A stretch of 63,904 nt of DNA, counting the filler, from Folioceros fuciformis (Eukaryota), in NCBI GenBank assembly GCA_049999805.1. It is 17 parts of 17 records of this genome, joined end to end, with 100 filler letters (N's around TTAATTAATTAA, not from the genome) between each part and the next. Parts side by side here need not be neighbours in the genome. Positions count along the whole stretch, not along the records: positions 41,461 to 46,167 come from JBNGIO010000540.1; 16 more parts are not named here. One strand, written 5' to 3'. Below, one piece after another: positions 1-63,904 of this stretch. A program made the position numbers and the translations under genes. The first letter of the stretch is position 1; every line of letters starts with the position of its first letter. The notes below the pieces were generated by a model that saw nothing but the letters and a program-made list of their open reading frames with translations, had not been told where the DNA came from and did no database searches.

Positions 1-378
1 CTTCTTGTACCCGATCACCAGGCTCCACCACTCCCGCACCGTGGCCCCCCGCCGTGACCTCTCCGGCCCGGACACCGATCGGAGGAAATTGACGACCGTA
101 TGCTTCTGCAGCTTGCTGAAGCTCCCGTACCAGAGGATGTAAACCTTCACGCCTCCTAGCACTGGTCCACCGTGGTAATCAAGAAGGAGAGGCGCCTTCG
201 GAACCAGCCCCAGGAGCTTACGGCTAACGAATGCATGCCTCGGTCCCGTCACAGCCCCCTTCTCGGGCACCATGTCCCTCGTTCTCAGCAGCCTCCGGCT
301 CTCCGCCGTCGACACGGCCATACTCAGCAGCAGCAGCAGCAGCACCGCACACAGCCCCAGCCTCAGCGCTGCCATCAT
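1..378 (-). CDS. EXORDIUM / phosphate-induced protein 1 (Phi-1)-like secreted protein, 5' part, runs off the window start
   Basis: My translation from ATG at 378: MMAALRLGLCAVLLLLLLSMAVSTAESRRLL...RKLLGLVPKAPLLLDYHGGPVLGGVKVYILWYGSFSKLQKHTVVNFLRSVS...ATVREWWSLVIGYKK. Signal peptide plus the YHxGP-L / IWYG-F / V-xWW motifs of Phi-1/EXORDIUM. Absent from the ORF track because there is no stop in the window. Confidence 0.85.
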   Translation of the reverse strand, partial: MMAALRLGLCAVLLLLLLSMAVSTAESRRLLRTRDMVPEKGAVTGPRHAFVSRKLLGLVPKAPLLLDYHGGPVLGGVKVYILWYGSFSKLQKHTVVNFLRSVSGPERSRRGATVREWWSLVIGYKK

Positions 379-1167
379 GATGCGAAGAATGGACACAGCA
401 TACGGCAATTCCCCGTCCCTGTAGGGGCGTGCAAGCTCTCACAGTCCCGATGAGATTGGTGGAACAACTCCGCAGAATCGCGCACAGCGAGAGGAATGGA
501 ATGAGAGGCAGCGGGAGGAAGATGCAGTTTAATGCAGCGCGAGGCGAGCGAGTCGACTTCAAGAAGAGCGGATCGTGAAGCTTCGCAAAACCAGGTGGAA
601 TGGCCGCCATCGCCGGCTCCGGCCGAGGGGCAAGGGGTTTACGGAATTACAGGACGCAGTATTCGCTGTTGCGATCGCTCGCGATTCGGTGGCGCGTGAC
701 GATTTCCGACCGGCGCTGAAATGATTGCGCCCCGCGCTGGCGTGCGCTGGCATACCACACCCGTCAGGGCAGCAAAACGACAAACGATAACTCACTCACC
801 TTAACGTTGACCTACCGTGAGCCCGTCCCATAACGGCAGCATGCGTAACGTTTCATTCGAGCTTATTTTATAGGGGAACGCGTAGGTGTGTTGTTGGTGG
901 TTAATAGATTCGGCGGCTTCGGGGGTTAGCCCCCTGTTTCCCAGTCAATTTTCCATGTTTTCTTTAAAAAAATAAATAGGAGAGTTTTTACTGCTTTTAT
1001 TCAAGCATCGACAAATAGATGCAAGTGTGTTCACTATACATGCATGCACATGTATGACATGGACAGATGTACGTACCTGGCACGTGTGTGAAGACTCAGA
1101 GCTATGGAGAAATGCAAATGCTCTGTGCACGTACTGTTTGTTGCAACGTTCCCTGGGAAGTGTTGGT

Positions 1168-4017
1168 TCAGGTAACGTTCATTTTAGGGGAACAGCTTTG
1201 GCTCGCGTTTCTGTCCATGGACGGACTGTTTTGTGTGCCAGATTGTGAAACGTGTTGCTCTTCCCTCGTGCTGGGAAGGATATGATGCAGCCGTGCTTCA
1301 CTCCTGGGGTGCGTCTTGTTCCCAGCCAGGAAGGTGTGCACCAGTCCATCCATATCTGTCCACCAGCTTTGGCCCGGCTGCTTCCATGCCCTCAACTTTT
1401 TTCTCCTAGCCTGTATCTCCTGCCCCTGCTCCCACAGCTGGGCAGTGCTGTACAAGCTTGACATCAACACGTATGACGCGGCGTCGTTGTGGTCCAGCAT
1501 CACTGCTTGGTTGAAAGCTTGGAGGCCCACCTCCACATTGCTCCATTTTCGACAAGCACCTAACAGGGTGCGCCAGACTGTGGTGTCAGGTGGTACGGGC
1601 ATTGTTGTTGCTAGGGTTAGTGCGTCGTCCAGTTGACCGGCACGGCCCAGGAGATCCACCATGCAGGTGTAGTGCTCCACTGCAGGGGTGATACCGTGGT
1701 GATGCTTCATTGCCTCGAAGTACTGTTGTCCCTTGCTGACCTCACCTGTGTGACTGCAGACTGATAGTATGGCGAGGAATGTGATGGCATCTGGATGTGT
1801 GCCATCCCCTTGCATTTCGAGAACCAAGTCAAAGACCTGGTCGCTGGCTCCTTGGTGACTGTATCCTGCGATTAGTGCATTCCAAGCGGAAGAGTCTCGT
1901 TTGGGCAACGCATCAAACACCTGCTGCGCATCGGCCATGCTCCCACACCTTCCATACATGCTTATCAAACTGACAGCCACGGACACATCAGCTTGAACCT
2001 CCTGTGCCTCAATCTGGGAATGTAGCTGCCTTCCCAGCTGCAAAGCTGCAACATTTGCACATGCTTGCAGGAGACAGACAAAGGTCATGGAATTGGGTAC
2101 AGCGATGCCTTCGTCTTGCATAGCACTGTATAGACGAATGGCTTCCTGTCCCATGCACTGCTGGGAATAGCCGGCAATTAGAGCCGTCCATGTTACTACA
2201 TCCTTCTGACCGAGTTGGTCAAACACTCGTCGAGCATCGTCCAAGCTGCCGCACTTTGCATACATGTTCACCAGACTGCTGGCCACGAAGACATCAGATT
2301 GATATCCTAGTTTCCTGATTTGTGCATGGAGACGCTTTCCCGTCTCCAAAGCTGAGGTGCCCACACTTGCACAAGCCTGCAGAATGCACACGCTTGTCAC
2401 GGAATCGGGTATGGAGGTGCCTTCTTCTTGCATCGCACTGTAAAGAGCAAGGGCTTCTCGCCCCCTGCCCTGCCGGGAATATCCTCCGATGAGCGCAGTC
2501 CACGTAACTGCATCTTTATGAGCAAGCCCGTCAAACACCCTTTGAGCGTCTTCCAAGCTGCCACACTTAGCGTACATGTTCACCAAACCGTTGGCTACAA
2601 ACACATCAGCTTGCTCTCCTCGTTCCCTAATTTGGGTGTGAATCTGTCTCCCTCTCTCCAAAACCGGGTTGCCCAAACTTGCACATGCTTGAAGAAGGCA
2701 CACAAATGTCACGGAATTGGGGACAGCAATGCCTTCTTCTTGCATTGCACTGTACAGACGAAGAGCTTCCTGTCCCCTGCCCTGCTGAGAAAATCCCGCA
2801 ATCAAAGCAGTCCACGACACCACATCTTTTTGACGAAGGCCCTGAAAGACCATCTCAGCGTCTTCTAGGCTGCCACACTTTGCATACATGCTTACCAGAC
2901 TATTGGCTACAAACACATCAGCTTGGTACCCTCGGTCTCTGATTTGTGCATGGAGCTCCTTCCCCCTCCCCAACGCCAGGGTGCCCACACTTGCACAAGC
3001 CTGAAGGAGGCACACAAATGTCACAGCATTGGGTACAGCCATGCCTTCGTCTAGCATGTCACTGTAAAGACAAAGAGCTTCCTGCCCTCTGCCCTGCTGG
3101 GAATACCCTGCTATTATGGCATTCCATGTCACCACATCCTTTTGGCCAAGTCCCTCGAACACCCGGTGAGCCCCTTCCAAGTTGCCACACTTTGCATACA
3201 TGTCCACCAAGCAACTACAAACGAACAAATCAGGCTCGACGCCAGAAGCCATCACATCAGCATGCACCTCCTGCCCAGCTATCAAGTCTGCTGCTCTTGC
3301 ACAAGCCTGAAGTGCTGCCACAAAGACGTGGCCATCTGCCTTCACACTTGACATGCGCATCCGATGATACAGCTCTATGGCCTCCCTATCCTGCCCCTGT
3401 TGAACATGCGCAGAAATTATGGAAGACCACATGAAGGCATCCGGGTTGCCAACTACGGTGAACACATCCATCGCGTCTTGCAACCTGCCATGAGACGCAT
3501 ACATTCGCAGGATATGATTGCACAGGAAAGTGTCCGACTGGTATCCCTGTCTTACGGTGAGAGCATGGACCCGACGACCCAGCACAAAATCCTTCTTACC
3601 CACGCAACTCTTCAGCACATAGTAGAAAAGAGCAGTGGGAATGCAACAGTCAGTCTGCACCAGAACTCCTAGTGCCTCAACAGCCTCAGTCACATGACCC
3701 CGATGACAGAGCTGGCTCACGGTTTCAGCCGTCACGCCCGTGTGCCATCCAGTGGGTCTGCGAGGGCGAGGGTCACCCGACAAGCTCCAGTCGACTTCAC
3801 GAGGGCCCATCTCCTGGAACTCCTCATGCTGGAGTCTGATGTCACATTCTCTGGGACGGCCTGGGTCTCTTGCGTCGGTGATGCAACTAGTGGCTTCCTT
3901 GGTTGCCAATTCCTGCTTCCTTGACGACAGGCTAGTGGGAGCTCTTCTAGGCAATCCGTCACACTTTGCTGGGTCCAGGGATGCGATCCCCACAAGCAGT
4001 CCTGCTGCCCTCGGCAT
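1168..4017 (-). CDS. PLS-class PPR protein with E1/E2 and truncated WW-type E+ (organellar RNA-editing specificity factor)
   Basis: Intronless 949-aa ORF. Repeated P-L-S triplets (DVVTWxAxIAGYSQQG / VTFVCLLQACAS / VFVANSLVxMYAKCGSL), then HYTCMVDLLGRAG, WRTLLGAC and KQPGQSWWTD. No HxE/CxxC deaminase motifs. Confidence 0.93.
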   Translation of the reverse strand: MPRAAGLLVGIASLDPAKCDGLPRRAPTSLSSRKQELATKEATSCITDARDPGRPRECDIRLQHEEFQEMGPREVDWSLSGDPRPRRPTGWHTGVTAETVSQLCHRGHVTEAVEALGVLVQTDCCIPTALFYYVLKSCVGKKDFVLGRRVHALTVRQGYQSDTFLCNHILRMYASHGRLQDAMDVFTVVGNPDAFMWSSIISAHVQQGQDREAIELYHRMRMSSVKADGHVFVAALQACARAADLIAGQEVHADVMASGVEPDLFVCSCLVDMYAKCGNLEGAHRVFEGLGQKDVVTWNAIIAGYSQQGRGQEALCLYSDMLDEGMAVPNAVTFVCLLQACASVGTLALGRGKELHAQIRDRGYQADVFVANSLVSMYAKCGSLEDAEMVFQGLRQKDVVSWTALIAGFSQQGRGQEALRLYSAMQEEGIAVPNSVTFVCLLQACASLGNPVLERGRQIHTQIRERGEQADVFVANGLVNMYAKCGSLEDAQRVFDGLAHKDAVTWTALIGGYSRQGRGREALALYSAMQEEGTSIPDSVTSVCILQACASVGTSALETGKRLHAQIRKLGYQSDVFVASSLVNMYAKCGSLDDARRVFDQLGQKDVVTWTALIAGYSQQCMGQEAIRLYSAMQDEGIAVPNSMTFVCLLQACANVAALQLGRQLHSQIEAQEVQADVSVAVSLISMYGRCGSMADAQQVFDALPKRDSSAWNALIAGYSHQGASDQVFDLVLEMQGDGTHPDAITFLAILSVCSHTGEVSKGQQYFEAMKHHHGITPAVEHYTCMVDLLGRAGQLDDALTLATTMPVPPDTTVWRTLLGACRKWSNVEVGLQAFNQAVMLDHNDAASYVLMSSLYSTAQLWEQGQEIQARRKKLRAWKQPGQSWWTDMDGLVHTFLAGNKTHPRSEARLHHILPSTREEQHVSQSGTQNSPSMDRNASQSCSPKMNVT

Positions 4018-4336
4018 GACTCAATTCCCATGCTCCACACAACCATAGCTACATGAAAGTGAGCCAACGACAACTACACATTCTGGGCACTGGCCACACA
4101 GCTTTCCTTCAAGCTATGCATCCATACATGCTCGGCAGGCCTGACGGTCATCACTGTGGTAAAATACGAATTATGGGATGACGAATAAACTAAGATGATT
4201 TTTTGCATAGTGTGCCTCAAGTATAAAGCCCAGAGGCCAGTCCCAGCGTTGGAGGCGAGGGAGGACAGTGTTGACCGGGACAGCCTCCTCTGCTGCAGCT
4301 GGTCCAAGGAAAAGGAGTCTCTGATACTCGCTGGCC

Positions 4337-5539
4337 ATGACGGCAGGCAAAGAAGAAGGCGGTAGCGGCGAACACCGTGTGGAGGTGCCGTCCTACTACG
4401 GCACCTTTCAGGATCAGCCCCACTTTCCGCAGCCAGTGCCACCAGGCCAGCATACCAAGGGCCAAGGTTGGTTGCTGCATCCTATCTCCAAGATCCCCAC
4501 GAGGCAGATGACATGGAATGAGTCGTGTCCGCTGTACCTGATGAGCTGTGCTTTATGCCGCTTTTCAGCAGCGTTGAGGATAGTGTTTGTCAGCACTGTC
4601 GATTTTGACGGAAGTATAGCAGACTCTAGCAGCTCTTAGTCCTCGTTGCAGCTGGAGATCTAGGGAGATAGCCTCTCAAGCTTGTTGACGTTCCAAACTG
4701 GATGGCCATGACGGCAGGTCAAGGCGGAAGCGGAGATTACTACGGGACCTTTCAGGATCAGCCCCACTTTCCTCAACCGGTCCCGCCCAGCCAGCAGCCT
4801 CACTACCCCTACCATTCGCATCAGCGTGGTGGTGGCTACCACCAAGTTCCAGGTTGTTGCCCGCACCCATTCCTCAGCAGGAAAGGCATATATCCCTCTG
4901 CTCAGCCTGGATGTGCTAGGTCTCCTTTTTTTATTTCTTCTAACATATGCTCTCCAAGCTATGCTCAGATGTGTGGTTGGGGATGGAAACGTGTGCTCTT
5001 GGAAGCGTGTGGTGAGCCTCAGCTGACTAGAGTGCGTTGCAGGCTATCCGTCTGGCGACTTTGGGGAGTATGTACAGGAGAATCCGCTTCCCTTCTGTGG
5101 TCTGGGATTCGGTTGGTTTTTGTAAGGCTTCATCCACCCCACTGGTTGTCACTGAGTTGCACAGAGATTTCTTTCGGCTTTGTTTGGTGTTCCCTGTTCC
5201 CTGTGAGTGTGAAATTTTCCACTCACATGTCTGTGTATCCCTCTCACGCCTGGATTTGTGGTCTTCCAAGGTTCATTCTCGGCTTCTTCTGCGTCATTCC
5301 TTGGTACATAGGAGCTTTCATCCACTGTTGCCTGCAGCATGATTACCGAGAAAAGAATGGGCTTCTGGCATGCGTTATTATCGTAAGTTTATCCATGTTT
5401 AACTTACCCTCTGGGACCAAACGTTGGACTCGGGACTATGCTTGACAACTTCAACAACTCTGGGGTTTTGCTTGATGCGCAGGCTGTGATCTTCACGTTT
5501 TTCGGGCCAGGTCTGAGTAAGGCCTTAGACATGTGGTGA
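4337..5539 (+). CDS. Small plant membrane protein of the so-called '60S ribosomal protein L18a-like' family; two candidate first exons (4337-4466 or 4702-4852) plus exons 5043-5121, 5271-5382, 5483-5539
   Basis: Spliced at GT-AG sites: YYGTFQ...PQPVPP...G|YPSGDFGEYVQENPLPFCGLGFGWFL|FILGFFCVIPWYIGAFIHCCLQHDYREKNGLLACVII|AVIFTFFGPGLSKALDMW*. The LPxCGxGxGWFLFxxGF, PWYxGA and DYREK motifs match this family from memory. Confidence 0.8.
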
Positions 5540-6195
5540 GGTCGCCTTCGCCGCACTACTTAACTGATTGTGTTTTTAGTGTAACCCGCCGCCATTGTAA
5601 GGCCGGTTCCAAGTGCTATGAATTTGAACCAGGTCGATTGAAGCAGGCTGATGCAAGCAGGTTGTTGGTTTGATTGAACTTTGCTAGGGTGCCTCACCTT
5701 TGCAATTTGCATGTATGTTGGTAATCGATAAATAAGGAGCAACGTCCCAGGTGTTGCAGGCTTATGTACAGTGAGTGTGTGGGGACGGCCTACCCAGGCT
5801 GTGTCCATGGTCACCACAGAACACAATTTGTACATAGATATACACGTTTGGATGCGTTGGGTTTAGGGCCGTTGCGCCGCATCCTCTGAAATCGGAACAA
5901 AAGAGAGGTCCTGGAATCCCTCCTTCCACCTCTTAATTTTGAACCTTGGGTTGTTGACCTCGAGTGCATCGAGCGAGATGTCTCGGAATCGTTCAACCTG
6001 CTGGCTATATATGTAATCCGCTCTACCTCATTTTATGTATTACGACATACATATTGGACGTTATTTATGTTAGCTAATACTCGACGAGCCTTTCCACTTT
6101 CAATCATTGGCCAAACTCGTAGACCCCGCTTGAGGCGCACACAGTCGACGCTGTGTCGATCGAGGATAAAAGTTTCAGTAACTTCGGAGACGTAA

Positions 6196-6852
6196 ATGGG
6201 TCGACCAGTGTGTGAAAGATGCAGCAGACCTCAGTCTGCTTGCCTGTGCGATGAGCTCCCGCGGGAGCCGGTGCAGACTGTGACTCAGGTGGTGGTGCTC
6301 CAGCATCCGCACGAGCAGCGGCACAAGCTATCCACGGCGCCTTTCCTGCCGGCCTGCCTCGCCCGCTGCCACCTCCTGGTCGGCCGCCGGTTTGCTCCAG
6401 GGCTGCTACCTCTACTCGACGCTCTGGCTGAGACGGCAGCTGCCACACGGCCTCATGTGCTACTGCTCTTTCCGTCACCAGATGCCGCCGACCTGCAACA
6501 ATGGAACATCGTCAACAGCAGCAGCAGCGGCAACCGCGACGTCGTATTGCTGCTGGTCGACGGGACTTGGAAACATGCCAAGGAGATGATCAGGGCCAGC
6601 ATGCCGTTCCTGGCCAGCTTCGTGATTCCAGTCTGCTTTCCTCACGACGTCCGCAAGCAAGGGCTCGGCAAGGGAGAAGAACTAATTTTGAGGAAGGAGC
6701 CGTACGCTGGTTGCATCAGCACCCTGGAGGCTGTGGCGCGGGCCCTGGCATTCTTGGAGCCTAATGGTCCGGAAATTCAGGACAAGATGTTGGCGGTCTT
6801 GCGCAAAATGGTTGATATTCAAGCAAGTTATATCCCTCGGCGGCATCACTGA
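6196..6852 (+). CDS. DTWD2: DTW-domain tRNA-uridine aminocarboxypropyltransferase (DTWD2/TapT-like)
   Basis: Intronless 218 aa. N-terminal CxxCxxP..CxC, LQHPHE, LLFPS, DGTW, LRKEP and STLEA motifs. Confidence 0.88.
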   Translation: MGRPVCERCSRPQSACLCDELPREPVQTVTQVVVLQHPHEQRHKLSTAPFLPACLARCHLLVGRRFAPGLLPLLDALAETAAATRPHVLLLFPSPDAADLQQWNIVNSSSSGNRDVVLLLVDGTWKHAKEMIRASMPFLASFVIPVCFPHDVRKQGLGKGEELILRKEPYAGCISTLEAVARALAFLEPNGPEIQDKMLAVLRKMVDIQASYIPRRHH

Positions 6853-6922
6853 TAGTAAAACCTTGCGGCATCGCTGATTGTAAAACCTTGCGACATCGCT
6901 GATTGTAAAACCTTACGGCATC
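6841..6922. repeat. 25-bp tandem repeat (~3.3 copies) overlapping the DTW stop codon
   Basis: cggcatcactgatagtaaaaccttg / cggcatcgctgattgtaaaaccttg / cgacatcgctgattgtaaaacctta / cggcatc. Confidence 0.9.
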
Positions 6923-6961
6923 CACGTGACGGTACGTTTCTTGGATGACCACTTTATCCAT

Positions 6962-9539
6962 CTATCCTAAGAGCTGCTGCAGTTGATCGATATCGTTCAG
7001 CAGAATGAGACTGCCATCGGCATCCACGTCTATTATCGCAGAGTCGCCTTCTTTGATCTGGCCTGCCAGCATCCTCTCTGCGACGCCGTCTTCCAGGACT
7101 CTCATGATTGCTCGTCTTAGTGACCTGGCACCATAGCTGGCGCTGTAACCTTCCTCTACAATATAGTCACGAAACCTTTCTGTTACTCGTAGTCCGATTC
7201 CCATCTTCTGTAGGCGGTCGAATACGTCTTTAAGCATAATGTCCGCGATTTCCTTTGCTTCGCATTTCGTGAGCTGCTTGAATACGATGATCTCATCCAG
7301 CCTGTTCAGGAACTCTGGCCTGAAGTGGTGCTTCAGCTCCACGTCCACCAAGCTCTTCATTTTGGTGTAACTGTGGCCCGCAGCCCTCTCAATCACAGTG
7401 CTGCCAAGGTTGGAGGTCATAATTTGGAGAGTGTTTTTGAAGTCCACGGTCCTACCTTGGCTGTCTGTAAGCCTCCCATCGTCCAAAATCTGAAGCATCA
7501 TGTTGAAAACATCAGGATGAGCTTTTTCAACCTCATCGAATAGCACCACTGTATAAGGACGCCGGCGAACTGCCTCCGTTAGCTGACCACCATCACCATA
7601 TCCAGCATATCCCGGCGGTGATCCAATCAGCTTCGACACTGCGTGCTTCTCCATATACTCGCTCATGTCCAGCCTTATCATGGCATCCTCAGAACCAAAG
7701 TAATAGGATGCAAGAGCTTTAGCCAACTCCGACTTACCTACACCTGTTGGGCCACAAAAGATAAAACTAGCAATTGGGCGCTTTGGGTTCTTCAATCCCA
7801 CACGAGCTCGGCGGATAGCACGGCTAATTGCCTTCACAGCTTCATCTTGACCAATCACACGCTGGTGCAAAGTCTCCTCCATCTTGAGGAGCCTGTCCGA
7901 CTCATCTGAGGAGACCTTGTCGACTGGAATGCCGGTACAGGCACTTAATATTTGCTGAATATCACTCTCCGTCACCACGGGTCCAATTTCAGCAGCATCT
8001 GGATCTGCCGACTTCTCACTCCTTGCTTCAGTCATGGAACCAATTTGTGCTATCATCTTTATCTCCCAATCCCGCAACTCTCCAGCCTGCAAAATGGAGA
8101 AATATCTCATGAATAAGCTTGAAACAACCAGCTACCATCATCATCGCGCACAACCTTGTGAAGCACATGATACGTTTACACACCTTCCAAAAGTCTTGGT
8201 CTCGTACTGCTTCATTTTTATCCTTCACTATTAGCTTCAACATCTTGTCACGCTCCTTGGCCTCTTCAGGGAGCTGAACATACCAAGCAGTTCGAGGAAC
8301 AAGTTAGGCTAAGCTTGGATGAATCCTTTGCTTCAGTTACCCTGTAAAAGGAAATCATCAGCAAACATTCACCTGAGAAAACCGTAGGCGTACACGGGAA
8401 CCAGCTTCATCCATGAGATCAATAGCCTTGTCAGGCAAACATCTTTCACTGTCAACAGGCAAGAGCAGGCAGTCAGTGCAAACGCTCCCAAGGACAACAC
8501 ACTGATAGGACGGACAAGACTGATAAGACGAACCTGATATACTGATAAGAAAGTTGTGCTGCAGCTCCGAGCGCTCCATCAGTGTACCGCACCTTGTGAT
8601 GAATTTCATAGCGCGGTCGCAAGGCATGCAAGATCAGAATGGTTTCTGGAACCGAAGGCTCTGGCACTTGAACTGGCTGGAAACGCCGCTCCAATGCAGG
8701 ATCTTTCTCGATGTACTTCCTGTACTCATCCATAGTTGTAGCACCAATACACTGCAAAGCAAACGCTCACAATGCAAACCAGGTCTGAAAGGTCAGTATT
8801 TGTGTGAGAGAAATATACAGGATAAGTGTTCAACACGATGATCAGTGTGCCGTACTTGGAGGTCACCACGAGCAAGTGCTGGCTTCAAAATGTTTGCAGC
8901 GTCCATGGACCCTTCGGCTGACCCAGCTCCAACCAGGGTATGAACCTCGTCGATGACCAGAATGATATTGCCGGCGTGCCTAATTTCCTCAATGAGTTTC
9001 TTAAGCCTTTCCTCAAATTCACCTCGGTATGTCGTGCCAGCAACCAGCAGCCCCATGTCCAAACTCACGACCTGCAATGAAGACAATGATGAAGGCCGAC
9101 ATGCCCAACAAAAGGACCAACACAACAGCCAACGTGGACCAGTCGTACCCTTTTGCCCTCAATAGTCTCTGGCACATCCCCAGCTACTATTCGCTGGGCA
9201 AGGCCTTCAGCAATTGCTGTCTTTCCCACTCCAGGCTCTCCAACTAGACAGGGATTGTTTTTCCGTCTCCGGCTAAGAATTTGAGTAACCCTTTCAATCT
9301 CTGTTTGCCTTCCAACCACTGGATCAAGCTTACCCTGTTCGACATGCGAGCATGGTCAGAAGCCAGACAATTACAACCTTCAGCCAACAGGTCAGACCAA
9401 AGCCCCAGAAGAAAGGGAAAGAGACAAACATCTTCTGCAAGCTTGGTCAGGTTAGTTCCGCACTGCTCAAGGGTTGAAACAGGCGGTGCAGCTTCACGAA
9501 CAGACCAGTAATTCGCCCACTGCCGACAGTTGGGATGAC
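6962..9539 (-). CDS. clpC: ClpC-like HSP100 AAA+ chaperone, atypical (no IGF loop, no recognisable Clp_N domain); exons 9539-9430, 9334-9149, 9071-8856, 8751-8534, 8448-8373, 8273-8184, 8086-6962; true start unresolved
   Basis: GT-AG splicing gives [32 protein letters not shown]..|..IDEVH..|CIGATT..ALERRF..|[17 protein letters not shown]-like M domain|[30 protein letters not shown]. Closely follows plastid ClpC sequence. Confidence 0.85.
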
Positions 9540-9899
9540 CTGCCACAGGATCCAAGTAACAGAAGTCATGTCCGGCCAGATGGTGGGCACAGCCAGGTTA
9601 ATGAGACAGGGAGACGTCTGTGGAAACTTACGCTTAAATCCTGACTCCTCAGCGCTATCATGGGCCAGCCCAGAAGACGAGCAAGAGGCATTTGAGAAGC
9701 CCATGACTTGATTGCCAAGATTAACGTTTCCATCTGACAAGCACGCTAGCGCTGCTCTCTTGGAAACTTTGCAACCTTGACGCTCTGCGTATTGAGAATT
9801 CACAAGCCTCGCCAACAGCCCGGGCGAACGCATCCTTCCTCCCATGTTATCACTCAAGGTGGATGTCCTCTCAGGGGCATAGTAGACCCCGATGGGTGT

Positions 9900-10145
9900 T
9901 TCACTATCACCAGTCAACAACCGCAGCTTCAACAAAATTCGTGAATTCGCAACATCGCGAATCCCCTCTTCTCAGATGTCCCCATTTCGGTACGATCTCA
10001 AGTGGTGAAGCAAGCTCATAGATGTTGGCAGGCGCATTCACATCCTCATGCGATGTCGTTCGAGGTTTAGGGGTTTGGGTTTTGGTTGCTCGACGCCCTA
10101 ACCATAAAAATCTAACACAAACACGATGACACAGGGATACAGCAA
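9900..10145. repeat. Diverged local duplicate of the panC 5' / PPR promoter segment (~12020-12290)
   Basis: Colinear shared blocks: cttcaa..gtgaa..gcga(a/t)tcccctc..acgatctcaa(g/c)tggt..tcctcatg..tcg(a/g)ggtttaggggtttgggttt..gccctaa..acgatg..acagggat. Confidence 0.7.
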
Positions 10146-10597
10146 ATACCGACGAAGCTTATACTGATCCGGGCCGCCTGCCGTGACGCAGAGGCATACA
10201 AGTGAAGAATTGTTTCTACCCAAGGAATTCCATCAACATTTCAGTGGTATGTCTACCTTGATCGTTACGACAGTCAAAACATCCAGCAGTCCCCAGACTA
10301 GAGCACGGTTCATTCACGCGGCATAGTCCATTCCTCATACAACGAAGAAATTGATCATTAATGAGGCTCCCACAGTTTGCACACATCTTTTCCAGAAGCA
10401 GCAGGTTGTGTTTGGCACGAAGTGTTCCACTCAGTAACCCAGGCCAGCTCTCGGGACAGGACCCATGATGTCTCCAAATCCAGGAATCCTGGGAATGGCT
10501 CTATTCCTCTACCCAACATGGATATTACCAAGTGTGGCCATCCCGCAGAGGCTGGCAGCTTATTATTCGTCTCGCCATGCAAGCTACAGCTTTCAGC

Positions 10598-12010
<1,413 letters not shown>

Positions 12011-12286
12011 CCTCCGCCCCTCCCCTCCGCTGCTGAAGTACTCCTTCAAAAGAACCAGTGAACTGTGCAAAATTGCGATTCCCCTCGTCTTGAATCTTTC
12101 CTCCCTACGACGATCTCAACTGGTCAGGTGGGTTAATGCCATTCTCTGCATGGCAGACAGGGGCATCCACGTCCTCATGTGGATCGTCTTCGGGGTTTAG
12201 GGGTTTGGGTTTGAGTACATTGATGCCCTAAACAGGGAATCAAACAGGGACAGGGACGATGGCACGCTGATGACAGGGATCAGAGC
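12011..12286. promoter_or_regulatory. Probable bidirectional promoter between divergent panC and PPR genes, with a telo-box-like tract
   Basis: 276 bp between divergent ATGs. Contains ggggtttaggggtttgggttt, similar to the AAACCCTA telo box on the minus strand. Confidence 0.5.
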
Positions 12287-15200
12287 ATGCTTCTGCCATC
12301 CAGGGCTGCCTATCGAGTGGCATTTCACTCATTCAGGAAGGGAGCTCATCCCAAAGAGTGTCTGGCAAGTGAGGGGTTGCATCAGGAAATTGTGTGCCGG
12401 CGGTTTTTTCTGGACCATTTGCTGGGGTCTGCGAGCAGGCAACAACACACGCAATGCTCCGACTTCCGGCATGGGAAGACCCAGAAAGTTTTCTTATTGA
12501 ACAAGTCCTACATTCCAGGATGGGTGGATGAGCAGGTGGGTGCTCAGGATGTGCAGATGGGTCGAGGAGCACGTAAATCCGGGCCTGTAGAATATCCAAG
12601 GCACGCAACGGCTGAAATTGTAAGCATATTATGTGAGCAGGGGCAGCTCAGTGAGGCTGTCGAGGCTCTGGGAGCACTGGTGCAAGCAGAATGTTGTGTT
12701 CCTGATTATGTTTTTTGTACTGTCCTGAAAAAATGCGTGGTCCAGAGAGATCTTGTTCTGGGCCGGCGGGTGCATGCCCTCATCGTGGCAAGTGGCTATG
12801 AGTCGGACACGTTTTTGTGCAACCACATCTTGCGGATGTATGCTTCTCATGGCAGGTTGCAGGACGCGATGGACGTGTTTGCAAGGGTTGCCACACCCGA
12901 TGCCTTCACGTGGTCTGCCATAATTTCTGCGCTTATCAAACACGGGCAAGATAAATGGGCCATACAGCTCTATCATCAGATGCATAGGACAGGTATGAAA
13001 CCAGATGGCTATATCTTTGTTGCAGCCCTCCAGGCTTGTGCCAGGAAAGGGGACCTGAAAACTGGGCAGCAAGTGCATGGTCATGTAATGTCCTACGGGC
13101 TTGAGCATGATGTGTTCGTTTCCAATTCCTTGGTGAACATGTATGCAAAGTGTGGTAACTTGGAAGAGGCTCAAAGAGTGTTTGACGGACTTGCCCAGAA
13201 AGATGTGGTTACGTGGAATGCCATGATAGCAGGATATTCCCAGCAAGGCATGGGGCAGGAAGCTCTTCGTTTATACAGGGTTATGGAATCGGCAGGCATT
13301 GTTGCACCCGATTCTTTAACATACGTGAGCCTCTTGCAGGCGTGCGCAAGTCTGGGTACCCTGTCTCTGCAGAAGGGAAGGGAGCTCCACGCACAAATAA
13401 GAGAGTTGGGACTTCACGCCCATGTGTTTGTGGCCAACAGCCTGATAAGCATGTATTGTAAGTGTGGCAGCTTGACCGACGCGCGAAGAGTTTTTGACCA
13501 ACTAGGACAGAAAGACGTAGTGACTTGGACAGCCCTGATAGCGGGGTATGCCAACCAAGGCAGTGGTGAGGAAGCCCTTCATCTGTACAGAGCTATGCAA
13601 AATGAAGGCATGGCAGTACCAAACGCGGTGACTTTTATGTCTCTCCTGCAGGCATGTGCAAGTGTAGGCACCTTGGCTTTGGAGCAGGGGAAACAGCTTC
13701 ATGCACAGATTGACAAGCAAGGACTTCAGTCTGACGTGTTTGTAGCTAACGGTTTGGTAGACATGTATGCCAAGTGTGGCAGCCTGGAAGATGCTCGAAG
13801 AGTCTTCGATAGACTTGGTCAAAAAGATGTGGTACTGTGGACGGCTCTAATAGGTGGATATTTGGAGCAGGGCATGGGAGAGGAATCCCTTCATCTCTAC
13901 CGAGCCATGCAGGAAGAAGGCATTGCTGTACCGAATGCCGTGACATTCTTGTCTCTCCTGCGGGCATGTGCGTGCGTTGGTGCCCTGGCTTTGGAGAAAG
14001 GTAAACAACTACATGCACAGATCGTTGAGCGAGGGCTTCAGGTTGATGTTGTTGTGGGTTGTAACCTAGTGAACATGTACGCAAAGTGTGGCAGCCTAGA
14101 GGATGCTCAACTCGTCTTCGATGGACTTGATCAAAAAAATGTGGTGACATGGACGACTCTGATATCAGGATATGCAAACAGCGGTGCCCTGGAAAACGCT
14201 CAAAGGATGTTTGAGAGGGTTTCAGAGAAAGATGTTGTGATGTGGAATGCCATGATTGCAGGATATTCTCAGCAGGGTATGGGGCAGGAAGCCCTTCGTC
14301 TGTACAGCTCCATGCAAAAAGAAGGCATGGTTGCACCCAATTCTGCGACATTTGTGTGTCTCCTGCAGGCCTGTGCTAGTGTGGGCACCCTTGCTTTGGA
14401 GAAGGGGAAGCAGTTGCACGCAGAAATAAGAGAGCTAGGGCATCAAGCTGATGTGCTAGTAGCCAACAGTTTGGTAGACATGTATGCGAAATGTGGCAGC
14501 TTGGAAGATGCACGGAGGGTGTTTGACGCAGTTAGTGAGAAAGGTATGGTGACCTGGACAGCTATGATCGCAGGATATTCCCAACACGGGATGGGGCAGG
14601 AAGCGCTTCGTCTCTACAGTGCCATGCAAGAAGAAGGGATTACTGCACCCGATTCTGTGATGTTTGTCTGCCTCCTGCAGGCATGTGCACGAGTGGGCAC
14701 CACGGCTTTGAATGAGGGGAGGAAGCTCCATGCACGAATTCAAAAGCAAGGGCTGTTGTCTGATGGTCCGGTTGCAAACAGTTTGGTGAACATGTATGCA
14801 AAGTGTGGCAGCCTAGCGGATGCCCAGGGTGTATTTGATGGACTTGCTCACAAAACCATGGTGACGTGGAGTGTCATGATCGCAGGATATTCCCAGCAGG
14901 GAATGGGCCAGGAAGCCCTTCGTCTTTACAGGGCTATGCAAGAAGGAGGCATTGTTTTACTGGATTGTGTGGCATTGGCGTGCCTACTGCAAGCATGTGC
15001 AAATCTTGCAGCTTTGGATGTAGGAAGGCAGCTACATGCGTTTATTTTAAAGCAAGAGATTCAAGTTGATGCCCTAGTAGCTGGCAGTTTGATAAACATG
15101 TACGGAAAGTGTGGGAGCATGGTTGATGCCCGACAAGTTTTCGAGGCTTTACCTGCGCGAGATGTCATTAACTGGAACGCGCTGATCGCAGGCTACGCTC

Positions 15201-15835
15201 GTCAAGGGGATGCAGAAGTGGTCTTCGACTTGTTTCACAGAATGGAGGAGGATTGCATACAGCCAGCTGGGATCACATACCTCAGCCTCATGACAGTATG
15301 CAGTCATGCAGGGTTAGTGGACAAGGGTCAAGAGTACTTTGAGGCCATGATCAGACAGCACGGCATCACTCCCACCGTGGAGCACTACGCATGCATGGTG
15401 GATCTCCTGGGACGTGCAGGCCAACTGGACGATGCACTGGCCTTGGTACGGAAAATGCCCGTTCAACCCACTTCTTCGGTCTGGCACACTCTACTGGCTG
15501 CCTCCCAGAAGTGGAATAGCTTGGAGGTAGGGCGCCATGCCTTTGAGGAAGCAGTGAAATTAGACGAGAGCGATGCCGCGGCGTATGTGCTGATGTCCAA
15601 TATGTACACGGCTGCCGACATGTGGGAGCAGGCACGGGAGATGCAGGCTAGGAGAATAGAACTTGGGGTGTGGAAGCAGCCGGGACAGAGCTGGTGGACG
15701 GACATGCTAGGGCTCGTGCACAAATTTTCTGTAGGAGATACCGGACATCCCGAGAGTGAGGGTATATTTGCAAGGCTCAAACATTTGCTCGCTCGAATAC
15801 AGAAAGAAGAGTATGTGTCACATCGCTTCAGTTGA
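12287..15835 (+). CDS. PLS-class PPR protein with E1/E2 and WW-type E+, no catalytic DYW; paralogue of 1168-4017
   Basis: Intronless 1182 aa. N-terminal targeting-like extension, PLS triplets with one SS-type motif (VVTWTTLISGYANSGALENAQRMFERVSEKD), HYACMVDLLGRAG, KQPGQSWWTD...GDTGHPESEGIF, stop before the HxE motif. Confidence 0.93.
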   Translation: MLLPSRAAYRVAFHSFRKGAHPKECLASEGLHQEIVCRRFFLDHLLGSASRQQHTQCSDFRHGKTQKVFLLNKSYIPGWVDEQVGAQDVQMGRGARKSGPVEYPRHATAEIVSILCEQGQLSEAVEALGALVQAECCVPDYVFCTVLKKCVVQRDLVLGRRVHALIVASGYESDTFLCNHILRMYASHGRLQDAMDVFARVATPDAFTWSAIISALIKHGQDKWAIQLYHQMHRTGMKPDGYIFVAALQACARKGDLKTGQQVHGHVMSYGLEHDVFVSNSLVNMYAKCGNLEEAQRVFDGLAQKDVVTWNAMIAGYSQQGMGQEALRLYRVMESAGIVAPDSLTYVSLLQACASLGTLSLQKGRELHAQIRELGLHAHVFVANSLISMYCKCGSLTDARRVFDQLGQKDVVTWTALIAGYANQGSGEEALHLYRAMQNEGMAVPNAVTFMSLLQACASVGTLALEQGKQLHAQIDKQGLQSDVFVANGLVDMYAKCGSLEDARRVFDRLGQKDVVLWTALIGGYLEQGMGEESLHLYRAMQEEGIAVPNAVTFLSLLRACACVGALALEKGKQLHAQIVERGLQVDVVVGCNLVNMYAKCGSLEDAQLVFDGLDQKNVVTWTTLISGYANSGALENAQRMFERVSEKDVVMWNAMIAGYSQQGMGQEALRLYSSMQKEGMVAPNSATFVCLLQACASVGTLALEKGKQLHAEIRELGHQADVLVANSLVDMYAKCGSLEDARRVFDAVSEKGMVTWTAMIAGYSQHGMGQEALRLYSAMQEEGITAPDSVMFVCLLQACARVGTTALNEGRKLHARIQKQGLLSDGPVANSLVNMYAKCGSLADAQGVFDGLAHKTMVTWSVMIAGYSQQGMGQEALRLYRAMQEGGIVLLDCVALACLLQACANLAALDVGRQLHAFILKQEIQVDALVAGSLINMYGKCGSMVDARQVFEALPARDVINWNALIAGYARQGDAEVVFDLFHRMEEDCIQPAGITYLSLMTVCSHAGLVDKGQEYFEAMIRQHGITPTVEHYACMVDLLGRAGQLDDALALVRKMPVQPTSSVWHTLLAASQKWNSLEVGRHAFEEAVKLDESDAAAYVLMSNMYTAADMWEQAREMQARRIELGVWKQPGQSWWTDMLGLVHKFSVGDTGHPESEGIFARLKHLLARIQKEEYVSHRFS

Positions 15836-16261
15836 CCCGGAGGCTTTCCCCTTGCAGGCCCCGAGACCTAAGGCTAGTGCAACAAAACCAGGCTGTGAAT
15901 AGACACAGGAATGTTGAACCACAATTCTGCCAACATATAACAATTTATCTCCCCAACTGCTTCCTCCCCATGATTTCAAGATGCCAAAGCTTGTTGACCC
16001 TAAATTTATCCCCTTTTACATAAAATTTACATTGCCTCCTTGCTAAGCCCTTCGAACCCAACTATGTGCCTTTCTCTCTAGCCATATTCGTCGTTGGTAT
16101 AGGCTTGGAATAGGCTGGAACATATCATTCTTGAAGAACCTGAGGTCTGTGAACCTGAATGCGTTGTCCTTGCTGGTGGCCTCGTCCTTGCTGGTGGTCG
16201 ACCATCGCTTAGCGAGCACAAGCTTCGAGGACCTCTCTTTGAGCCTGTCGCGTGCCACGTT

Positions 16262-16557
16262 GTTAGAAATGCTCTTATGAGCAATGAATTGTGAGAAATG
16301 CTCTTATGAGCAATGAATTGTGAGAAATGCTCCTATGATCAATGAACTCCTCGAGCCTCTCCCCACGTTGTGAGAAATGCTCCTATGAGGAATGAACTCC
16401 TCGAGCCTCTCCCCACGTTGTGAGAAATGCTCCTATGAGGAATGAACTCCTCGAGCCTCTCCCCACGTTGTGAGAAATGCTCCTATGAGGAATGAACTCC
16501 TCGAGCCTCTCCCCACGTTGTGAGAAATGCTCCTATGAGCAATGAACTCCTCGAGCC
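16262..16557. repeat. Minisatellite: two ~29-bp units then ~4.7 copies of a 50-bp unit
   Basis: tgagaaatgctcctatgaggaatgaactcctcgagcctctccccacgttg repeated from 16321, preceded by agaaatgctcttatgagcaatgaattgtg x2. Confidence 0.92.
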
Positions 16558-17704
16558 CTCTCCGCCAAGTCCAAGAGAATTAAGTAAGAGGCAACGGGCA
16601 GCAACGTATGTGCTTGATCTTACAAAGATGCATCCTCCAAAGCCATCGCTGCACGGCTTGCTAACACCCCCTTCTCCATGCCTTGAAGGCAAGTGCAACA
16701 CGTATTGTGTCATACCAAAGCTCATCAAAGGGACGATGGGGTTCGATCAATTCTTCATACCGTTTGGTGGGTAGAAGGAAACGGACACCTTTTGTTAGCT
16801 CAACCTCTCACCGTGAATCTAGAATGAATTGGTCTTAAGTTCTTCCACCATGCTTTATGTAGAAACGTGTGGAGGATTGCCTCTATATTGCAATATCAAT
16901 CTCTCGATATGTTCTAAAACATAATATCAAAGTTTAGTGCTTGATGCGGATGTCACATTCTAAGTTAGTGTCAATGCATTGTATAGCAATAGCTTGATTG
17001 AAAATCAATGGTTGCTGTTGAATCTCTTCATACCCACATTTTTTCTTCAATTCATAAGAAATGTTTGCTTTGTCTTAATGAATGCTAAAAAAGTATATGA
17101 TCACAATTAATCAGCATCCTAAAACTGGCTATGTAGCATATTGGAGAGAGATTGGTTGTTTTGGAGATAGAATTCTAGAGCTTAAAAAAGTTACTATTGG
17201 AGTAGGAACAAGTGTCAAATTTTGTGGAGATAGAGATAAAAAAAGTGTTTGCATTTTGTGGAAAGAATTATCGAAGAAAAGGAGCGGGTCCTACAAGGGC
17301 ATGTATAGGCTATTCAAGATCTAAGTAGAGAGAGAAAGATGGAGAGTTCTCTACAATCTGAAATAAAGAGCAGCAATAGGGGTTTTTTTGTGAGTCCTTC
17401 GTGAATCTTGAGGAGAAGGGTGGGTTACTTGGAGGCCTAATGCCGGTGCTTGGTGCTGAACTTTTTGCTTTTGCTCTCTATTCTGCTTCTATGTGCATGG
17501 TTTATCTAGGGGTGTTACTTTACAAGCACTTATATTATTTTAAAAATAAAATAAAAACTTAATATTCATTCACTTGCTTGTTGTACATATCACAGGCATT
17601 AGTTTTACTTATGACCTAATACAAAATTATACCCAAGATTTAATTTATATCAAATTAAAAATAATTAAAAATAAATATTATAATTATTCTAAGCTAATGA
17701 TACG

Positions 17705-17804
17705 NNNNNNNNNNNNNNNNNNNNNNNNNNNNNNNNNNNNNNNNNNNNTTAATTAATTAANNNNNNNNNNNNNNNNNNNNNNNNNNNNNNNNNNNNNNNN
17801 NNNN
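17705..17804. other. Artificial contig-joining spacer N44-TTAATTAATTAA-N44, first of 16; others start at 20166, 26183, 30307, 35260, 38702, 40171, 41361, 46168, 48938, 52489, 54225, 55836, 57947, 61177, 62320
   Basis: Identical 100-nt structure each time. TTAATTAATTAA places stop codons in all six frames. Confidence 0.97.
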
Positions 17805-18039
17805 ACCGTTTGTTCCTTCCCTATATGCTCTTGACTCCTCCCCTTTCTCCAAGGCATCGTGGAGACACCGCCTAGCATACAACCCCCAGATGTCCCTTCT
17901 CACCGCCCCCTTCCCACTCCGTCTCCATTTGCCCTCATGACACCCTATCCGGCCCACAATAGACTCTTGAATGTTGATCGCTTCCATTCCCACCTCAACC
18001 TCCGTCCCACTCCTCCGTTACACGGCTGGTCTGTTGTAT

Positions 18040-18470
18040 TCATCCTTGCACTAAACTTTTCATATGTTTATCAGGTAATTCCCGACTTAGGGATTTGGTT
18101 ATTAAATTGGCTGAGTTCTCATGTGTCGGGATATAATTGATATCTATTGTTTTACTGTCTAACATTTCTCTTATGTAGTGGTATTCACCGGCTATGTGTT
18201 TGGTTCTTGAGTGAAAAATAGAATTTCTATCTAAGACTATTACCCCTTGACTATCGATGAACAATGGTGTAGGGCCATCTTGAGTATGACTAAGTTCATC
18301 TAAGGCCAGCCTACTCCAGATGATATCTTTAGCAACAAAGGTTAGTACACTATACTCCGACTCAGTGCTGGAAAGGGCAAAGGTAGATTGTTTCTCACTT
18401 AACCATGAGGTGGGGGCCTTGTCTAGTATAAGCACATAACCTTATATAGACCTTCTAGTATCGAGGTCAT
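18040..18470 (-). mobile_element. Ty1/copia RNase H fragment, degenerate
   Basis: DLDTRRS..SW.SEKQSTFALSSTESEY..DSQG..FHSRTKHI..YHYIRE..N.A.LITKSL. Confidence 0.85.
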
Positions 18471-19225
18471 TGAAGGATCGCTAGAGGAGCCACATGGTGA
18501 GGAGGAGAGGAGAAAGAGAGGTCTCACACTCTATGTGTCTCTCAATATTGCAAGGGAGCTCAAGGGGGTATTTATACCCTCTAGAAGAGCTCCCAAGGAA
18601 GCTTCACAAGAAGTGCACAAGAAGCTGCGCAAGAAGCTTCCTAAAGATTAGTTTAAGCTAATCTAAACAAATGATACTTAACTAGACATTAATCTTAGAC
18701 TAAACACATTAGTCTAAGCACATTGGGCTTTAATAACTCTACAACCTCCCACTTAAAGGCCAATTTACCTTCATAGGAGAGTGGTCTACCTCATGCCTAT
18801 GAGTGTTCGAGCTTGTGCAAATTGCTCCGTAGAGAGCGTCTTGGTCTGACTAGTGTGAACTTTGACAAGCTGTACCCTCTTGTCTTCCAACACCTCTCGA
18901 ATAAAGTGATACTTCACTTCCACATGTTTGGTCTTCGCATGAGACACTGGATTCTTTGCCACTTGGATAGCACTCTAGCTATCACAATGCAACACTGGCA
19001 GCTCAACCTTGATCCCCAAGTCTCCCACTAAACGAGCAAGCCACATAACTTCCTTGCAAGCCTCAGTCGCTGCAACATACTCGGCCTCTGTGGTGGATAG
19101 CATTATGTACGATTGCAAACGAGATCACCATGAGACTGCCCTTCCAGTGCACATGAAGAGATAACCTGATGTGGACCTCCTTTTGTCCATATCCCCTGCA
19201 TGATCAGCATTTGTATATCCAACGC
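18471..19225 (-). mobile_element. 3' end of a Ty1/copia element (RNase H, PPT, ~273-bp LTR at 18471-18743) nested in another copia; same family as 58047-61176
   Basis: Near-identical to 60600-61176 in reverse complement. PPT aagtgggagg, LTR TGTAGAG...CCTTCA with tataaata. Confidence 0.85.
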
Positions 19226-19329
19226 ATAGTGTACGACGTCATTGTACAGGATGAAGATGACCTAGCCGGATATGAGGAATAGGGATAGGCAGGAGTGCTT
19301 ACAGAACCTGAACCTGAACATGAGCTTTG

Positions 19330-19918
19330 ACGATCCACCAGGCATCATCCACCTCCTGAACAATGGTGTGAACCACGGTACGAGTCCATCTATTGGCGAT
19401 CACTTTGAGCCACTGTCGATATCCTACCCACTATTGAGCCTGCCTCATACAAGGAGGCCATACTAGGGTCTGATAGGGCTCAATGGAAAGCTGTTGTTGA
19501 GGACGAGTACCAGTCCCTGATCAAGAACAAGACTTGGGTGCTTACTAACCTGCCACAAGGAAGGAAACCCATATCCTATAAGTGGGTTTTTAAACTGAAG
19601 CTCAATGTGCAAGGTGAGATTGCCCGCTACAAGGCAAGGCTTGTAGCAAGGGGCTTCACACAAGTGGAGGGCCTAGACTACCAAGAGACCTTCTAGATTG
19701 TCGTCCATGCATAGTCCATTAGGATCTTGCCAGCACTAGCTGCCAAACTTGACCTGGATTTGCAGCAAATGGATGTGTGTACGGCCTTTTGTATGGTGCC
19801 CTAAATGAGGAATTTTACATGATGCAACCTAAAGGATATGAAGACAAGCATCATCCAAGGAAAGTACTCAAGCTCCTCAAGTGTATGTACAAGCTCAAAC
19901 AAAGTGGAAGAGTCTGGT
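19330..19918 (+). mobile_element. Ty1/copia reverse transcriptase fragment, degenerate
   Basis: EP..YKEA..WKAVVEDEYQSLIKNKTWVL..KWVFKLK..RYKARLVARGFTQ..DYQETF..QMDVCTAF, with stops and a frameshift. Confidence 0.85.
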
Positions 19919-20165
19919 TGTGAACCTCTAAAGTTTGGGGTATTAGTTTGTTTTGGTTGAAAAAGGGTTAATAGTGGTATGGTTTGGTTTTCTTTTTCAA
20001 CTTATTTTCCCTAATTTTCCTTTATTTTCTGGTCATTTTTCCTATTTTTCTTTGTGCTAATTAGGTTAATTGACCAGGAAATAGTTGGTTTGGTTATAAG
20101 AGTGGGTATAGGTTTGGTCCCAGACCTGGGAAGGTTTAGGTTCGGTACCAGGCCATAGGGTTGGG
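19919..20165. mobile_element. LTR-like terminus inserted into copia RT; second copy at 45798-46167
   Basis: Starts TGTG exactly where the RT breaks. About 245 bp near-identical to 45798-46045. Confidence 0.75.
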
Positions 20166-20343
20166 NNNNNNNNNNNNNNNNNNNNNNNNNNNNNNNNNNN
20201 NNNNNNNNNTTAATTAATTAANNNNNNNNNNNNNNNNNNNNNNNNNNNNNNNNNNNNNNNNNNNNACTACAGCCCGCACATGCAAGCCAATCAGCTCCGA
20301 CGCCTGCCATCCTCCATTCAAACCGGCAGCAAATTCCTCCCAC

Positions 20344-20712
20344 CTTGACAAGCCGGATAGCATCCATCAACCCGACCGGATCGGGCCGCTTCTCGAACTT
20401 CTTGGTAGCGAATCCGGGAACTGGAATCTCCTCAACCTTTGGCTTCGGAACCCGCTTCACAGCCGCCGGCTGCTGCCGCATCTCAACCTCCTCCACCCGC
20501 GCCCGATCCTCCGGCAGCGGCGCCACCCGCGGCTTCTGCAGCTGCACCAGCAGCTGCGAGAGGCTGTATGCTCCGCTGGAGGGCGCAGCGGGATCAGAGC
20601 TTCCGCCTCCATCTCCCGCGTCGGCGGAGAAGCATCGACACGACCGGCAAGCCACCGTCGCCCGTTCTCCCGCAGACGGTAGCCGCCGCTGCCAGGCCAC
20701 CCGGATCGCCAT
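20344..20712 (-). CDS. First exon of a probable organellar (mitochondrial-type) ribosomal protein uL1; remainder lost at the contig end
   Basis: Arg-rich presequence ending CRCFS, then ...PVGLMDAIRLVK (uL1 N-terminal 'L.EAI.LVK'-like) followed by GT donor at 20343. Only a short diagnostic motif is visible. Confidence 0.55.
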
Positions 20713-21182
20713 CCCAACACCTAACCCCTGACTGCGAATAAGCTCAGCGTAACAAAGATGGAAAAATAGAAAGCACGTTTCATATTTCAGTGGTCAAGGC
20801 AAGACAAGGCAAAATCTTCGAGCGCTTGGCCTCCATGCGAAAGCCACGCGCGGAATATTTACCCGGGTTTTTCACCTCGCAGGTCACCGGCACGAGACTC
20901 AGAGCGAGCAATGAAAGACGGCCACGTTACCGTGAGCATCCTCGGACCTGTGGAGTTGTGGTGCAGGAGTTTTGCGTGGAGCGTGAAGCCGAGGGGAGAT
21001 GCCGGCCCCATAGAGTGCAGACGCCGGTCGTGAAGAGTTCGCGAACTGAAACGTGGGTTGCATCTCGAATTCCAGGCTTGAGGTGGAGGAGGGTGCCGAG
21101 GCAGGGAGCGTGGAAGGGATAAGATTCGTGTATGTGGGTTGTGGAATTCTGTGAGCTTTCGGGAGATTGTTGATTGTTCAGG

Positions 21183-22993
21183 ATGACAGCAACGGTGGCG
21201 GTTTGCGGGGCTGTTGGAGCTGCTGCGGGAGCGTCTTCCTCTCAGCCCTTGGTGGGTGGCCTGAGGACACGGAAGCCGGGGAGGGGATGGCAGTCTCTAG
21301 GGTTCTCCAACAGCGCGGGATTCGGGTCACTGGATTTGGTAGCACAGGGTGTGCGTGCTGAGGAGCGGCCGGAGGTGCGTCGGTTTGGTATCAGGTGTGA
21401 TGCCACAGCTGCGGAGGCAGCCGCTGAGGCCTCCTCTTCTGCTGTGTTGGAGAAGAAGAGTTCTAGCGAGGAGACCATACAGAATTTCTTTCAGCGGGAG
21501 TACAAGTGGGGGTTTGTGTCGGATATTGAGTCGGTGTCTATTCCGAAGGGGCTGTCGGAGGAGACTATCAGGTTGATATCGGCGAAGAAGAAGGAGCCGG
21601 AGTGGATGCTAACTTTCCGTCTGAATGCGTACAAGCAATGGCTGAAGATGAAGGAGCCGGCCTGGAGCGATAACCGCTACCCGAGGATCGACTTTCAGGA
21701 TATCTGCTACTACACGGAGCCTAAGCAGCAGGAGAAGAAGCAGAGCTTGGATGAGGTTGATCCTGATCTGTTGGAGACGTTTGCCAAGCTGGGAATTCCT
21801 CTCACAGAACAGAAGCGGCTGGCAAATGTGGCTGTGGATGCTGTTTTCGACAGCGTATCCATTGCCACGACGCATAGGAAGACGTTGGCGGCTTCGGGAG
21901 TCATCTTCTGTTCAATATCCGAAGCCGTGAGGGAGTATCCCGAGCTTATCAAGAAGTATCTAGGCAAGGTGGTCCCCGTTACGGACAACTACTACGCTGC
22001 TCTGAACTCTGCTGTGTTCAGTGATGGGTCCTTCTGTTACATACCGAAGAACACAGTTTGTCCCATGGACATTTCCACGTACTTCAGGATTAATGCTCTA
22101 GAGACGGGACAGTTTGAAAGGACCTTGATCATAGCCGAGGAAGGAAGCGAAGTTAACTATCTCGAAGGCTGTACTGCCCCTTCCTATGATAGGAATCAGC
22201 TTCATGCTGCGGTTGTGGAGCTGTTTTGTGCGGAGCGTGCCAAAATCCACTACTCTACTGTGCAAAATTGGTATGCTGGTGACGAAGAAGGGAAGGGTGG
22301 TATATACAACTTTGTCACCAAAAGAGGGTTGTGTGATGGGGCTAACTCTCTAATCTCCTGGACTCAAGTGGAGACGGGATCTGCAATTACCTGGAAGTAC
22401 CCGAGTGTGGTGTTGAAAGGGGACAACTCGGTGGGCGAGTTTTACTCTGTGGCGCTGACCAACAAAATGCAGCAGGCAGACACTGGGACGAAAATGATCC
22501 ATGTTGGAAAAAACACACGGAGCCGAATCATCTCGAAAGGGATATCAGCCGGTCAATCTCGGAACTGCTACAGGGGTCTGGTACAGGTGCAACCTTCAGC
22601 TCACAATTCGAGGAACTTCTCTCAGTGTGATTCGATGCTGATTGGTGATAAAGCTGGCGCCAACACGTATCCTTACATACAGGCATGCCGTCCTTTTTGT
22701 GGGTCGATTGTGCTCCACGCCGCCCTTCGTTGTTGTCTCTTACACCATGCTGTTTCCCTTCTTTGTGGCCACAGGTAAAGGATCCAACAGCACGAGTTGA
22801 GCATGAAGCAAGCACCTCGAAAATCAGTGACGATCAGCTTTTCTACTTCAGACAAAGGGGCATTGATACAGAAAGGGCCGTTGCTGCAATCATCAGCGGC
22901 TTCTGCAGGGATGTCTTCAACAAGCTCCCCCGAGAGTTCGCTTCTGAAGTTAATCAGCTAATGAGCCTGAAGCTGGAGGGTAGTGTCGGATAA
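21183..22993 (+). CDS. sufB: Plastid Fe-S cluster assembly scaffold SUFB (NAP1/ABCI8); exons 21183-22682 and 22775-22993
   Basis: Transit peptide then [99 protein letters not shown]. The intron is GC-AG. Confidence 0.95.
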
Positions 22994-24024
22994 TTGATAA
23001 GCAACTTGGTTGCGCCTCTTGTTTTGTGGTTTCCTCTTGTATTATTTTTCAGCACTTACTAATGAGAGTCCATGTGAGCCTTGCCCACAGCAAGGAAAGG
23101 TATCTTTGAGCTGCTTTGCAATAGAAGATGCTTCCTGTGGACGAGCCAGCATTGTTTCAGCCGTTTGTAAGAAGTACCACGTCGTCCAGCGCAAATGTGG
23201 TATACCCGCGAAGAGCCCTGAATAGCCATTCCCCTAACCACTTTGTGAAGGTTCAGGTTTCGCTGGAATTATATGTTGAAAAAATATTATTACTAACATG
23301 CCTCCAGCTTTCAAGGGGGTTCACAAAGCTTTAGCCTCCTTTGCCATAGTCAAGCAAAGGGCCTCTATTCTTGTCCCTGTACCATTACCTATCATTCAGA
23401 CCATGGATTGTGCTTGTGGATCAATCTAGCAACCTTGTGTTCTTGTTTCGATGAAGGTGCATCTTGCTTTCCATACGCCAACGTGATGCTACAATCATGA
23501 TCATGGAGCTTGAAGGCTGAAAGGGACATAGCATTGATGCCAGACAATGCCCCGTAATGCCAGACAACGCCCCGCTATGAAGACCCCACCATGAGTTCCA
23601 AACTCTGACATCACAGACATCGAGGGCTGAGCAATAACATCATCGTTCATCTAATAGGCATACACATCGATACCCGATGGAAGTTAATGCCTGCCACCAC
23701 AGCCCGTGCGGTACGGTTGTGCCAGGCCTTACGGCGCCTGCCAAAAGCCATTCCATTTCGCACAACGACGCGGCCTTACCACTTCTCATCCTCCGTCCGT
23801 GAGCTGAACTCGTTGTGTACACCAACAGGCTATTCCGCGCGGTTTGGCGGTGCGTGCATCACGCGATAAGTAAACCATGCACCAATTACACTTACAATAC
23901 TTAGCTTCGTGGCAACCACCATTAACCCTAATGTTCAACGTATGCTATATTCAAAGTTTCCGCTTATGCTGACCAAAGGGGTTCAGATTAGGCCGATGAT
24001 CTTACTCGTCAAGGGCAGCTTTGA

Positions 24025-26060
24025 TTGAGCTTAGTGTACATAGATTGTACCGAGTGCAAAAATTTTGAGGAGCGGCTTCGGGATACACCATTCGTAGTGC
24101 AATTGCCTAAACCTGGACACTTTTCAGCTACAGATTTGGAGTGGGTGTGCTCCTCTCACAGCCATTCAAAATGTTGCTCACATCTTAATGGACAGAGTGG
24201 TGGACTTTGTAGCTGCTATGAGTGCAAACAAAGAACATCCAACAAATTTCTAGAAGAAGGATTCAAAGGGACCCAACAAGCTCTTGAAACCTATAACACG
24301 GTCTGTCCACACAGCCCTTTCCTACATGAGGTACCATCCGTTGACTTTAACTGGTAGTCTTCACTTCACCTTATCTTACATGTGGCACTCTAAACAAGAC
24401 AGTGACTTGTGGGATTTAGGGTAGCCTTACTTATATTGCCATGTGAGGAACTGACTCTACATTCTAACCGTTCTGGCACGTACTGGTGTTCATATGGGCC
24501 CGAGGATTTTCGGCAATCTAGTCCTCAAGGCTTCTTCAGTGTTCAAACAGCGAAGTGCAAAATTGCGAGAGGAGAGAGTATGAAGCATGGATGTCAAGCT
24601 AACTTTCGTGTAAAGCAGTTATTATTGTGGCCCATGGTTGCCGAGATTGGCTTGTATGAAGACAATCATACTGATTTGGGGGCATGGTTGCCGAGATTGG
24701 CTTGTATAAAAACAATCATACTGATTTGGGGGCTGCTATTTGTCATGGTTCCGCTTACACAAGCCTGCCTTGAGATGTTTGAGCAGCCTGGCTTTCTCAT
24801 GAGAAGAAGGAGTAGGTCCGCCACTGCTTGTACTGCAAGGTGTCCGTCGATGAAATTATGCATCGACACAAGGATGCTGTGTTTATGGAGGTAAATAATT
24901 CGGTAGAGCCATACGAACACGTTAGAGATGACTACATGTTACAGCAAGATGTTTTGAACATTGCTACTCAATTGGATATAGGTGAATGCAAGCTTCATGT
25001 TGATGATTGCACCTCTGTTTCCATGTGGCTTGTGCAAAATGCGTCTCTGGTATTTTACTTAGCACTTGATGACAAACCATTCTGCTTGGGAATTCATACC
25101 CCATTCATGTTGGAGGCTATGGTATAATATGGAAATAATAGTGTTTTAGCTATGGATGCCACATTCGGCATGAACAAGTACAAGTACAATTTGTTCACTA
25201 TGATGGTGTTTGACCCTCCTTTTAACGAAGTACCTGTTGCTTAGGTGATTTCCAAGGAGGCAATAATTGCCTCAATGGTTCCACGGCTTTCTACTGTCCG
25301 GCTGCAGGTATTCAAACGTGACCTTACATGGATTCCTTCATCGTGGATAATTGCCAAGCTGAGATAATAGATATCCAATAAGTTTGGTCACATAACATGC
25401 CGATCATATTGTGTTTGTAGCATGTTCATAAAGCTTGGTGACGTCAACTGCTAAGCAAGGTACGTGACATGGATGACCGGAAAGCAATTTGGGCAGAACT
25501 AGGTGGAGTTATGTATGTCCAAGGTGCAACCGCACCAGCCATTTGTTTGAGCAGAGCAAGGTCTATGCTATTTGCATTCTATGCCAAGTGGGTCTATGCT
25601 ATTTGCATTCTATGCCAAGTGGGAGGTCAAACAACTTGCTTATGTTTCGTATTTCAAAGCTCAGTGGGCTTCCATTATGGGTTAGTTCATTTTCTACGCA
25701 CTTCATGTTTTTGCTCCTATTACCTTCAGGTGAACCCTTGACAAGTGAATGATTGTTGTTGCAGAAATGTGGATCTATATTGTTCTGCTATTCCCTCATG
25801 CCAAGCAGAATACTACCTTGGCAGTGGAAGCATTTCACCGCTTCTTGAAAGAACGTGTATCTTTTTCCAAAGCTACTATGCCTGCAAGCACCTCGGGTTG
25901 GTTACTATACCAGGTAGTTTTTGTGGTAACACGACATTACTGGTACCAGCACTTCAGTAAAGAAGGAGGCTATGTTCGAAATAAGAAACAAGAGTTTCTG
26001 ATGGGGCATGCGATTCTACAAGCTTAGGAGATTCCACTGAACTCAGTAATTCTACCATGC
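24025..26060 (+). pseudogene. Degenerate MULE/SWIM-type (Mutator-like) transposase
   Basis: Fragments YWCSYGPED, GCQANFRVK, AMDATFGMNKYKYNLFTMMVFD..VPVA, ILCL*HVHKAW, AVEAFHRFLK, broken by stops, frameshifts and two small internal duplications. Confidence 0.7.
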
Positions 26061-27272
26061 CCTATAGTAGGAGGATTGCTTGGGCCGGCTCACTGCTTGT
26101 CTTCCTCCATTGAGTCTACTTGGTATGTTATAGATTAATATAATTATACATGTATCGGCATGATCAGCGGTGGAAGAACACANNNNNNNNNNNNNNNNNN
26201 NNNNNNNNNNNNNNNNNNNNNNNNNNTTAATTAATTAANNNNNNNNNNNNNNNNNNNNNNNNNNNNNNNNNNNNNNNNNNNNCGTTCCTACCTGACTGAT
26301 TACCTCCTGCCCGCGCATCCCCTTTTGCGCTTCCCTTCCTTGGTTCACCACAAAACCGCCTCACTCACCTCAGAAACAAGCGCACGCACACATGAACAAC
26401 AACAATCTGTTGGACACCTTCCACCCGCGTGATCTCACACCTTAGATACACCCCCTGCGGTCTCAATTCAGCTTCTTCACAGCCTCTCTAGTCTCATCGC
26501 AACCAGTCACACATACACACCACATCTCGTTGCACCCCACACACATTACCCACCTCTCCTCCGGGGTTTCCCCGGCTTTGTTCTCTCTTCCCCACTCACC
26601 AGTTCTCTGTATACATTCTACCCATCTTAACAGTCGTCGAATCACTTCCACTCCGCTTCACTTCCTGCTCCACTCCTTCTGCCTTCCTTTTCGCATTCAC
26701 TCTTACCCACTACTCGGCCACTCGCTCCTCCTCCTTCTCACACACGTGTACTCCCGCGCTCTCCTTTCTTCGGTTCTTCAGTCTTCTTTCTCAGCGATGC
26801 CCCCTCCTGGGCTCTTATTAACGTTGAGGAATGGTGAGGTACCGGGGCTAAGGGAAGAGGAGTCCCTTCCACTCCGAACTCGCGGATTCGGCTTCGACAC
26901 CCGCACCACCCCACATGACCACCTCGAGGATAGCTGGGGAGCTTCTCTCCCACTCGGCGAGGCTCCTCCTCCCGATTCGTCCCCGGACTTGATCACGGAG
27001 CGCCCACCACCTACACTCGCACCCCAGGTTGCTACGTGTGCTCGCTTGCCTGGACCTCCTGTCCAGCAACGGCCATCGCTAGGTCCCTGCAAGGTCGACT
27101 GTTTGGCTGGTTCTTGCTGATTCCTTAGACCTTCAAACCGGCCTCTTGTACACGGTGATGGCGGTTTTTTCCGCCATAAAGTCTGTCAGGCAGGGGGGCT
27201 GCGCTCTTAAATTCTGAGCGACTTAGGTCCAAATAAAGCACGCTAAAAAAATCCTATTCTAGCCAACATTTA

Positions 27273-30117
27273 CTATCGCCCTTCCCCACGCCGCTGGCGG
27301 CTTCCTCCTAGCCTTCGCGCGTCACCCCTTACTGCTCCTCCTCTCGCTCTTCTACCCCTCCGTTGGTCCGGCAGATCCTCCCAAAGGATCTCCACATCAC
27401 TGCTGCTACTGCTGGACCTGGCTGGCGGCGAAGGTGGGTCCTGCCGCTGTGGTCCACCACTCCTCCTCCTTCTCTGGTTGCTGAGGACAGCCACAGGCCC
27501 CCGTTCTACCCAGCGCTGGGCCTCCTCTTCCGTCAGTTCCTCCAGAACTGCCTCCGCATAGCAGTGGGGCAGTCCTGTCACCCACCAGCTGTAGTGGTAG
27601 AGTCCCATACGCGTCCTCAACTGTAGGTCGTAGCCCCGCGTCCCTCCTGTGCCCATACGTACATACAGAAACAGCTTCAGAATTCTGGCCCCTTCTACAT
27701 ACAGGCCTGGCACATAGGAGGCCTCCTCCTCATACTGCAGCACAATCCGACCTTGTGTCATAACAGAGGTGCTTACCCCGTCCTCCCTTGGGCTACCTCG
27801 GGTTGCCTGCTCCCCTCCTGCTAGGGTACCTGAAGGTTCTTTGCCTGCCCAGCTGTTGCCTCCTCCGGCTCTATCCTCCTGGTACGGGTCACCCTCCTGG
27901 AGCGCCTAGGGGCAGGCGCCCCTACTGCTTCCTCCTTCATTTCCAGGGTTGGTTCTTCAGCTAACCTGGGCCTTGCTGGGCCGCCGGTAGCCCCGTCGGC
28001 TACCCGACTACCGGTAGTCCCGTGGAGACTACCGGACTTTCGGTAGTCCCGTGGACTACCATACTACCAGTAGTCCCCTCGACTACCATTCCCCTGGTTC
28101 GGCTACCGGTACCCCCTTCTGCTACCGGGGTCGCCGACTGACTCGGACGCCCAGCCTTGCTCTTCCCCTTCACTCTCTCTCTGGCCTCATCCCGCTCTCG
28201 CTTGTATCTGTTAGCCAACTTCTGAGCCTACTCCACAGTGGCTATCTCCATCTCCTGTGCCCTGGCCATTTCCTGTTGCATCTCCAGGTTAGTCTCGTGA
28301 GCCTCCCTCACCTGAGCTAGCAGGGTCCCCTGTTGCTCTTTCAGCGCCTGCACTTCAGCCCTCCCCTCGCGCGCCTCTTCCTCGGCTTGAGCCTTCTCTC
28401 TATCCAGGACCCGCTGCTTCTTCTCCAGCAGTTGCTGCGCCGTCTCTGACTCCGCCAGTTGCCTCCTTGCTTCAGCCTCTCGCTCACGAGCCTTCTCCTC
28501 CCTTCCCCAAGCCTCGGCCTCTCGCTCCGCTTGTACACTTAACCAGGTCAAGGCCCTAGCAGCCTGATCCAGGAGGTCTGCTTGGGCCTGCACCATCGCA
28601 GCAGTCAGCCCGGGTAGGTCCACCTCCTGCACCCCTCCTGTGCCCATTCCTCTCGCCGTGATTTGTCTGCCCAGGAATTCTCGCAACTTGTCCAGGTCCC
28701 CCACCTGCAACCTGTCTCTCTGAGGCCTGCACCTGAAAATGTCCTTCCACCTTGAGGAACCCTCCTGTGCTGAAACGTGCCCTAACTTATCCTCCTGTCT
28801 GGAGGAAACTGTGTCGGCTGCCATCACCTGATCCGGTGGCTCCTCGGGTCTTGTCCCACCCTGACCTTGCTCCTCCAACCTTCGGTCCTTGATTCCCTGG
28901 ACAGCTGGTTCTCATTCTGCCTCCTGCTGACCCGTCTGTTCTAGGGCTGTCCCCCCTTCCTCCTGATCAGCCCCCATGCTCACACGTTCTCCTCTGGTCC
29001 TTTTCCTCCTGGCAGGAATCTTCTTTTGTGGGGCCATCCTCTTCCTGGGCTTGGCTGGGGTTTCCTCCTGCGAGCTATTCCCACTGTCAGCTTCCCAACT
29101 GCTGGAGGCAGCCCTTGCTGGCTCAGCGGGCTTCCACTTCACATCGCGAGCTGGCTTCCACAGGTGCAGCGAGGCCAGCCTTTCTAGCTTAGTGACCAGG
29201 TTAGCGTAACTGTACACATGGATTAGAAACAGGGAAATCATAGAAGGTTCAGGGGTGGGTCGGATTAGGTTCTGCCTCTCCTCATCCATCCGGGTGTATA
29301 AAATTCCCCCAGTCGATCCTGGTGCCCTTCACTACTTCATGCACAAATAGGAGCATCTGATCGGACATATAATCCTGTTTGCGTACCTGAAAGAAGCTCA
29401 GGAACCACCTGGCCAATCCCAACAACTGGGGACTTGCCATGTCGCGCACCAGCCACTCGTTCGCTTCCTTTTTCGTGCCTGCCTTGAGCAGCGTTTCCAC
29501 GGCTCCCGTTCCGCCATGCCTCTTCAGGGACTCCAGCACCAGTCCCCCTTCCTCTTGTTGGTCGCGCCCGTAGACCCCTCCTGATCAACTCCAGGTTCCA
29601 TTCTTGGGGTCTGCCTCTGATCCCCTCCTCGCGTACAGGCTCTATCAGCCTCAGGGCGCACTCCCTGACCAGCTGGGGTGCTACATAGTTCCAATTCTGG
29701 GTCATAAAAGTCAGACCCAGCTCTGCCACCAACTTTCTTGCCCTGACCCTCCAGTGCTCCATATTGGGCCACAGGAGTAGGTTGATTCGAGGGACAGGAG
29801 GTCCCCCTTCCTGTCTAGAGGCTGCTACTCCAAGGATCAGTTCAGGCCGCGACCTCATCCTGGCTATCCTCCTCCCCTCACGCTCGGGCTCGGAACTCTT
29901 CTGTCCTGGTCACGCTCTGGCTCTTCCTTTGTTCGCCCAGCTCTCTCCACCGCTCGCACCTTGGAGGTCTCCCACTCCCCTGTGCCTACTCAACCCTCAC
30001 GCCCTGCGCCATCTGCCCCGTCGTCCTGGCGCTTTCTCCTCCTTTAGCCGCTTCACGCTTCAAGTTACTCCCACTCCCCGCGCTTTCGGATGCTGGACAA
30101 AGCTCCCCTTTCTCTAG
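27273..30117 (-). mobile_element. Unassigned repeat-family ORF, copy 1 (frameshifted, ~860 codons); probably an accessory ORF of an LTR retroelement
   Basis: Homologous to 46268-48808 and 41605-42173 (WPNMEHWRVRA, MLLFVHEVVKGTRIDWG, coiled coil, YEEEASYVP..YSWW.TGLPHCYAEA). Confidence 0.65.
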
Positions 30118-30406
30118 GGTTTTTATGCCCTGCCCGCTTTCTCTCCTTACCGCCCGTCGGGCTACCATAAGTCGTCCCTCCGACGACGGTTGCCCTGCCG
30201 GCTACCGTCGCCCTATCGTCTCGGCCCTTACTTTTGCCTAAGTCCACAACTGGCCTGTTCCCTAATCATTTCTATTTCCTTATTTCTCAAAAAAGGGGGG
30301 GGGGGGNNNNNNNNNNNNNNNNNNNNNNNNNNNNNNNNNNNNNNNNNNNNTTAATTAATTAANNNNNNNNNNNNNNNNNNNNNNNNNNNNNNNNNNNNNN
30401 NNNNNN

Positions 30407-30613
30407 GGAGCAAGCACAAAGGCAAGAAACGCCTCCACCAAAGAGGTATCCGACAAGGGAGCGACGGCCACCTAAGGATTGGAGAGAAGGACCAGAGTTT
30501 GCTTCCATTGCTATGACACACGGAAGGGAACCATTGACTGTGGCTGAAGCTCTACAAGGGAAGGATTGCGAGCACTGGAAAGAAGCCATGGATGAGGAGA
30601 TGAGTGTCGTTTA
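30407..30613 (+). mobile_element. Ty1/copia fragment upstream of RT, interrupted by an LTR
   Basis: RYPTRERRPP..EPLTVAEALQG..HWKEAMDEEM. Confidence 0.65.
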
Positions 30614-33600
30614 TGAACAGCAAGTAGATTGTAGTAGGCGCACGCGCACTAGAGACATGTAGGCGAGGAAGCGATAGAATTAAGAATAGAATTAGATGGT
30701 GAAACGACGTTCGTGTGTCTTTCACATGACACGGCAGTTACCAACTACCAACCGTCAACGTGCCCTAAAAATAAATGAAACTATTCATATCTACTCGCCT
30801 AACCCTAATACACTTATTATTTAATACAATTATTATTTAAAGGGTAAGCGAATCCTCATCCAACACCCCCACTTGAGCTTAGCCCTAATTTGAACATGGC
30901 AATTACGCTCCGGCTTGTGTCTTTACTCCGGCGGCTGCTCCATTCTTGTGAAACTTGATCTGCTTACCTCCGAGTTTAGGGTTATGGGTGCTGCACTGCA
31001 ATTGGACTATCCGCCGCCGCACTCGGCCACTGCTGCGCTGCTCTTTAAGACAATTAGGGCTGAGGCCACTCTTTCATTCTCGACTTCACAGCTGTTAAGC
31101 TTGGCCCAGCGCCGCCTCTTGCCTACATGTACTCCGCATGGATGCGTTCTGGACTGCAAGGGCAACAATTTGGCTCCGCTCAGTGACTAGTATCTAGCAG
31201 CTCGCAGTCTTTCTTTGTTCAGGGATTGCAGGCAGTCAGGCCTAGTCTTCTTGCATGTTTGATATGCAGCTCTTTAGACAGGGCCTTTGTGAGTAGATCG
31301 GCTGGGTTCTCTACTGTTGAGATGTAGGTCACAGTTATTTGTCCATCCGCCACCACTTCTCTTATAAAGTGGTGATGGATTTCTATGTGCTTCGTCTTTG
31401 AGTGGAATACCGGGTTCTTTGTAAGCGCTATGGCGCCTTGATTATCACAGTACACCACTGTTGCATCTTTTTGGACGACCTCAACGTCAGATAAGTTCCT
31501 TCTTACCCAGATTACTTCCTTTGCTACAACCGTCAATGCTTTGTACTCAGCCTCAGTGCTTGATGTGGAAACTGTTCCCTGTTTCTTGCTCGACCAAGAA
31601 ATTGGTCCTCCAGCTAGCATCAGTACGTATGCTGACAGTGACTTCCAATTGTTCAGGTCAGAGGCCCAGTCCGAGTCGCAGAATCCTTCAAGAATCAGGT
31701 TCTTTCCTTCTGTGCCTGAATAAACAATCCCTTCAGTAGATGTGTTCTTGAGGTATCTGAACGTGCGTTTGACTTGGCTCCAGTGCTCAGGGCATGGATT
31801 TTCAAGAAACTGTGACTCAAGTCTGACAGCATATGCAATATCCGGCCTTGTCACGTTTGCCAGATATATGAGAGTGCCTACAGCATGCCTATACGGAATC
31901 TTGGCCATCTCTGCAGAATCTTCAGGTATTAAAGGTTCCTGTACCATTGTCAGCTTCAGTCCCGTTGCCAGAGGTGTTGCACACCCATTTGCCTCAGCCA
32001 GATTGAAACGCTTCAGACCTTCTCTAATGTACTTTTTCTGGCAAATTGACAGTCTCCTGGCTGCTCTGTCCCTTGCAATCTCTATGCCTAAACACCACGT
32101 GAGCTCTCCCAGCTCAGTCATCTCGAACTCACGCTTTAGAAGTGCTTTCACTTTGCTCATCAAGCTGCTCTTTCCCTTGGTGGCGGCCAAGACAAGATCA
32201 TCTACGTACAGCAGTAAGATCAGAAAGCTCTCTCCTTCTCTCAACATGTACAGTCCATGATCAGCCGTCCCCTGCTTGAAGACTAGCTTCTTCAGGTACG
32301 CGTCAATTCGATAGTTCCATGCTCTTGGACTCTGCTTGAGTCCGTACAGGGTCTTGTTTAATTTACAAACTAGGTGATCTTTGCCTGGTTGCACATAACC
32401 CTCCGGCTGTTGCATGTAGATTTCTTCTTGCAGCTCACCATGCAGAAAAGCCGTCTTTACGTCCATTTGCTCGAGGTCCAAATCCAGGTGGGCTGCCAGT
32501 GCAAGCACCATCCTCAAAGTTGTGAATTTGACAACTGGAGCAAATGTCTCATTGAAGTCTACACCTGGTACTTGAGAAAAGCCACGAGCGACAAGTCGTG
32601 CCTTGTAGCGTTCTATACTACCATCAGCCTTCTTTTTCAGTTTGAAGACCCATTTGCAGGAAATGGGTTTCCTATCTCTCGGTAGTTCCACAAGTGACCA
32701 GGTACCATTTTTCATGATGGAAGCATATTCATCATCCACGGCCTTCTTCCACTGCTTTGATTTTGATCCTGTGAATGCTTGTGTGAGGGTGACAGGTTCC
32801 AAGGGATCCACACTGGCTGCCACCATGGCTCGGACATATGCACTCGAGGGTTGTGCTTCGCCATGCATTTCTGCAGCTCCAGATGATGACCCCTCTGCAG
32901 CTTGTGCCCCCACTGATGTGTCTGCAGCAGTAACTGGTTCACTCCTTGCAGCATGGGATCGTGACTTGGACTTATTTGGTCGCCAGTCCTCCATCTCCAG
33001 CCAAGGCTCCTTCCAGGGCCTACTTCGATCTCTCAGACTATACCGATGAGGCAGTTGTTCTGATACTGGATTGTGCACATCTGGAGGTTCCTGATCCAAG
33101 ACGTCCACGTCAGCCTGTTCAGGTACATCCTCTTCATTTACTTCGTCCTCTGTCGAGAGACCTTCAGTTTCTGCATTCTCTTCAGAAGTGTCCTCTTCTA
33201 GATCACCAGTCTGGTCAACATGAGAGACCACAGCATCCTGACATCTTCCTTGACTGTATGCAGACTGTAAGGCATCATCGTCCTCAACCTCTGTATCATC
33301 GTGCATCTGTGCACTAGCAAGTCCAGGTCCGGAAACCACGGGGCGCAATGCTTGCAGCAAACTGCGTTCATCAAAAACAACACTTCTGGCATGGCTCACA
33401 ACTCTTGTAACAGGGTCATACAGCTTATAGGCTTTAATGCCATCAATGTATCCTATGAACACCAACTTAGCAGCCCTATCCTGCAGTTTCGACTTCCTTT
33501 TGGGTTTGGGTACAAATGCATATGTAGGTGAGCCAAAAATACGCAGGTGCCGAACAGCTGGCTTCCGCCCCCAGCATGCTTCAAACGGTGTAGTGCCAGG

Positions 33601-35259
33601 TAAGACCCTTGTAGGCAGTCGGTTCAGTAAGTAATTTGCTGTATTTACTGCTTCACCCCAGTAAGAACGTGGCAGCCGTGCTTGTTTCAGGAGGGCTCTG
33701 GCAGTTTCCTGCAGCAGCTGATTTTTCTTTTCAGCGACTCCATTTAGCTGAGCTGTGTATGGAACAGTGAGCTGGCGTTGAAAGCCAAGACCTCGACAAT
33801 ACTCATCAAAGGCGTGTGAGGTATATTCCCCACCATTGTCGGATCGCAGGCATTTTAACGACCGTCCATGCTGGCGTTCCACCAGAAGTTGATATTCCTT
33901 GAATGTTTCCAGGGCCTCACTCTTGTGCTTCAGTATATACAGCATGCAATAGCGGGTGGCATCATCAATGAAGGTCATAAAGTAGGAACCACCACCGATG
34001 CTTGGAACAGAAATAGGACCACAAATATCTGAGTGCACCAAATCCAAAGGTGCTGCAGCCCGGTGAGCTCCTGACTTGTCAAATGCAAATTCGTGGTGTT
34101 TCGCATAAACACATGCTTCGCAAAGTGGCAGGTCCCCCACTTGATCTGGAATCTCGTCAGAGTACAAGGTGCTGTTGGCCATAGCCTGCAACTTCTTTCC
34201 ATGGGGATGACCACACCGCAAGTGCCAAACAGTGGCTACCTCCTGCGAAGTACTACTGCCTCCCAGGCCAGCAAGATTCAAGATAGGTAATTTGCTACCA
34301 GGAAGACTTAAATTGATAGATATCATTTACTGGAAATGCTTCAGCAATGGCCACACCTGGTGCCACACTTCTCACTATCGTGCACTTGTCCTCGCGGAAA
34401 GAAACTTGCAGTGCTCTATCTGCTGTAAGCTGCCTGACTGACAGCAGGTTTTTGGTGATGGCAGGTACATGAAGGACTTCATTTAATTCCAGGCTCCCTC
34501 CATTGTGTAAAGGTAAAACCACTCTTCCCACCCCAAGAATAGGTAGAGTGCGTTCATCACCTAACAGCACAGACTGTGCTTCCATATATGGTTTATACTC
34601 GCTAAATGAAGCTCTTTTGTGGCAGATGTGCGCAGAGGCTCCTGAATCAATAAACCACGCTGGTGTACGGGAACCAGAGGTGGTAAGGCATACAGTCAAA
34701 ATGACTTGTGCCTGCTTCTTCTTCGGTGTCTGCACATTGTGTGCCTCAGGAGAGCCCGTACCTCCTGCACCTTCCTTTTTAGGCTCACCGGCTTTTCTCT
34801 TGCGACAGTCCCGTGCCCAGTGGCCTGGAATGCCACACCAATTGCAGTTTCCACTCCTTTTCTGGCTGCCTGAACTCTGACCAGGTCCACTAGGAGCTGT
34901 CCTACCACCACGGTTAGCACTCCAGCTACCTCGACCTCTCTTAAATGGTTTGCCTCTGCCTGCATAGAGGGCTTGCTGACCCTGTGAATGCTGTTTTGCA
35001 GAGCGTGAAGCCGTGTGGCTTCTTCCTGCAGCATCGCACTAACCACTCCGTTGAATGTTAGCGGTTCTGCATCCAATTTCAAGGCCTTGGCTATCCTGTC
35101 CTCCACCTTCGCCATGGCCTGTTGACCAGTGACGAAGGGGCCATAACTTGGTGGTAAGGAACTCAATAATCTACAGGCTGCTTCGTAGTCTGTGATCTTC
35201 GTTCCCGTTGAACTTAGTTTTGCACGGGCAATCCTAAATCTTGCTATGCAGTGTTCAAC
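30614..35259 (-). mobile_element. Near-complete Ty1/copia element: gag, zinc knuckle, protease, integrase, RT, RNase H (pol ORF 31219-34326), PPT and ~250-bp 3' LTR (30614-30865)
   Basis: CNWCGIPGHWARDC, WFIDSGAS, WHLRCGH, VHSDICGP, SDNGGEY, KARLVARG, YVDD, DSDWA, TKHIE. PPT aagtggggg then TGTTGG. Frameshifts near 34960 and 34310. The left LTR boundary is approximate. Confidence 0.92.
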
Positions 35260-35359
35260 NNNNNNNNNNNNNNNNNNNNNNNNNNNNNNNNNNNNNNNNN
35301 NNNTTAATTAATTAANNNNNNNNNNNNNNNNNNNNNNNNNNNNNNNNNNNNNNNNNNNN

Positions 35360-36188
35360 GGCGTAGGGAGAGCTAGAAGGATTGCGGACTGAGATGGAAA
35401 CCATCCATGCTAACGAATGTCAAGAATGGAGGAAGCGGGATGCAGACTCCTCGACCACTTGCAGGCAACATACGGCGGACCAGGACTGTTATACAAAGGA
35501 ATGTAACCGGGCCCTCGAGGCAAAGAAGGAGACCTCCCACAAGTTGGTTGAGGCAGTCCAGCAGGTGGAAGAGGAACGGGGCAAATTACAGACCTTGCAG
35601 ATGGCGGAAAAGGCTGCCCACCATGAGGTTCGAGCACTAACGGCCGAACTCTCCCACACCCGCGACACCATGCAAAGTCATGGACAAGTCTGGGAGGAGG
35701 AGAGAAAGCAGCTCGTGGATTGAGTGAATGGGTTTCAGACCAAGGTGGAAGAGCTGTAGGTGCAACTAGTCGACTTCGAGACCTAGGAGGACCAACGTGA
35801 GGTTGCCTTGCTCCAAGCTTAGGTAAAAGCTGTATCCACTCTACCTTTTTGGGAGTCGGCGACGATCACCTTTGCTGCTTTGGAAGAGCTCCGCCAGTAC
35901 GTCAACACTGTCACTGCCCAGCATGCTAATCTCCCAGAAGTGAGATGGCGACCAAAGTACATAACCCTTCTAAGAATGGTAGTCGATGCCATCCAACAAC
36001 TAGATGACAGCCATGCCTTCTTCCACGGGGAGGTACTCCAAGTCTTGACTGAGACGGTGGAAACCCTACTGGCGGAGACGACTCTTATGGATGAACGAAT
36101 AGCACCTAGTAGCCCCGACCATCCTACCACCAGACCTGCCTCATTGGATCCAACTGCTAGTCTAGTCGTCCTAGGCTGGCTCCACTAA
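35360..36188 (+). pseudogene. Broken coiled-coil ORF of unknown origin, probably retroelement accessory or ORF1-like
   Basis: Glu/Gln/Lys-rich heptad-like fragments (35382-35723, 35880-36188) separated by stops, adjacent to a LINE remnant. Confidence 0.35.
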
Positions 36189-36637
36189 CCTACCGATTGC
36201 GATTGGAGGAGCAATCTTCCGGATAGTAAGAGCAATCCCACGACGCTATTCCCCTCCAGTTGGTAGAGCCTGGAGGCCGCGTGCGGGAACTGTAGAATGA
36301 CCACGACGTTTAAGGGTCGAACCCGACAGACCTCACTACAACGATTGATTGGGAACAAATCCCCAAGGTAAGCTTCCAATCCGGTGTAGTCTTTTGGAAC
36401 TTTGATTTAGTGAGTGGACAGCCGATGTCCCACACTCTCGTACCGACTCTACCCCGCTGCCCGCTCCACTTCCCTCTTCTCATCCCTCTCTCATGATACC
36501 CATTCCCCTCGACGGAGTCGCCTGTTGGTGCCACACGCTCACTGTCATGGTGAGTCGCTTGGTCGGACTTGTTGGCCCGCTCGCCACTCCGGTGAAGCTG
36601 CGTTCCCTTACTCCTCTTAGCTTGCTTCCTCGTCGCC

Positions 36638-37993
36638 TTGTTCATTGCTGGACGCTCCGCCTTCAGGGGCTACGAGTGCATTAGGCACATCTCAAGGATT
36701 CTAACAGGGCCTTCACACAAATATATGGGGTGGCCCTTTCAAGAGTTAGACGAGAATGGGGAAATTGGCAAGTACGTATGCCTCTATTTTATTCGGAAAG
36801 CAACAAGTCTAAGGCTCCTTGACATGAATTTGGTGGGCCGGATTGTGGTGATTAGCCATATCCTTACTAGCTCACTGTGGTACTGTTTATTCTTATGGGC
36901 TCCATCAAAGTAGGATTTGAAAAGGTTGCACCAAGTGATCTCAAACTTCCTTTGAAGCAAGACGGGGGATTTTTTCAGGAATAACCACAGAGTGGCTTGG
37001 CACCATATGATCCAACCCAAAAGAATAGAGGGGCTGGGTCTCGTTGACCCGGAATGCAAGATGAAGGCCCTGCATGCTCAATGGATTGTCAAGGCGGCGG
37101 ACCTGTCTCCCTACCCTTGGAAGTGTTTCCTCTTGCACCACCTTGATTGTACTCATGTTGTGCCCGAAGGTAGGAAAGCAGTGGAGAACATCCTTATAGA
37201 TCACCCCTTATTGGATGTGCGAGAGTGCTCCCCTCTCTTCAAGTCTATTTGGGCCAGCTACCTTGAGGTCAAAAGATTTATAATTCAAGCTCCAATTGGG
37301 GGTGTAGACAATATCTTGGGTCTTCCCTTATAGAGCTTTCAAGGGGTGTGGGAATCATAGATCAGACCTCATGTCTATCGCTACCAGATCCTAGGGGTAG
37401 CAAGCCATAAAGGTTTGTACCTGGTCAGTCATCTCTAGAACAGGTTAGAAGCGTGTTGGAAAGAATGGGAAGTGATTAGGGAGGAGTTCATAGTTCCATT
37501 GAAGCATATTCAGGCAATATTCTTGTGAATTCAAATAGGAAGGTGGAAAGCCCGCCAAGTGCTCGAGACTCAAGGGGTCATGTTTGATGGTGCGTGGGGG
37601 GCGTTTACCTGGGAGGCTGTAGAGGAGGAGTTTGATTTTGAGTTTGGGCATAACCACATGGAGCTTGATAGAGTAGTTTAGGTCTTGCTCAGTGGCAAGC
37701 GTTGATTGGCTAAATCCTTTAAAGTGCTCTCTCCCTCATGCGCTCTCGAGAAGGGTGGTCGTGAAGATAGAGAGGTTGGCTGTTCTCTTGCCAACTTTGA
37801 GAGCAAGAAGATGGCGCACCCCTTCTTTAAGGCTCCGACACTATGCTGGTTCCATATGTTGGAGAATTGGGCTTTGACACTTCGTCCTGACCTCTTTAGG
37901 TGGCCTACAAGGAAGAAGAATGGTGAAGCCAATTCCATGTCTTTCTTTAACTTCCATACTTCTCACGTGTATCATTGGCTGGTTTTCTCCTAG
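36638..37993 (+). mobile_element. LINE (L1/Tx1-like) ORF2 remnant, region after RT
   Basis: GRIVVISHIL.S.LWY...NFL..RVAW..MIQPK..GLGLVD..KALHAQW, the typical L1 post-RT pattern. Shares WF..ENWALT.RP.L..WP with 63498-63855. Confidence 0.75.
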
Positions 37994-38807
37994 AGGCTTA
38001 AAGAGCGCAAACTATTAAGGGTAATAAAAGATATCCTAACATAGATTAACCAATTATAACCTACTGCTAGTTAGGTTAAAGTGAATACACACTTTAGTAA
38101 GTATTTAAACATACACGATTTTGTATTTAATTAATTCATTCAATGTTTACAACAAGCTTCCGCTTATTATCAAGGTATCAAAGTTTTGGCTCTCTGATCC
38201 ATGCTGCTCAGTTGCACATAGGTTTAGGCTACTCTATAAAATAGAGCAGATGCTATATTCTAGATGAGACAAGGTGTCTTTTAACATAGCTTAGTGTGCA
38301 TTTATTTATGCACACTGAGCAATGTTGGAATGTCCACTAGACAGCATTTGATGAGTCTAGCTATGATGGGATCATTATACATATTAGACTATGTTTGTCC
38401 CATATGAGCAACATGGATGATGCATAGGTCTAGAAATAGGCATCATGTTCCATGTGTAGGGGAATTTAAAACTGAATTGACTTCTACCACAAACAAATAC
38501 CTTGAGGATTCTTCAAGGAGAATCTCTAAAAAAATCTCACGCAAGGCATTCAACCCAATATGTAGAGGAAAAAAATATTCGTGAACCCCTTTTTGAGTGA
38601 TGGATTTGGTCGATTTTGATTTTTTTTGTGGAAGTGCGAATGAAACGGCTTAGCTTGTGAATAAGACTTGGGTATTTATACCCAAAGTCTCCTTGGACCA
38701 TNNNNNNNNNNNNNNNNNNNNNNNNNNNNNNNNNNNNNNNNNNNNTTAATTAATTAANNNNNNNNNNNNNNNNNNNNNNNNNNNNNNNNNNNNNNNNNNN
38801 NTTTACT

Positions 38808-38944
38808 GTGGATACACAAAGTGTCTTATATACAAAATTGTTCAAGGGTCATGACCATTCATATAACTTAAACATATTTAACTAACAGCTAACAGCTGGT
38901 TCGTTTATAAGTAGCTAACCCTAAACGGGGTTCTACTCTAACAA
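38808..38944 (-). mobile_element. Short LTR-like segment
   Basis: TGTTAG...CCACA on the minus strand, with ttttgtatataag shared with the 42174-42284 LTR. No target-site duplication seen. Confidence 0.4.
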
Positions 38945-40423
38945 TTGTCAAATGGAAATCCTAACAAATCTATTAAGGGGGGGGTTCAGAGAAGACGAAC
39001 AAGCAGGATACAGGTGATCGGGGTGATCCAGTTGCAAAGGGAAGATTGGCTCAAGCAAGTGGTTATAGGGTGACACAGGATGTGGGGAACGGGGCGGAGC
39101 TCTCGTCTCAGGAGGAGTCCTTGGCACAGACCTTGGCCACGAATCCTCACCACCATGGTCTTCTGGAAACGGGCTTTGTTCTCCCAATCCTGCAGCCTGG
39201 TGGGGAGGTTGATGAAGAGCCGATGGTGCTATATGTCAGGGATCCTAGCACTGAGGTTGGGAGGCACAGATTGGCGAGTGTTTCAGGTGTGTGGCAAGAA
39301 CCCCTTTCCCCCAGGTCATTGGACAGATCCAACATGCGACTTCACGACTGTAGGACTTCCCCGGTGACGGATACTTCGAGGTGTGGAGAGGTGATGCGTA
39401 AACCGTTCACTGCGATGAAGGGGAAGGTGGAGAGGCCTGTGGAGAGCAAAGTCGTTGCAGTGGGGATCCATCGGGCAGACGGACCTCAAGGCTAGGAGGC
39501 GGATGTGAATTCTTTACAGACGAACAAGCAGGACGATTTTCCCACTCCCCTTGACGTAGATCGGTCTCGGGAGGCGGAGTGCTCACTGCCCGGCAACTCT
39601 CATCACGAGAACGCTCTGGCACGTTTTGAATCAGTCGCTGCTGCTAGGGAGGATGGCGAGAGGGGGGTGGAGTGCGACTCGAATTGTGGCTGGGTTGGGC
39701 AAGAGGAGCTGGGAGTGCAGGGCGAACACAGGATGGGAAGCCGAATATGGCTGCTTCCAAGCTTGCAACTGCTAAGAAGGAACATTCTTCTTCCGGGCAT
39801 GGGGCAGCTAAAATGGATCGTCTGGAGGAAGACTCTGTCAATAAGCAATTATCGATTCCTCAGGTGGTGGGCGATAGGACGGCTCCAGTGAGCCTGATCA
39901 AGGGGATTGGCCTTGTTTTTTCCGCTCAAGTTGTTGAGGAGGAAATGGGAAAGGATTTTCTCCAGGAGCCTCATGGGCCTCCATTGCCCCCTTCTACAAG
40001 GGGGAACCTGGCATTCCACAACGTACTGGTTCCGGGTACTCATTCTCTTGGGCTCGGGGGTGACCCCGGCCCGGTTGGAATCACAAGGCTAGGCACACAA
40101 ACGGCTTCCAGGCCTGTTGCCTTGAAAATGGTTTCAACATCTGTGTTTGCTACAGGAGCACGGAGGAGCANNNNNNNNNNNNNNNNNNNNNNNNNNNNNN
40201 NNNNNNNNNNNNNNTTAATTAATTAANNNNNNNNNNNNNNNNNNNNNNNNNNNNNNNNNNNNNNNNNNNNAATTGGAACCCTTCTCCTTCTCGCCGTCCT
40301 CGCACCTTGACTAGAAGATTATCTAGTCCTCCTGCGATGTTAAAGTCAACAAATCTGGCTGGTGATTGCTTTAAGGAGAAGGATCGTTTCAATGAAACTG
40401 ACTACGATATCTAAGTATTAAGG

Positions 40424-41360
40424 ATGCAAGGAGCACTCCAAAACCGGCGACTCTGGAAAATCACAAAGGGTGATGAGGAGCGACCGGATGATGATGATCT
40501 TGAAGCAACTAAAGCATGGTCAATCAAAAATGATACGACCATGTACCTTATTTGTAGTGGCCTAACATCTAACATGTTACGGCAGACTAGAGGGGCTAAG
40601 TTAGCAGTAGAAATTTGGACTCGTTTGGAGGACCTGTATTTAGCCGGAAATGTGGTGAGCGTTATGTTAGCTATGCGGAATTTTCAAAACTACAAGATGA
40701 AAGAGGGAGATTCAATTGAGAAACATGTTGGTGCATTTAGAGCATTGGCTGCCAAGTGTGAAAGTGCTTCTGGAGAGGTGATGGATGATCAGGACCTTTG
40801 TATGGCCCTCATGTTATCTCTACCCGAATCATGGTCTCATTTTGTGACATCACACACAGCTACTCAAACCCAAGCTGCTAGGCTAGCGAGACTCGCAAGG
40901 GTAGTCTTACCTTCAATGTCATTTGCTGAGCTAGTAGAAGCCCTTATGCAAAAGGAGGCAAGTCGGAGCCAACATCGACGTGCAGGGAAGCAACAGGCAC
41001 TATACACGTCTAATTACAATAAAAAGGGTGCAAGGCCAAGCTTTTGTGGTTCAAGTTCTGCAAACAAGGGAACTTCAAAATTTGGAAGTTTGCAGCAGAA
41101 GCCAAATAACCAGAATAATCAGAAAGCAAAGAGACTAGGTAATTGCAACTATTGTGGAATACCTAGTCATTAGGCACGTGACTGTAGGAAGAAGCAAGCC
41201 GCTGAGAATCGAAAGGACTCTTCAACTGGTGCATCCAGTCAAGTGGTAGTGAAGAAACAGCCTACTCCTTCTATTCTTACAGTTTTGACAAGGAAGAATA
41301 TTGTCATCTCACCAGTCCAGCCCATTAGCCTGTCAGCACATTCATTCACCCATCGTTCTA
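40424..41360 (+). mobile_element. Ty1/copia gag (UBN2-type) with zinc knuckle
   Basis: EIWTRLEDLY..KMKEGDSIEKHV..LSLPESW..CNYCGIPSH*ARDC (Trp to TAG). Resembles the gag at 34696-35259. Confidence 0.85.
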
Positions 41361-41604
41361 NNNNNNNNNNNNNNNNNNNNNNNNNNNNNNNNNNNNNNNN
41401 NNNNTTAATTAATTAANNNNNNNNNNNNNNNNNNNNNNNNNNNNNNNNNNNNNNNNNNNNTGTCATGACTCAGCGATGGTGGTGGAAGCTAAACCACCGT
41501 CGCGGAAAACCAAACGGCGGTAACGGAACCCGGACGGCCTGACAAGGATAAACCCATAAGAGAAAAGTCAAGTTTATTTTCAAATAGGAGCGCAACCGGG
41601 GTGA

Positions 41605-42173
41605 GTGGAGAGCAACCGAGGTGGACGAGCGACAGGCAGGAGCGCAATTGTGGCCAGCACAGGTAGGGGCAACACAGGAGTAGCCTTCGCGCTAAGGGTC
41701 GAAACGGCCTTCTGGCCAAACATGGAGCACTGGCGGGTTAGGGCCGGAGGACTGGTGGAGGAGTTGGGCCTCGGGTTCATGACCGAGCGTTGGAATCACG
41801 TAGCTCCAGGCTTGGTGCAGGAGTGTGCTCAGCGGCTGAGGAGGCCGGCCAGAGAAGAGGGGATCCGAGGGAACCCGCAGGAGTGGAACCTGGACATGGT
41901 GAGAAGGGTGTATGGACACAACATGGAGGAGGAAGGAGGACTCGTCCTCAAGTCCCTGAAGAAGAGGAGCACGGCAGCAGCGGCGCTAGCGCTGTTCAAA
42001 ACAGGAAGCCAATGGGTGGTTGGCCAAGGATCTGGCGACGGCCCAACTGAAGGGACTAGCGAGGTGGGTCCTTTGCTTCCTATATATTCGGAAGCAGGAC
42101 TGCCTCTCTGACTAGATGCTGCTATTCGTGCATGAGGTGGTCAAGGGTAGCCGGGTGGATTGGGGAAGGATCC
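41605..42173 (+). mobile_element. Unassigned repeat-family ORF, copy 2, cut by a copia LTR
   Basis: FWPNMEHWRVRAGGLVEELGLGFM..MLLFVHEVVKGSRVDWG ends at the LTR boundary 42174. Confidence 0.7.
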
Positions 42174-45100
42174 TGAAGAAAGAAGCTCTTATATACAAAA
42201 CTTGAGATCTCTCTTGAGTTAAACAGGAACTAAGTCAAGTCTATGAACTAAGGTATAAATTATGTTAGGGTTTCATTCCTAACACTCCCACTAAACCAAC
42301 ATGGTTTATACAACCATAAGTGGTTCATAAACATCATAGATCGCAACATCCAGTGAGAAACCGTACTCCCATCGTTTTCGGCATGGAGCTTCTGAATATC
42401 TTCCTTACATGTTGTGCTTGTTATCTGCTTAGCAGGTCGATTACTTGCTCAAAACTAAAGATGAAGACATGCTCTGGCGGCACAAGCCGCTCTAGGGCCT
42501 CCAACGGTGCCAGCCCTACTCAAAGTCCTTGGCGCATCAGCATGAAGAAAACTAGCAGCAACGGTGGAAGTGGAGCACGCGAACGTCCTGCAACATGCAG
42601 AGCAATCTTGCAAGTAGCTGAGCCTGCGACAGATGCCCTTCCAATCGCTAAGCGCTGCCCAGTGAGAGCTCTACCACCTGCTCCAACCTTGGTTGAGCTG
42701 GAGTCCTCAGAGTCTGAACCTGACATGATCCATATCGACGAAAATTCAGATGCTGTGGAGAGCTTCCCTCGTCGTCAAGCCAAAGATGGAGGAAGAGCTC
42801 CCACTGCACTTGTGCTGGAGCAGCAAGTTGCTGCTGTCATGGCAACTTTGGCTGAGATGGAGGCACTGCTAGACGTAAAGAGAGCTGAGGTAATTCGGCA
42901 GAAAGCAGCCCTGGTAGAGGAAGCTGTAAACAACTCAGCTGCCGCTGCCGACAAGATCTTCTACAACATAGAGGTCGATAGAGCCAAGAGAAACCGGGAC
43001 TGCAACGTGTGTACACACCATAGCCGTCTGTGCCCTCTCTGTGGGAAGAAATTAAGAGAGGTGAACTTCCTAACTAAACCTATTGCATGCCATTTCTACG
43101 TTTTGATTCCAAGTTAAGGCTTCATCCTCCAGACATGCATGTGGACATTGCTAACCTAAGCTTTGACCTTCCCTTGCATAATGGCTATAAGGCTGAAGCT
43201 GTTCCTCGTCGTAACAGTGGCAGTGGCCACTAAGGTGCACACATACTGTGTGTGAATAGCAGCAGTCTCCAGCTTTAGCCATAGCACTGCCTGGGACAGT
43301 CAGTTTGCTTTCTTAGAGTAGTTGAATGCCTTCAGACTCAAGGCAGCCATGTGCTGGAAATGTTTGGCCTTTGTGAGCCCTTTTGTGAAGATGTCTGCTG
43401 GGTTTTGATGAGTGCTTATATATTGCATCTTGATAGCTCCTCGTTCCGCAACATCCCTAATATAGTGATGGTACAATTCTATGTGCTTTGTACGTGCATG
43501 GAACCTAGGATTAGAAACAAGGGCTATAGCACTCAAATTTACACAGTGAAGCAAAGAAGGCTCTTTCTGAGTGTGATTTACTGACTCTAGGAACTGTCGT
43601 TGTCATTCAGCCTTCTTGCAGGCATCTGTAAGAGCTTTGTACTCCGCCTCAATCGAGGATAGAGCAAGGGAAGTTTGCTTCTTACAGCTCCAACTAACAG
43701 ATCTTGAGGACATCATGAAGCAATATGCCGACAGACTCCTACGAGTGTCAGCATCAAACGCCCAATCAGCATCAGCATAAGACATAAGTGTTAAACTATT
43801 GCTCCCACTGAATGTATAGTGAAGGCCATACGAGATGGTTCCTTTAAGGTATTTATATATGCCTTTAACAGCCGCCCAATATAACTGTCCAGGTTGTTTG
43901 AGGAATTGAGAAGCCTAGCTTTTTGCATAACTAATGTCTGGCCTTGTCCAATTTGCTAGAAAAATCAAGCAACCCACAGCTTCAGCGTAAGTCACAAGGC
44001 TCATGTCAGAAATCGCATCAGGACTTTGTGGTGACATGTCTTGTGTCAACTTCTCCCCCACAGCTGATGGTGTGACCACAAGACAAGCCGCATCCAAATT
44101 AAACTGCTTTAGGATTTCCTTAAGGTACTTTGTTTGATGTAGTATAATCTAACCTGCTTGACTATTTCTAAGAATCTGAATTCCTAAGCAAAACTGGAGT
44201 TCACCCTAGTCAGTCATTTCAAACTCCTGCCGTAACATGTCTTTAACCCCGTCCATCTGGCCTAGGTCATTACTAAGCAAGACACAGTCATCAACGTATA
44301 GTGCCAAGATGACAAACAGAGCACCTGAAGATAGATAAAAGACATTGGTATCCGCCGGACATTGAAGAAAACCCAACTTACACAGGTATTTTATAATTCG
44401 TTTATACCAAGCCCGAGGACTTTGCTTCAGCCCATAAATAGTTTTGAGAAGGTGACATACTTTCTTGGCATCCTTCTTACTAACGACCCCTTTGGTTGCT
44501 GCATGTACAACATTTCCTCAAGTTCACCATGAAGGAATGCTGTGCACACATCGATTTGGTGCACCTCCAAATCGTACTCAGCGGCCACTGCAAGTAAAAT
44601 TCGAATGGACGGGGACTTGACTACTGGGGAAAACGTCTCACCATAGTCTACCCCAGGGATTTGACTAAACCCCTTAGCTACTAATTTGGATTTGTAGCGT
44701 GCGATGGTCCCATCAGATTTCAACTTGGTCTTGAAGACCCACTTGCAGCTAATAAGCTTTCTTCGAACTGGTAGGTCAACAAGCTCCCATGTACTGTTGT
44801 TAATGAGACTATTATACTCGTCTTGTATAGATTTCCACTAGTGTTCTCCATCTGGTCCATTTAGAGCCTCTAAGTAGGTCTGAGGATCTGGTCTAACGTT
44901 TGGGACATGAAGATATGAGACATTTGTAGAAAGTCGACGAAAATCATGAGCTTGATAGGGTGGTTCCAACCAGTTTTCCCTTGTTTGTCATTCACGAGTT
45001 GGATATCTCGTTTCTGTCTGAATTACATCTCGATGACCTTCTTGTGCAAGATCACCAACATGAGAATCAACATTGGACAGCACATCATTCGAACCTTGCA

Positions 45101-45797
45101 TGGACTATCCATCCTCATCCATCACAACACGAGGACCATCCTCAGCATCTTGTCCAGAAGAATCCAGATCGTCTTCATCCAGGACAGGAGCGGCAAGAAA
45201 ATTGGCAAACAATTCCTCAGTCTGCTCATCTTCAGTGATGTTGCCATTACCCCGTACAACTTGATCAACATCCTCATGATCTTGTACTGTAGGTGAATCT
45301 TCATCTGAGACAAGATGCATGTAAGGAAGATCCAGAGAAGGATCTTCTTCTAGAGGAGATGTATCTCTAGATGGGTCAACAGGCAACTTAGGAGCAGACA
45401 ACTCTTTGAAAGTACAACTGCAAGATAAGGTTATTTTGGATGTTTGAGGGTCATATAACTTGTAAGCTTTAGACTCCTCAGAATACCCCATAAAGATTAA
45501 GGGTTTTGACCTATCATCTAACTTCCCTCTTCTAGCTTCAGGGATATAGGCAAAAGCCATGGAGCCAAAACCTCGAAGATGAAGAAAACTAGGTTTCCTG
45601 CCCTAGAAACCTTCCTATGGCATCATTCCTGGAAGAGCTGAAGTGATCACACGATTAAGGATATACGTGGCCATCACTACAGCCTTTGCCCAAAATTCTT
45701 TCGACAATGCGGCCCAAGAGAGCATACTTCTGGTTATCCCCATAAGTGTCTGGTTCTTGTGTTCAGCAATTCCGTTCTGCTGCTGGGTATAGGCAAC
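42174..45797 (-). mobile_element. Degenerate Ty1/copia element (integrase, RT, RNase H) with ~1-kb 3' region, PPT and ~111-bp 3' LTR (42174-42284)
   Basis: RGKLDDRS..GYS..YKLYDP, KSKLVAKG, DADWA..ALSSIEAEY, HARTKHI, with several stops and frameshifts. PPT agtgggag then TGTTAGG...CTTCA. Confidence 0.85.
42461..43117 (+). CDS. Antisense accessory ORF inside the copia 3' region: low-complexity N-terminus, coiled coil, C-terminal CxxC-x6-CxxC (218 aa from ATG 42461)
   Basis: Frame open from 42320 to 43117. MKTCSGG...LEQQVAAVMATLAEMEALLDVKRAEVIRQKAALVEEA...CNVCTHHSRLCPLCGKKL. Confidence 0.55.
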   Translation: MKTCSGGTSRSRASNGASPTQSPWRISMKKTSSNGGSGARERPATCRAILQVAEPATDALPIAKRCPVRALPPAPTLVELESSESEPDMIHIDENSDAVESFPRRQAKDGGRAPTALVLEQQVAAVMATLAEMEALLDVKRAEVIRQKAALVEEAVNNSAAAADKIFYNIEVDRAKRNRDCNVCTHHSRLCPLCGKKLREVNFLTKPIACHFYVLIPS

Positions 45798-46167
45798 TGT
45801 GCACCTCCAAAGTTTGGGGTAGTAGTTTGTTTTGGTTAAAAAAGGGTTAATAGTGGTATGGTTTGGTTTTCTTTTTCAACTTATTTTCCCTAATTTTCCT
45901 TGATTTTCTGGTCATTTTTCCTATTTTTCTGTGTGTTAATTATGTTAATTGACCAGGAAATAGTTAGCTTGGTTATAAGAGTGGGTATAGGTTTGGTCCC
46001 AGACCTGGGAAGGTTGAGGTTCGGTACCAGACCATAGGGTTGGGTGATTAGTTTAATATTAATTAAGATATAATATTAAATGATTAAATAATAATATAAT
46101 GATATAAAATAATATAATAATATTAAACATAGGAAGGGGTATCTGGGTGTGTCAGTGTCAGGGGTCA
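45798..46167. mobile_element. LTR-like terminus inserted into copia integrase; same family as 19919-20165
   Basis: Begins TGTGCACCTCC at the point where the copia integrase sequence stops. Confidence 0.75.
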
Positions 46168-46267
46168 NNNNNNNNNNNNNNNNNNNNNNNNNNNNNNNNN
46201 NNNNNNNNNNNTTAATTAATTAANNNNNNNNNNNNNNNNNNNNNNNNNNNNNNNNNNNNNNNNNNNN

Positions 46268-48808
46268 TCTCCTACCCCTCCGCTGATCGGGTAGATCTTC
46301 CCACAGGATCTCTATGTCACTACTACTGCTGAACCTTTTCGGCGGCGGCACAGGTGGGCCCCACCACTGAGAACCACTGTTTCCCCTCCTCCTCTGGTTA
46401 CTGAGGATGGCAACAGGCTCCTGTTCTACCCATCGTTGGGCCTCTTCTTCCGTCAACTCCTTCAGAATTGCCTCCGCGTAGCAATGGGGCAGGCCTGTCA
46501 TCCACCAGCTGTAGCGGTAGAGTCCCTTGCGGGTCCTCAAATGCAGGTCGTAGCCCCGCGTCCCTCATGTGCCCATACGTACATACAGAAACAGTTTAAG
46601 AACTCTGGCCCCTTCCACATAAAGACATGGCACATAGGAAGCCTCCTCCTCATACTGCAGCACAACCCGACCTTCTGTCATAAAGGAGGTGCTTACCCCT
46701 TCCTCCCTTGGGCTACCGTGGGCTATCTGTTCCCCATCTTTCTGGGGTACCTGAAGGTCCTTCACCCGTCCAGCTGTTGCTTCCTCCGGCTCTTTCCTTC
46801 TTGTGCGGATCAATCTCTTGGAGTGCCTAAGCTCAGACGCCTTCGCTGTTTCTTCCTTGGTTCCCAGGGCTGGTCCCTCGGCTACTCTAGGCTCAGCCGG
46901 GCTACCGGTAGCCCTGGCAAACTACTCGGCTACCGGTAGTCCGCTCGATTACAGGTTCCTTTGCTCGACTACCGGTAGCATCTTCAACTACCGGGGTCGC
47001 CGTTTGACTTGGGTGCCCAACCTTACCCTTCCCCTTCACTCTCTCTCTGGCTTCGTCTCGCTCTCGCTTGTACTTGTCAGCCAGCTTCTGGGCCTGTTCC
47101 ACGGTTGATATTTCCAGCTCTTGCACCTTGGCCATCTCTTGCTGTATCTCCAGGTTAGTCTCATGGGCCTCCCTCACATGAGCTAGTAGGATCCCCTATT
47201 GCTCCCTTAGCGCTTGGACCTTGGCCTTCGCCTGGCATACCTCTTCCTCAGCCTGTGCCCTCTCTTTATCCAGGACTCGCTATCTCTCCTCCAGCTGTTG
47301 CTGTGCCGCCTCCAATTCTGCCAGTAGCCTTCGGGCTTCAACCTCCTTCTGGCATGCCTCTGCTTCCTTCCCTCGGGCCTCGGCTTCCCGTTCCGCCTGC
47401 ACACTTAGCTAGGTCAATGCCCTAGCAGCCTGGTCCAGGAGATCTGCTTGGGCCTGTACCATCGCGGCAGTCAACCCTGGCAGATCCACCTCCTGCGTTT
47501 TTCCAGCAGTCATTCCCCTTGCCGTAGTCTACTTGCCTTGAAACTCCCTCAGCTTCTCCAGGTCTCCCACCTGCAGCCTATCCTTCTGAGGAATGCTCCT
47601 GAAGATTTCCTCCCATCCTGAAAAAAGCTCCTTGCGCCGAAACGTGCCCTAATTCACTCTCATGCCTGGGAGGAACTAACTCGGCGGCTAACATCTGCTC
47701 CTGAGACCCCCCCAGCTTTGCTTCATCCTGCCCCTACTCTTCCACTCCTTGATCCATAACCCCCTGATTAGCGAGCCCCTGTTCTACCTCCTATTCTTGT
47801 ACAACATGTTCCTCTACCTGACCTTTGGTTCGCTCCAGGGCTGTCTCCGGTGTCTCTGGCCTACTCCCTCCTCTCGTGCTCTGCCCGCTGACCCATCTCC
47901 TCTTGGCAAGGGTCTTCCCCTGAGCTGCTGTCCTCTTCTCAGGCCTGACGGGAACCTCCCCCTCCGAGCTGTCCCCACTCCCCGACACCCAACTGCTGGA
48001 GTCAACCTTCACTAGCTCAGCAGGCTTCCATTTTACATCCCTGATTGGCCTCCACATGTGCAGTGAAGCCAACACCTCTAGTTCCGACACCAGGTTAGCA
48101 TAACTATAAATGTGCACTAGAAATGGGGAAATCATCGAGGGCTGAGGAGAGGGCAGGGTCAAATTCTGCCTCTCCTCATCCATCCTGGCATACAGAATTT
48201 TTCCCCAATCAATCCTGGTCCCCTTCACTACCTCATGCACGAACAGGAGCATCTAGTCAGACAGATAATCCTGTTTGCGAACCTGGAGAAAACTAAGAAA
48301 CCACATGGCCAAACCCATCAACTGCGGGCTCGCCATGTTGAGAACCAACCATCCGTTAGCCTCCTTCTTCATGCCTGGTTTGAGCAGTCCTTCAGCGTCT
48401 CCCGCACCCCCCCCGTTTCCTCAAGGACTCCAGCACCAATCCTCCCTCTTCTCGCTGGTCACGGCCATACACCCTCCTCACTAGCTCCAGGTTCCACCCC
48501 TGCGGTCTGTAACTGATCCCCTTCTCACGGACAGGTTCCCTCAACCTCAGGGTGCACTCCTTGACCAATTGTGGCGCTGCGTGGTTCCACTTCTGGGTCA
48601 TGAAACCCAGACCCAATTCATCCACCAGCCCTCCTGCTCTGACCCTCCAGTGCTCCATGTTGGGCCACAAGAGTAGGTCAATCCAGGGAACAAGAGGTTC
48701 CCCCTCTTGCTCGGGTACTCCAGGCAGCAGTTCAGGATGTGACCTCATCCTGCCAATCTCCTTCTCGTGCTCCGGCTTCTGCAGTCCCTCCTCTCTCTCG
48801 CTGAGCAC
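46268..48808 (-). mobile_element. Unassigned repeat-family ORF, copy 3, degenerate
   Basis: Colinear with 27350-29860 throughout, with multiple stops and frameshifts. Confidence 0.7.
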
Positions 48809-49037
48809 TCGCTGCTTGCCTCGGCCCGTCCTGTTGCCTCAGCGTCTGCTTCCCTTCCAGCCGCCTTTACGCTCCCGGGTTAGTGCCCTTCACGTTTCGA
48901 AGACTAACTTAATTCCTCTCCAGACTTCCCTTTAGGANNNNNNNNNNNNNNNNNNNNNNNNNNNNNNNNNNNNNNNNNNNNTTAATTAATTAANNNNNNN
49001 NNNNNNNNNNNNNNNNNNNNNNNNNNNNNNNNNNNNN

Positions 49038-50856
49038 ACATCCAGCCAAAACCCATTGGCAGAGGCAAAGAATAGATACCTCCAAGAAGCAGCCAAGGCC
49101 ATACTTTATCAGTCCGGTTTATCCAAGCCATTTTGGGCTGATGCAATACAAACTGCCACATATGTGCAAAACCGTTTGCCCACTTCTTCTTTCATAGGTG
49201 CTACCCCATATGAATGGTGGACTGGTTGTAAACCATCCATTTCACATCTGAAAAAATTTTGGCAGCCATGTGTACATGCACATCCCAAAGACCCATCGGA
49301 GAAAGCTAGATTACCAAGCCCGTGCTATGACTTTCATTGGATACACTGAGGGTATCAAAGGGTATAAGGTTTATGACCCTAGCTCCGGCCATGTCACTCA
49401 TACCTGTGTTGGCATTTTTGATGAGAATAACTTGTTGGTTGCAGCTTGTGCTAGAGAGGGGGGCCGACAGGATGTGATGTCTAACTCTCAAGTTACTGAA
49501 TTCCAAAGCGATAGTGATTCTGAACTTGAGCAAATAATTCCATGTGCAAGTCAGCCATAAGTAACTCCACCACAAGCCCCAAGCCATACCTCAGCTCCAG
49601 GCTTAAATCCACCACCACAAGTTGACACTGATGCTGGTGATACATTTGAAGCCAATGCAAGTGAGGGTGAAGCTGAAACTAATGTGCCAACACAGCCTGA
49701 ACTTGGTCAGCCTGCTACGCTTAGGAGGTCAGCGAGACACCATACAAGCTCTCCTCTGGAATGGAGCCAAGTGCCGCTTGCCATGGAAGGGCACATACGG
49801 CCGAATGCAAATATGAATGCCATGCTTGCCCAAATACTCATAGCAGCCCAAGACCTAGGTGAACCAGCATCCTCCAAAGAAGCCATAAACTCACCGGAGA
49901 AGGAGCAGTGGCAAGCAGCGATCAAATCAAAGTTTGATTCCCTTATTGAGAACGAGACTTGGGAATTAGTTGATCTACCCCAAGGAAGGAGGCCGATTTC
50001 AAACAAATGGGTGTTCAAAAGGAAACTTAACCCTGATGGCAGCACAGCTAGGTTCAAAGCTAGACTAGTGGTGCGTGGATTCTCCCAAAGAGAAGGGATA
50101 GACTACAATGAGACCTTCTCTCCTGTTGTGCGTGCGTCATCATTAAGGACACTCATGGCTATCGCTGCTCAAGAAGGTTATCACATCCACCAGATGGATG
50201 TACAGATGGCTTTCCTTAATGGCCTCCTTGAAGAAGAGGTATACATGATGCAGCCTGAAGGCTATATTGATGCCAAGCACCCAAGCAAGGTTTGTAGGCT
50301 GAAGAAAACCCAGTATGGCCTCAAACAAACGAATCGTGGGTGGAACTTGAGGTTGCACACATATCTTGTAAGGAGAGGGTTTAAGCAATCAGATGCTGAT
50401 GACAGTGTCTATGTATATAAGAAGAAAGGGCAGACTGCCTACCTAGCAGTGTACGTCGATGACACAATCATATTTGGGTCTGATAATGGCATGATAAAAG
50501 AGGTAAAAGGCATCCTGTCCTCAGAATTCAAAATGACAGATTTGAGCCCTTGCAAATTCTTCCTAGGTGTCCAAGCACTCATGAACCCAGTGACAGGAAG
50601 CATATTTCTCAACCAGCAGCATTATGTGAGCAGATTACTTGAGAAGTTCAACATGCAAAATGCGAAGCCAGCAGCAACTCCAGCTGCAGTGGGGGCTACC
50701 CTGACACAAGATCCATGTCCCAAGACACTTATTGAGCAGAAGGAGATGGAGAATACACCATACAAAGTTCTTGTAGGGTGTTTGCTATGGCTGAGTGGCT
50801 GGACCAGACTAGATATTGCCCATGCGACATCAATTGCCTCACAATTCTTAGCCAAT
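49038..50856 (+). mobile_element. Ty1/copia integrase-RT fragment
   Basis: AEAKNR..FWADA..NRLPT, KARLVVRG, QMDV, YVDD. Ends at SQFLAN where a TGT-starting insertion begins. Confidence 0.9.
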
Positions 50857-52488
50857 TGTGGATTCCACATGCTGAACAGACCCCTGGGAAATGATAGGTT
50901 TTTTTTTTTTTGGATTTGTGAGTGAGTGTTGTAGAGGAAAGGTTGGGAGATTAGGTTAGAATAGTAGCTAGATTGATGGTGAGTCGATAGGGTAGGTAGG
51001 TTGTGTGGTAGATAGGACGTGGGCTCTGGTCCCTGGAGTAAGGTGATGGAGGAATAGTAAACCCCAAGACGTCATGGAAGGCGAGCGGGGCTTGGCTCTC
51101 TCTAGGAGACTGCTGGTGGAAGCTGGGGACAGGATGGAGGTGTCGGGACGCTACCTAGGTGCATTGGGTGGATAGGGATCACGAGAGCACAGGTGGCCGG
51201 ATTAGTAGACCGGCGGGATCGGGGCGGTGGCCTGGATCTGGTCAGATCGGGGGCCGACAGCAACCGGGCTTTGGCTGACGGGGTTGGCCAGGGATAGATA
51301 TGAAAGGGGCAGGCATCCCCGCAGCGGTGGAGGTAGGTCAGATGGGGGCAAGGCGGTGCGGTGGCCTGTGGCAGGTCGCCGGGGCAGTCTATGACAGGCC
51401 GGTGGCTAGCTGGTGGTCTAGCAGGCTGCTAAGGAGCCTAGCCAGTAGCCTAGCATCCCAGACAGCCAACAACATCAGTTGCGCCAGGTAGCCAGGCCGG
51501 GTAGGCTGGCTGGCTGGCCGGATCCGAGAGGCACGCATGGGCAGCTAGCGTGCCGGTTGATGGCAGGTGATAGGCTGCTGAGGAGTCTCGACAGCAGTGA
51601 ACCTGAGCCGGCTGCAAGCAGGCAGGCGGGCCTGCGGATCTAGGCAGCCAGGCCGACTGGCTGGACCATGGCCAAGCGGCGGGCTGGCCGGATCGTCGAC
51701 AGCAGCGGGAGCAGGCCGGCTGGCGGTGGGGTCTAGCAAGGGCGTTCTGCTAGTTGGAGGCGGCGGCTAAAGAGCTTAGCCAGCAGCCGTCCCAGCCCGG
51801 CAAAAGGTAGGCAGCACTACGAGGGGACAGACCCGACCAACAGTAGGCGGCCCAGCAGCGGGCTGCATGACCGGGTCCGGGAGGACAGGCGGATCCGGCA
51901 CTGCCTAGCAGCTGGTCCAGGCATATGCTGGCCGGCGACCCAACAGCCTAGAGGCTGTAGGAATCCAGGCTAGGCGGGGTCTGGTGATCCAGGCCTGCTA
52001 GCAGCCGGATCGATCGGCAGAGGCAGATCTGAACTAGGCAGCCCAGAGGCGGCGCTGGAGGCTGGCTGGTAAGGCTGGCAGGTGAGGCTCAGGTCAGGCG
52101 GCCGCTGGCCGGCTACAGGGGCAAATCAAGACGCAGCAGGTTGGGCCGGATCCGGAAGCCAAGCAGCAGCCTGGCTGCAGGGCCCAAGCAGGCTGGCGGC
52201 CAGCCGGATTCAAGCTGGCTGGGCAGGTGGCCTGGCCATGGTGGCTGGTCGCAGCTGGGCCGGACAGCCTAAGGCGGCGCTAGATCGTAGCCAGACGGGC
52301 CTCTAGCTGATCCAAATCGTGCTGGCCAGGAGGGGGGCCGGGTATGCGAGAAGGATGGTAGAGGGGCTGCTGGCTGGTGATGGCCGGCTGAGGAGCTTAG
52401 CCAAGCAGCCCAGCCTGTGCCGGTGGCAAGCTGGCTGCCGGGATCCGATCCCGGCTAGGATCTCTGTTGGGCCGCGGGACTGGCTGGG
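50857..52488. mobile_element. GC-rich non-coding repeat, LTR-like, inserted in copia RT; related copy at 62420-63497 in opposite orientation
   Basis: Starts TGTGG. 50930-51040 matches the reverse complement of ~63385-63495. Both copies are rich in ggccgg/ggatcc/gctggc words. Confidence 0.6.
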
Positions 52489-52664
52489 NNNNNNNNNNNN
52501 NNNNNNNNNNNNNNNNNNNNNNNNNNNNNNNNTTAATTAATTAANNNNNNNNNNNNNNNNNNNNNNNNNNNNNNNNNNNNNNNNNNNNACCTTTCTACTT
52601 TTAACTTTCACCTTATTTCACTTATGCCATTACTCTCTTCCCCACTAGGAAGATGTCATTGTCC

Positions 52665-54224
52665 TCAATGACCTGCAGTATAACGTGAGATCATCCATGA
52701 TCCTTGTTGCACATCTTGAAGTGAAACCCAGACAGGATCTGCAAAATCACGAAGTCTTACTAGATACTCTAGAACATTACCACGGACATAAGGCACTTCT
52801 CTTTCTGCTAGAAATTCAACAATCTCTTGCAGACTATGGTTATATTGAACCAGGATAACATAGTCTTTCCTGTTCATGTCGTCATTCTCTTTCGAAATCA
52901 CAAACGGTTTCAGCAAAGAGACATGAAACACATCATGAGAGAAGATCCAATTAGGCAGTTGTAGTTTGTAAGCCACATTCCCAATGCGCTTTAGAACTAC
53001 GAAAGGACCTCCATACTTAGGCCTTAACTTTGGGGACAATCCTTGAGGTACTGGGAAGTGTTTCAACTTTACCCAAACCTTGTCACCCACTTGAAATTCT
53101 GCCTCTTTCCTGTGCCTATCAGCAAACTTCTTTTGCCTGTCTTGAGCTTTGGCCAAAATCCTCTTAGCAATTTCATGCCTGGCGCTTAACTGCTCAATAA
53201 ATTCACGTGGTTCTCTTGCTGCTGTCTCAAACACGTCAGCATTCAACATGGAAACTGCGTCCATTGCTTCGTTACCTGTCATCTGAAAAGGTGTATAGCC
53301 TGTGGAGCTATGTACAGTATTGTTATAACAAAACTCTGCATCCTCAAGATGATTACTCCAGTTCCTTTGGTCCATTTGTACATAGTGTCGTAAGTATTCC
53401 TCTTGGATTCTGTTTACTCTTTCTGTAGATCCATCTGTATCAGGGTGATATGCTGTACTTAGACATAGTTGCACTCCCAAGCTCTTCATAAGCTGTTGCC
53501 AAATTTCCGCTGTGAATCTGGGATCTCTATCACTCACAATTTGCATAGGCAATCCATGTAACACATAGATGTGCTTCTTAAACATTTGAGCAACTTCTAA
53601 AGCCTTCACTTGCTTCTTCGTGGGGATAAAGTGTGCTTGCTTGCTGAACCTATCAACAACTGTCATGATAGCTGTGTATCCATTACTGGGTGGCAATGGC
53701 ATAACAAAATCCATTGATATACTCTTCCAAGGCCCACTTGGAATAGGCAGGGGTTGCAACAAACCTCGTGGATTTGTCTGCTCTACTTTATCCTGCTGAC
53801 AGTCTACACAAGACTTCACATACTCTACAGTATGTTTGTACATTCCAGGCCAGTAAAACAGCTTCTTCAACTTCTCGTAAGTTGTGTCAATTCCCCGATG
53901 ACCAGCACTTAACACATCGTGACATTCTGCAAGCAACTTTTTTCTCAACTCTTGAGAATCAGGAATCACAATCCTGTTTTGCTTGAACATTAACAAGCCA
54001 TTTCTAAGCTTAAACTTAGACCCCGGTTGCTCTATCTCGTTAATCCAATCTTGCACTAATGGATCATGCAAATAAGCCTCTTTAATCTACGTGTGAGTGT
54101 CCCTTGGCTCAATCACCATCCGCGTTGTAGCTAATTTAGGATTCTTCAGCTTAAAAACAGACATTAAACTCAACTCCTGCTTGCGACTAAGAGCATCTGC
54201 CACGAGATTTTCCTTCCCTGGCTT
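52665..54224 (-). mobile_element. Ty3/gypsy (chromovirus-like) integrase with GPY/F motif and C-terminal chromodomain-like tail
   Basis: HD..AGH.G..C..CQ, ISMDF, VDRFSK, SDRDPRF, AYHP.TDG.TER, PKYGGPF, HDVFHVSLLK, EYLVR...WV. A purine tract follows the stop. Confidence 0.9.
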
Positions 54225-54949
54225 NNNNNNNNNNNNNNNNNNNNNNNNNNNNNNNNNNNNNNNNNNNNTTAATTAATTAANNNNNNNNNNNNNNNNNNNN
54301 NNNNNNNNNNNNNNNNNNNNNNNNGAGCGACGGTTTGCCAACACGGCCGCGACCACCCGCTGGCGAACTGTTATTCCCCTTAGTTGGGGTAACGGGAACG
54401 CCCGTTTCGGCGCGCACCGTTACGGAAAGAGGTGTGCCCTTTTAACGGGGCGTTGCACTCCCTTCACCAACAGGTGTGACCCAGTCTATGTATATTCTTT
54501 TTTTTTTTAAGGGGCACTAATAATTATTTTCAGGAATTTTTGTAGAGAAAATTTCTGAAGATATTCCTGCCCCTCCAATCATACGAAGGTTTCTGGCCAT
54601 GCGCTGTGTTCCTCCAGCTCAACACTTTAATCCTGGTTTTACCTCAGAGATAATAATGGAGCTCGTAAAATCAGAGAAAAGATCTCCCTCTACCCGTTTT
54701 GAGACATTGGAATCAACTCATAAGGAGTTCAAGCTTAATGAGGCTCAAGTTGAAGCTGCAGCGTTATCTCAATGTTATCAACTACTGTGGAACTCCATTG
54801 ACAACATCAATACTAGTTTAGTGAATGTTGTTGAAACTTTCTAAGACTTGAGTCAACTTTTGGTAGTCAAGGTGTTGAAGATAGTTTTATAAAAGGATAG
54901 GAATACATTGGTACTCAATAGGCATGTGGGTTAACAGTATATATATATA

Positions 54950-55609
54950 TGCTCTCTCAGTCCAATGCTTGTGAGCAGTCTTTTGCTCCTGTGATGGAGT
55001 ACGATCCATCTCTGGTTCACTCTCATCACCTGTGCAGAGGTCCCAATAGCCTCTACCTACCAAGAAGTTCTTCATCCTGAACTTCCACAAAGCAAAATTC
55101 TTGTTATCCAACTTCTCTCCCACGACCTGAGAGATATTGTCTAATCCCTGCACATTAGCCATGATTCAGGCTCCTTTACGTACCAACACTCTCGCGCCTC
55201 TCGTGCGCTCTTGCGCCTGTTGCGGCTTCCTACGCTGCCTACGCCTCCTGCGCCTCTCAATGGCTTGCATTGCCAGCCACCTTCACGCTCACGACCATAG
55301 CCTCAAACCCCCGCCATAGCTGCAATGGCCACCGGCGCTCTCTAAGGCTCTGATACCATGTTAAAATAGCACCACAGGCCTAGAAGGACTCCACAGTTCC
55401 TTACTTATGGTGCACAGGATGCTACATATATAGCCTTCAGGCGGGGCAACCCTCGATAATGCAAGCCTTAGTCTCGAGGGTGCAATATCCTAGTATATCC
55501 TGATAACACTTAGGTGATAGATAACTACGAGTTCAATATGGGATAATCTACACTATCCTAAGTGTTGTATGCTCTTAATAACAATTCAGTTAGAGCTTGA
55601 TTTCTAACA
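54950..55609 (-). mobile_element. 5' end of a Ty1/copia element: 251-bp LTR (55359-55609), Met-tRNA PBS (55346-55358) and gag start, truncated at a (TA)n tract
   Basis: TGTTAG...AACA then TGGTATCAGAGCC. Gag reads EKLDNKNFALWKFRMKNFL..YWD...G. Confidence 0.88.
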
Positions 55610-55835
55610 CTTAGGTGCTCCAGATGCTGCTCCACCCCTCCAAACACACAAAAATCATCTATGAACACCTCCATGAACTTGTGGAGGAAATCCTTGAAGA
55701 TCTTGTACATGCTGCGCATAAAGGACCCCGGTGCTCCTGTCAGCCCAAAAGCACTCCTCTTGTAGGCGAATGTCCCCCAATCAGTTGTGAAGGCTATCAA
55801 TGGCCAGTCACTCTCCCTGAGGGACAGCTGATTGT
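55610..55835 (-). mobile_element. Ty3/gypsy RT fragment, the target of the copia insertion
   Basis: AFTTDWGTF..FGLTGAPGSF..FIDDF..EQHLEHL. Confidence 0.8.
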
Positions 55836-56316
55836 NNNNNNNNNNNNNNNNNNNNNNNNNNNNNNNNNNNNNNNNNNNNTTAATTAATTAANNNNNNNNN
55901 NNNNNNNNNNNNNNNNNNNNNNNNNNNNNNNNNNNGTTCACTACATGCCCCCTTTTTTTTATTTTTCTCTTCCTCTCTTTTTCGTTCTCCAACGTGTACC
56001 CGTCTACGACTTGGTACGTGTCGGGTAGGGTCCATCGTTTGTGCAAGCCTTGCCTAACATGCTCCCCTCCTTCCCGGACGCCTTCCTTTTGCAACTTTGC
56101 CGTCAGAGAAATTCCCTCGCAAGCTCATGTCGGGATGGACCACAATGTACTATTAGCGGTATGGGATGACCACACTATGTGCCATATCCAATCCCTGGCC
56201 AGGAGTTGTTCAACGCCAATTACATATCATATGAATGCAGAGAATTCATACAACACTCAGAACTACATTACGACGTTGGCTTCGCTTATGGTTGCAGAGG
56301 AGCAAGTAACTCAGTA

Positions 56317-57390
56317 AAGTTTGTTCAGCTTCAGGTTGTGCAAGCAAGTTCAGTAATGCTTGTCCGGCCAAGTTCAGTAATGCTTGTCCGGCCAACTTGA
56401 GATTGCACGAGCAAGTTCAGTAATGCTTTTCCGGCCAACTTGAGATTGCACCAGCAAGTTTAATAATGCTTGTCCGGCCGACTTGAGATTGCACCAGCAA
56501 GTTTAGTTATACTTGTCCGGCCGACTTGAGATTGCACCAGCAAGTTCAGTTATGCTTGTCCGACCAACTTGAGGTTGCACGAACAAGTTCAATAATACTT
56601 GTCTGGCCAACTTAAGGTTGCACTAGCGAGTGCAATAATGCTTGACCGGGTTGAGAGTACATAAGCTAGTTCAGTAATGCTTGAGCCAAGTCAATAGACT
56701 CTTAAGGTTGCACTAGTGAGTGCAATAATGTTTGACCGGGTCGAGAGTACATCAGCTAGTTTAGTAGTGCTTGTCCAATTGCACAAGCGAGGTCAATAGA
56801 CTCAATCGTGCTTGTCTGGTTGCATGATCTAGTTTAGTGTTTAGTGTAATACTTGTCTGGCTCGAAGTTGCAAGAGCGAGTTTAGTAATGCTCATTCGGC
56901 TTGAGGTTGCACGAGCCAAGTTGAGTAATGCTTGTCCCGATAAAGTTAAGTAATGCTTGTTCGACTTGAGGTTGCACAAACAAAGTTGAGTAATGCTCAT
57001 CCAGCCGAAGTTGAGTAATGCTTGTAGTAGTGAAGTTAAGTAATGTTTGTCCAGTCACACTTGTCCTAGTGAAGTTAAGTAATGCTTGTCCAGTCACACT
57101 TGTCTCAGTGAAGTTAAGTAATACTTGTCCAGCTTGAGGCTGTGCAAAAGAAGTCGAGTAATTTTGGTCCACGTGAAGTTGAGTAATGCTTATACGACTA
57201 GAAGTTGCATGAGCGAGTTCAACAATGCTCATTCGGCTTGAGGTTGCACTAGCTTGTTTGCTTGAGGTTGTATGGGCAAAGTTCAATAATGTTTGTGCGG
57301 CTTGTGATTGCACAGCAATGCTTGTGCTTATTCTTGTTAAGGTTGCATGGGTATGTTCAGTAACCCTTGCAATCGCACAGCGCATTCAAT
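56317..57390. repeat. Degenerate tandem array of ~41-bp units built on a core aagtt(c/g)agtaatgcttgtcc
   Basis: caagttcagtaatgcttgtccggccaacttgagattgcacgag and variants, repeated and decaying towards the 3' end. Confidence 0.85.
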
Positions 57391-58046
57391 AATGTTAGAT
57401 GGTGTAGATGTTTATGTACCTTTTTGTTCTTGGCTTCTCTCCTCTGTGAATACTAAAAAACATTGTCTATTGCCAGTAATGACATGAATATGACAAGACA
57501 AGACAATCTAGGCGAATATGTAATGACATGAATTTGACAGTACGAGACAATCTAGGTGAGCACGTGAAACCCTAGGGCCTGAAGTCTAGGGAGTTTAGCT
57601 GGTGTTGATGTTTAAGTCCCGTCTTTGTCTTGTCTCCTACGAAGGTACTAAGATATGTACATCTAGGTTGCCCATGGCAAGTAGCAACATGAATGTAACA
57701 ATTCAAGATAATTCAAGTGAGTACATGCATATGTACATGTATAAAACCTAGGTTTTATACCACTCTTTTTGTGTTCACATGTCGTCTGACAGTGATTGAG
57801 GATTCACTAAACCTTCTTGTCTTCAGTTGTAATGTCCTATGTTCTTGTGTTCAATGTTCTTCAATTGTAATGTCCTGTGTTCTTGTGTTCAGTGTTTGGA
57901 GACAATAGTACACAATAGTACACGGCACATTACAATCCCGAAGATTNNNNNNNNNNNNNNNNNNNNNNNNNNNNNNNNNNNNNNNNNNNNTTAATTAATT
58001 AANNNNNNNNNNNNNNNNNNNNNNNNNNNNNNNNNNNNNNNNNNNN

Positions 58047-61000
58047 CGCATAGGGAGTGGTTTAGCACTTATGATGCTACTAGGAAAGGATGTGTTCGGC
58101 TTGGAAATAACTACGCGTGCGAGATAGCAGGCGTTGGTGATGTGCAGCTGAAGTTCGACAACGGATCTTCATTCACACTAAAGGATGTCAAGCATGTTCC
58201 GAAGTTGACCAAAAGCATGATTAGCGCAGGGCAGTTGGATGACGCTGGCTACCACTGTTGGTTTGGAGATCGTTCTTGGAAGATCTCCAAAGGTTCTCTT
58301 GTAATAGCTCGTGGATCGAAGTGTGGCACTTTGTACTCACTTCAGGTAACCACTGTCAAGGATCATGTGATTTGTGTAGCGGAACAGCCAAGTGTTTCCT
58401 TGTGGCATAGTCGGTTAGGACATATGTCTCAGAAAGGAATGAAGATCTTATCTCGTTTTGGTTACGTCCCTGCTCTTGACTTCTCCGATTTCTCCGTGTG
58501 TGAGCACTGTTTGTATGGAAAACAGACGAAGTCACCACATGGAGCAAGAGGTAAACACAAAAGTAAACCTCTTGAATTGGTTCACAGTGACATTTGTGGA
58601 CCTATGCCCACTGTGTCGTTAGGCGGTGCATCTTATTTTGTCACTTTCATTGATGACTTCTCACGCAAGGTGTGGGTTTATCCTTTGAGGAAAAAGGATG
58701 ATGTTCTGACAGTGTTTCAGAAATTCATCACCCTTGTGGAGAATGAGTCTGGCCTCCGGCTGAAGTGTCTAAGGACAGACAATGGGGGAGAGTATGTCTC
58801 GAAGGCTTTCCAGTCATTCTGTGATTCCAAGGGAATCAAGAGAGAATTGACTACACCGTATACTCCTCCCCAGAATGGTGTGGCTGAGCGGATGAACAGG
58901 AACATCCAGGAGAGGATGCGTAGTTTGTTGTCAAACTCTGGATTGCCTAACGGATTTTGGGCAGAAGCGGTGGTTACGGCAGTGCATCTTATTAACAGAT
59001 CTCCTAATAGGGCTGTGGATGAACAGGTTCCAGAGGAGATGTGGTCTGGAGAGAAGCCGTCATACAAACATCTACGAGTGTTTGGCTGTGAGGCATATTA
59101 CCATGTTCCGAAGGAGTTTCGCGACAAGTTGGCTCCTAAGTCAAGAAAATGTATTTTTCTTGGCTATGGTGAATCTGATGAGATGGGATACCGTCTGTGG
59201 GATCCATAAGCCAAGAGGATGGTTCGCAGCAATGATGTGTTCTTCAATGAGACCAAGATGCACAAGAAGCCTGCTCCAACTGTGGAGGTGCGACGGGTGG
59301 TCTTCCAACAAGATGGACTTGACCGTCCCCCGCAGGCTGAACATCGTGATGTGCAGGAACAAGTTCCTCCACTTGTAGACGAGGAGAGAGTGCAACCAGC
59401 TCCGGTCGAGGCGCCAGTGCTTCGTAGGTCAGGAAGGATCTCACGTCCTCCTGACAGGTATGTTGCATCTCTTGATTATGTCATGCTGACGGATTGTGGG
59501 GAGCCCTCTTGTTACCAAGAGGCCATGTCAGTGACTGACAGAAACAAGTGGGAGAAGGCGATGCAGTCGCAGATGGATTCGCTTCGTAAGAACCAACCTT
59601 GGGAGTTGGTTCGGTTGCCTAAGGGCAAAAAGGCGTTGCCATGCAAATGGGTGTATAAGATGAAGGACATACCCCATTATGGCAAACCCAAGTACAAGGC
59701 ACGATTGGTTGCTAAAGGTTTTAAGCAACAACAAGGTATTGACTTTGATGAGATTTTCTCACCAGTTGTCAAAATGACTACCTTGAGATGTGTTCTTGGT
59801 CTGGTTGCGAGGAACGACATGGAACTTGTCCAGATGGATGTGAAGTCGGCATTTCTGCATGGTGATCTCCAGGAAGAGGTATACATGCAGCAACCAGAGG
59901 GTTTCATTGAGAAGGGCAAAGAGAGTCTGGTGTGCAAGTTAAAGAAGAGCCTTTATGGTTTGAAGCAGGCACCCAGGGAGTGGTATTTCAAGTTCCACTC
60001 ATTTATGCTTTCTCAAGGCTACAAGCGTAGCGATATGGATCATTGCCTCTATACGAAGCAAGCTAAGGATGGAAGCTTGCTCATTCTAGTCCTCTATGTG
60101 GATGGTATGCTAATTGCTGGGACTAACAGTGATGAGATTTCAGCGTTGCAGTCAAAGTTGAATGGTCGCTTTGACATGATAGACTTGGGGGAGGCAAGCC
60201 ATATTTCTTGGCTTGCGTATTCGTCGAGACAGACAAAAGCGTTTGATGTAGTTGTCTCAGACAGAATACATTAACAAGGTGCTTCAACGTTTCAATATGG
60301 AGAAGGGGAAGGTCTTAAGTACTCCGTTGCCTCCATATGTGAAACTTTCGAGCAAGGATTGCCCAAGTTCTGCGGAGGATAAAGCTGAAATGGAGAAGGT
60401 TCCATACTCATCAGCTGTAGGGAGTTTGATGTATGCAATGATTGCTACACATCCTGACATTGCTTTTGCAGTGGGAGTGGTTAGCAGGTTCATGTCAAAC
60501 CCTGGCAGGAAGCATTGGGAGGCAATGAAAGGAGTTATGAGGTATTTGAATGGTACAAAAGCTTTGTGCTTATGTTTTGGTAGTGAAGATGCATCTGTAG
60601 TGGGATATACGGATGCTGATTATGCAGGGGATATGGAAAAAAGGAGTTCCACATCAGGTTATGTCTTCATGTGCACTGGAGGGGCAGTCTCATGGCGATC
60701 TTGTTTGCAATCGTGCATAACGCTATCTACCACAGAGGCCGAGTATGTTGCAGCGACTGAGGCTTGCAAGGAAGCCATGTGGCTTGCTCGTTTAGTGGGA
60801 GATTTGGGGATCAAGGGTGAGCTGCCAGTGTTGCATTGTGATAGCCAGAGTGCTATCCAGTTGGCGAAGAATCCAGTGTTTCATGCGAAGACCAAACATG
60901 TGGAAGTGAAGTATCACTTCATTCGAGAGGTGTTGGAAGACAAGAGGGTACAACTTGTCAAAGTTCACACCAGTCAGAACCCTGCATATGTTCTTACCAA

Positions 61001-61176
61001 GGGGCTCTCTACGGAGCAATTCGCACAAGCTCGGACACTCATGGGCATGAGCTAGACCACTCTCTTATGAAGGTAAATTGGCCTTTAAGTGGGAGGTTGT
61101 AGGGTTATTAAAGCCCAATGTGCTTAGGCTAATGTGTTTAGTCTAAGATTAGTGTCTAGTTAAGTATCATTAGTTT
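58047..61176 (+). mobile_element. Ty1/copia pol (integrase, RT, RNase H), PPT and start of 3' LTR (61098); inactivated
   Basis: WHSRLGH, VHSDICGP, TDNGGEY, KARLVAKG, DADYAGD, TKHVE. Stop at 59207, catalytic YVDD changed to YVDG, frameshift near 60210. Confidence 0.92.
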
Positions 61177-61276
61177 NNNNNNNNNNNNNNNNNNNNNNNN
61201 NNNNNNNNNNNNNNNNNNNNTTAATTAATTAANNNNNNNNNNNNNNNNNNNNNNNNNNNNNNNNNNNNNNNNNNNN

Positions 61277-62319
61277 GGTTTGACATGGGCTAGTATTTCA
61301 GAGCCATGTACAGTGAAACAAGCAAAAGGAAAGCTGCAGTTCTTAGGACAGCTAGAAAAAGTTCCTTTGCAGATAGGCAATTGGACAGGACAAGCAAGCT
61401 TCACAGTTGTAGATATGGATGATCATGAAATCATCTTGGGCTTAGAATGGATGAAGGCCAATAAGGTATGTGTAGACGTGGACTCACGCACCATACAGAT
61501 CGTAGGAGATGAAAAGCACAAAGTGAGTTGTGCAGTCCTTGAGCATCAGCTTGGGCACAAGATTGATGAAGTCATCTCTAAGAAAGAGCTCAAGCGTTGT
61601 GTCAAAAATGGAGAGGAACTCTATTTGTTGGTGTTGCAAGGACTAGAAGATGGTCTTGAGATGGGATCTCAGAAGCAACCAAAGATTCCAAAGGAGATAC
61701 AGGATGTCTTAGATGAGTTTAAAGACTTGATGCCTACTGAGTTACCTCCTTTACCTCAACGGAGAGTTGTAGATCATGAAATTGATCTAAAGCCAGGAAG
61801 TGTACCGCCATCAAGAGCGCCATATAGATTGTCACTAGATGAGCTTCAAGAATTGAAGAGACAAATGTCTAACTTGTTAGCCAAGGGCTATGTTAGAGTC
61901 TCAAAATCCCCATTTGGTGCGCCAGTATTGTTTACGCGAAAGAAGAATGGAGGATTAAGGTTATGCTTGGATTACAGAGCACTCAACCAAATAACAGTCA
62001 AAAATTCCTATCCTTTGCCAAGGATGGATGATATGTTTGACAGGTTGAAAGGTGCTAAGTATTTTACCAGACTGGATTTGATGGCTGGTTATTACCAGAT
62101 TCGCATCGCAGAAGGACATGAATACAAAACTGCTTGTAGGACAAGGTATGGATCTTTTGAATTTCTAGTCATGCCATTTGGACTCACTAATGCACCAGCC
62201 ACATTTCAGACTCTCATGAATAGTATATTCAGAGATCTGTTGGATGAGTGTGTTGTGATCTATTTGGATGACATTTTGATATTCAGTTCTACCTTAGAGG
62301 AGCATGTCCAACACTTGAG
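61277..62319 (+). mobile_element. Ty3/gypsy protease C-terminus and reverse transcriptase
   Basis: [57 protein letters not shown]. Confidence 0.93.
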
Positions 62320-62419
62320 NNNNNNNNNNNNNNNNNNNNNNNNNNNNNNNNNNNNNNNNNNNNTTAATTAATTAANNNNNNNNNNNNNNNNNNNNNNNNN
62401 NNNNNNNNNNNNNNNNNNN

Positions 62420-63497
62420 CCAGCCAGCCCAATTGACTGGCTGGCCGCTGACGACCCGCTCAGCTCAACCACCCCCCTTTGATCCGATACTGGCCGACTG
62501 AATCTGGCCCCAGCTTGAATGGCTTATGCTTCGATTCGCCTGCCTAGCTGCCAGCTTCGATCCATTGCCAGGCCGCCTCGCTGACCCAGCTAGGCCTGTC
62601 TGTCGATCCGGCCTCCTGGCTGCCTGGATCCGCCAACCTCTGTGCTATTGGGTCGCCCGCCGGCGCCTGGGTTGCCTGGCTGCTGCTCAGCAGCCGGCCT
62701 CTGCTGAGCCAGCTCCCTGCCAGGCTGCCTGCAAGGCCTGGCTGCTCCTCAGCTTGCAGGTAGTTCGCAAGGTTGGTTGCTCCTTAGCAGCCTTGCCCGT
62801 CACCTATCCAGCCAAGCCGACTGGAGCCGACTAGCCAGCCGGCCTGGATCCACCATCTGGATCCAACCCAGCCCCTTGCCAGCCAGCCGCGACCAGCGGC
62901 CTATCCTGCCCTGCTCAGCTCCGGCAACAGGCCAGGAGCCCTGCACACTTGGAGCACCAACTGCCCCCACACTGGTGGCCTCTCATCCAGGGATGCCAGC
63001 CAAGTCTCTGCCTGGGATTGCTCCAACGTCCTCTCGTCTCTAGAGTTCTGCCCTCCCTTCACCACGGCTTCTCGTTGGGGGAGCGACACAATCTCCCTGC
63101 ACACTCCCACAATGTGACTTCCGGCCTCCAGCAGGCACGAGTTGAGCTGACGTAGAAGCCACAGTTGAGGGGCTGCTGCCTCCCAGATGGCCAGCTATAG
63201 AGGATCGTAACTCGGATCCCCCCACCCATACGGGCATAGCAGCGTTGCTATACTGCCATGCAGCTCATCAGTCCGCCGTGTTCCAGCTAGCCATCCTTGT
63301 GCACTGCCTGCCCACTCCATGAAACCCCATTCGCCTCCTACTCACAGATCTAGGGCTCCACACACACATCTGAACACCCTCGCCAAGGGGACCTAGACCC
63401 GTGGCCTACCTACCACACATCCCACCAAACCCCTATTGACTCATCGTTAATCTAACCTCTAATCTAACCTAATCTTCTAACCAATCCTCTACGAAAT
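62420..63497. mobile_element. GC-rich non-coding repeat, inverted relative of 50857-52488
   Basis: Shared block noted under 50857-52488 and the same word composition. Confidence 0.55.
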
Positions 63498-63855
63498 TCA
63501 ATCAGAAACCCAAGAAAAAACAAACGCTGCCATTTTCCAGGGGGTTTGTTTGCCATAAGGACTCCACGCCTTCTTGCACCCTGAACACCTGGGCCACTTG
63601 TAGAGATTTGGTCTGAAGGTTAGAGCCCAATTTTCACCCAGTCGGAACCAGCAATCAACCTTTGCTTTATCGGAGGTTTGTAGCCCAATTGGGCGTTCGC
63701 CTGGAGTGCACCATCGCCCTACTTGAACGGACTTACAGAGGATAGTGATAGCCCGCAGTTCCCCTCCGCGGGCTTCCCCGTCATCCTTGCCCTGGTCTTC
63801 CAAAAACCCGTCAAGCGACATGACCTTGAACAACTTCAACTTCTCTTTGCCATCC
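63498..63855 (-). mobile_element. LINE ORF2 remnant related to 37706-37993
   Basis: CWFRLGENWALTFRPNLYKWP versus CWFHMLENWALTLRPDLFRWP. Confidence 0.6.
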
Positions 63856-63857
63856 GT

Positions 63858-63904
63858 AATTAGACTAATCACATTAGTCTAATTAGACTAATCACATTAG
63901 TCTA
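63858..63904. repeat. Tandem hairpin unit TAGACTAAT-cac-ATTAGTCTA x2 (23-bp period) at the window end
   Basis: Perfect 9-bp inverted arms. Similar to ttagactaaacacattagtctaa inside the LTR at ~18695-18717. Confidence 0.7.

Follow-up and report, generated by a model that had tools for sequence, protein, structure and literature searches.

A ClpC-derived gene of eight exons lies on the minus strand of the window (the whole stretch of Folioceros fuciformis DNA that was analysed, 63,904 nt) and belongs to the nuclear genome of this organism (Table 1). In the chloroplast, the Clp protease has ClpC as its essential motor. The gene model was derived from tblastn with Marchantia ClpC together with the splice sites; all seven introns run from GT to AG, and the start codon is the first in-frame ATG past an in-frame stop at 9974..9972. 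Exon 1 encodes a basic, Ser/Ala/Gly-rich leader in which no Pfam family and no known domain was found, and the D2 region lies in the long last exon, which had been described earlier as an open exon of 1.1 kb and does prove to be open throughout. Upstream, near 10600, lies the end of a pantoate-ligase gene with the same orientation. The tandem repeat in the presumed 3' UTR has one extra unit in a contig from another sample (X3; 25 letters inserted behind 6899).

Table 1. Positions of the ClpC-derived gene, its exons and associated elements in the window
Feature	Position	Strand	Content
ClpC-derived gene, whole coding region	6962..9845	minus	8 exons, 744 codons and stop TAG (6964..6962)
Exon 1	9632..9845	minus	ATG, 71 codons and one base; presumed organellar transit peptide
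Exon 2	9430..9539	minus	linker; leader joined directly to the D1 start
Exon 3	9149..9334	minus	D1 Walker A GEPGVGKT, about 9218..9241
Exon 4	8856..9071	minus	D1 pore loop AGTTYRG (about 9012..9041) and Walker motif
Exon 5	8534..8751	minus	D1 Arg-finger region ALERRF and D1 small subdomain
Exon 6	8373..8448	minus	D1 end
Exon 7	8184..8273	minus	short UVR-type M-domain, first half
Exon 8	6962..8086	minus	1125 nt, open; M-domain second half, linker, whole D2, D2-small, stop
D2 Walker A (exon 8)	about 7730..7753	minus	
D2 pore loop (exon 8)	7601..7618	minus	PPGYAG
Segment enclosing the deletion (exon 8)	7355..7420	minus	codons 593-614
12-codon deletion site	7370..7385	minus	AAG/HSY, between codons 607 and 608, about 7376/7375
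25-bp tandem repeat	6840..6922		3.3 copies, just 3' of the stop, presumed 3' UTR

Splicing, independent samples and a paralogue

Evidence for splicing comes from a 4346-nt contig of the same organism, obtained from another sample and study (X3 record 6), in which all seven introns are skipped at the predicted bases; X3 is taken as a transcript run by guess, and no RNA run is listed on record. The contig is collinear with the window over 6900..8085 with two other letters, and the only indel is the 25-nt repeat unit at 6899. In the DNA run (X1), only the unspliced form is present. Because the X3 contig lacks the introns and is collinear across the deletion in D2, splicing of the gene is established and the deletion cannot be put down to an assembly error, which settles two doubts that the first-pass annotation had raised about its own reading.

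A diverged paralogue is present in the same organism (X1 record 2, X3 record 7), with 79% identity and 70 differences in 329 nt. Its loop interval measures 287 letters vs 251 in the ClpC-derived gene, an excess of 36 nt or 12 codons, so that the canonical ClpC which had been expected elsewhere in the organism is represented among the contigs by a longer, canonical-like gene. Both genes are transcribed in one sample (X3), with contig depths of 137 for the ClpC-derived gene and 566 for the paralogue, depths that do not rank expression. The two genes apparently have their intron layout in common, one interval being of equal length and another off by 67 nt.

Loss of two interaction modules beside a conserved motor

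At the deletion site, canonical ClpC carries the GGxIGFxLDYxEK P-loop, IGF included, and tblastn against Marchantia ClpC gives a single clean 12-residue gap there, GGIGFQLDYGEK. The in-frame loss of the ClpP-docking loop claimed in the first-pass annotation is hence borne out, and the missing residues, put there at about a dozen, number exactly 12. Measured from TSNxG to three residues before F[RK]PEF, the segment is 28 aa long in the Folioceros protein vs 40 aa in 117 of 121 ClpC segments drawn from the best 120 longer homologues, the remaining four being of 41 aa (two, both P0002), 39 aa (one) and 25 aa (one, P0001). An I/L/M-G-F tripeptide occurs in this segment in 119 of the 120 homologues and is absent from the Folioceros protein. 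In the predicted structure (AF2), a 5-residue link with pLDDT of about 90 joins the exon's helices 244-249 and 255-269, a turn two residues shorter than its equivalent in Thermus thermophilus ClpB.

In the literature cited here, the IGF motif is described as indispensable if the Clp core is to be docked on, its absence in ClpB3 being said to preclude docking (PMC7966870), and the IGF/L tripeptide is likewise given as essential, with ClpB3 unable to dock for want of it (bioRxiv 10.64898/2026.05.10.723991). Within the same literature, all plant ClpC and ClpD described have the IGF loop, ClpB3 alone being without it (PMC7966870; PMC2829514; bioRxiv 10.64898/2026.05.10.723991). The R-motif downstream of the loop, as delimited from the text description in the cited part of bioRxiv 10.64898/2026.05.10.723991, is kept but altered, reading YTKMKSLV vs the canonical YNRIKSLV, with R to K and I to M changes at two positions that are invariant in canonical ClpC.

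The second loss concerns the N-terminus: the Clp_N repeats, which take up about 150 aa in canonical ClpC, are missing from their place, and 78 near-invariant N-domain columns are without counterpart in the Folioceros protein. With tblastn, Marchantia ClpC aligned over query residues 268-921 only, with nothing for residues 1-267. A low-stringency tblastn of the 64-kb window with the first 300 aa of five ClpCs gave, among the matches listed for P0005 and P0074, nothing better than E 1.5 except the D1 start, and Pfam at E<=1 identified Clp_N (PF02861) in none of the eight open frames on the minus strand from 9247 to 10597. The earlier picture of losses thus stood for the IGF loop and had overlooked the loss of the whole Clp_N domain, which changes the picture, since the protein would lack access to adaptors in addition to the protease. 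For leader residues 1-59, alignment to the part of Marchantia ClpC that precedes its N-domain gives z 5.2, with 0 of 500 shuffles attaining the score, a likeness that is clearly above shuffles for one of the eight ClpCs tried and not for that of the hornwort Nothoceros.

The motor itself is conserved: all ten motifs checked are present, seven of them identical to Marchantia ClpC, and both Walker A/B pairs, both Arg-finger motifs (ALERRF in D1, GRTVDF in D2) and sensor 1 are among the elements found, and the pore-loop tyrosines are kept. With two AAA+ modules, each bearing Walker A, Walker B and an Arg finger, and a C-terminal D2-small domain, the protein has the make-up of class I Clp/Hsp100 ATPases. 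On exon 8, Pfam recognises AAA_2 (3.1e-69) and ClpB_D2-small (PF10431; 6.7e-22), the latter domain being predicted as folded with pLDDT above 90, and the AF2 model of the exon has a mean pLDDT of 85.3 and superposes on ClpC chains from ClpC-ClpP complexes. The UVR M-domain, which spans an intron, is collinear and gap-free vs the canonical segment, with 35 of 55 residues identical to Marchantia. The first-pass annotation had accordingly been right that the Walker sets, Arg fingers, M-domain and splice sites are intact, and its altered motifs GTTYRG, GYAG and GARS are all present. In the pore loops, the D1 motif reads AGTTYRG vs canonical AGTKYRG (K to T) and the D2 motif GYAG (V to A), both at residues invariant in canonical ClpC, and the sensor-2 neighbour has changed from P to S (GARS); these changes could reflect relaxed function. 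The protein departs from the canonical residue at 66 of 474 near-invariant columns, vs 0-3 in eight canonical comparators.

ClpC ancestry and purifying selection

The tree places the Folioceros protein inside the streptophyte ClpC clade (SH-aLRT 98), with ClpD-like and ClpB-like rows outside; it comes from a quick search and puts the Folioceros row on a long branch, its sister placement being tentative. The tree upholds the earlier assignment of the gene as a ClpC paralogue and sets it apart from ClpB and ClpD. The end branch measures 0.57 vs 0.012-0.092 in 15 canonical ClpCs, about ten times longer, and identity to canonical ClpCs is 77-80% over D1-D2, while canonical ClpCs are 90-96% identical among themselves. 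The best protein match is Nothoceros ClpC, and in a representative protein library the only closer cluster is ClpC (P0012), others being 35-71% identical. A ClpB origin of D2, considered as T. thermophilus ClpB is the top solved-structure match, was rejected because identity is 73-77% to plastid ClpC vs about 55-60% to ClpB-type rows and because of the position in the tree. ClpD identity was also rejected, the ClpD-like rows P0149 and P0162 forming a separate clade with support of 100 and a UVR-type segment being present in the Folioceros protein.

A collinear locus exists in contigs of two related species (X4 record 9, X7 record 16), extending over 6948..9862 with 250-252 differences, and all 11 indels listed for X7 fall within introns 3-7. 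The 36 substitutions listed in 6991..7387 comprise 20 synonymous changes and 13 nonsynonymous codons, giving dS of about 0.25, dN of about 0.04-0.05 and dN/dS of 0.16-0.20, values that refer to 141 of 744 codons, to contigs rather than reads, and to the differences listed (290 further exist). The gene is therefore not the orphan with a ratio near 1 that would, according to the first-pass annotation, have marked a decaying duplicate, as loci occur in two related species and the ratio over these 141 codons is about 0.16-0.20. A ratio of about 0.2 is nevertheless far looser than expected of canonical ClpC.

Protein databases extend this distribution no further: in searches with the D2 exon against about 5.8 billion proteins (lengths 682-2000 and 213-681; each the best 120 of about 8000 scored), no orthologue with the same deletion is among the matches listed, and the top matches listed, at 77-79% identity, are all canonical ClpC or its fragments. 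As the transcriptome of Nothoceros, source of the best ClpC match, also shows no orthologue among the matches listed, the gene appears to be lineage-restricted.

Proposed function, competing explanations and known systems

The reading that we favour, with good confidence, is that of a transcribed and selectively maintained ClpC-derived double-ring AAA+ ATPase, in which the motor was kept, the Clp_N and IGF P-loop docking modules were lost, and activity would be independent of proteolysis. That this ClpC copy works apart from proteolysis is probable, judging from its sequence, because the protease-coupling loop and the adaptor-binding domain are both lost. In this reading, plastid ClpC was duplicated at the DNA level inside the streptophytes, most likely on the line leading to F. 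fuciformis; the copy then changed at about ten times the rate of canonical ClpC and is now held by purifying selection. Its product would be imported into the plastid by means of the retained leader and would hydrolyse ATP in a hexameric ring, which, given the loop loss, would be unable to dock on ClpPR and could not be loaded by N-domain adaptors. Such a ring might act as an autonomous, weak-grip unfoldase or remodeller, or the protein might enter canonical ClpC hexamers as a subunit, leaving these with fewer IGF loops and N-domains and thereby tuning ClpC-ClpPR coupling; both modes would fit the data. More tentatively, a bare motor with neither an input (N-domain) nor an output (IGF loop) interface could co-assemble with canonical ClpC as an expression-tunable brake on ClpC-ClpPR coupling and adaptor loading, and could owe its maintenance to this role. 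In the literature searched, no description of such a principle, in which a paralogous subunit doses an AAA+ protease in dominant-negative fashion, was found for plastid proteostasis.

An expressed and conserved ClpC derivative without loop and N-domain would represent a natural separation-of-function allele, which could reveal what role the ClpC motor has when it neither feeds a protease nor is loaded by ClpS1/ClpF-type adaptors, and whether mixed hexamers tune proteolysis. It also calls for caution in homology annotation, as automatic pipelines would label the gene simply ClpC. The finding concerns an apparently lineage-restricted gene that is known from DNA and transcript contigs.

It seems unlikely that the protein instead still serves the ClpPR protease, be it by docking through the altered R-motif or some other surface, or by joining protease-coupled ClpC hexamers in minor numbers, its role then lying within proteolysis. 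The cyanobacterial R-motif is described, in the cited parts of two sources, as conferring ClpC binding to the R ring (bioRxiv 10.64898/2026.05.10.723991; PMC7966870), and its survival as YTKMKSLV makes an R-ring contact possible; co-assembly with canonical ClpC is plausible given the conservation of Arg fingers and sensor 2, which act between subunits, and both ClpC genes are transcribed in one sample. However, IGF/L is essential for docking according to the cited parts of the same two sources (PMC7966870; bioRxiv 10.64898/2026.05.10.723991), the whole protruding loop is gone with a 5-residue turn left in its place, and both canonical-invariant residues of the R-motif are changed (R to K, I to M).

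Slightly less likely again is a transcribed but decaying, 5'-truncated ClpC duplicate, in which both deletions would be damage and the long branch would reflect lost constraint. The changes at 66 of 474 canonical-invariant positions, pore-loop and sensor-2 neighbours included, would agree with decay, as would the roughly tenfold longer end branch, the lack of an orthologue among the protein matches listed and the occurrence of IGF-less ClpC-like models in angiosperm annotations (P0001, P0127, P0296). A precedent exists in rice OsClpC4, which the cited part of its source describes as a ClpC-class protein with a UVR domain, without ClpN and with no IGF/L at the normal site, and as apparently silent, no amplicon having been obtained (PMC2829514). 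Yet the Folioceros frame of 744 codons is open over eight exons with seven canonical introns, all seven exactly spliced, and every catalytic motif is intact. Random single-base changes in the coding sequence create a stop in about 4% of cases (265/6696), and since about 21% of bases differ from the paralogue in the best-conserved stretch, a neutral copy would, as a rough estimate, bear several stops. The locus is moreover retained in three species; the indels listed fall in introns, and synonymous changes prevail, with a dN/dS of about 0.2. An artefact, whether a collapsed assembly or N-domain exons lying elsewhere (stray ones were sought within the 64-kb window), is barely credible, as the same collinear D2 exon recurs in contigs of two samples and two related species, the spliced contig reaches 183 nt past position 9900, too short for a 150-aa N-domain, and the 64-kb window holds no credible Clp_N match among those listed.

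Compared with plastid ClpC (Arabidopsis CLPC1/CLPC2, Marchantia, Nothoceros), the Folioceros protein has the same two AAA+ modules with identical Walker A/B and Arg fingers, the UVR M-domain and D2-small, but lacks the Clp_N repeats and the IGF P-loop and has altered R-motif and pore loops. The absence of a ClpP-docking loop is shared with ClpB/Hsp104 proteins such as plastid ClpB3 and T. thermophilus ClpB (PDB 1qvr, 4fcv). The latter is the best solved-structure match to the D2 exon (1.4e-126), and the D2 model superposes on its NBD2 at 1.3 A over 306 columns (1.3-1.6 A across 1qvr and 4fcv), the loop region being of ClpB length, shorter by the two residues of the turn. In ClpB, a long coiled-coil M-domain couples to Hsp70, whereas the M-domain of the Folioceros protein is of the short ClpC/UVR type with about 55 aa, and ClpB keeps an N-domain that the Folioceros protein lacks. 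The bacterial stand-alone Hsp100 disaggregases ClpG/ClpK and ClpL are ClpC-like; they have a short M-domain, lack a ClpP-binding loop and act without a peptidase, and they carry their own specialised N-terminal substrate-binding domains. The likeness to the Folioceros protein, which has no such domain, is one of concept.

OsClpC4, likened here by description only, resembles the Folioceros protein in lacking the N-domain and the IGF tripeptide and in having a UVR domain, while the Folioceros gene is transcribed, correctly spliced and kept in three species; as far as that description goes, the losses arose separately in lineages far apart. IGF-less angiosperm models (P0001 from Pterospermum, P0296 from Linum, P0303, and P0127 from Aristida) were rejected as orthologues, and these ClpC-like models may be pseudogenes or errors of gene prediction. 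Among grass proteins, where a divergent ClpC3/4-like group exists, the rows P0124 and P0127, the latter without the tripeptide, branch beside canonical ClpC.

A ClpC derivative without IGF loop or N-domain

The ClpC-derived gene (9845..6962) was modelled from tblastn matches of Marchantia ClpC (P0005), six of which are collinear and span its residues 268-921, and from the adjoining splice signals. The model comprises 744 codons in 8 exons, separated by seven introns of 77-104 nt, all GT..AG, and Pfam places AAA_2 (3.1e-69) and ClpB_D2-small (6.7e-22) on exon 8.

Exons of the ClpC-derived gene (tblastn/splice model throughout)
Feature	Position	Strand	Remarks
Exon 1	9845-9632	-	71 codons; Ser/Ala/Gly-rich, basic
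Exon 2	9539-9430	-	36 codons; connects exon 1 straight to D1 start [15 protein letters not shown]
Exon 3	9334-9149	-	
Exon 4	9071-8856	-	
Exon 5	8751-8534	-	
Exon 6	8448-8373	-	
Exon 7	8273-8184	-	
Exon 8	8086-6962	-	last exon, 1125 nt; contains entire D2 module

The first-pass annotation had claimed that about a dozen residues, including the ClpP-docking IGF tripeptide, are gone from D2 at 7355..7420 (codons 593-614, last exon), and this was borne out. In the 120 best-matching longer homologues, the segment that begins with TSNxG and stops just short of FRPEF measures 40 aa (117 segments), 41 aa (2), 39 aa (1) or 25 aa (1), against 28 aa in the window protein, and one 12-residue gap is the only gap in the ClpC alignment of this segment. 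The I/L/M-G-F tripeptide is found there in 119 of the 120 homologues and is absent from the window protein. The motifs listed by the same annotation were also confirmed: the two Walker A/B pairs, the two Arg-finger motifs and sensor 1 match Marchantia ClpC exactly or nearly so, the pore-loop sequences are AGTTYRG and PPGYAG, and that of sensor 2 is GARS. AF2 modelling of the D2 exon (36-row alignment; average pLDDT 85.3) renders the helix-loop-helix of the IGF loop as two helices, 244-249 and 255-269, joined by a 5-residue link (pLDDT about 90). It can be superposed both on NBD2 of T. thermophilus ClpB, at 1.3-1.6 A, and on the ClpC chains of ClpC-ClpP complexes, and in a phmmer alignment the loop region is two residues shorter than that of ClpB; on this basis the deletion is predicted to cut the protruding docking loop down to a ClpB-like turn, with the fold undisturbed.

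A second loss, overlooked by the first-pass annotation, concerns the N-domain. By tblastn, residues 1-267 of Marchantia ClpC have no counterpart anywhere in the gene, and when the N-terminal 300 residues of five ClpCs were used in a tblastn at low stringency, the D1 start alone was recovered, everything else having E values of at least 1.5 among the matches listed for Marchantia ClpC and a further ClpC (P0074). None of the eight open frames on the minus strand from 9247 to 10597 gave a Clp_N match (Pfam, E<=1), and 78 near-invariant N-domain columns of a 101-sequence ClpC alignment lack a counterpart in the protein. The space upstream of the ATG is limited to about 750 bp by a same-strand pantoate-beta-alanine ligase gene that stops near 10600. 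Residues 1-59 can be aligned, starting at residue 1, to the leader that precedes the N-domain in Marchantia ClpC (z 5.2, none of 500 shuffles reaching the score); this likeness, clear for only one of the eight ClpCs tried and not for that of the hornwort Nothoceros, is no more than suggestive of a retained ancestral transit peptide.

Putative mode of action

Clp chaperones are described as needing the IGF/L tripeptide to dock on the core, and plastid ClpB3, without IGF/L, as unable to dock; in cyanobacteria an R-motif just downstream of IGF/L adds specificity for the R-ring, and the adaptors ClpS1 and ClpF work via the N-domain and UVR regions of ClpC (PMC7966870; bioRxiv 10.64898/2026.05.10.723991; PMC2829514). 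With its double motor intact, the window protein would hydrolyze ATP in a ring which, lacking loop and N-domain, would neither feed ClpPR nor be loaded by ClpS1/ClpF-type adaptors. The gene is probably a functional, ClpP-uncoupled ClpC derivative. Such a protein could act as an autonomous remodeller, with a grip that is probably weaker because of the K to T and V to A changes in the pore loops, or could join canonical ClpC hexamers as a subunit that lowers their docking valency; the data fit both modes, which are weighed about equally. ClpX rings tolerate few missing IGF loops, and Arabidopsis Hsp93 without its N-domain reportedly neither complements nor binds the envelope, which would fit a modulatory or stromal role. 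That coupling to ClpPR is partly kept, via an altered R-motif or within mixed rings only, appears unlikely.

The nearest precedent found, going by its published description, is rice OsClpC4, a ClpC-class gene described as lacking ClpN domains and IGF/L at the usual site and as apparently silent (PMC2829514). The literature searched, which takes in a minority of subscription journals, yielded no account of a plant ClpC derivative that is expressed, conserved and devoid of both modules. IGF-less ClpC-like gene models are scattered in angiosperm annotations and may reflect recurrent loss or faulty models; all or part of the loop is missing from P0001 (Pterospermum), P0127 (Aristida), P0296 (Linum) and P0303, P0127 grouping with a divergent grass ClpC-like representative.

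Ancestry, splicing and constraint

The D2 exon is 73-77% identical to streptophyte plastid ClpC (top match Nothoceros aenigmaticus). In the ClpC/ClpD/ClpB tree that the first-pass annotation had proposed (34 rows, 883 columns, quick IQ-TREE), the window protein falls within the streptophyte ClpC clade (SH-aLRT 98), apart from ClpD-like and ClpB-like rows, its exact sister not being settled. Over D1-D2 its identity to canonical ClpCs is 77-80%, compared with 90-96% among the canonical proteins themselves from Chara to rice, and its end branch measures 0.57 versus 0.012-0.092 for 15 canonical rows. Of 474 columns near-invariant across 101 canonical ClpCs, 66 are changed in the window protein (D1 21/177, M 3/20, linker 5/17, D2 large 20/188, D2 small 11/61) versus 0-3 in eight canonical comparators. 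The gene seems confined to its organism's lineage, as neither of two protein searches had an orthologue among its listed matches. The D2 stretch EYMEKHAVS...GYAGY (7601..7690, minus strand, codons about 505-535) is closer to T. thermophilus ClpB (EYMEKHAVS) than to canonical ClpC (EFMERHTVS), which may be chance via conservative changes or drift to ClpB-like pore-2 residues.

Contigs of four runs were compared over 6900..9900. A 4346-nt contig from another sample and study of the same organism (X3, a run taken to be RNA) skips all seven introns, with joints at 8086/8184, 8273/8373, 8448/8534, 8751/8856, 9071/9149, 9334/9430 and 9539/9632, exactly the predicted boundaries after cut shifts, whereas in the DNA run (X1) the locus is unspliced and all seven joints are missing. 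The X3 contig is collinear across the whole D2 exon with two other letters; splicing thus follows the model, and an independent sample has the deletion too. The contig reaches just 183 nt past 9900, too short for an N-domain.

Collinearity with 6948..9862 extends through introns as well as exons in contigs from a pair of related species (X4 record 9 and X7 record 16), which show 250-252 differences and 58-59 gap letters. The AAG|HSY residues beside the gap are identical there, hence the 12-codon deletion is, judged by sequence, older than the species split. All 11 listed X7 indels lie within introns 3-7 and none in the D2 exon, 12 further indels outside that list being inferred as X4-only or beyond 9092. 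The 36 listed substitutions in 6991..7387 (codons 604-744) comprise 20 synonymous changes and 13 nonsynonymous codons (16 bases), over 93.7 synonymous and 329.3 nonsynonymous sites; dS is about 0.25, dN about 0.04-0.05 and the ratio about 0.16-0.20, a contig-based estimate from listed differences that covers a fifth of the gene.

The first-pass annotation had named three findings that would tell against its reading, namely missing spliced transcripts, a dN/dS near 1 without orthologues (a decaying duplicate) and reads revealing an assembly error; the spliced contig, the orthologous contigs and the independent sample speak otherwise. Decay of a ClpC duplicate, likewise unlikely, runs counter to the open 744-codon frame (a stop would arise from about 4% of random base changes in the CDS), exact splicing, the intron-confined indels listed for X7 and the excess of synonymous changes. 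That the deletion or the missing N-domain is an artefact is contradicted by four independent contig sets and highly improbable.

The canonical ClpC sought by the same annotation is represented by a diverged paralogue on contigs of both X1 (6361-nt contig) and X3 (3038-nt contig), with 70 differences per 329 nt from the window over 7602..7930. Between 7350 and 7602, the interval holding the loop, it has 287 letters versus 251, i.e., 36 nt or 12 codons more, and its loose end beside 7280, read by eye, encodes the canonical RQLTK.EVKE motif, altered in the window. As its introns lie at comparable places, the duplication is taken to have been DNA-based.

Neighbouring features

A single-exon DTW-domain gene (PF03942, 6.7e-44; 6196..6852, plus strand) is convergent with the ClpC-like gene, their stops lying about 110 bp apart. 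Between these stops lies a 25-bp tandem repeat (6840..6922; 3.3 copies, 91% matches), whose copy number varies between samples, since one extra 25-nt unit is the sole indel of the 4346-nt X3 contig. That contig continues some 1.8 kb past 6900, hence a 3'-end overlap between the two transcripts is possible. Directly upstream, the panC-like ligase gene is multi-exon (about 10600..12010, minus strand), one exon matching PF02569 at 1.2e-13. A 950-aa open frame at 1168..4020 (minus strand) encodes a PLS-type PPR protein with an E motif (PF20431), and chance tblastn matches mark a second PPR-like region at about 13000..15800; such PPR content is a usual trait of early-diverging land plants that edit their organellar RNA heavily. 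At about 33445..33795 (minus strand), the translation resembles a retrotransposon integrase core in a chance alignment.

Follow-up and report, generated by a model that had tools for sequence, protein, structure and literature searches.

Antisense extra genes are recurrent yet unexplained in plant Ty3/gypsy elements, and the locus described here raises the question of whether a Ty1/copia element has carried such a gene as well. As the original prediction had it, and in agreement with the accessible text of PMC7264820 and PMC4093653, extra ORFs of copia elements are sense and env-like, and antisense ORFs are reported in the gypsy elements Grande, RIRE2, Retand and pvRetro13. No antisense extra gene of a Ty1/copia element is described in the searchable literature; further elements with an extra ORF may appear in the supplementary material of PMC11963269 and PMC4093653. 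Should purifying selection prove to maintain the frame in sibling copies, both LTR superfamilies would have gained antisense accessory genes independently of each other, and the small and simple protein (a helix plus a Cys4 motif) would then offer a tractable case for the function of such genes. If the frame is not kept, the locus is just another orphan ORF of a transposon in decay, without wider consequence.

The window, that is, the whole stretch of 63,904 nucleotides from Folioceros fuciformis (GCA_049999805.1) that was analysed, consists of 17 unrelated contigs joined via N44-TTAATTAATTAA-N44 spacers, and the copia 'element' is therefore only a 5′-truncated piece on one 4707-bp contig (41461-46167). 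The minus strand of this piece encodes a degraded Ty1/copia pol (43300..45800; integrase C-terminal part, RVT_2 and RNase H region), delimited by domain matches and alignment. Pfam matches RVT_2 (E 1.4e-37 and 9.6e-22) and SH3_retrovirus (E 2.7e-25), and the integrase C-terminus (SH3_retrovirus) upstream of an RVT_2-type reverse transcriptase (RT), both on the minus strand, identifies the piece as Ty1/copia. In the RT, its best-matching relatives share no more than 68% identity with it. Compared with residues 533-1330 of a full-length copia polyprotein (P0017), the pol from 45800 to 43330 contains 9 in-frame stops and 1 frameshift, which bears out the claim that it is broken, and the natural stop of its last frame is at 43300-43302 (minus strand). 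Upstream, the element is truncated within the integrase by an AT-rich repeat (45801..46167, no strand assigned) that homology and depth mark as non-copia, with a very high summed depth of 3e4-1e5 vs ~9.5 for unique pieces.

Downstream of pol, ~1 kb (42285-43299) separates the pol stop from a PPT-like run and the 3′ LTR. The run, GGTTTAGTGGGAG (42297-42285, minus strand), lies directly upstream of the LTR and, given this position, is probably the PPT. The LTR (42176..42284, minus strand, ~109 bp) begins with TGTTAGG at 42284, a start that occurs only once in the window. Two independent homology breakpoints define the far end of the LTR, namely the point at which a match to another repeat family stops (~42175-42178) and the point at which an exact match of a contig from run X4 starts (42176). 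It is the only LTR in the copia piece, the 5′ part being missing, and related copia loci have LTRs down to 119-144 bp. At or next to the LTR end lies an unrelated flanking repeat family (41709..42175, no strand assigned) that was recognised by homology (66-69% identity with 48671-48193 and 29771-29307) and for which no Pfam family was found. The spacer contains no tandem repeats, and an Rfam search of the window returned nothing.

On the opposite strand the spacer holds a plus-strand frame that is open from stop to stop over 42320-43117 (265 codons), as expected from the uninterrupted frame of ~800 nt that had been predicted. An open in-frame stretch (42320..42382) precedes the first ATG (context GGCATGG), from which an antisense ORF of 244 aa runs over 42383..43117 to a TAA at 43115-43117. 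The ORF is situated between pol and the 3′ LTR and antisense to gag-pol, which is the aORF-3R layout, and the predicted order of pol, ~1-kb spacer with an intact opposite-strand ORF, PPT and LTR agrees with ours in its coordinates (43300-43302, 42297-42285 and 42284).

Such a frame could be stop-free by accident in a spacer that is non-coding. Its length speaks against this, as none of 5000 shuffles of 42285-43299 that preserved dinucleotide composition contained 265 open codons when all six frames were read (largest 252), placing the frame beyond chance for this segment. On the other hand, the frequency of stop triplets yields an estimate of ~2e-4 such frames per kb, and hence tens of them in a genome of hundreds of Mb, and in the window itself the strand opposite a PPR gene bears two spurious ORFs, of 209 and 213 codons. 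Codon usage separates the ORF from these controls. With a codon log-likelihood table built from the TE genes of the window, the in-frame ratio is 0.14-0.16 for the ORF vs 0.116-0.184 for seven true TE ORFs, and the observed score was matched by just 15 of 634 chance ORFs of at least 150 codons. The first codon position is composed as in real genes (G 0.32, T 0.14), whereas the two spurious ORFs have negative codon scores and show no first-position G enrichment; five other ORFs of 210-257 codons without a Pfam family in the window all score lower in codon usage. The signal is not uniform along the ORF: the sliding-window log-likelihood ratio is coding-like over 42560..43010 (plus strand) and near zero in the first ~60 codons and in the Cys tail, leaving one third of the ORF not coding-like. 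The survival of the ORF beside a broken pol, an argument of the original prediction, turned out to be a weak one, because at the decay rate implied by pol luck alone would keep the frame open with P 0.10-0.17 (analytic estimate). Taken together, length and codon usage support an ORF that exceeds chance expectation and has a coding-like core.

The encoded protein begins with a hydrophobic stretch (residues 1-26), followed by a basic, disordered region (residues 27-100, pI 11.3), an acidic patch (residues 101-140, pI 4.3), a helix and a Cys-rich tail. AlphaFold, run on the single sequence, predicts one long alpha-helix of 73 aa (residues 141-213; 42803..43021, plus strand), with block-mean pLDDT >90 for residues 151-180. 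The claimed coiled coil could not be substantiated: although a long helix is predicted, its heptad periodicity is not significant, as the observed power at period 3.5 was reached in 2996 of 5000 shuffles, that at period 7.0 in 109 of 2000 and that at the best period (6.5) in 170 of 2000. A homodimer prediction for residues 135-244 scored 0.01. The second predicted hallmark, CxxC-x6-CxxC, is indeed there as CNVC-THHSRL-CPLC (residues 207-220; 43001..43042, plus strand), a paired-CxxC pattern (C..C-x(2-20)-C..C) that arose in 1324 of 100000 residue shuffles (1.3%); the zinc binding attributed to it found no backing in Pfam, PDB sequences or Foldseek, all of which came back empty. A long confident helix and a paired CxxC motif are not what an accidental frame would be expected to specify, and this stands against the orphan status of the protein, its low recognition score (see below) and a model that is mostly disordered (mean pLDDT 51), all of which would suit an accident. 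Weighing these points with length and codon usage, we regard a chance origin of the frame as improbable.

The spacing CxxC-x6-CPxC, following a helical region, is reminiscent of the final two ligand pairs in a C3HC4-type RING (zf-C3HC4_3, PF13920). A RING has eight cross-braced Cys/His ligands, whereas the motif offers only C207, C210, C217 and C220, the first four zinc ligands being absent from the ORF. In a protein-language-model look-up of residues 135-244, RING-finger clusters were the only ones among the ten best named matches (0.77-0.79), which we treat as a lead only; no RING match was obtained from Pfam or PDB sequences up to E 10, and the atlas value of 0.79 is below evidence level. 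A zf-RVT-like reading of CPLCG was ruled out, as Pfam shows no zf-RVT match for the ORF.

Searches for relatives of the protein were negative throughout. No relative was found among 2057 candidates (0 matches), two metagenome scans gave nothing, and tblastn against the window recovered only the ORF itself. Against 1.84 billion representative proteins, phmmer returned a single match (P0001), which was rejected as spurious, being a repeat protein in which a 22-residue Ser/Gly stretch was matched three times. A Pfam scan gave no family above cut-off; Cript (E 0.0065, 17.5 bits vs a cut-off of 25.5) and the sub-threshold ST7, Adeno_E4, zf-Vps39_C, Emfourin and HCMV_UL139 were judged compositional. 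A PDB sequence search with the C-terminal 106 aa produced only ZNF57 (E 1.4-1.7, not significant), and Foldseek, which had been proposed as a check for a fold, gave 0 PDB matches for the AlphaFold model, a model of low confidence outside the helix. In the protein atlas the whole ORF protein had no usable match, and its recognition score was 1862, where 2300 is reached by 91% of known-family proteins.

The closest parallels in layout are the aORF-3R genes of Ty3/gypsy elements (Grande gene23, RIRE2, the Retand TRP28 ORFs and pvRetro13 ORF2), which, in the accessible parts of PMC7264820, PMC4093653 and PMC11963269, occupy the same opposite-strand place between pol and the 3′ LTR, likewise span several hundred codons, mostly have no database relatives and have no assigned function. 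Some of their proteins match a coiled-coil-type (Smc) domain according to the same portions of these sources. The known carriers are Ty3/gypsy, whereas the present element is Ty1/copia (RVT_2); their spacers measure 2.9-6.6 kb in the available text of PMC11963269, as opposed to ~1 kb here; and TRP28 (PF04195), found in most Retand ORFs, is missing from the present one, whose Pfam scans list neither Transposase_28 (PF04195) nor Smc at E values up to 10. Furthermore, conservation of the gypsy ORFs extends to other copies and species, while the present ORF was read in one copy. Within copia, the env-like extra ORFs of Sirevirus/SIRE elements (such as pvRetro3 and pvRetro4) also lie between pol and the 3′ LTR and comprise a few hundred codons, as far as the accessible text of PMC4093653 goes. 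These are sense ORFs of 10-kb elements with 1.7-kb LTRs, whereas ours is antisense beside an LTR of ~109 bp, in a spacer whose sense strand is free of stops for 84 codons at most.

None of the related copia elements compared carries the ORF. Among 80 related copia loci, no homologue was found. In all 18 related loci with both LTRs (18/18), the gap between pol and LTR is 7-418 bp and antisense frames reach at most 66 codons, so that the spacer described here is 2.4 times the longest of them. The other copia 3′ regions of the window (30407-31400, 50800-52488 and 60900-61176) contain no comparable antisense ORF either, the longest having 108 codons. GC content is 0.52-0.54 in the ORF core vs 0.41-0.46 in pol. 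Because the spacers of its relatives are short and without an ORF, and because its GC is unlike that of pol, the ORF was apparently acquired by the family and not inherited from copia ancestors.

Alternatively, the spacer core may derive from part of a host gene or from some other mobile element that came to lie antisense by accident and was never of use to copia, brought in by transduction-like capture, or by nested insertion with later deletion, in one copy or a small subfamily. The GC step of ~0.09 between ORF core and pol and the exceptional spacer length relative to the 18 related elements fit such a passenger, as do the RING-finger clusters heading the look-up of residues 135-244, lead though they are. 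There is precedent in the accessible text of PMC7264820, where transduced gene fragments in LTR retrotransposons (such as maize Bs1) are internal foreign coding sequence in few copies and transduced aORFs occur in one or few copies. The donor gene of maize Bs1-type fragments is known, whereas a donor of the present ORF was not found among public protein sets, and a conserved plant gene fragment at ~9% divergence should have matched orthologues among the 1.84 billion proteins, of which none did. An independent insertion with its own TSD had been named as an outcome that would overturn the original prediction, and we looked for it; neither a TSD nor a TIR flanks the segment 42285-43299.

Contig depth bears on the same alternative. 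An exact 1113-base contig covers 42289-43401 in runs X1 and X2 (possibly source data). Summed contig depth in X1 is 18-34 over the ORF and 19-24 over the fast-evolving integrase-RT linker of pol, and contig cover over the ORF corresponds to ~2-3.5 copy-equivalents. As these depths are equal, the ORF appears to be no rarer than family-specific pol, a weak hint given that depth is one figure per contig. An earlier reading of the depth dip, that most copies are without the segment, was withdrawn because the variable pol linker is equally low. One sibling contig is visible (depth 17 in X1 and 31 in X2); it aligns with the spacer only in patches and has a 1-base insertion after 42740 that would shift the ORF frame there. 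The match of the spacer only in islands would suit a private passenger, but within pol the same contig is just as patchy across the variable part, with joints at positions between 44912 and 45451, and the pattern may therefore just reflect divergence. On balance, a passenger without use to the element is a somewhat doubtful account of the spacer.

Our preferred reading, which we hold only tentatively, is that this family acquired an antisense extra ORF comparable to those of Ty3/gypsy Retand or Grande, that the ORF is restricted to the family, and that it persists as a relic. The ORF would be, or until recently would have been, real protein-coding sequence of an old and small Ty1/copia family of a land plant, and the unusually long pol-LTR spacer with an ORF running against pol would correspond to the aORF-3R arrangement of Grande, RIRE2 and Retand. 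Because the element is 5′-truncated and its pol dead, nothing selects for the ORF in the present copy. The product, of ~27 kDa, would combine a basic and disordered half with an acidic patch, a single long helix and, at the C-terminus, a knuckle of four cysteines; most likely it would associate with nucleic acid or chromatin and regulate the expression of its own element. A more ambitious version strikes us as quite improbable. In it, a Ty1/copia lineage would have evolved an accessory gene of its own in antisense behind pol, as the copia counterpart of the Retand and Grande genes. The encoded protein, unrelated to theirs (basic tail, long helix, half-RING-like Cys4 knuckle), would be made from a promoter at the inner LTR edge on the 3′ side and would tune the expression or silencing of the element.

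Under the relic reading, transcription from an intact copy would begin at the inner 3′ LTR edge. There, TATAAAT (42254..42260, plus strand) is a candidate antisense promoter element within the LTR, 123 nt upstream of an ATG whose context is good. The proposal of an accessory gene driven from the 3′ LTR, possibly a counter-silencing factor, went further than this, and no support for it was found beyond the position of the ORF; a TATAAAT box does stand on the plus strand in the LTR. The antisense transcript could also pair with genomic RNA. The RNA itself may be the working part, as with the antisense transcripts of Ty1 and micropia, starting at the LTR edge and pairing with genomic RNA or feeding siRNA, with the ORF being incidental. 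The plus-strand TATAAAT fits this reading, and dsRNA-mediated regulation is raised as an alternative role of antisense transcription in the accessible text of PMC7264820. It would, however, leave unexplained why a frame of 265 codons is open and coding-like in its codon usage, and of the readings weighed here we give this one the least credence. Run X4 (guessed to be RNA) has no cover over the ORF and touches only 45 LTR bases. A bacterial-type promoter and terminator scan, irrelevant here, was empty. The putative leader holds one 9-codon uORF, with its ATG at 42301.

The 63904-base window is not a single locus but joins 17 contigs of 1.0–17.7 kb each through N44-TTAATTAATTAA-N44 spacers (17705-17804 and 15 further places), and for that reason features that lie on separate pieces are not genomic neighbours. 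Read on the minus strand, the ORF-bearing contig 41461-46167 (4707 bp) opens with an AT-rich repeat (46167 to ~45801), which truncates the copia element inside integrase. The summed contig depth of this sequence is extreme (3e4–1e5 versus ~9.5 for unique pieces), and it represents a highly abundant repeat or else a low-complexity magnet; it is 95% identical to 19919-20165, and both lie at contig ends. From inside integrase, pol extends through the RNase H region and the usual pol tail to a stop at 43300-43302, with Pfam matches to SH3_retrovirus (E 2.7e-25) and RVT_2 (E 1.4e-37 and 9.6e-22). A spacer of ~1 kb separates this stop from GGTTTAGTGGGAG (42297-42285), which directly precedes an LTR starting TGTTAGG at 42284. 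We place the LTR at ~109 bp because homology to an unrelated repeat family on its far side (other copies at 48671-48193 and 29771-29307) ends at ~42175-42178 and the exact match of a contig from another sequencing run, X4, begins at 42176. Given that LTRs of related elements are as short as 119–144 bp, this could plausibly be the whole LTR. The contig lacks the 5′ LTR, PBS, gag and protease. Those RT relatives that carry a source name come from ferns and flowering plants.

Within the spacer, and antisense to pol, the plus-strand frame 42320-43117 is stop-free for 265 codons, its first ATG (42383, context GGCATGG) giving a product of 244 aa. In 5000 shuffles of 42285-43299 that preserve dinucleotides, no frame attained 265 codons (mean 100, maximum 252). 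The stop-triplet frequency in the shuffles puts the chance of such a frame at ~2e-4 per kb, which is rare for a single window yet not on the scale of an entire genome; length by itself is therefore not decisive. Scored with a codon table from the window's transposon genes, the ORF reaches an in-frame log-likelihood ratio of 0.14–0.16, as against 0.116–0.184 for seven true TE ORFs and negative values for two spurious ORFs that lie opposite a PPR gene; 15 of 634 chance ORFs of at least 150 codons (from 18046 shuffles) do as well. The coding-like signal is confined to 42560-43010, the first ~60 codons and the Cys tail being near zero, and the GC content of the ORF core is 0.52–0.54 versus 0.41–0.46 in pol. 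The ORF is real, open and coding-like, within an atypically long copia spacer; that it arose by chance, as its length would allow on a genome-wide scale and its codon score would not suggest, is improbable.

The original prediction stressed that the ORF is intact while the pol of the same element is broken. Aligned with P0017, a full-length copia polyprotein, over residues 533-1330 of that reference, pol indeed carries nine in-frame stops and one frameshift. If substitutions follow the spectrum observed between copies, nine stops in 831 codons correspond to ~0.087 substitutions per site, a level that should introduce 1.8–1.9 stops into the antisense frame. At this decay rate the probability that the ORF acquires neither a stop nor a frameshift is 0.10–0.17, and the contrast is therefore compatible with luck.

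The predicted protein comprises a hydrophobic start (residues 1-26), a basic Ser/Arg/Gly-rich part (27-100, pI 11.3), an acidic patch (101-140, pI 4.3) and a helix (141-213) in a single-sequence AlphaFold model, whose block-mean pLDDT exceeds 90 at residues 151-180 and averages 51 over the whole model. A coiled coil had been proposed here, but the helix does not bear it out, as its hydrophobic power was equalled in 2996 of 5000 shuffles at period 3.5 and in 109 of 2000 at period 7.0. The proposed zinc-binding CxxC-x6-CxxC is present as CNVC-THHSRL-CPLC (residues 207-220), but Pfam, PDB and Foldseek assign it no family; a paired CxxC motif occurs in 1324 of 100000 residue shuffles, which is unusual, but the motif was picked out post hoc. 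The Pfam scan returned sub-threshold rows only, the PDB sequence search a sole match to ZNF57 (E 1.4), Foldseek 0 matches with the model, and a word-indexed search of 5.8 billion proteins none; the single phmmer match among 1.84 billion representatives was repeat-driven and was rejected as spurious. The best ten named matches in an atlas look-up of residues 135-244 were all RING-finger clusters (0.77–0.79, graded by the tool as a lead only). In C3HC4_3 RINGs the last two ligand pairs have the CxxC-x6-CPxC spacing seen here, but RING membership fails because the first four ligands are missing.

When the RT piece was used to scan metagenomes, 80 copia loci of 43–61% identity emerged. None of them is matched by the ORF (tblastn, best E 0.6) or by the DNA of the spacer. 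The pol C-terminus lies off the locus in 21 of the 80. An LTR pair is detectable in 18, with pol–LTR gaps of 7–418 bp and a longest antisense ORF in the gap of 66 codons; of the other 41, 24 have at least 1 kb beyond pol, and among these 24 a long antisense ORF occurs in L038 only (318 codons, 9516-10469, minus strand). We rejected the latter as a counterpart, since it belongs to an adjoining LINE fragment (zf-RVT, E 3.8e-17, and RVT_3). In L038 this fragment lies antisense directly after copia pol, and a long antisense ORF in that position can be a mere neighbouring element. Because these related loci lack the ORF and the 18 with an LTR pair have short gaps, the long spacer and its ORF were probably acquired late, by this copia family or copy, rather than being copia-wide. 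Alternatively, the ORF may be a passenger fragment private to this copy or a small subfamily, which is rather unlikely. The spacer segment shows neither a TSD nor a TIR as a sign of the independent insertion that the original prediction had named as a refutation.

An exact 1113-base contig piece (42289-43401) recurs at single-copy depth (9.5 and 14.3, respectively) in X1 and X2, two DNA runs that contain the segment and may themselves be the source data. The summed X1 depth is 18–34 in ORF bins, 64–630 in conserved pol and 19–24 in the fast-evolving integrase–RT linker; the family proper therefore seems to have few members, with the ORF no rarer than family-specific pol. A sibling contig (depth 17 in X1, 31 in X2) aligns to the spacer only up to 42317, at 42444-42468 and 42695-42759, and from 43119 on, with one extra base after 42740, and the variable part of pol aligns in a similarly patchy way. 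Because depth is a single figure per contig, this evidence on copies is weak and neutral overall. The ORF is an orphan, known from a single decayed copy. We tentatively prefer, at somewhat less than even confidence, that it would be an antisense extra ORF borne by the family and surviving here as a relic.

TATAAAT at 42254-42260 (plus strand) lies inside the LTR, 123 nt before the ATG, with a 9-codon uORF between it and the ORF ATG, and is a candidate promoter motif only. A region acting solely as antisense RNA could use this motif, with the coding-like codon usage left aside, and is very unlikely. As an accessory gene the ORF is an unproven candidate. In the relevant passages of PMC7264820, PMC4093653 and PMC11963269, antisense ORFs that lie between pol and the 3′ LTR are attributed to Ty3/gypsy elements alone, and the extra ORFs of copia are sense-oriented and env-like, in agreement with the original prediction. 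We found no description of a copia antisense ORF in the openly searchable literature, which does not prove absence; term look-ups gave 0 occurrences in PMC6317226, and those in PMC2533021 and PMC6696364 revealed no such ORF either.

Elsewhere in the window, five host genes occupy single open frames at 1171-4020 (minus), 12224-15832 (plus), 6196-6849 (plus), 6965-8131 (minus) and 21174-22775 (plus), in this order two intronless genes for PLS-class PPR proteins with E motif, then genes for a protein with a DTW domain, an AAA protein resembling ClpB and a SufD-like protein. Together, and by the PPR-E proteins in particular, they suggest that the DNA is from a land plant. Five ORFs of 210–257 codons without a Pfam family, at 4672-5442 (plus), 26446-27117 (plus), 27276-27905 (minus), 28231-28911 (minus) and 46295-46936 (plus), have mostly negative codon-usage scores, the exception being 28231-28911 (0.116, host table). 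The repeat family bordering the LTR, which has no class, spans three contigs (41605-42175, 47791-48748 and 29307-29909) at 66–69% DNA identity and has conserved ORFs (MEHWRVRAGGLV... and MLLFVHEVVKG...) that matched no Pfam family. Finally, 525 of the 664 places at which run X3 differs from 41461-46167 are C>T or G>A; X3 resembles what bisulfite or enzymatic conversion of DNA from this sample would give, and a methylation read-out of the copia element may be obtainable from it.
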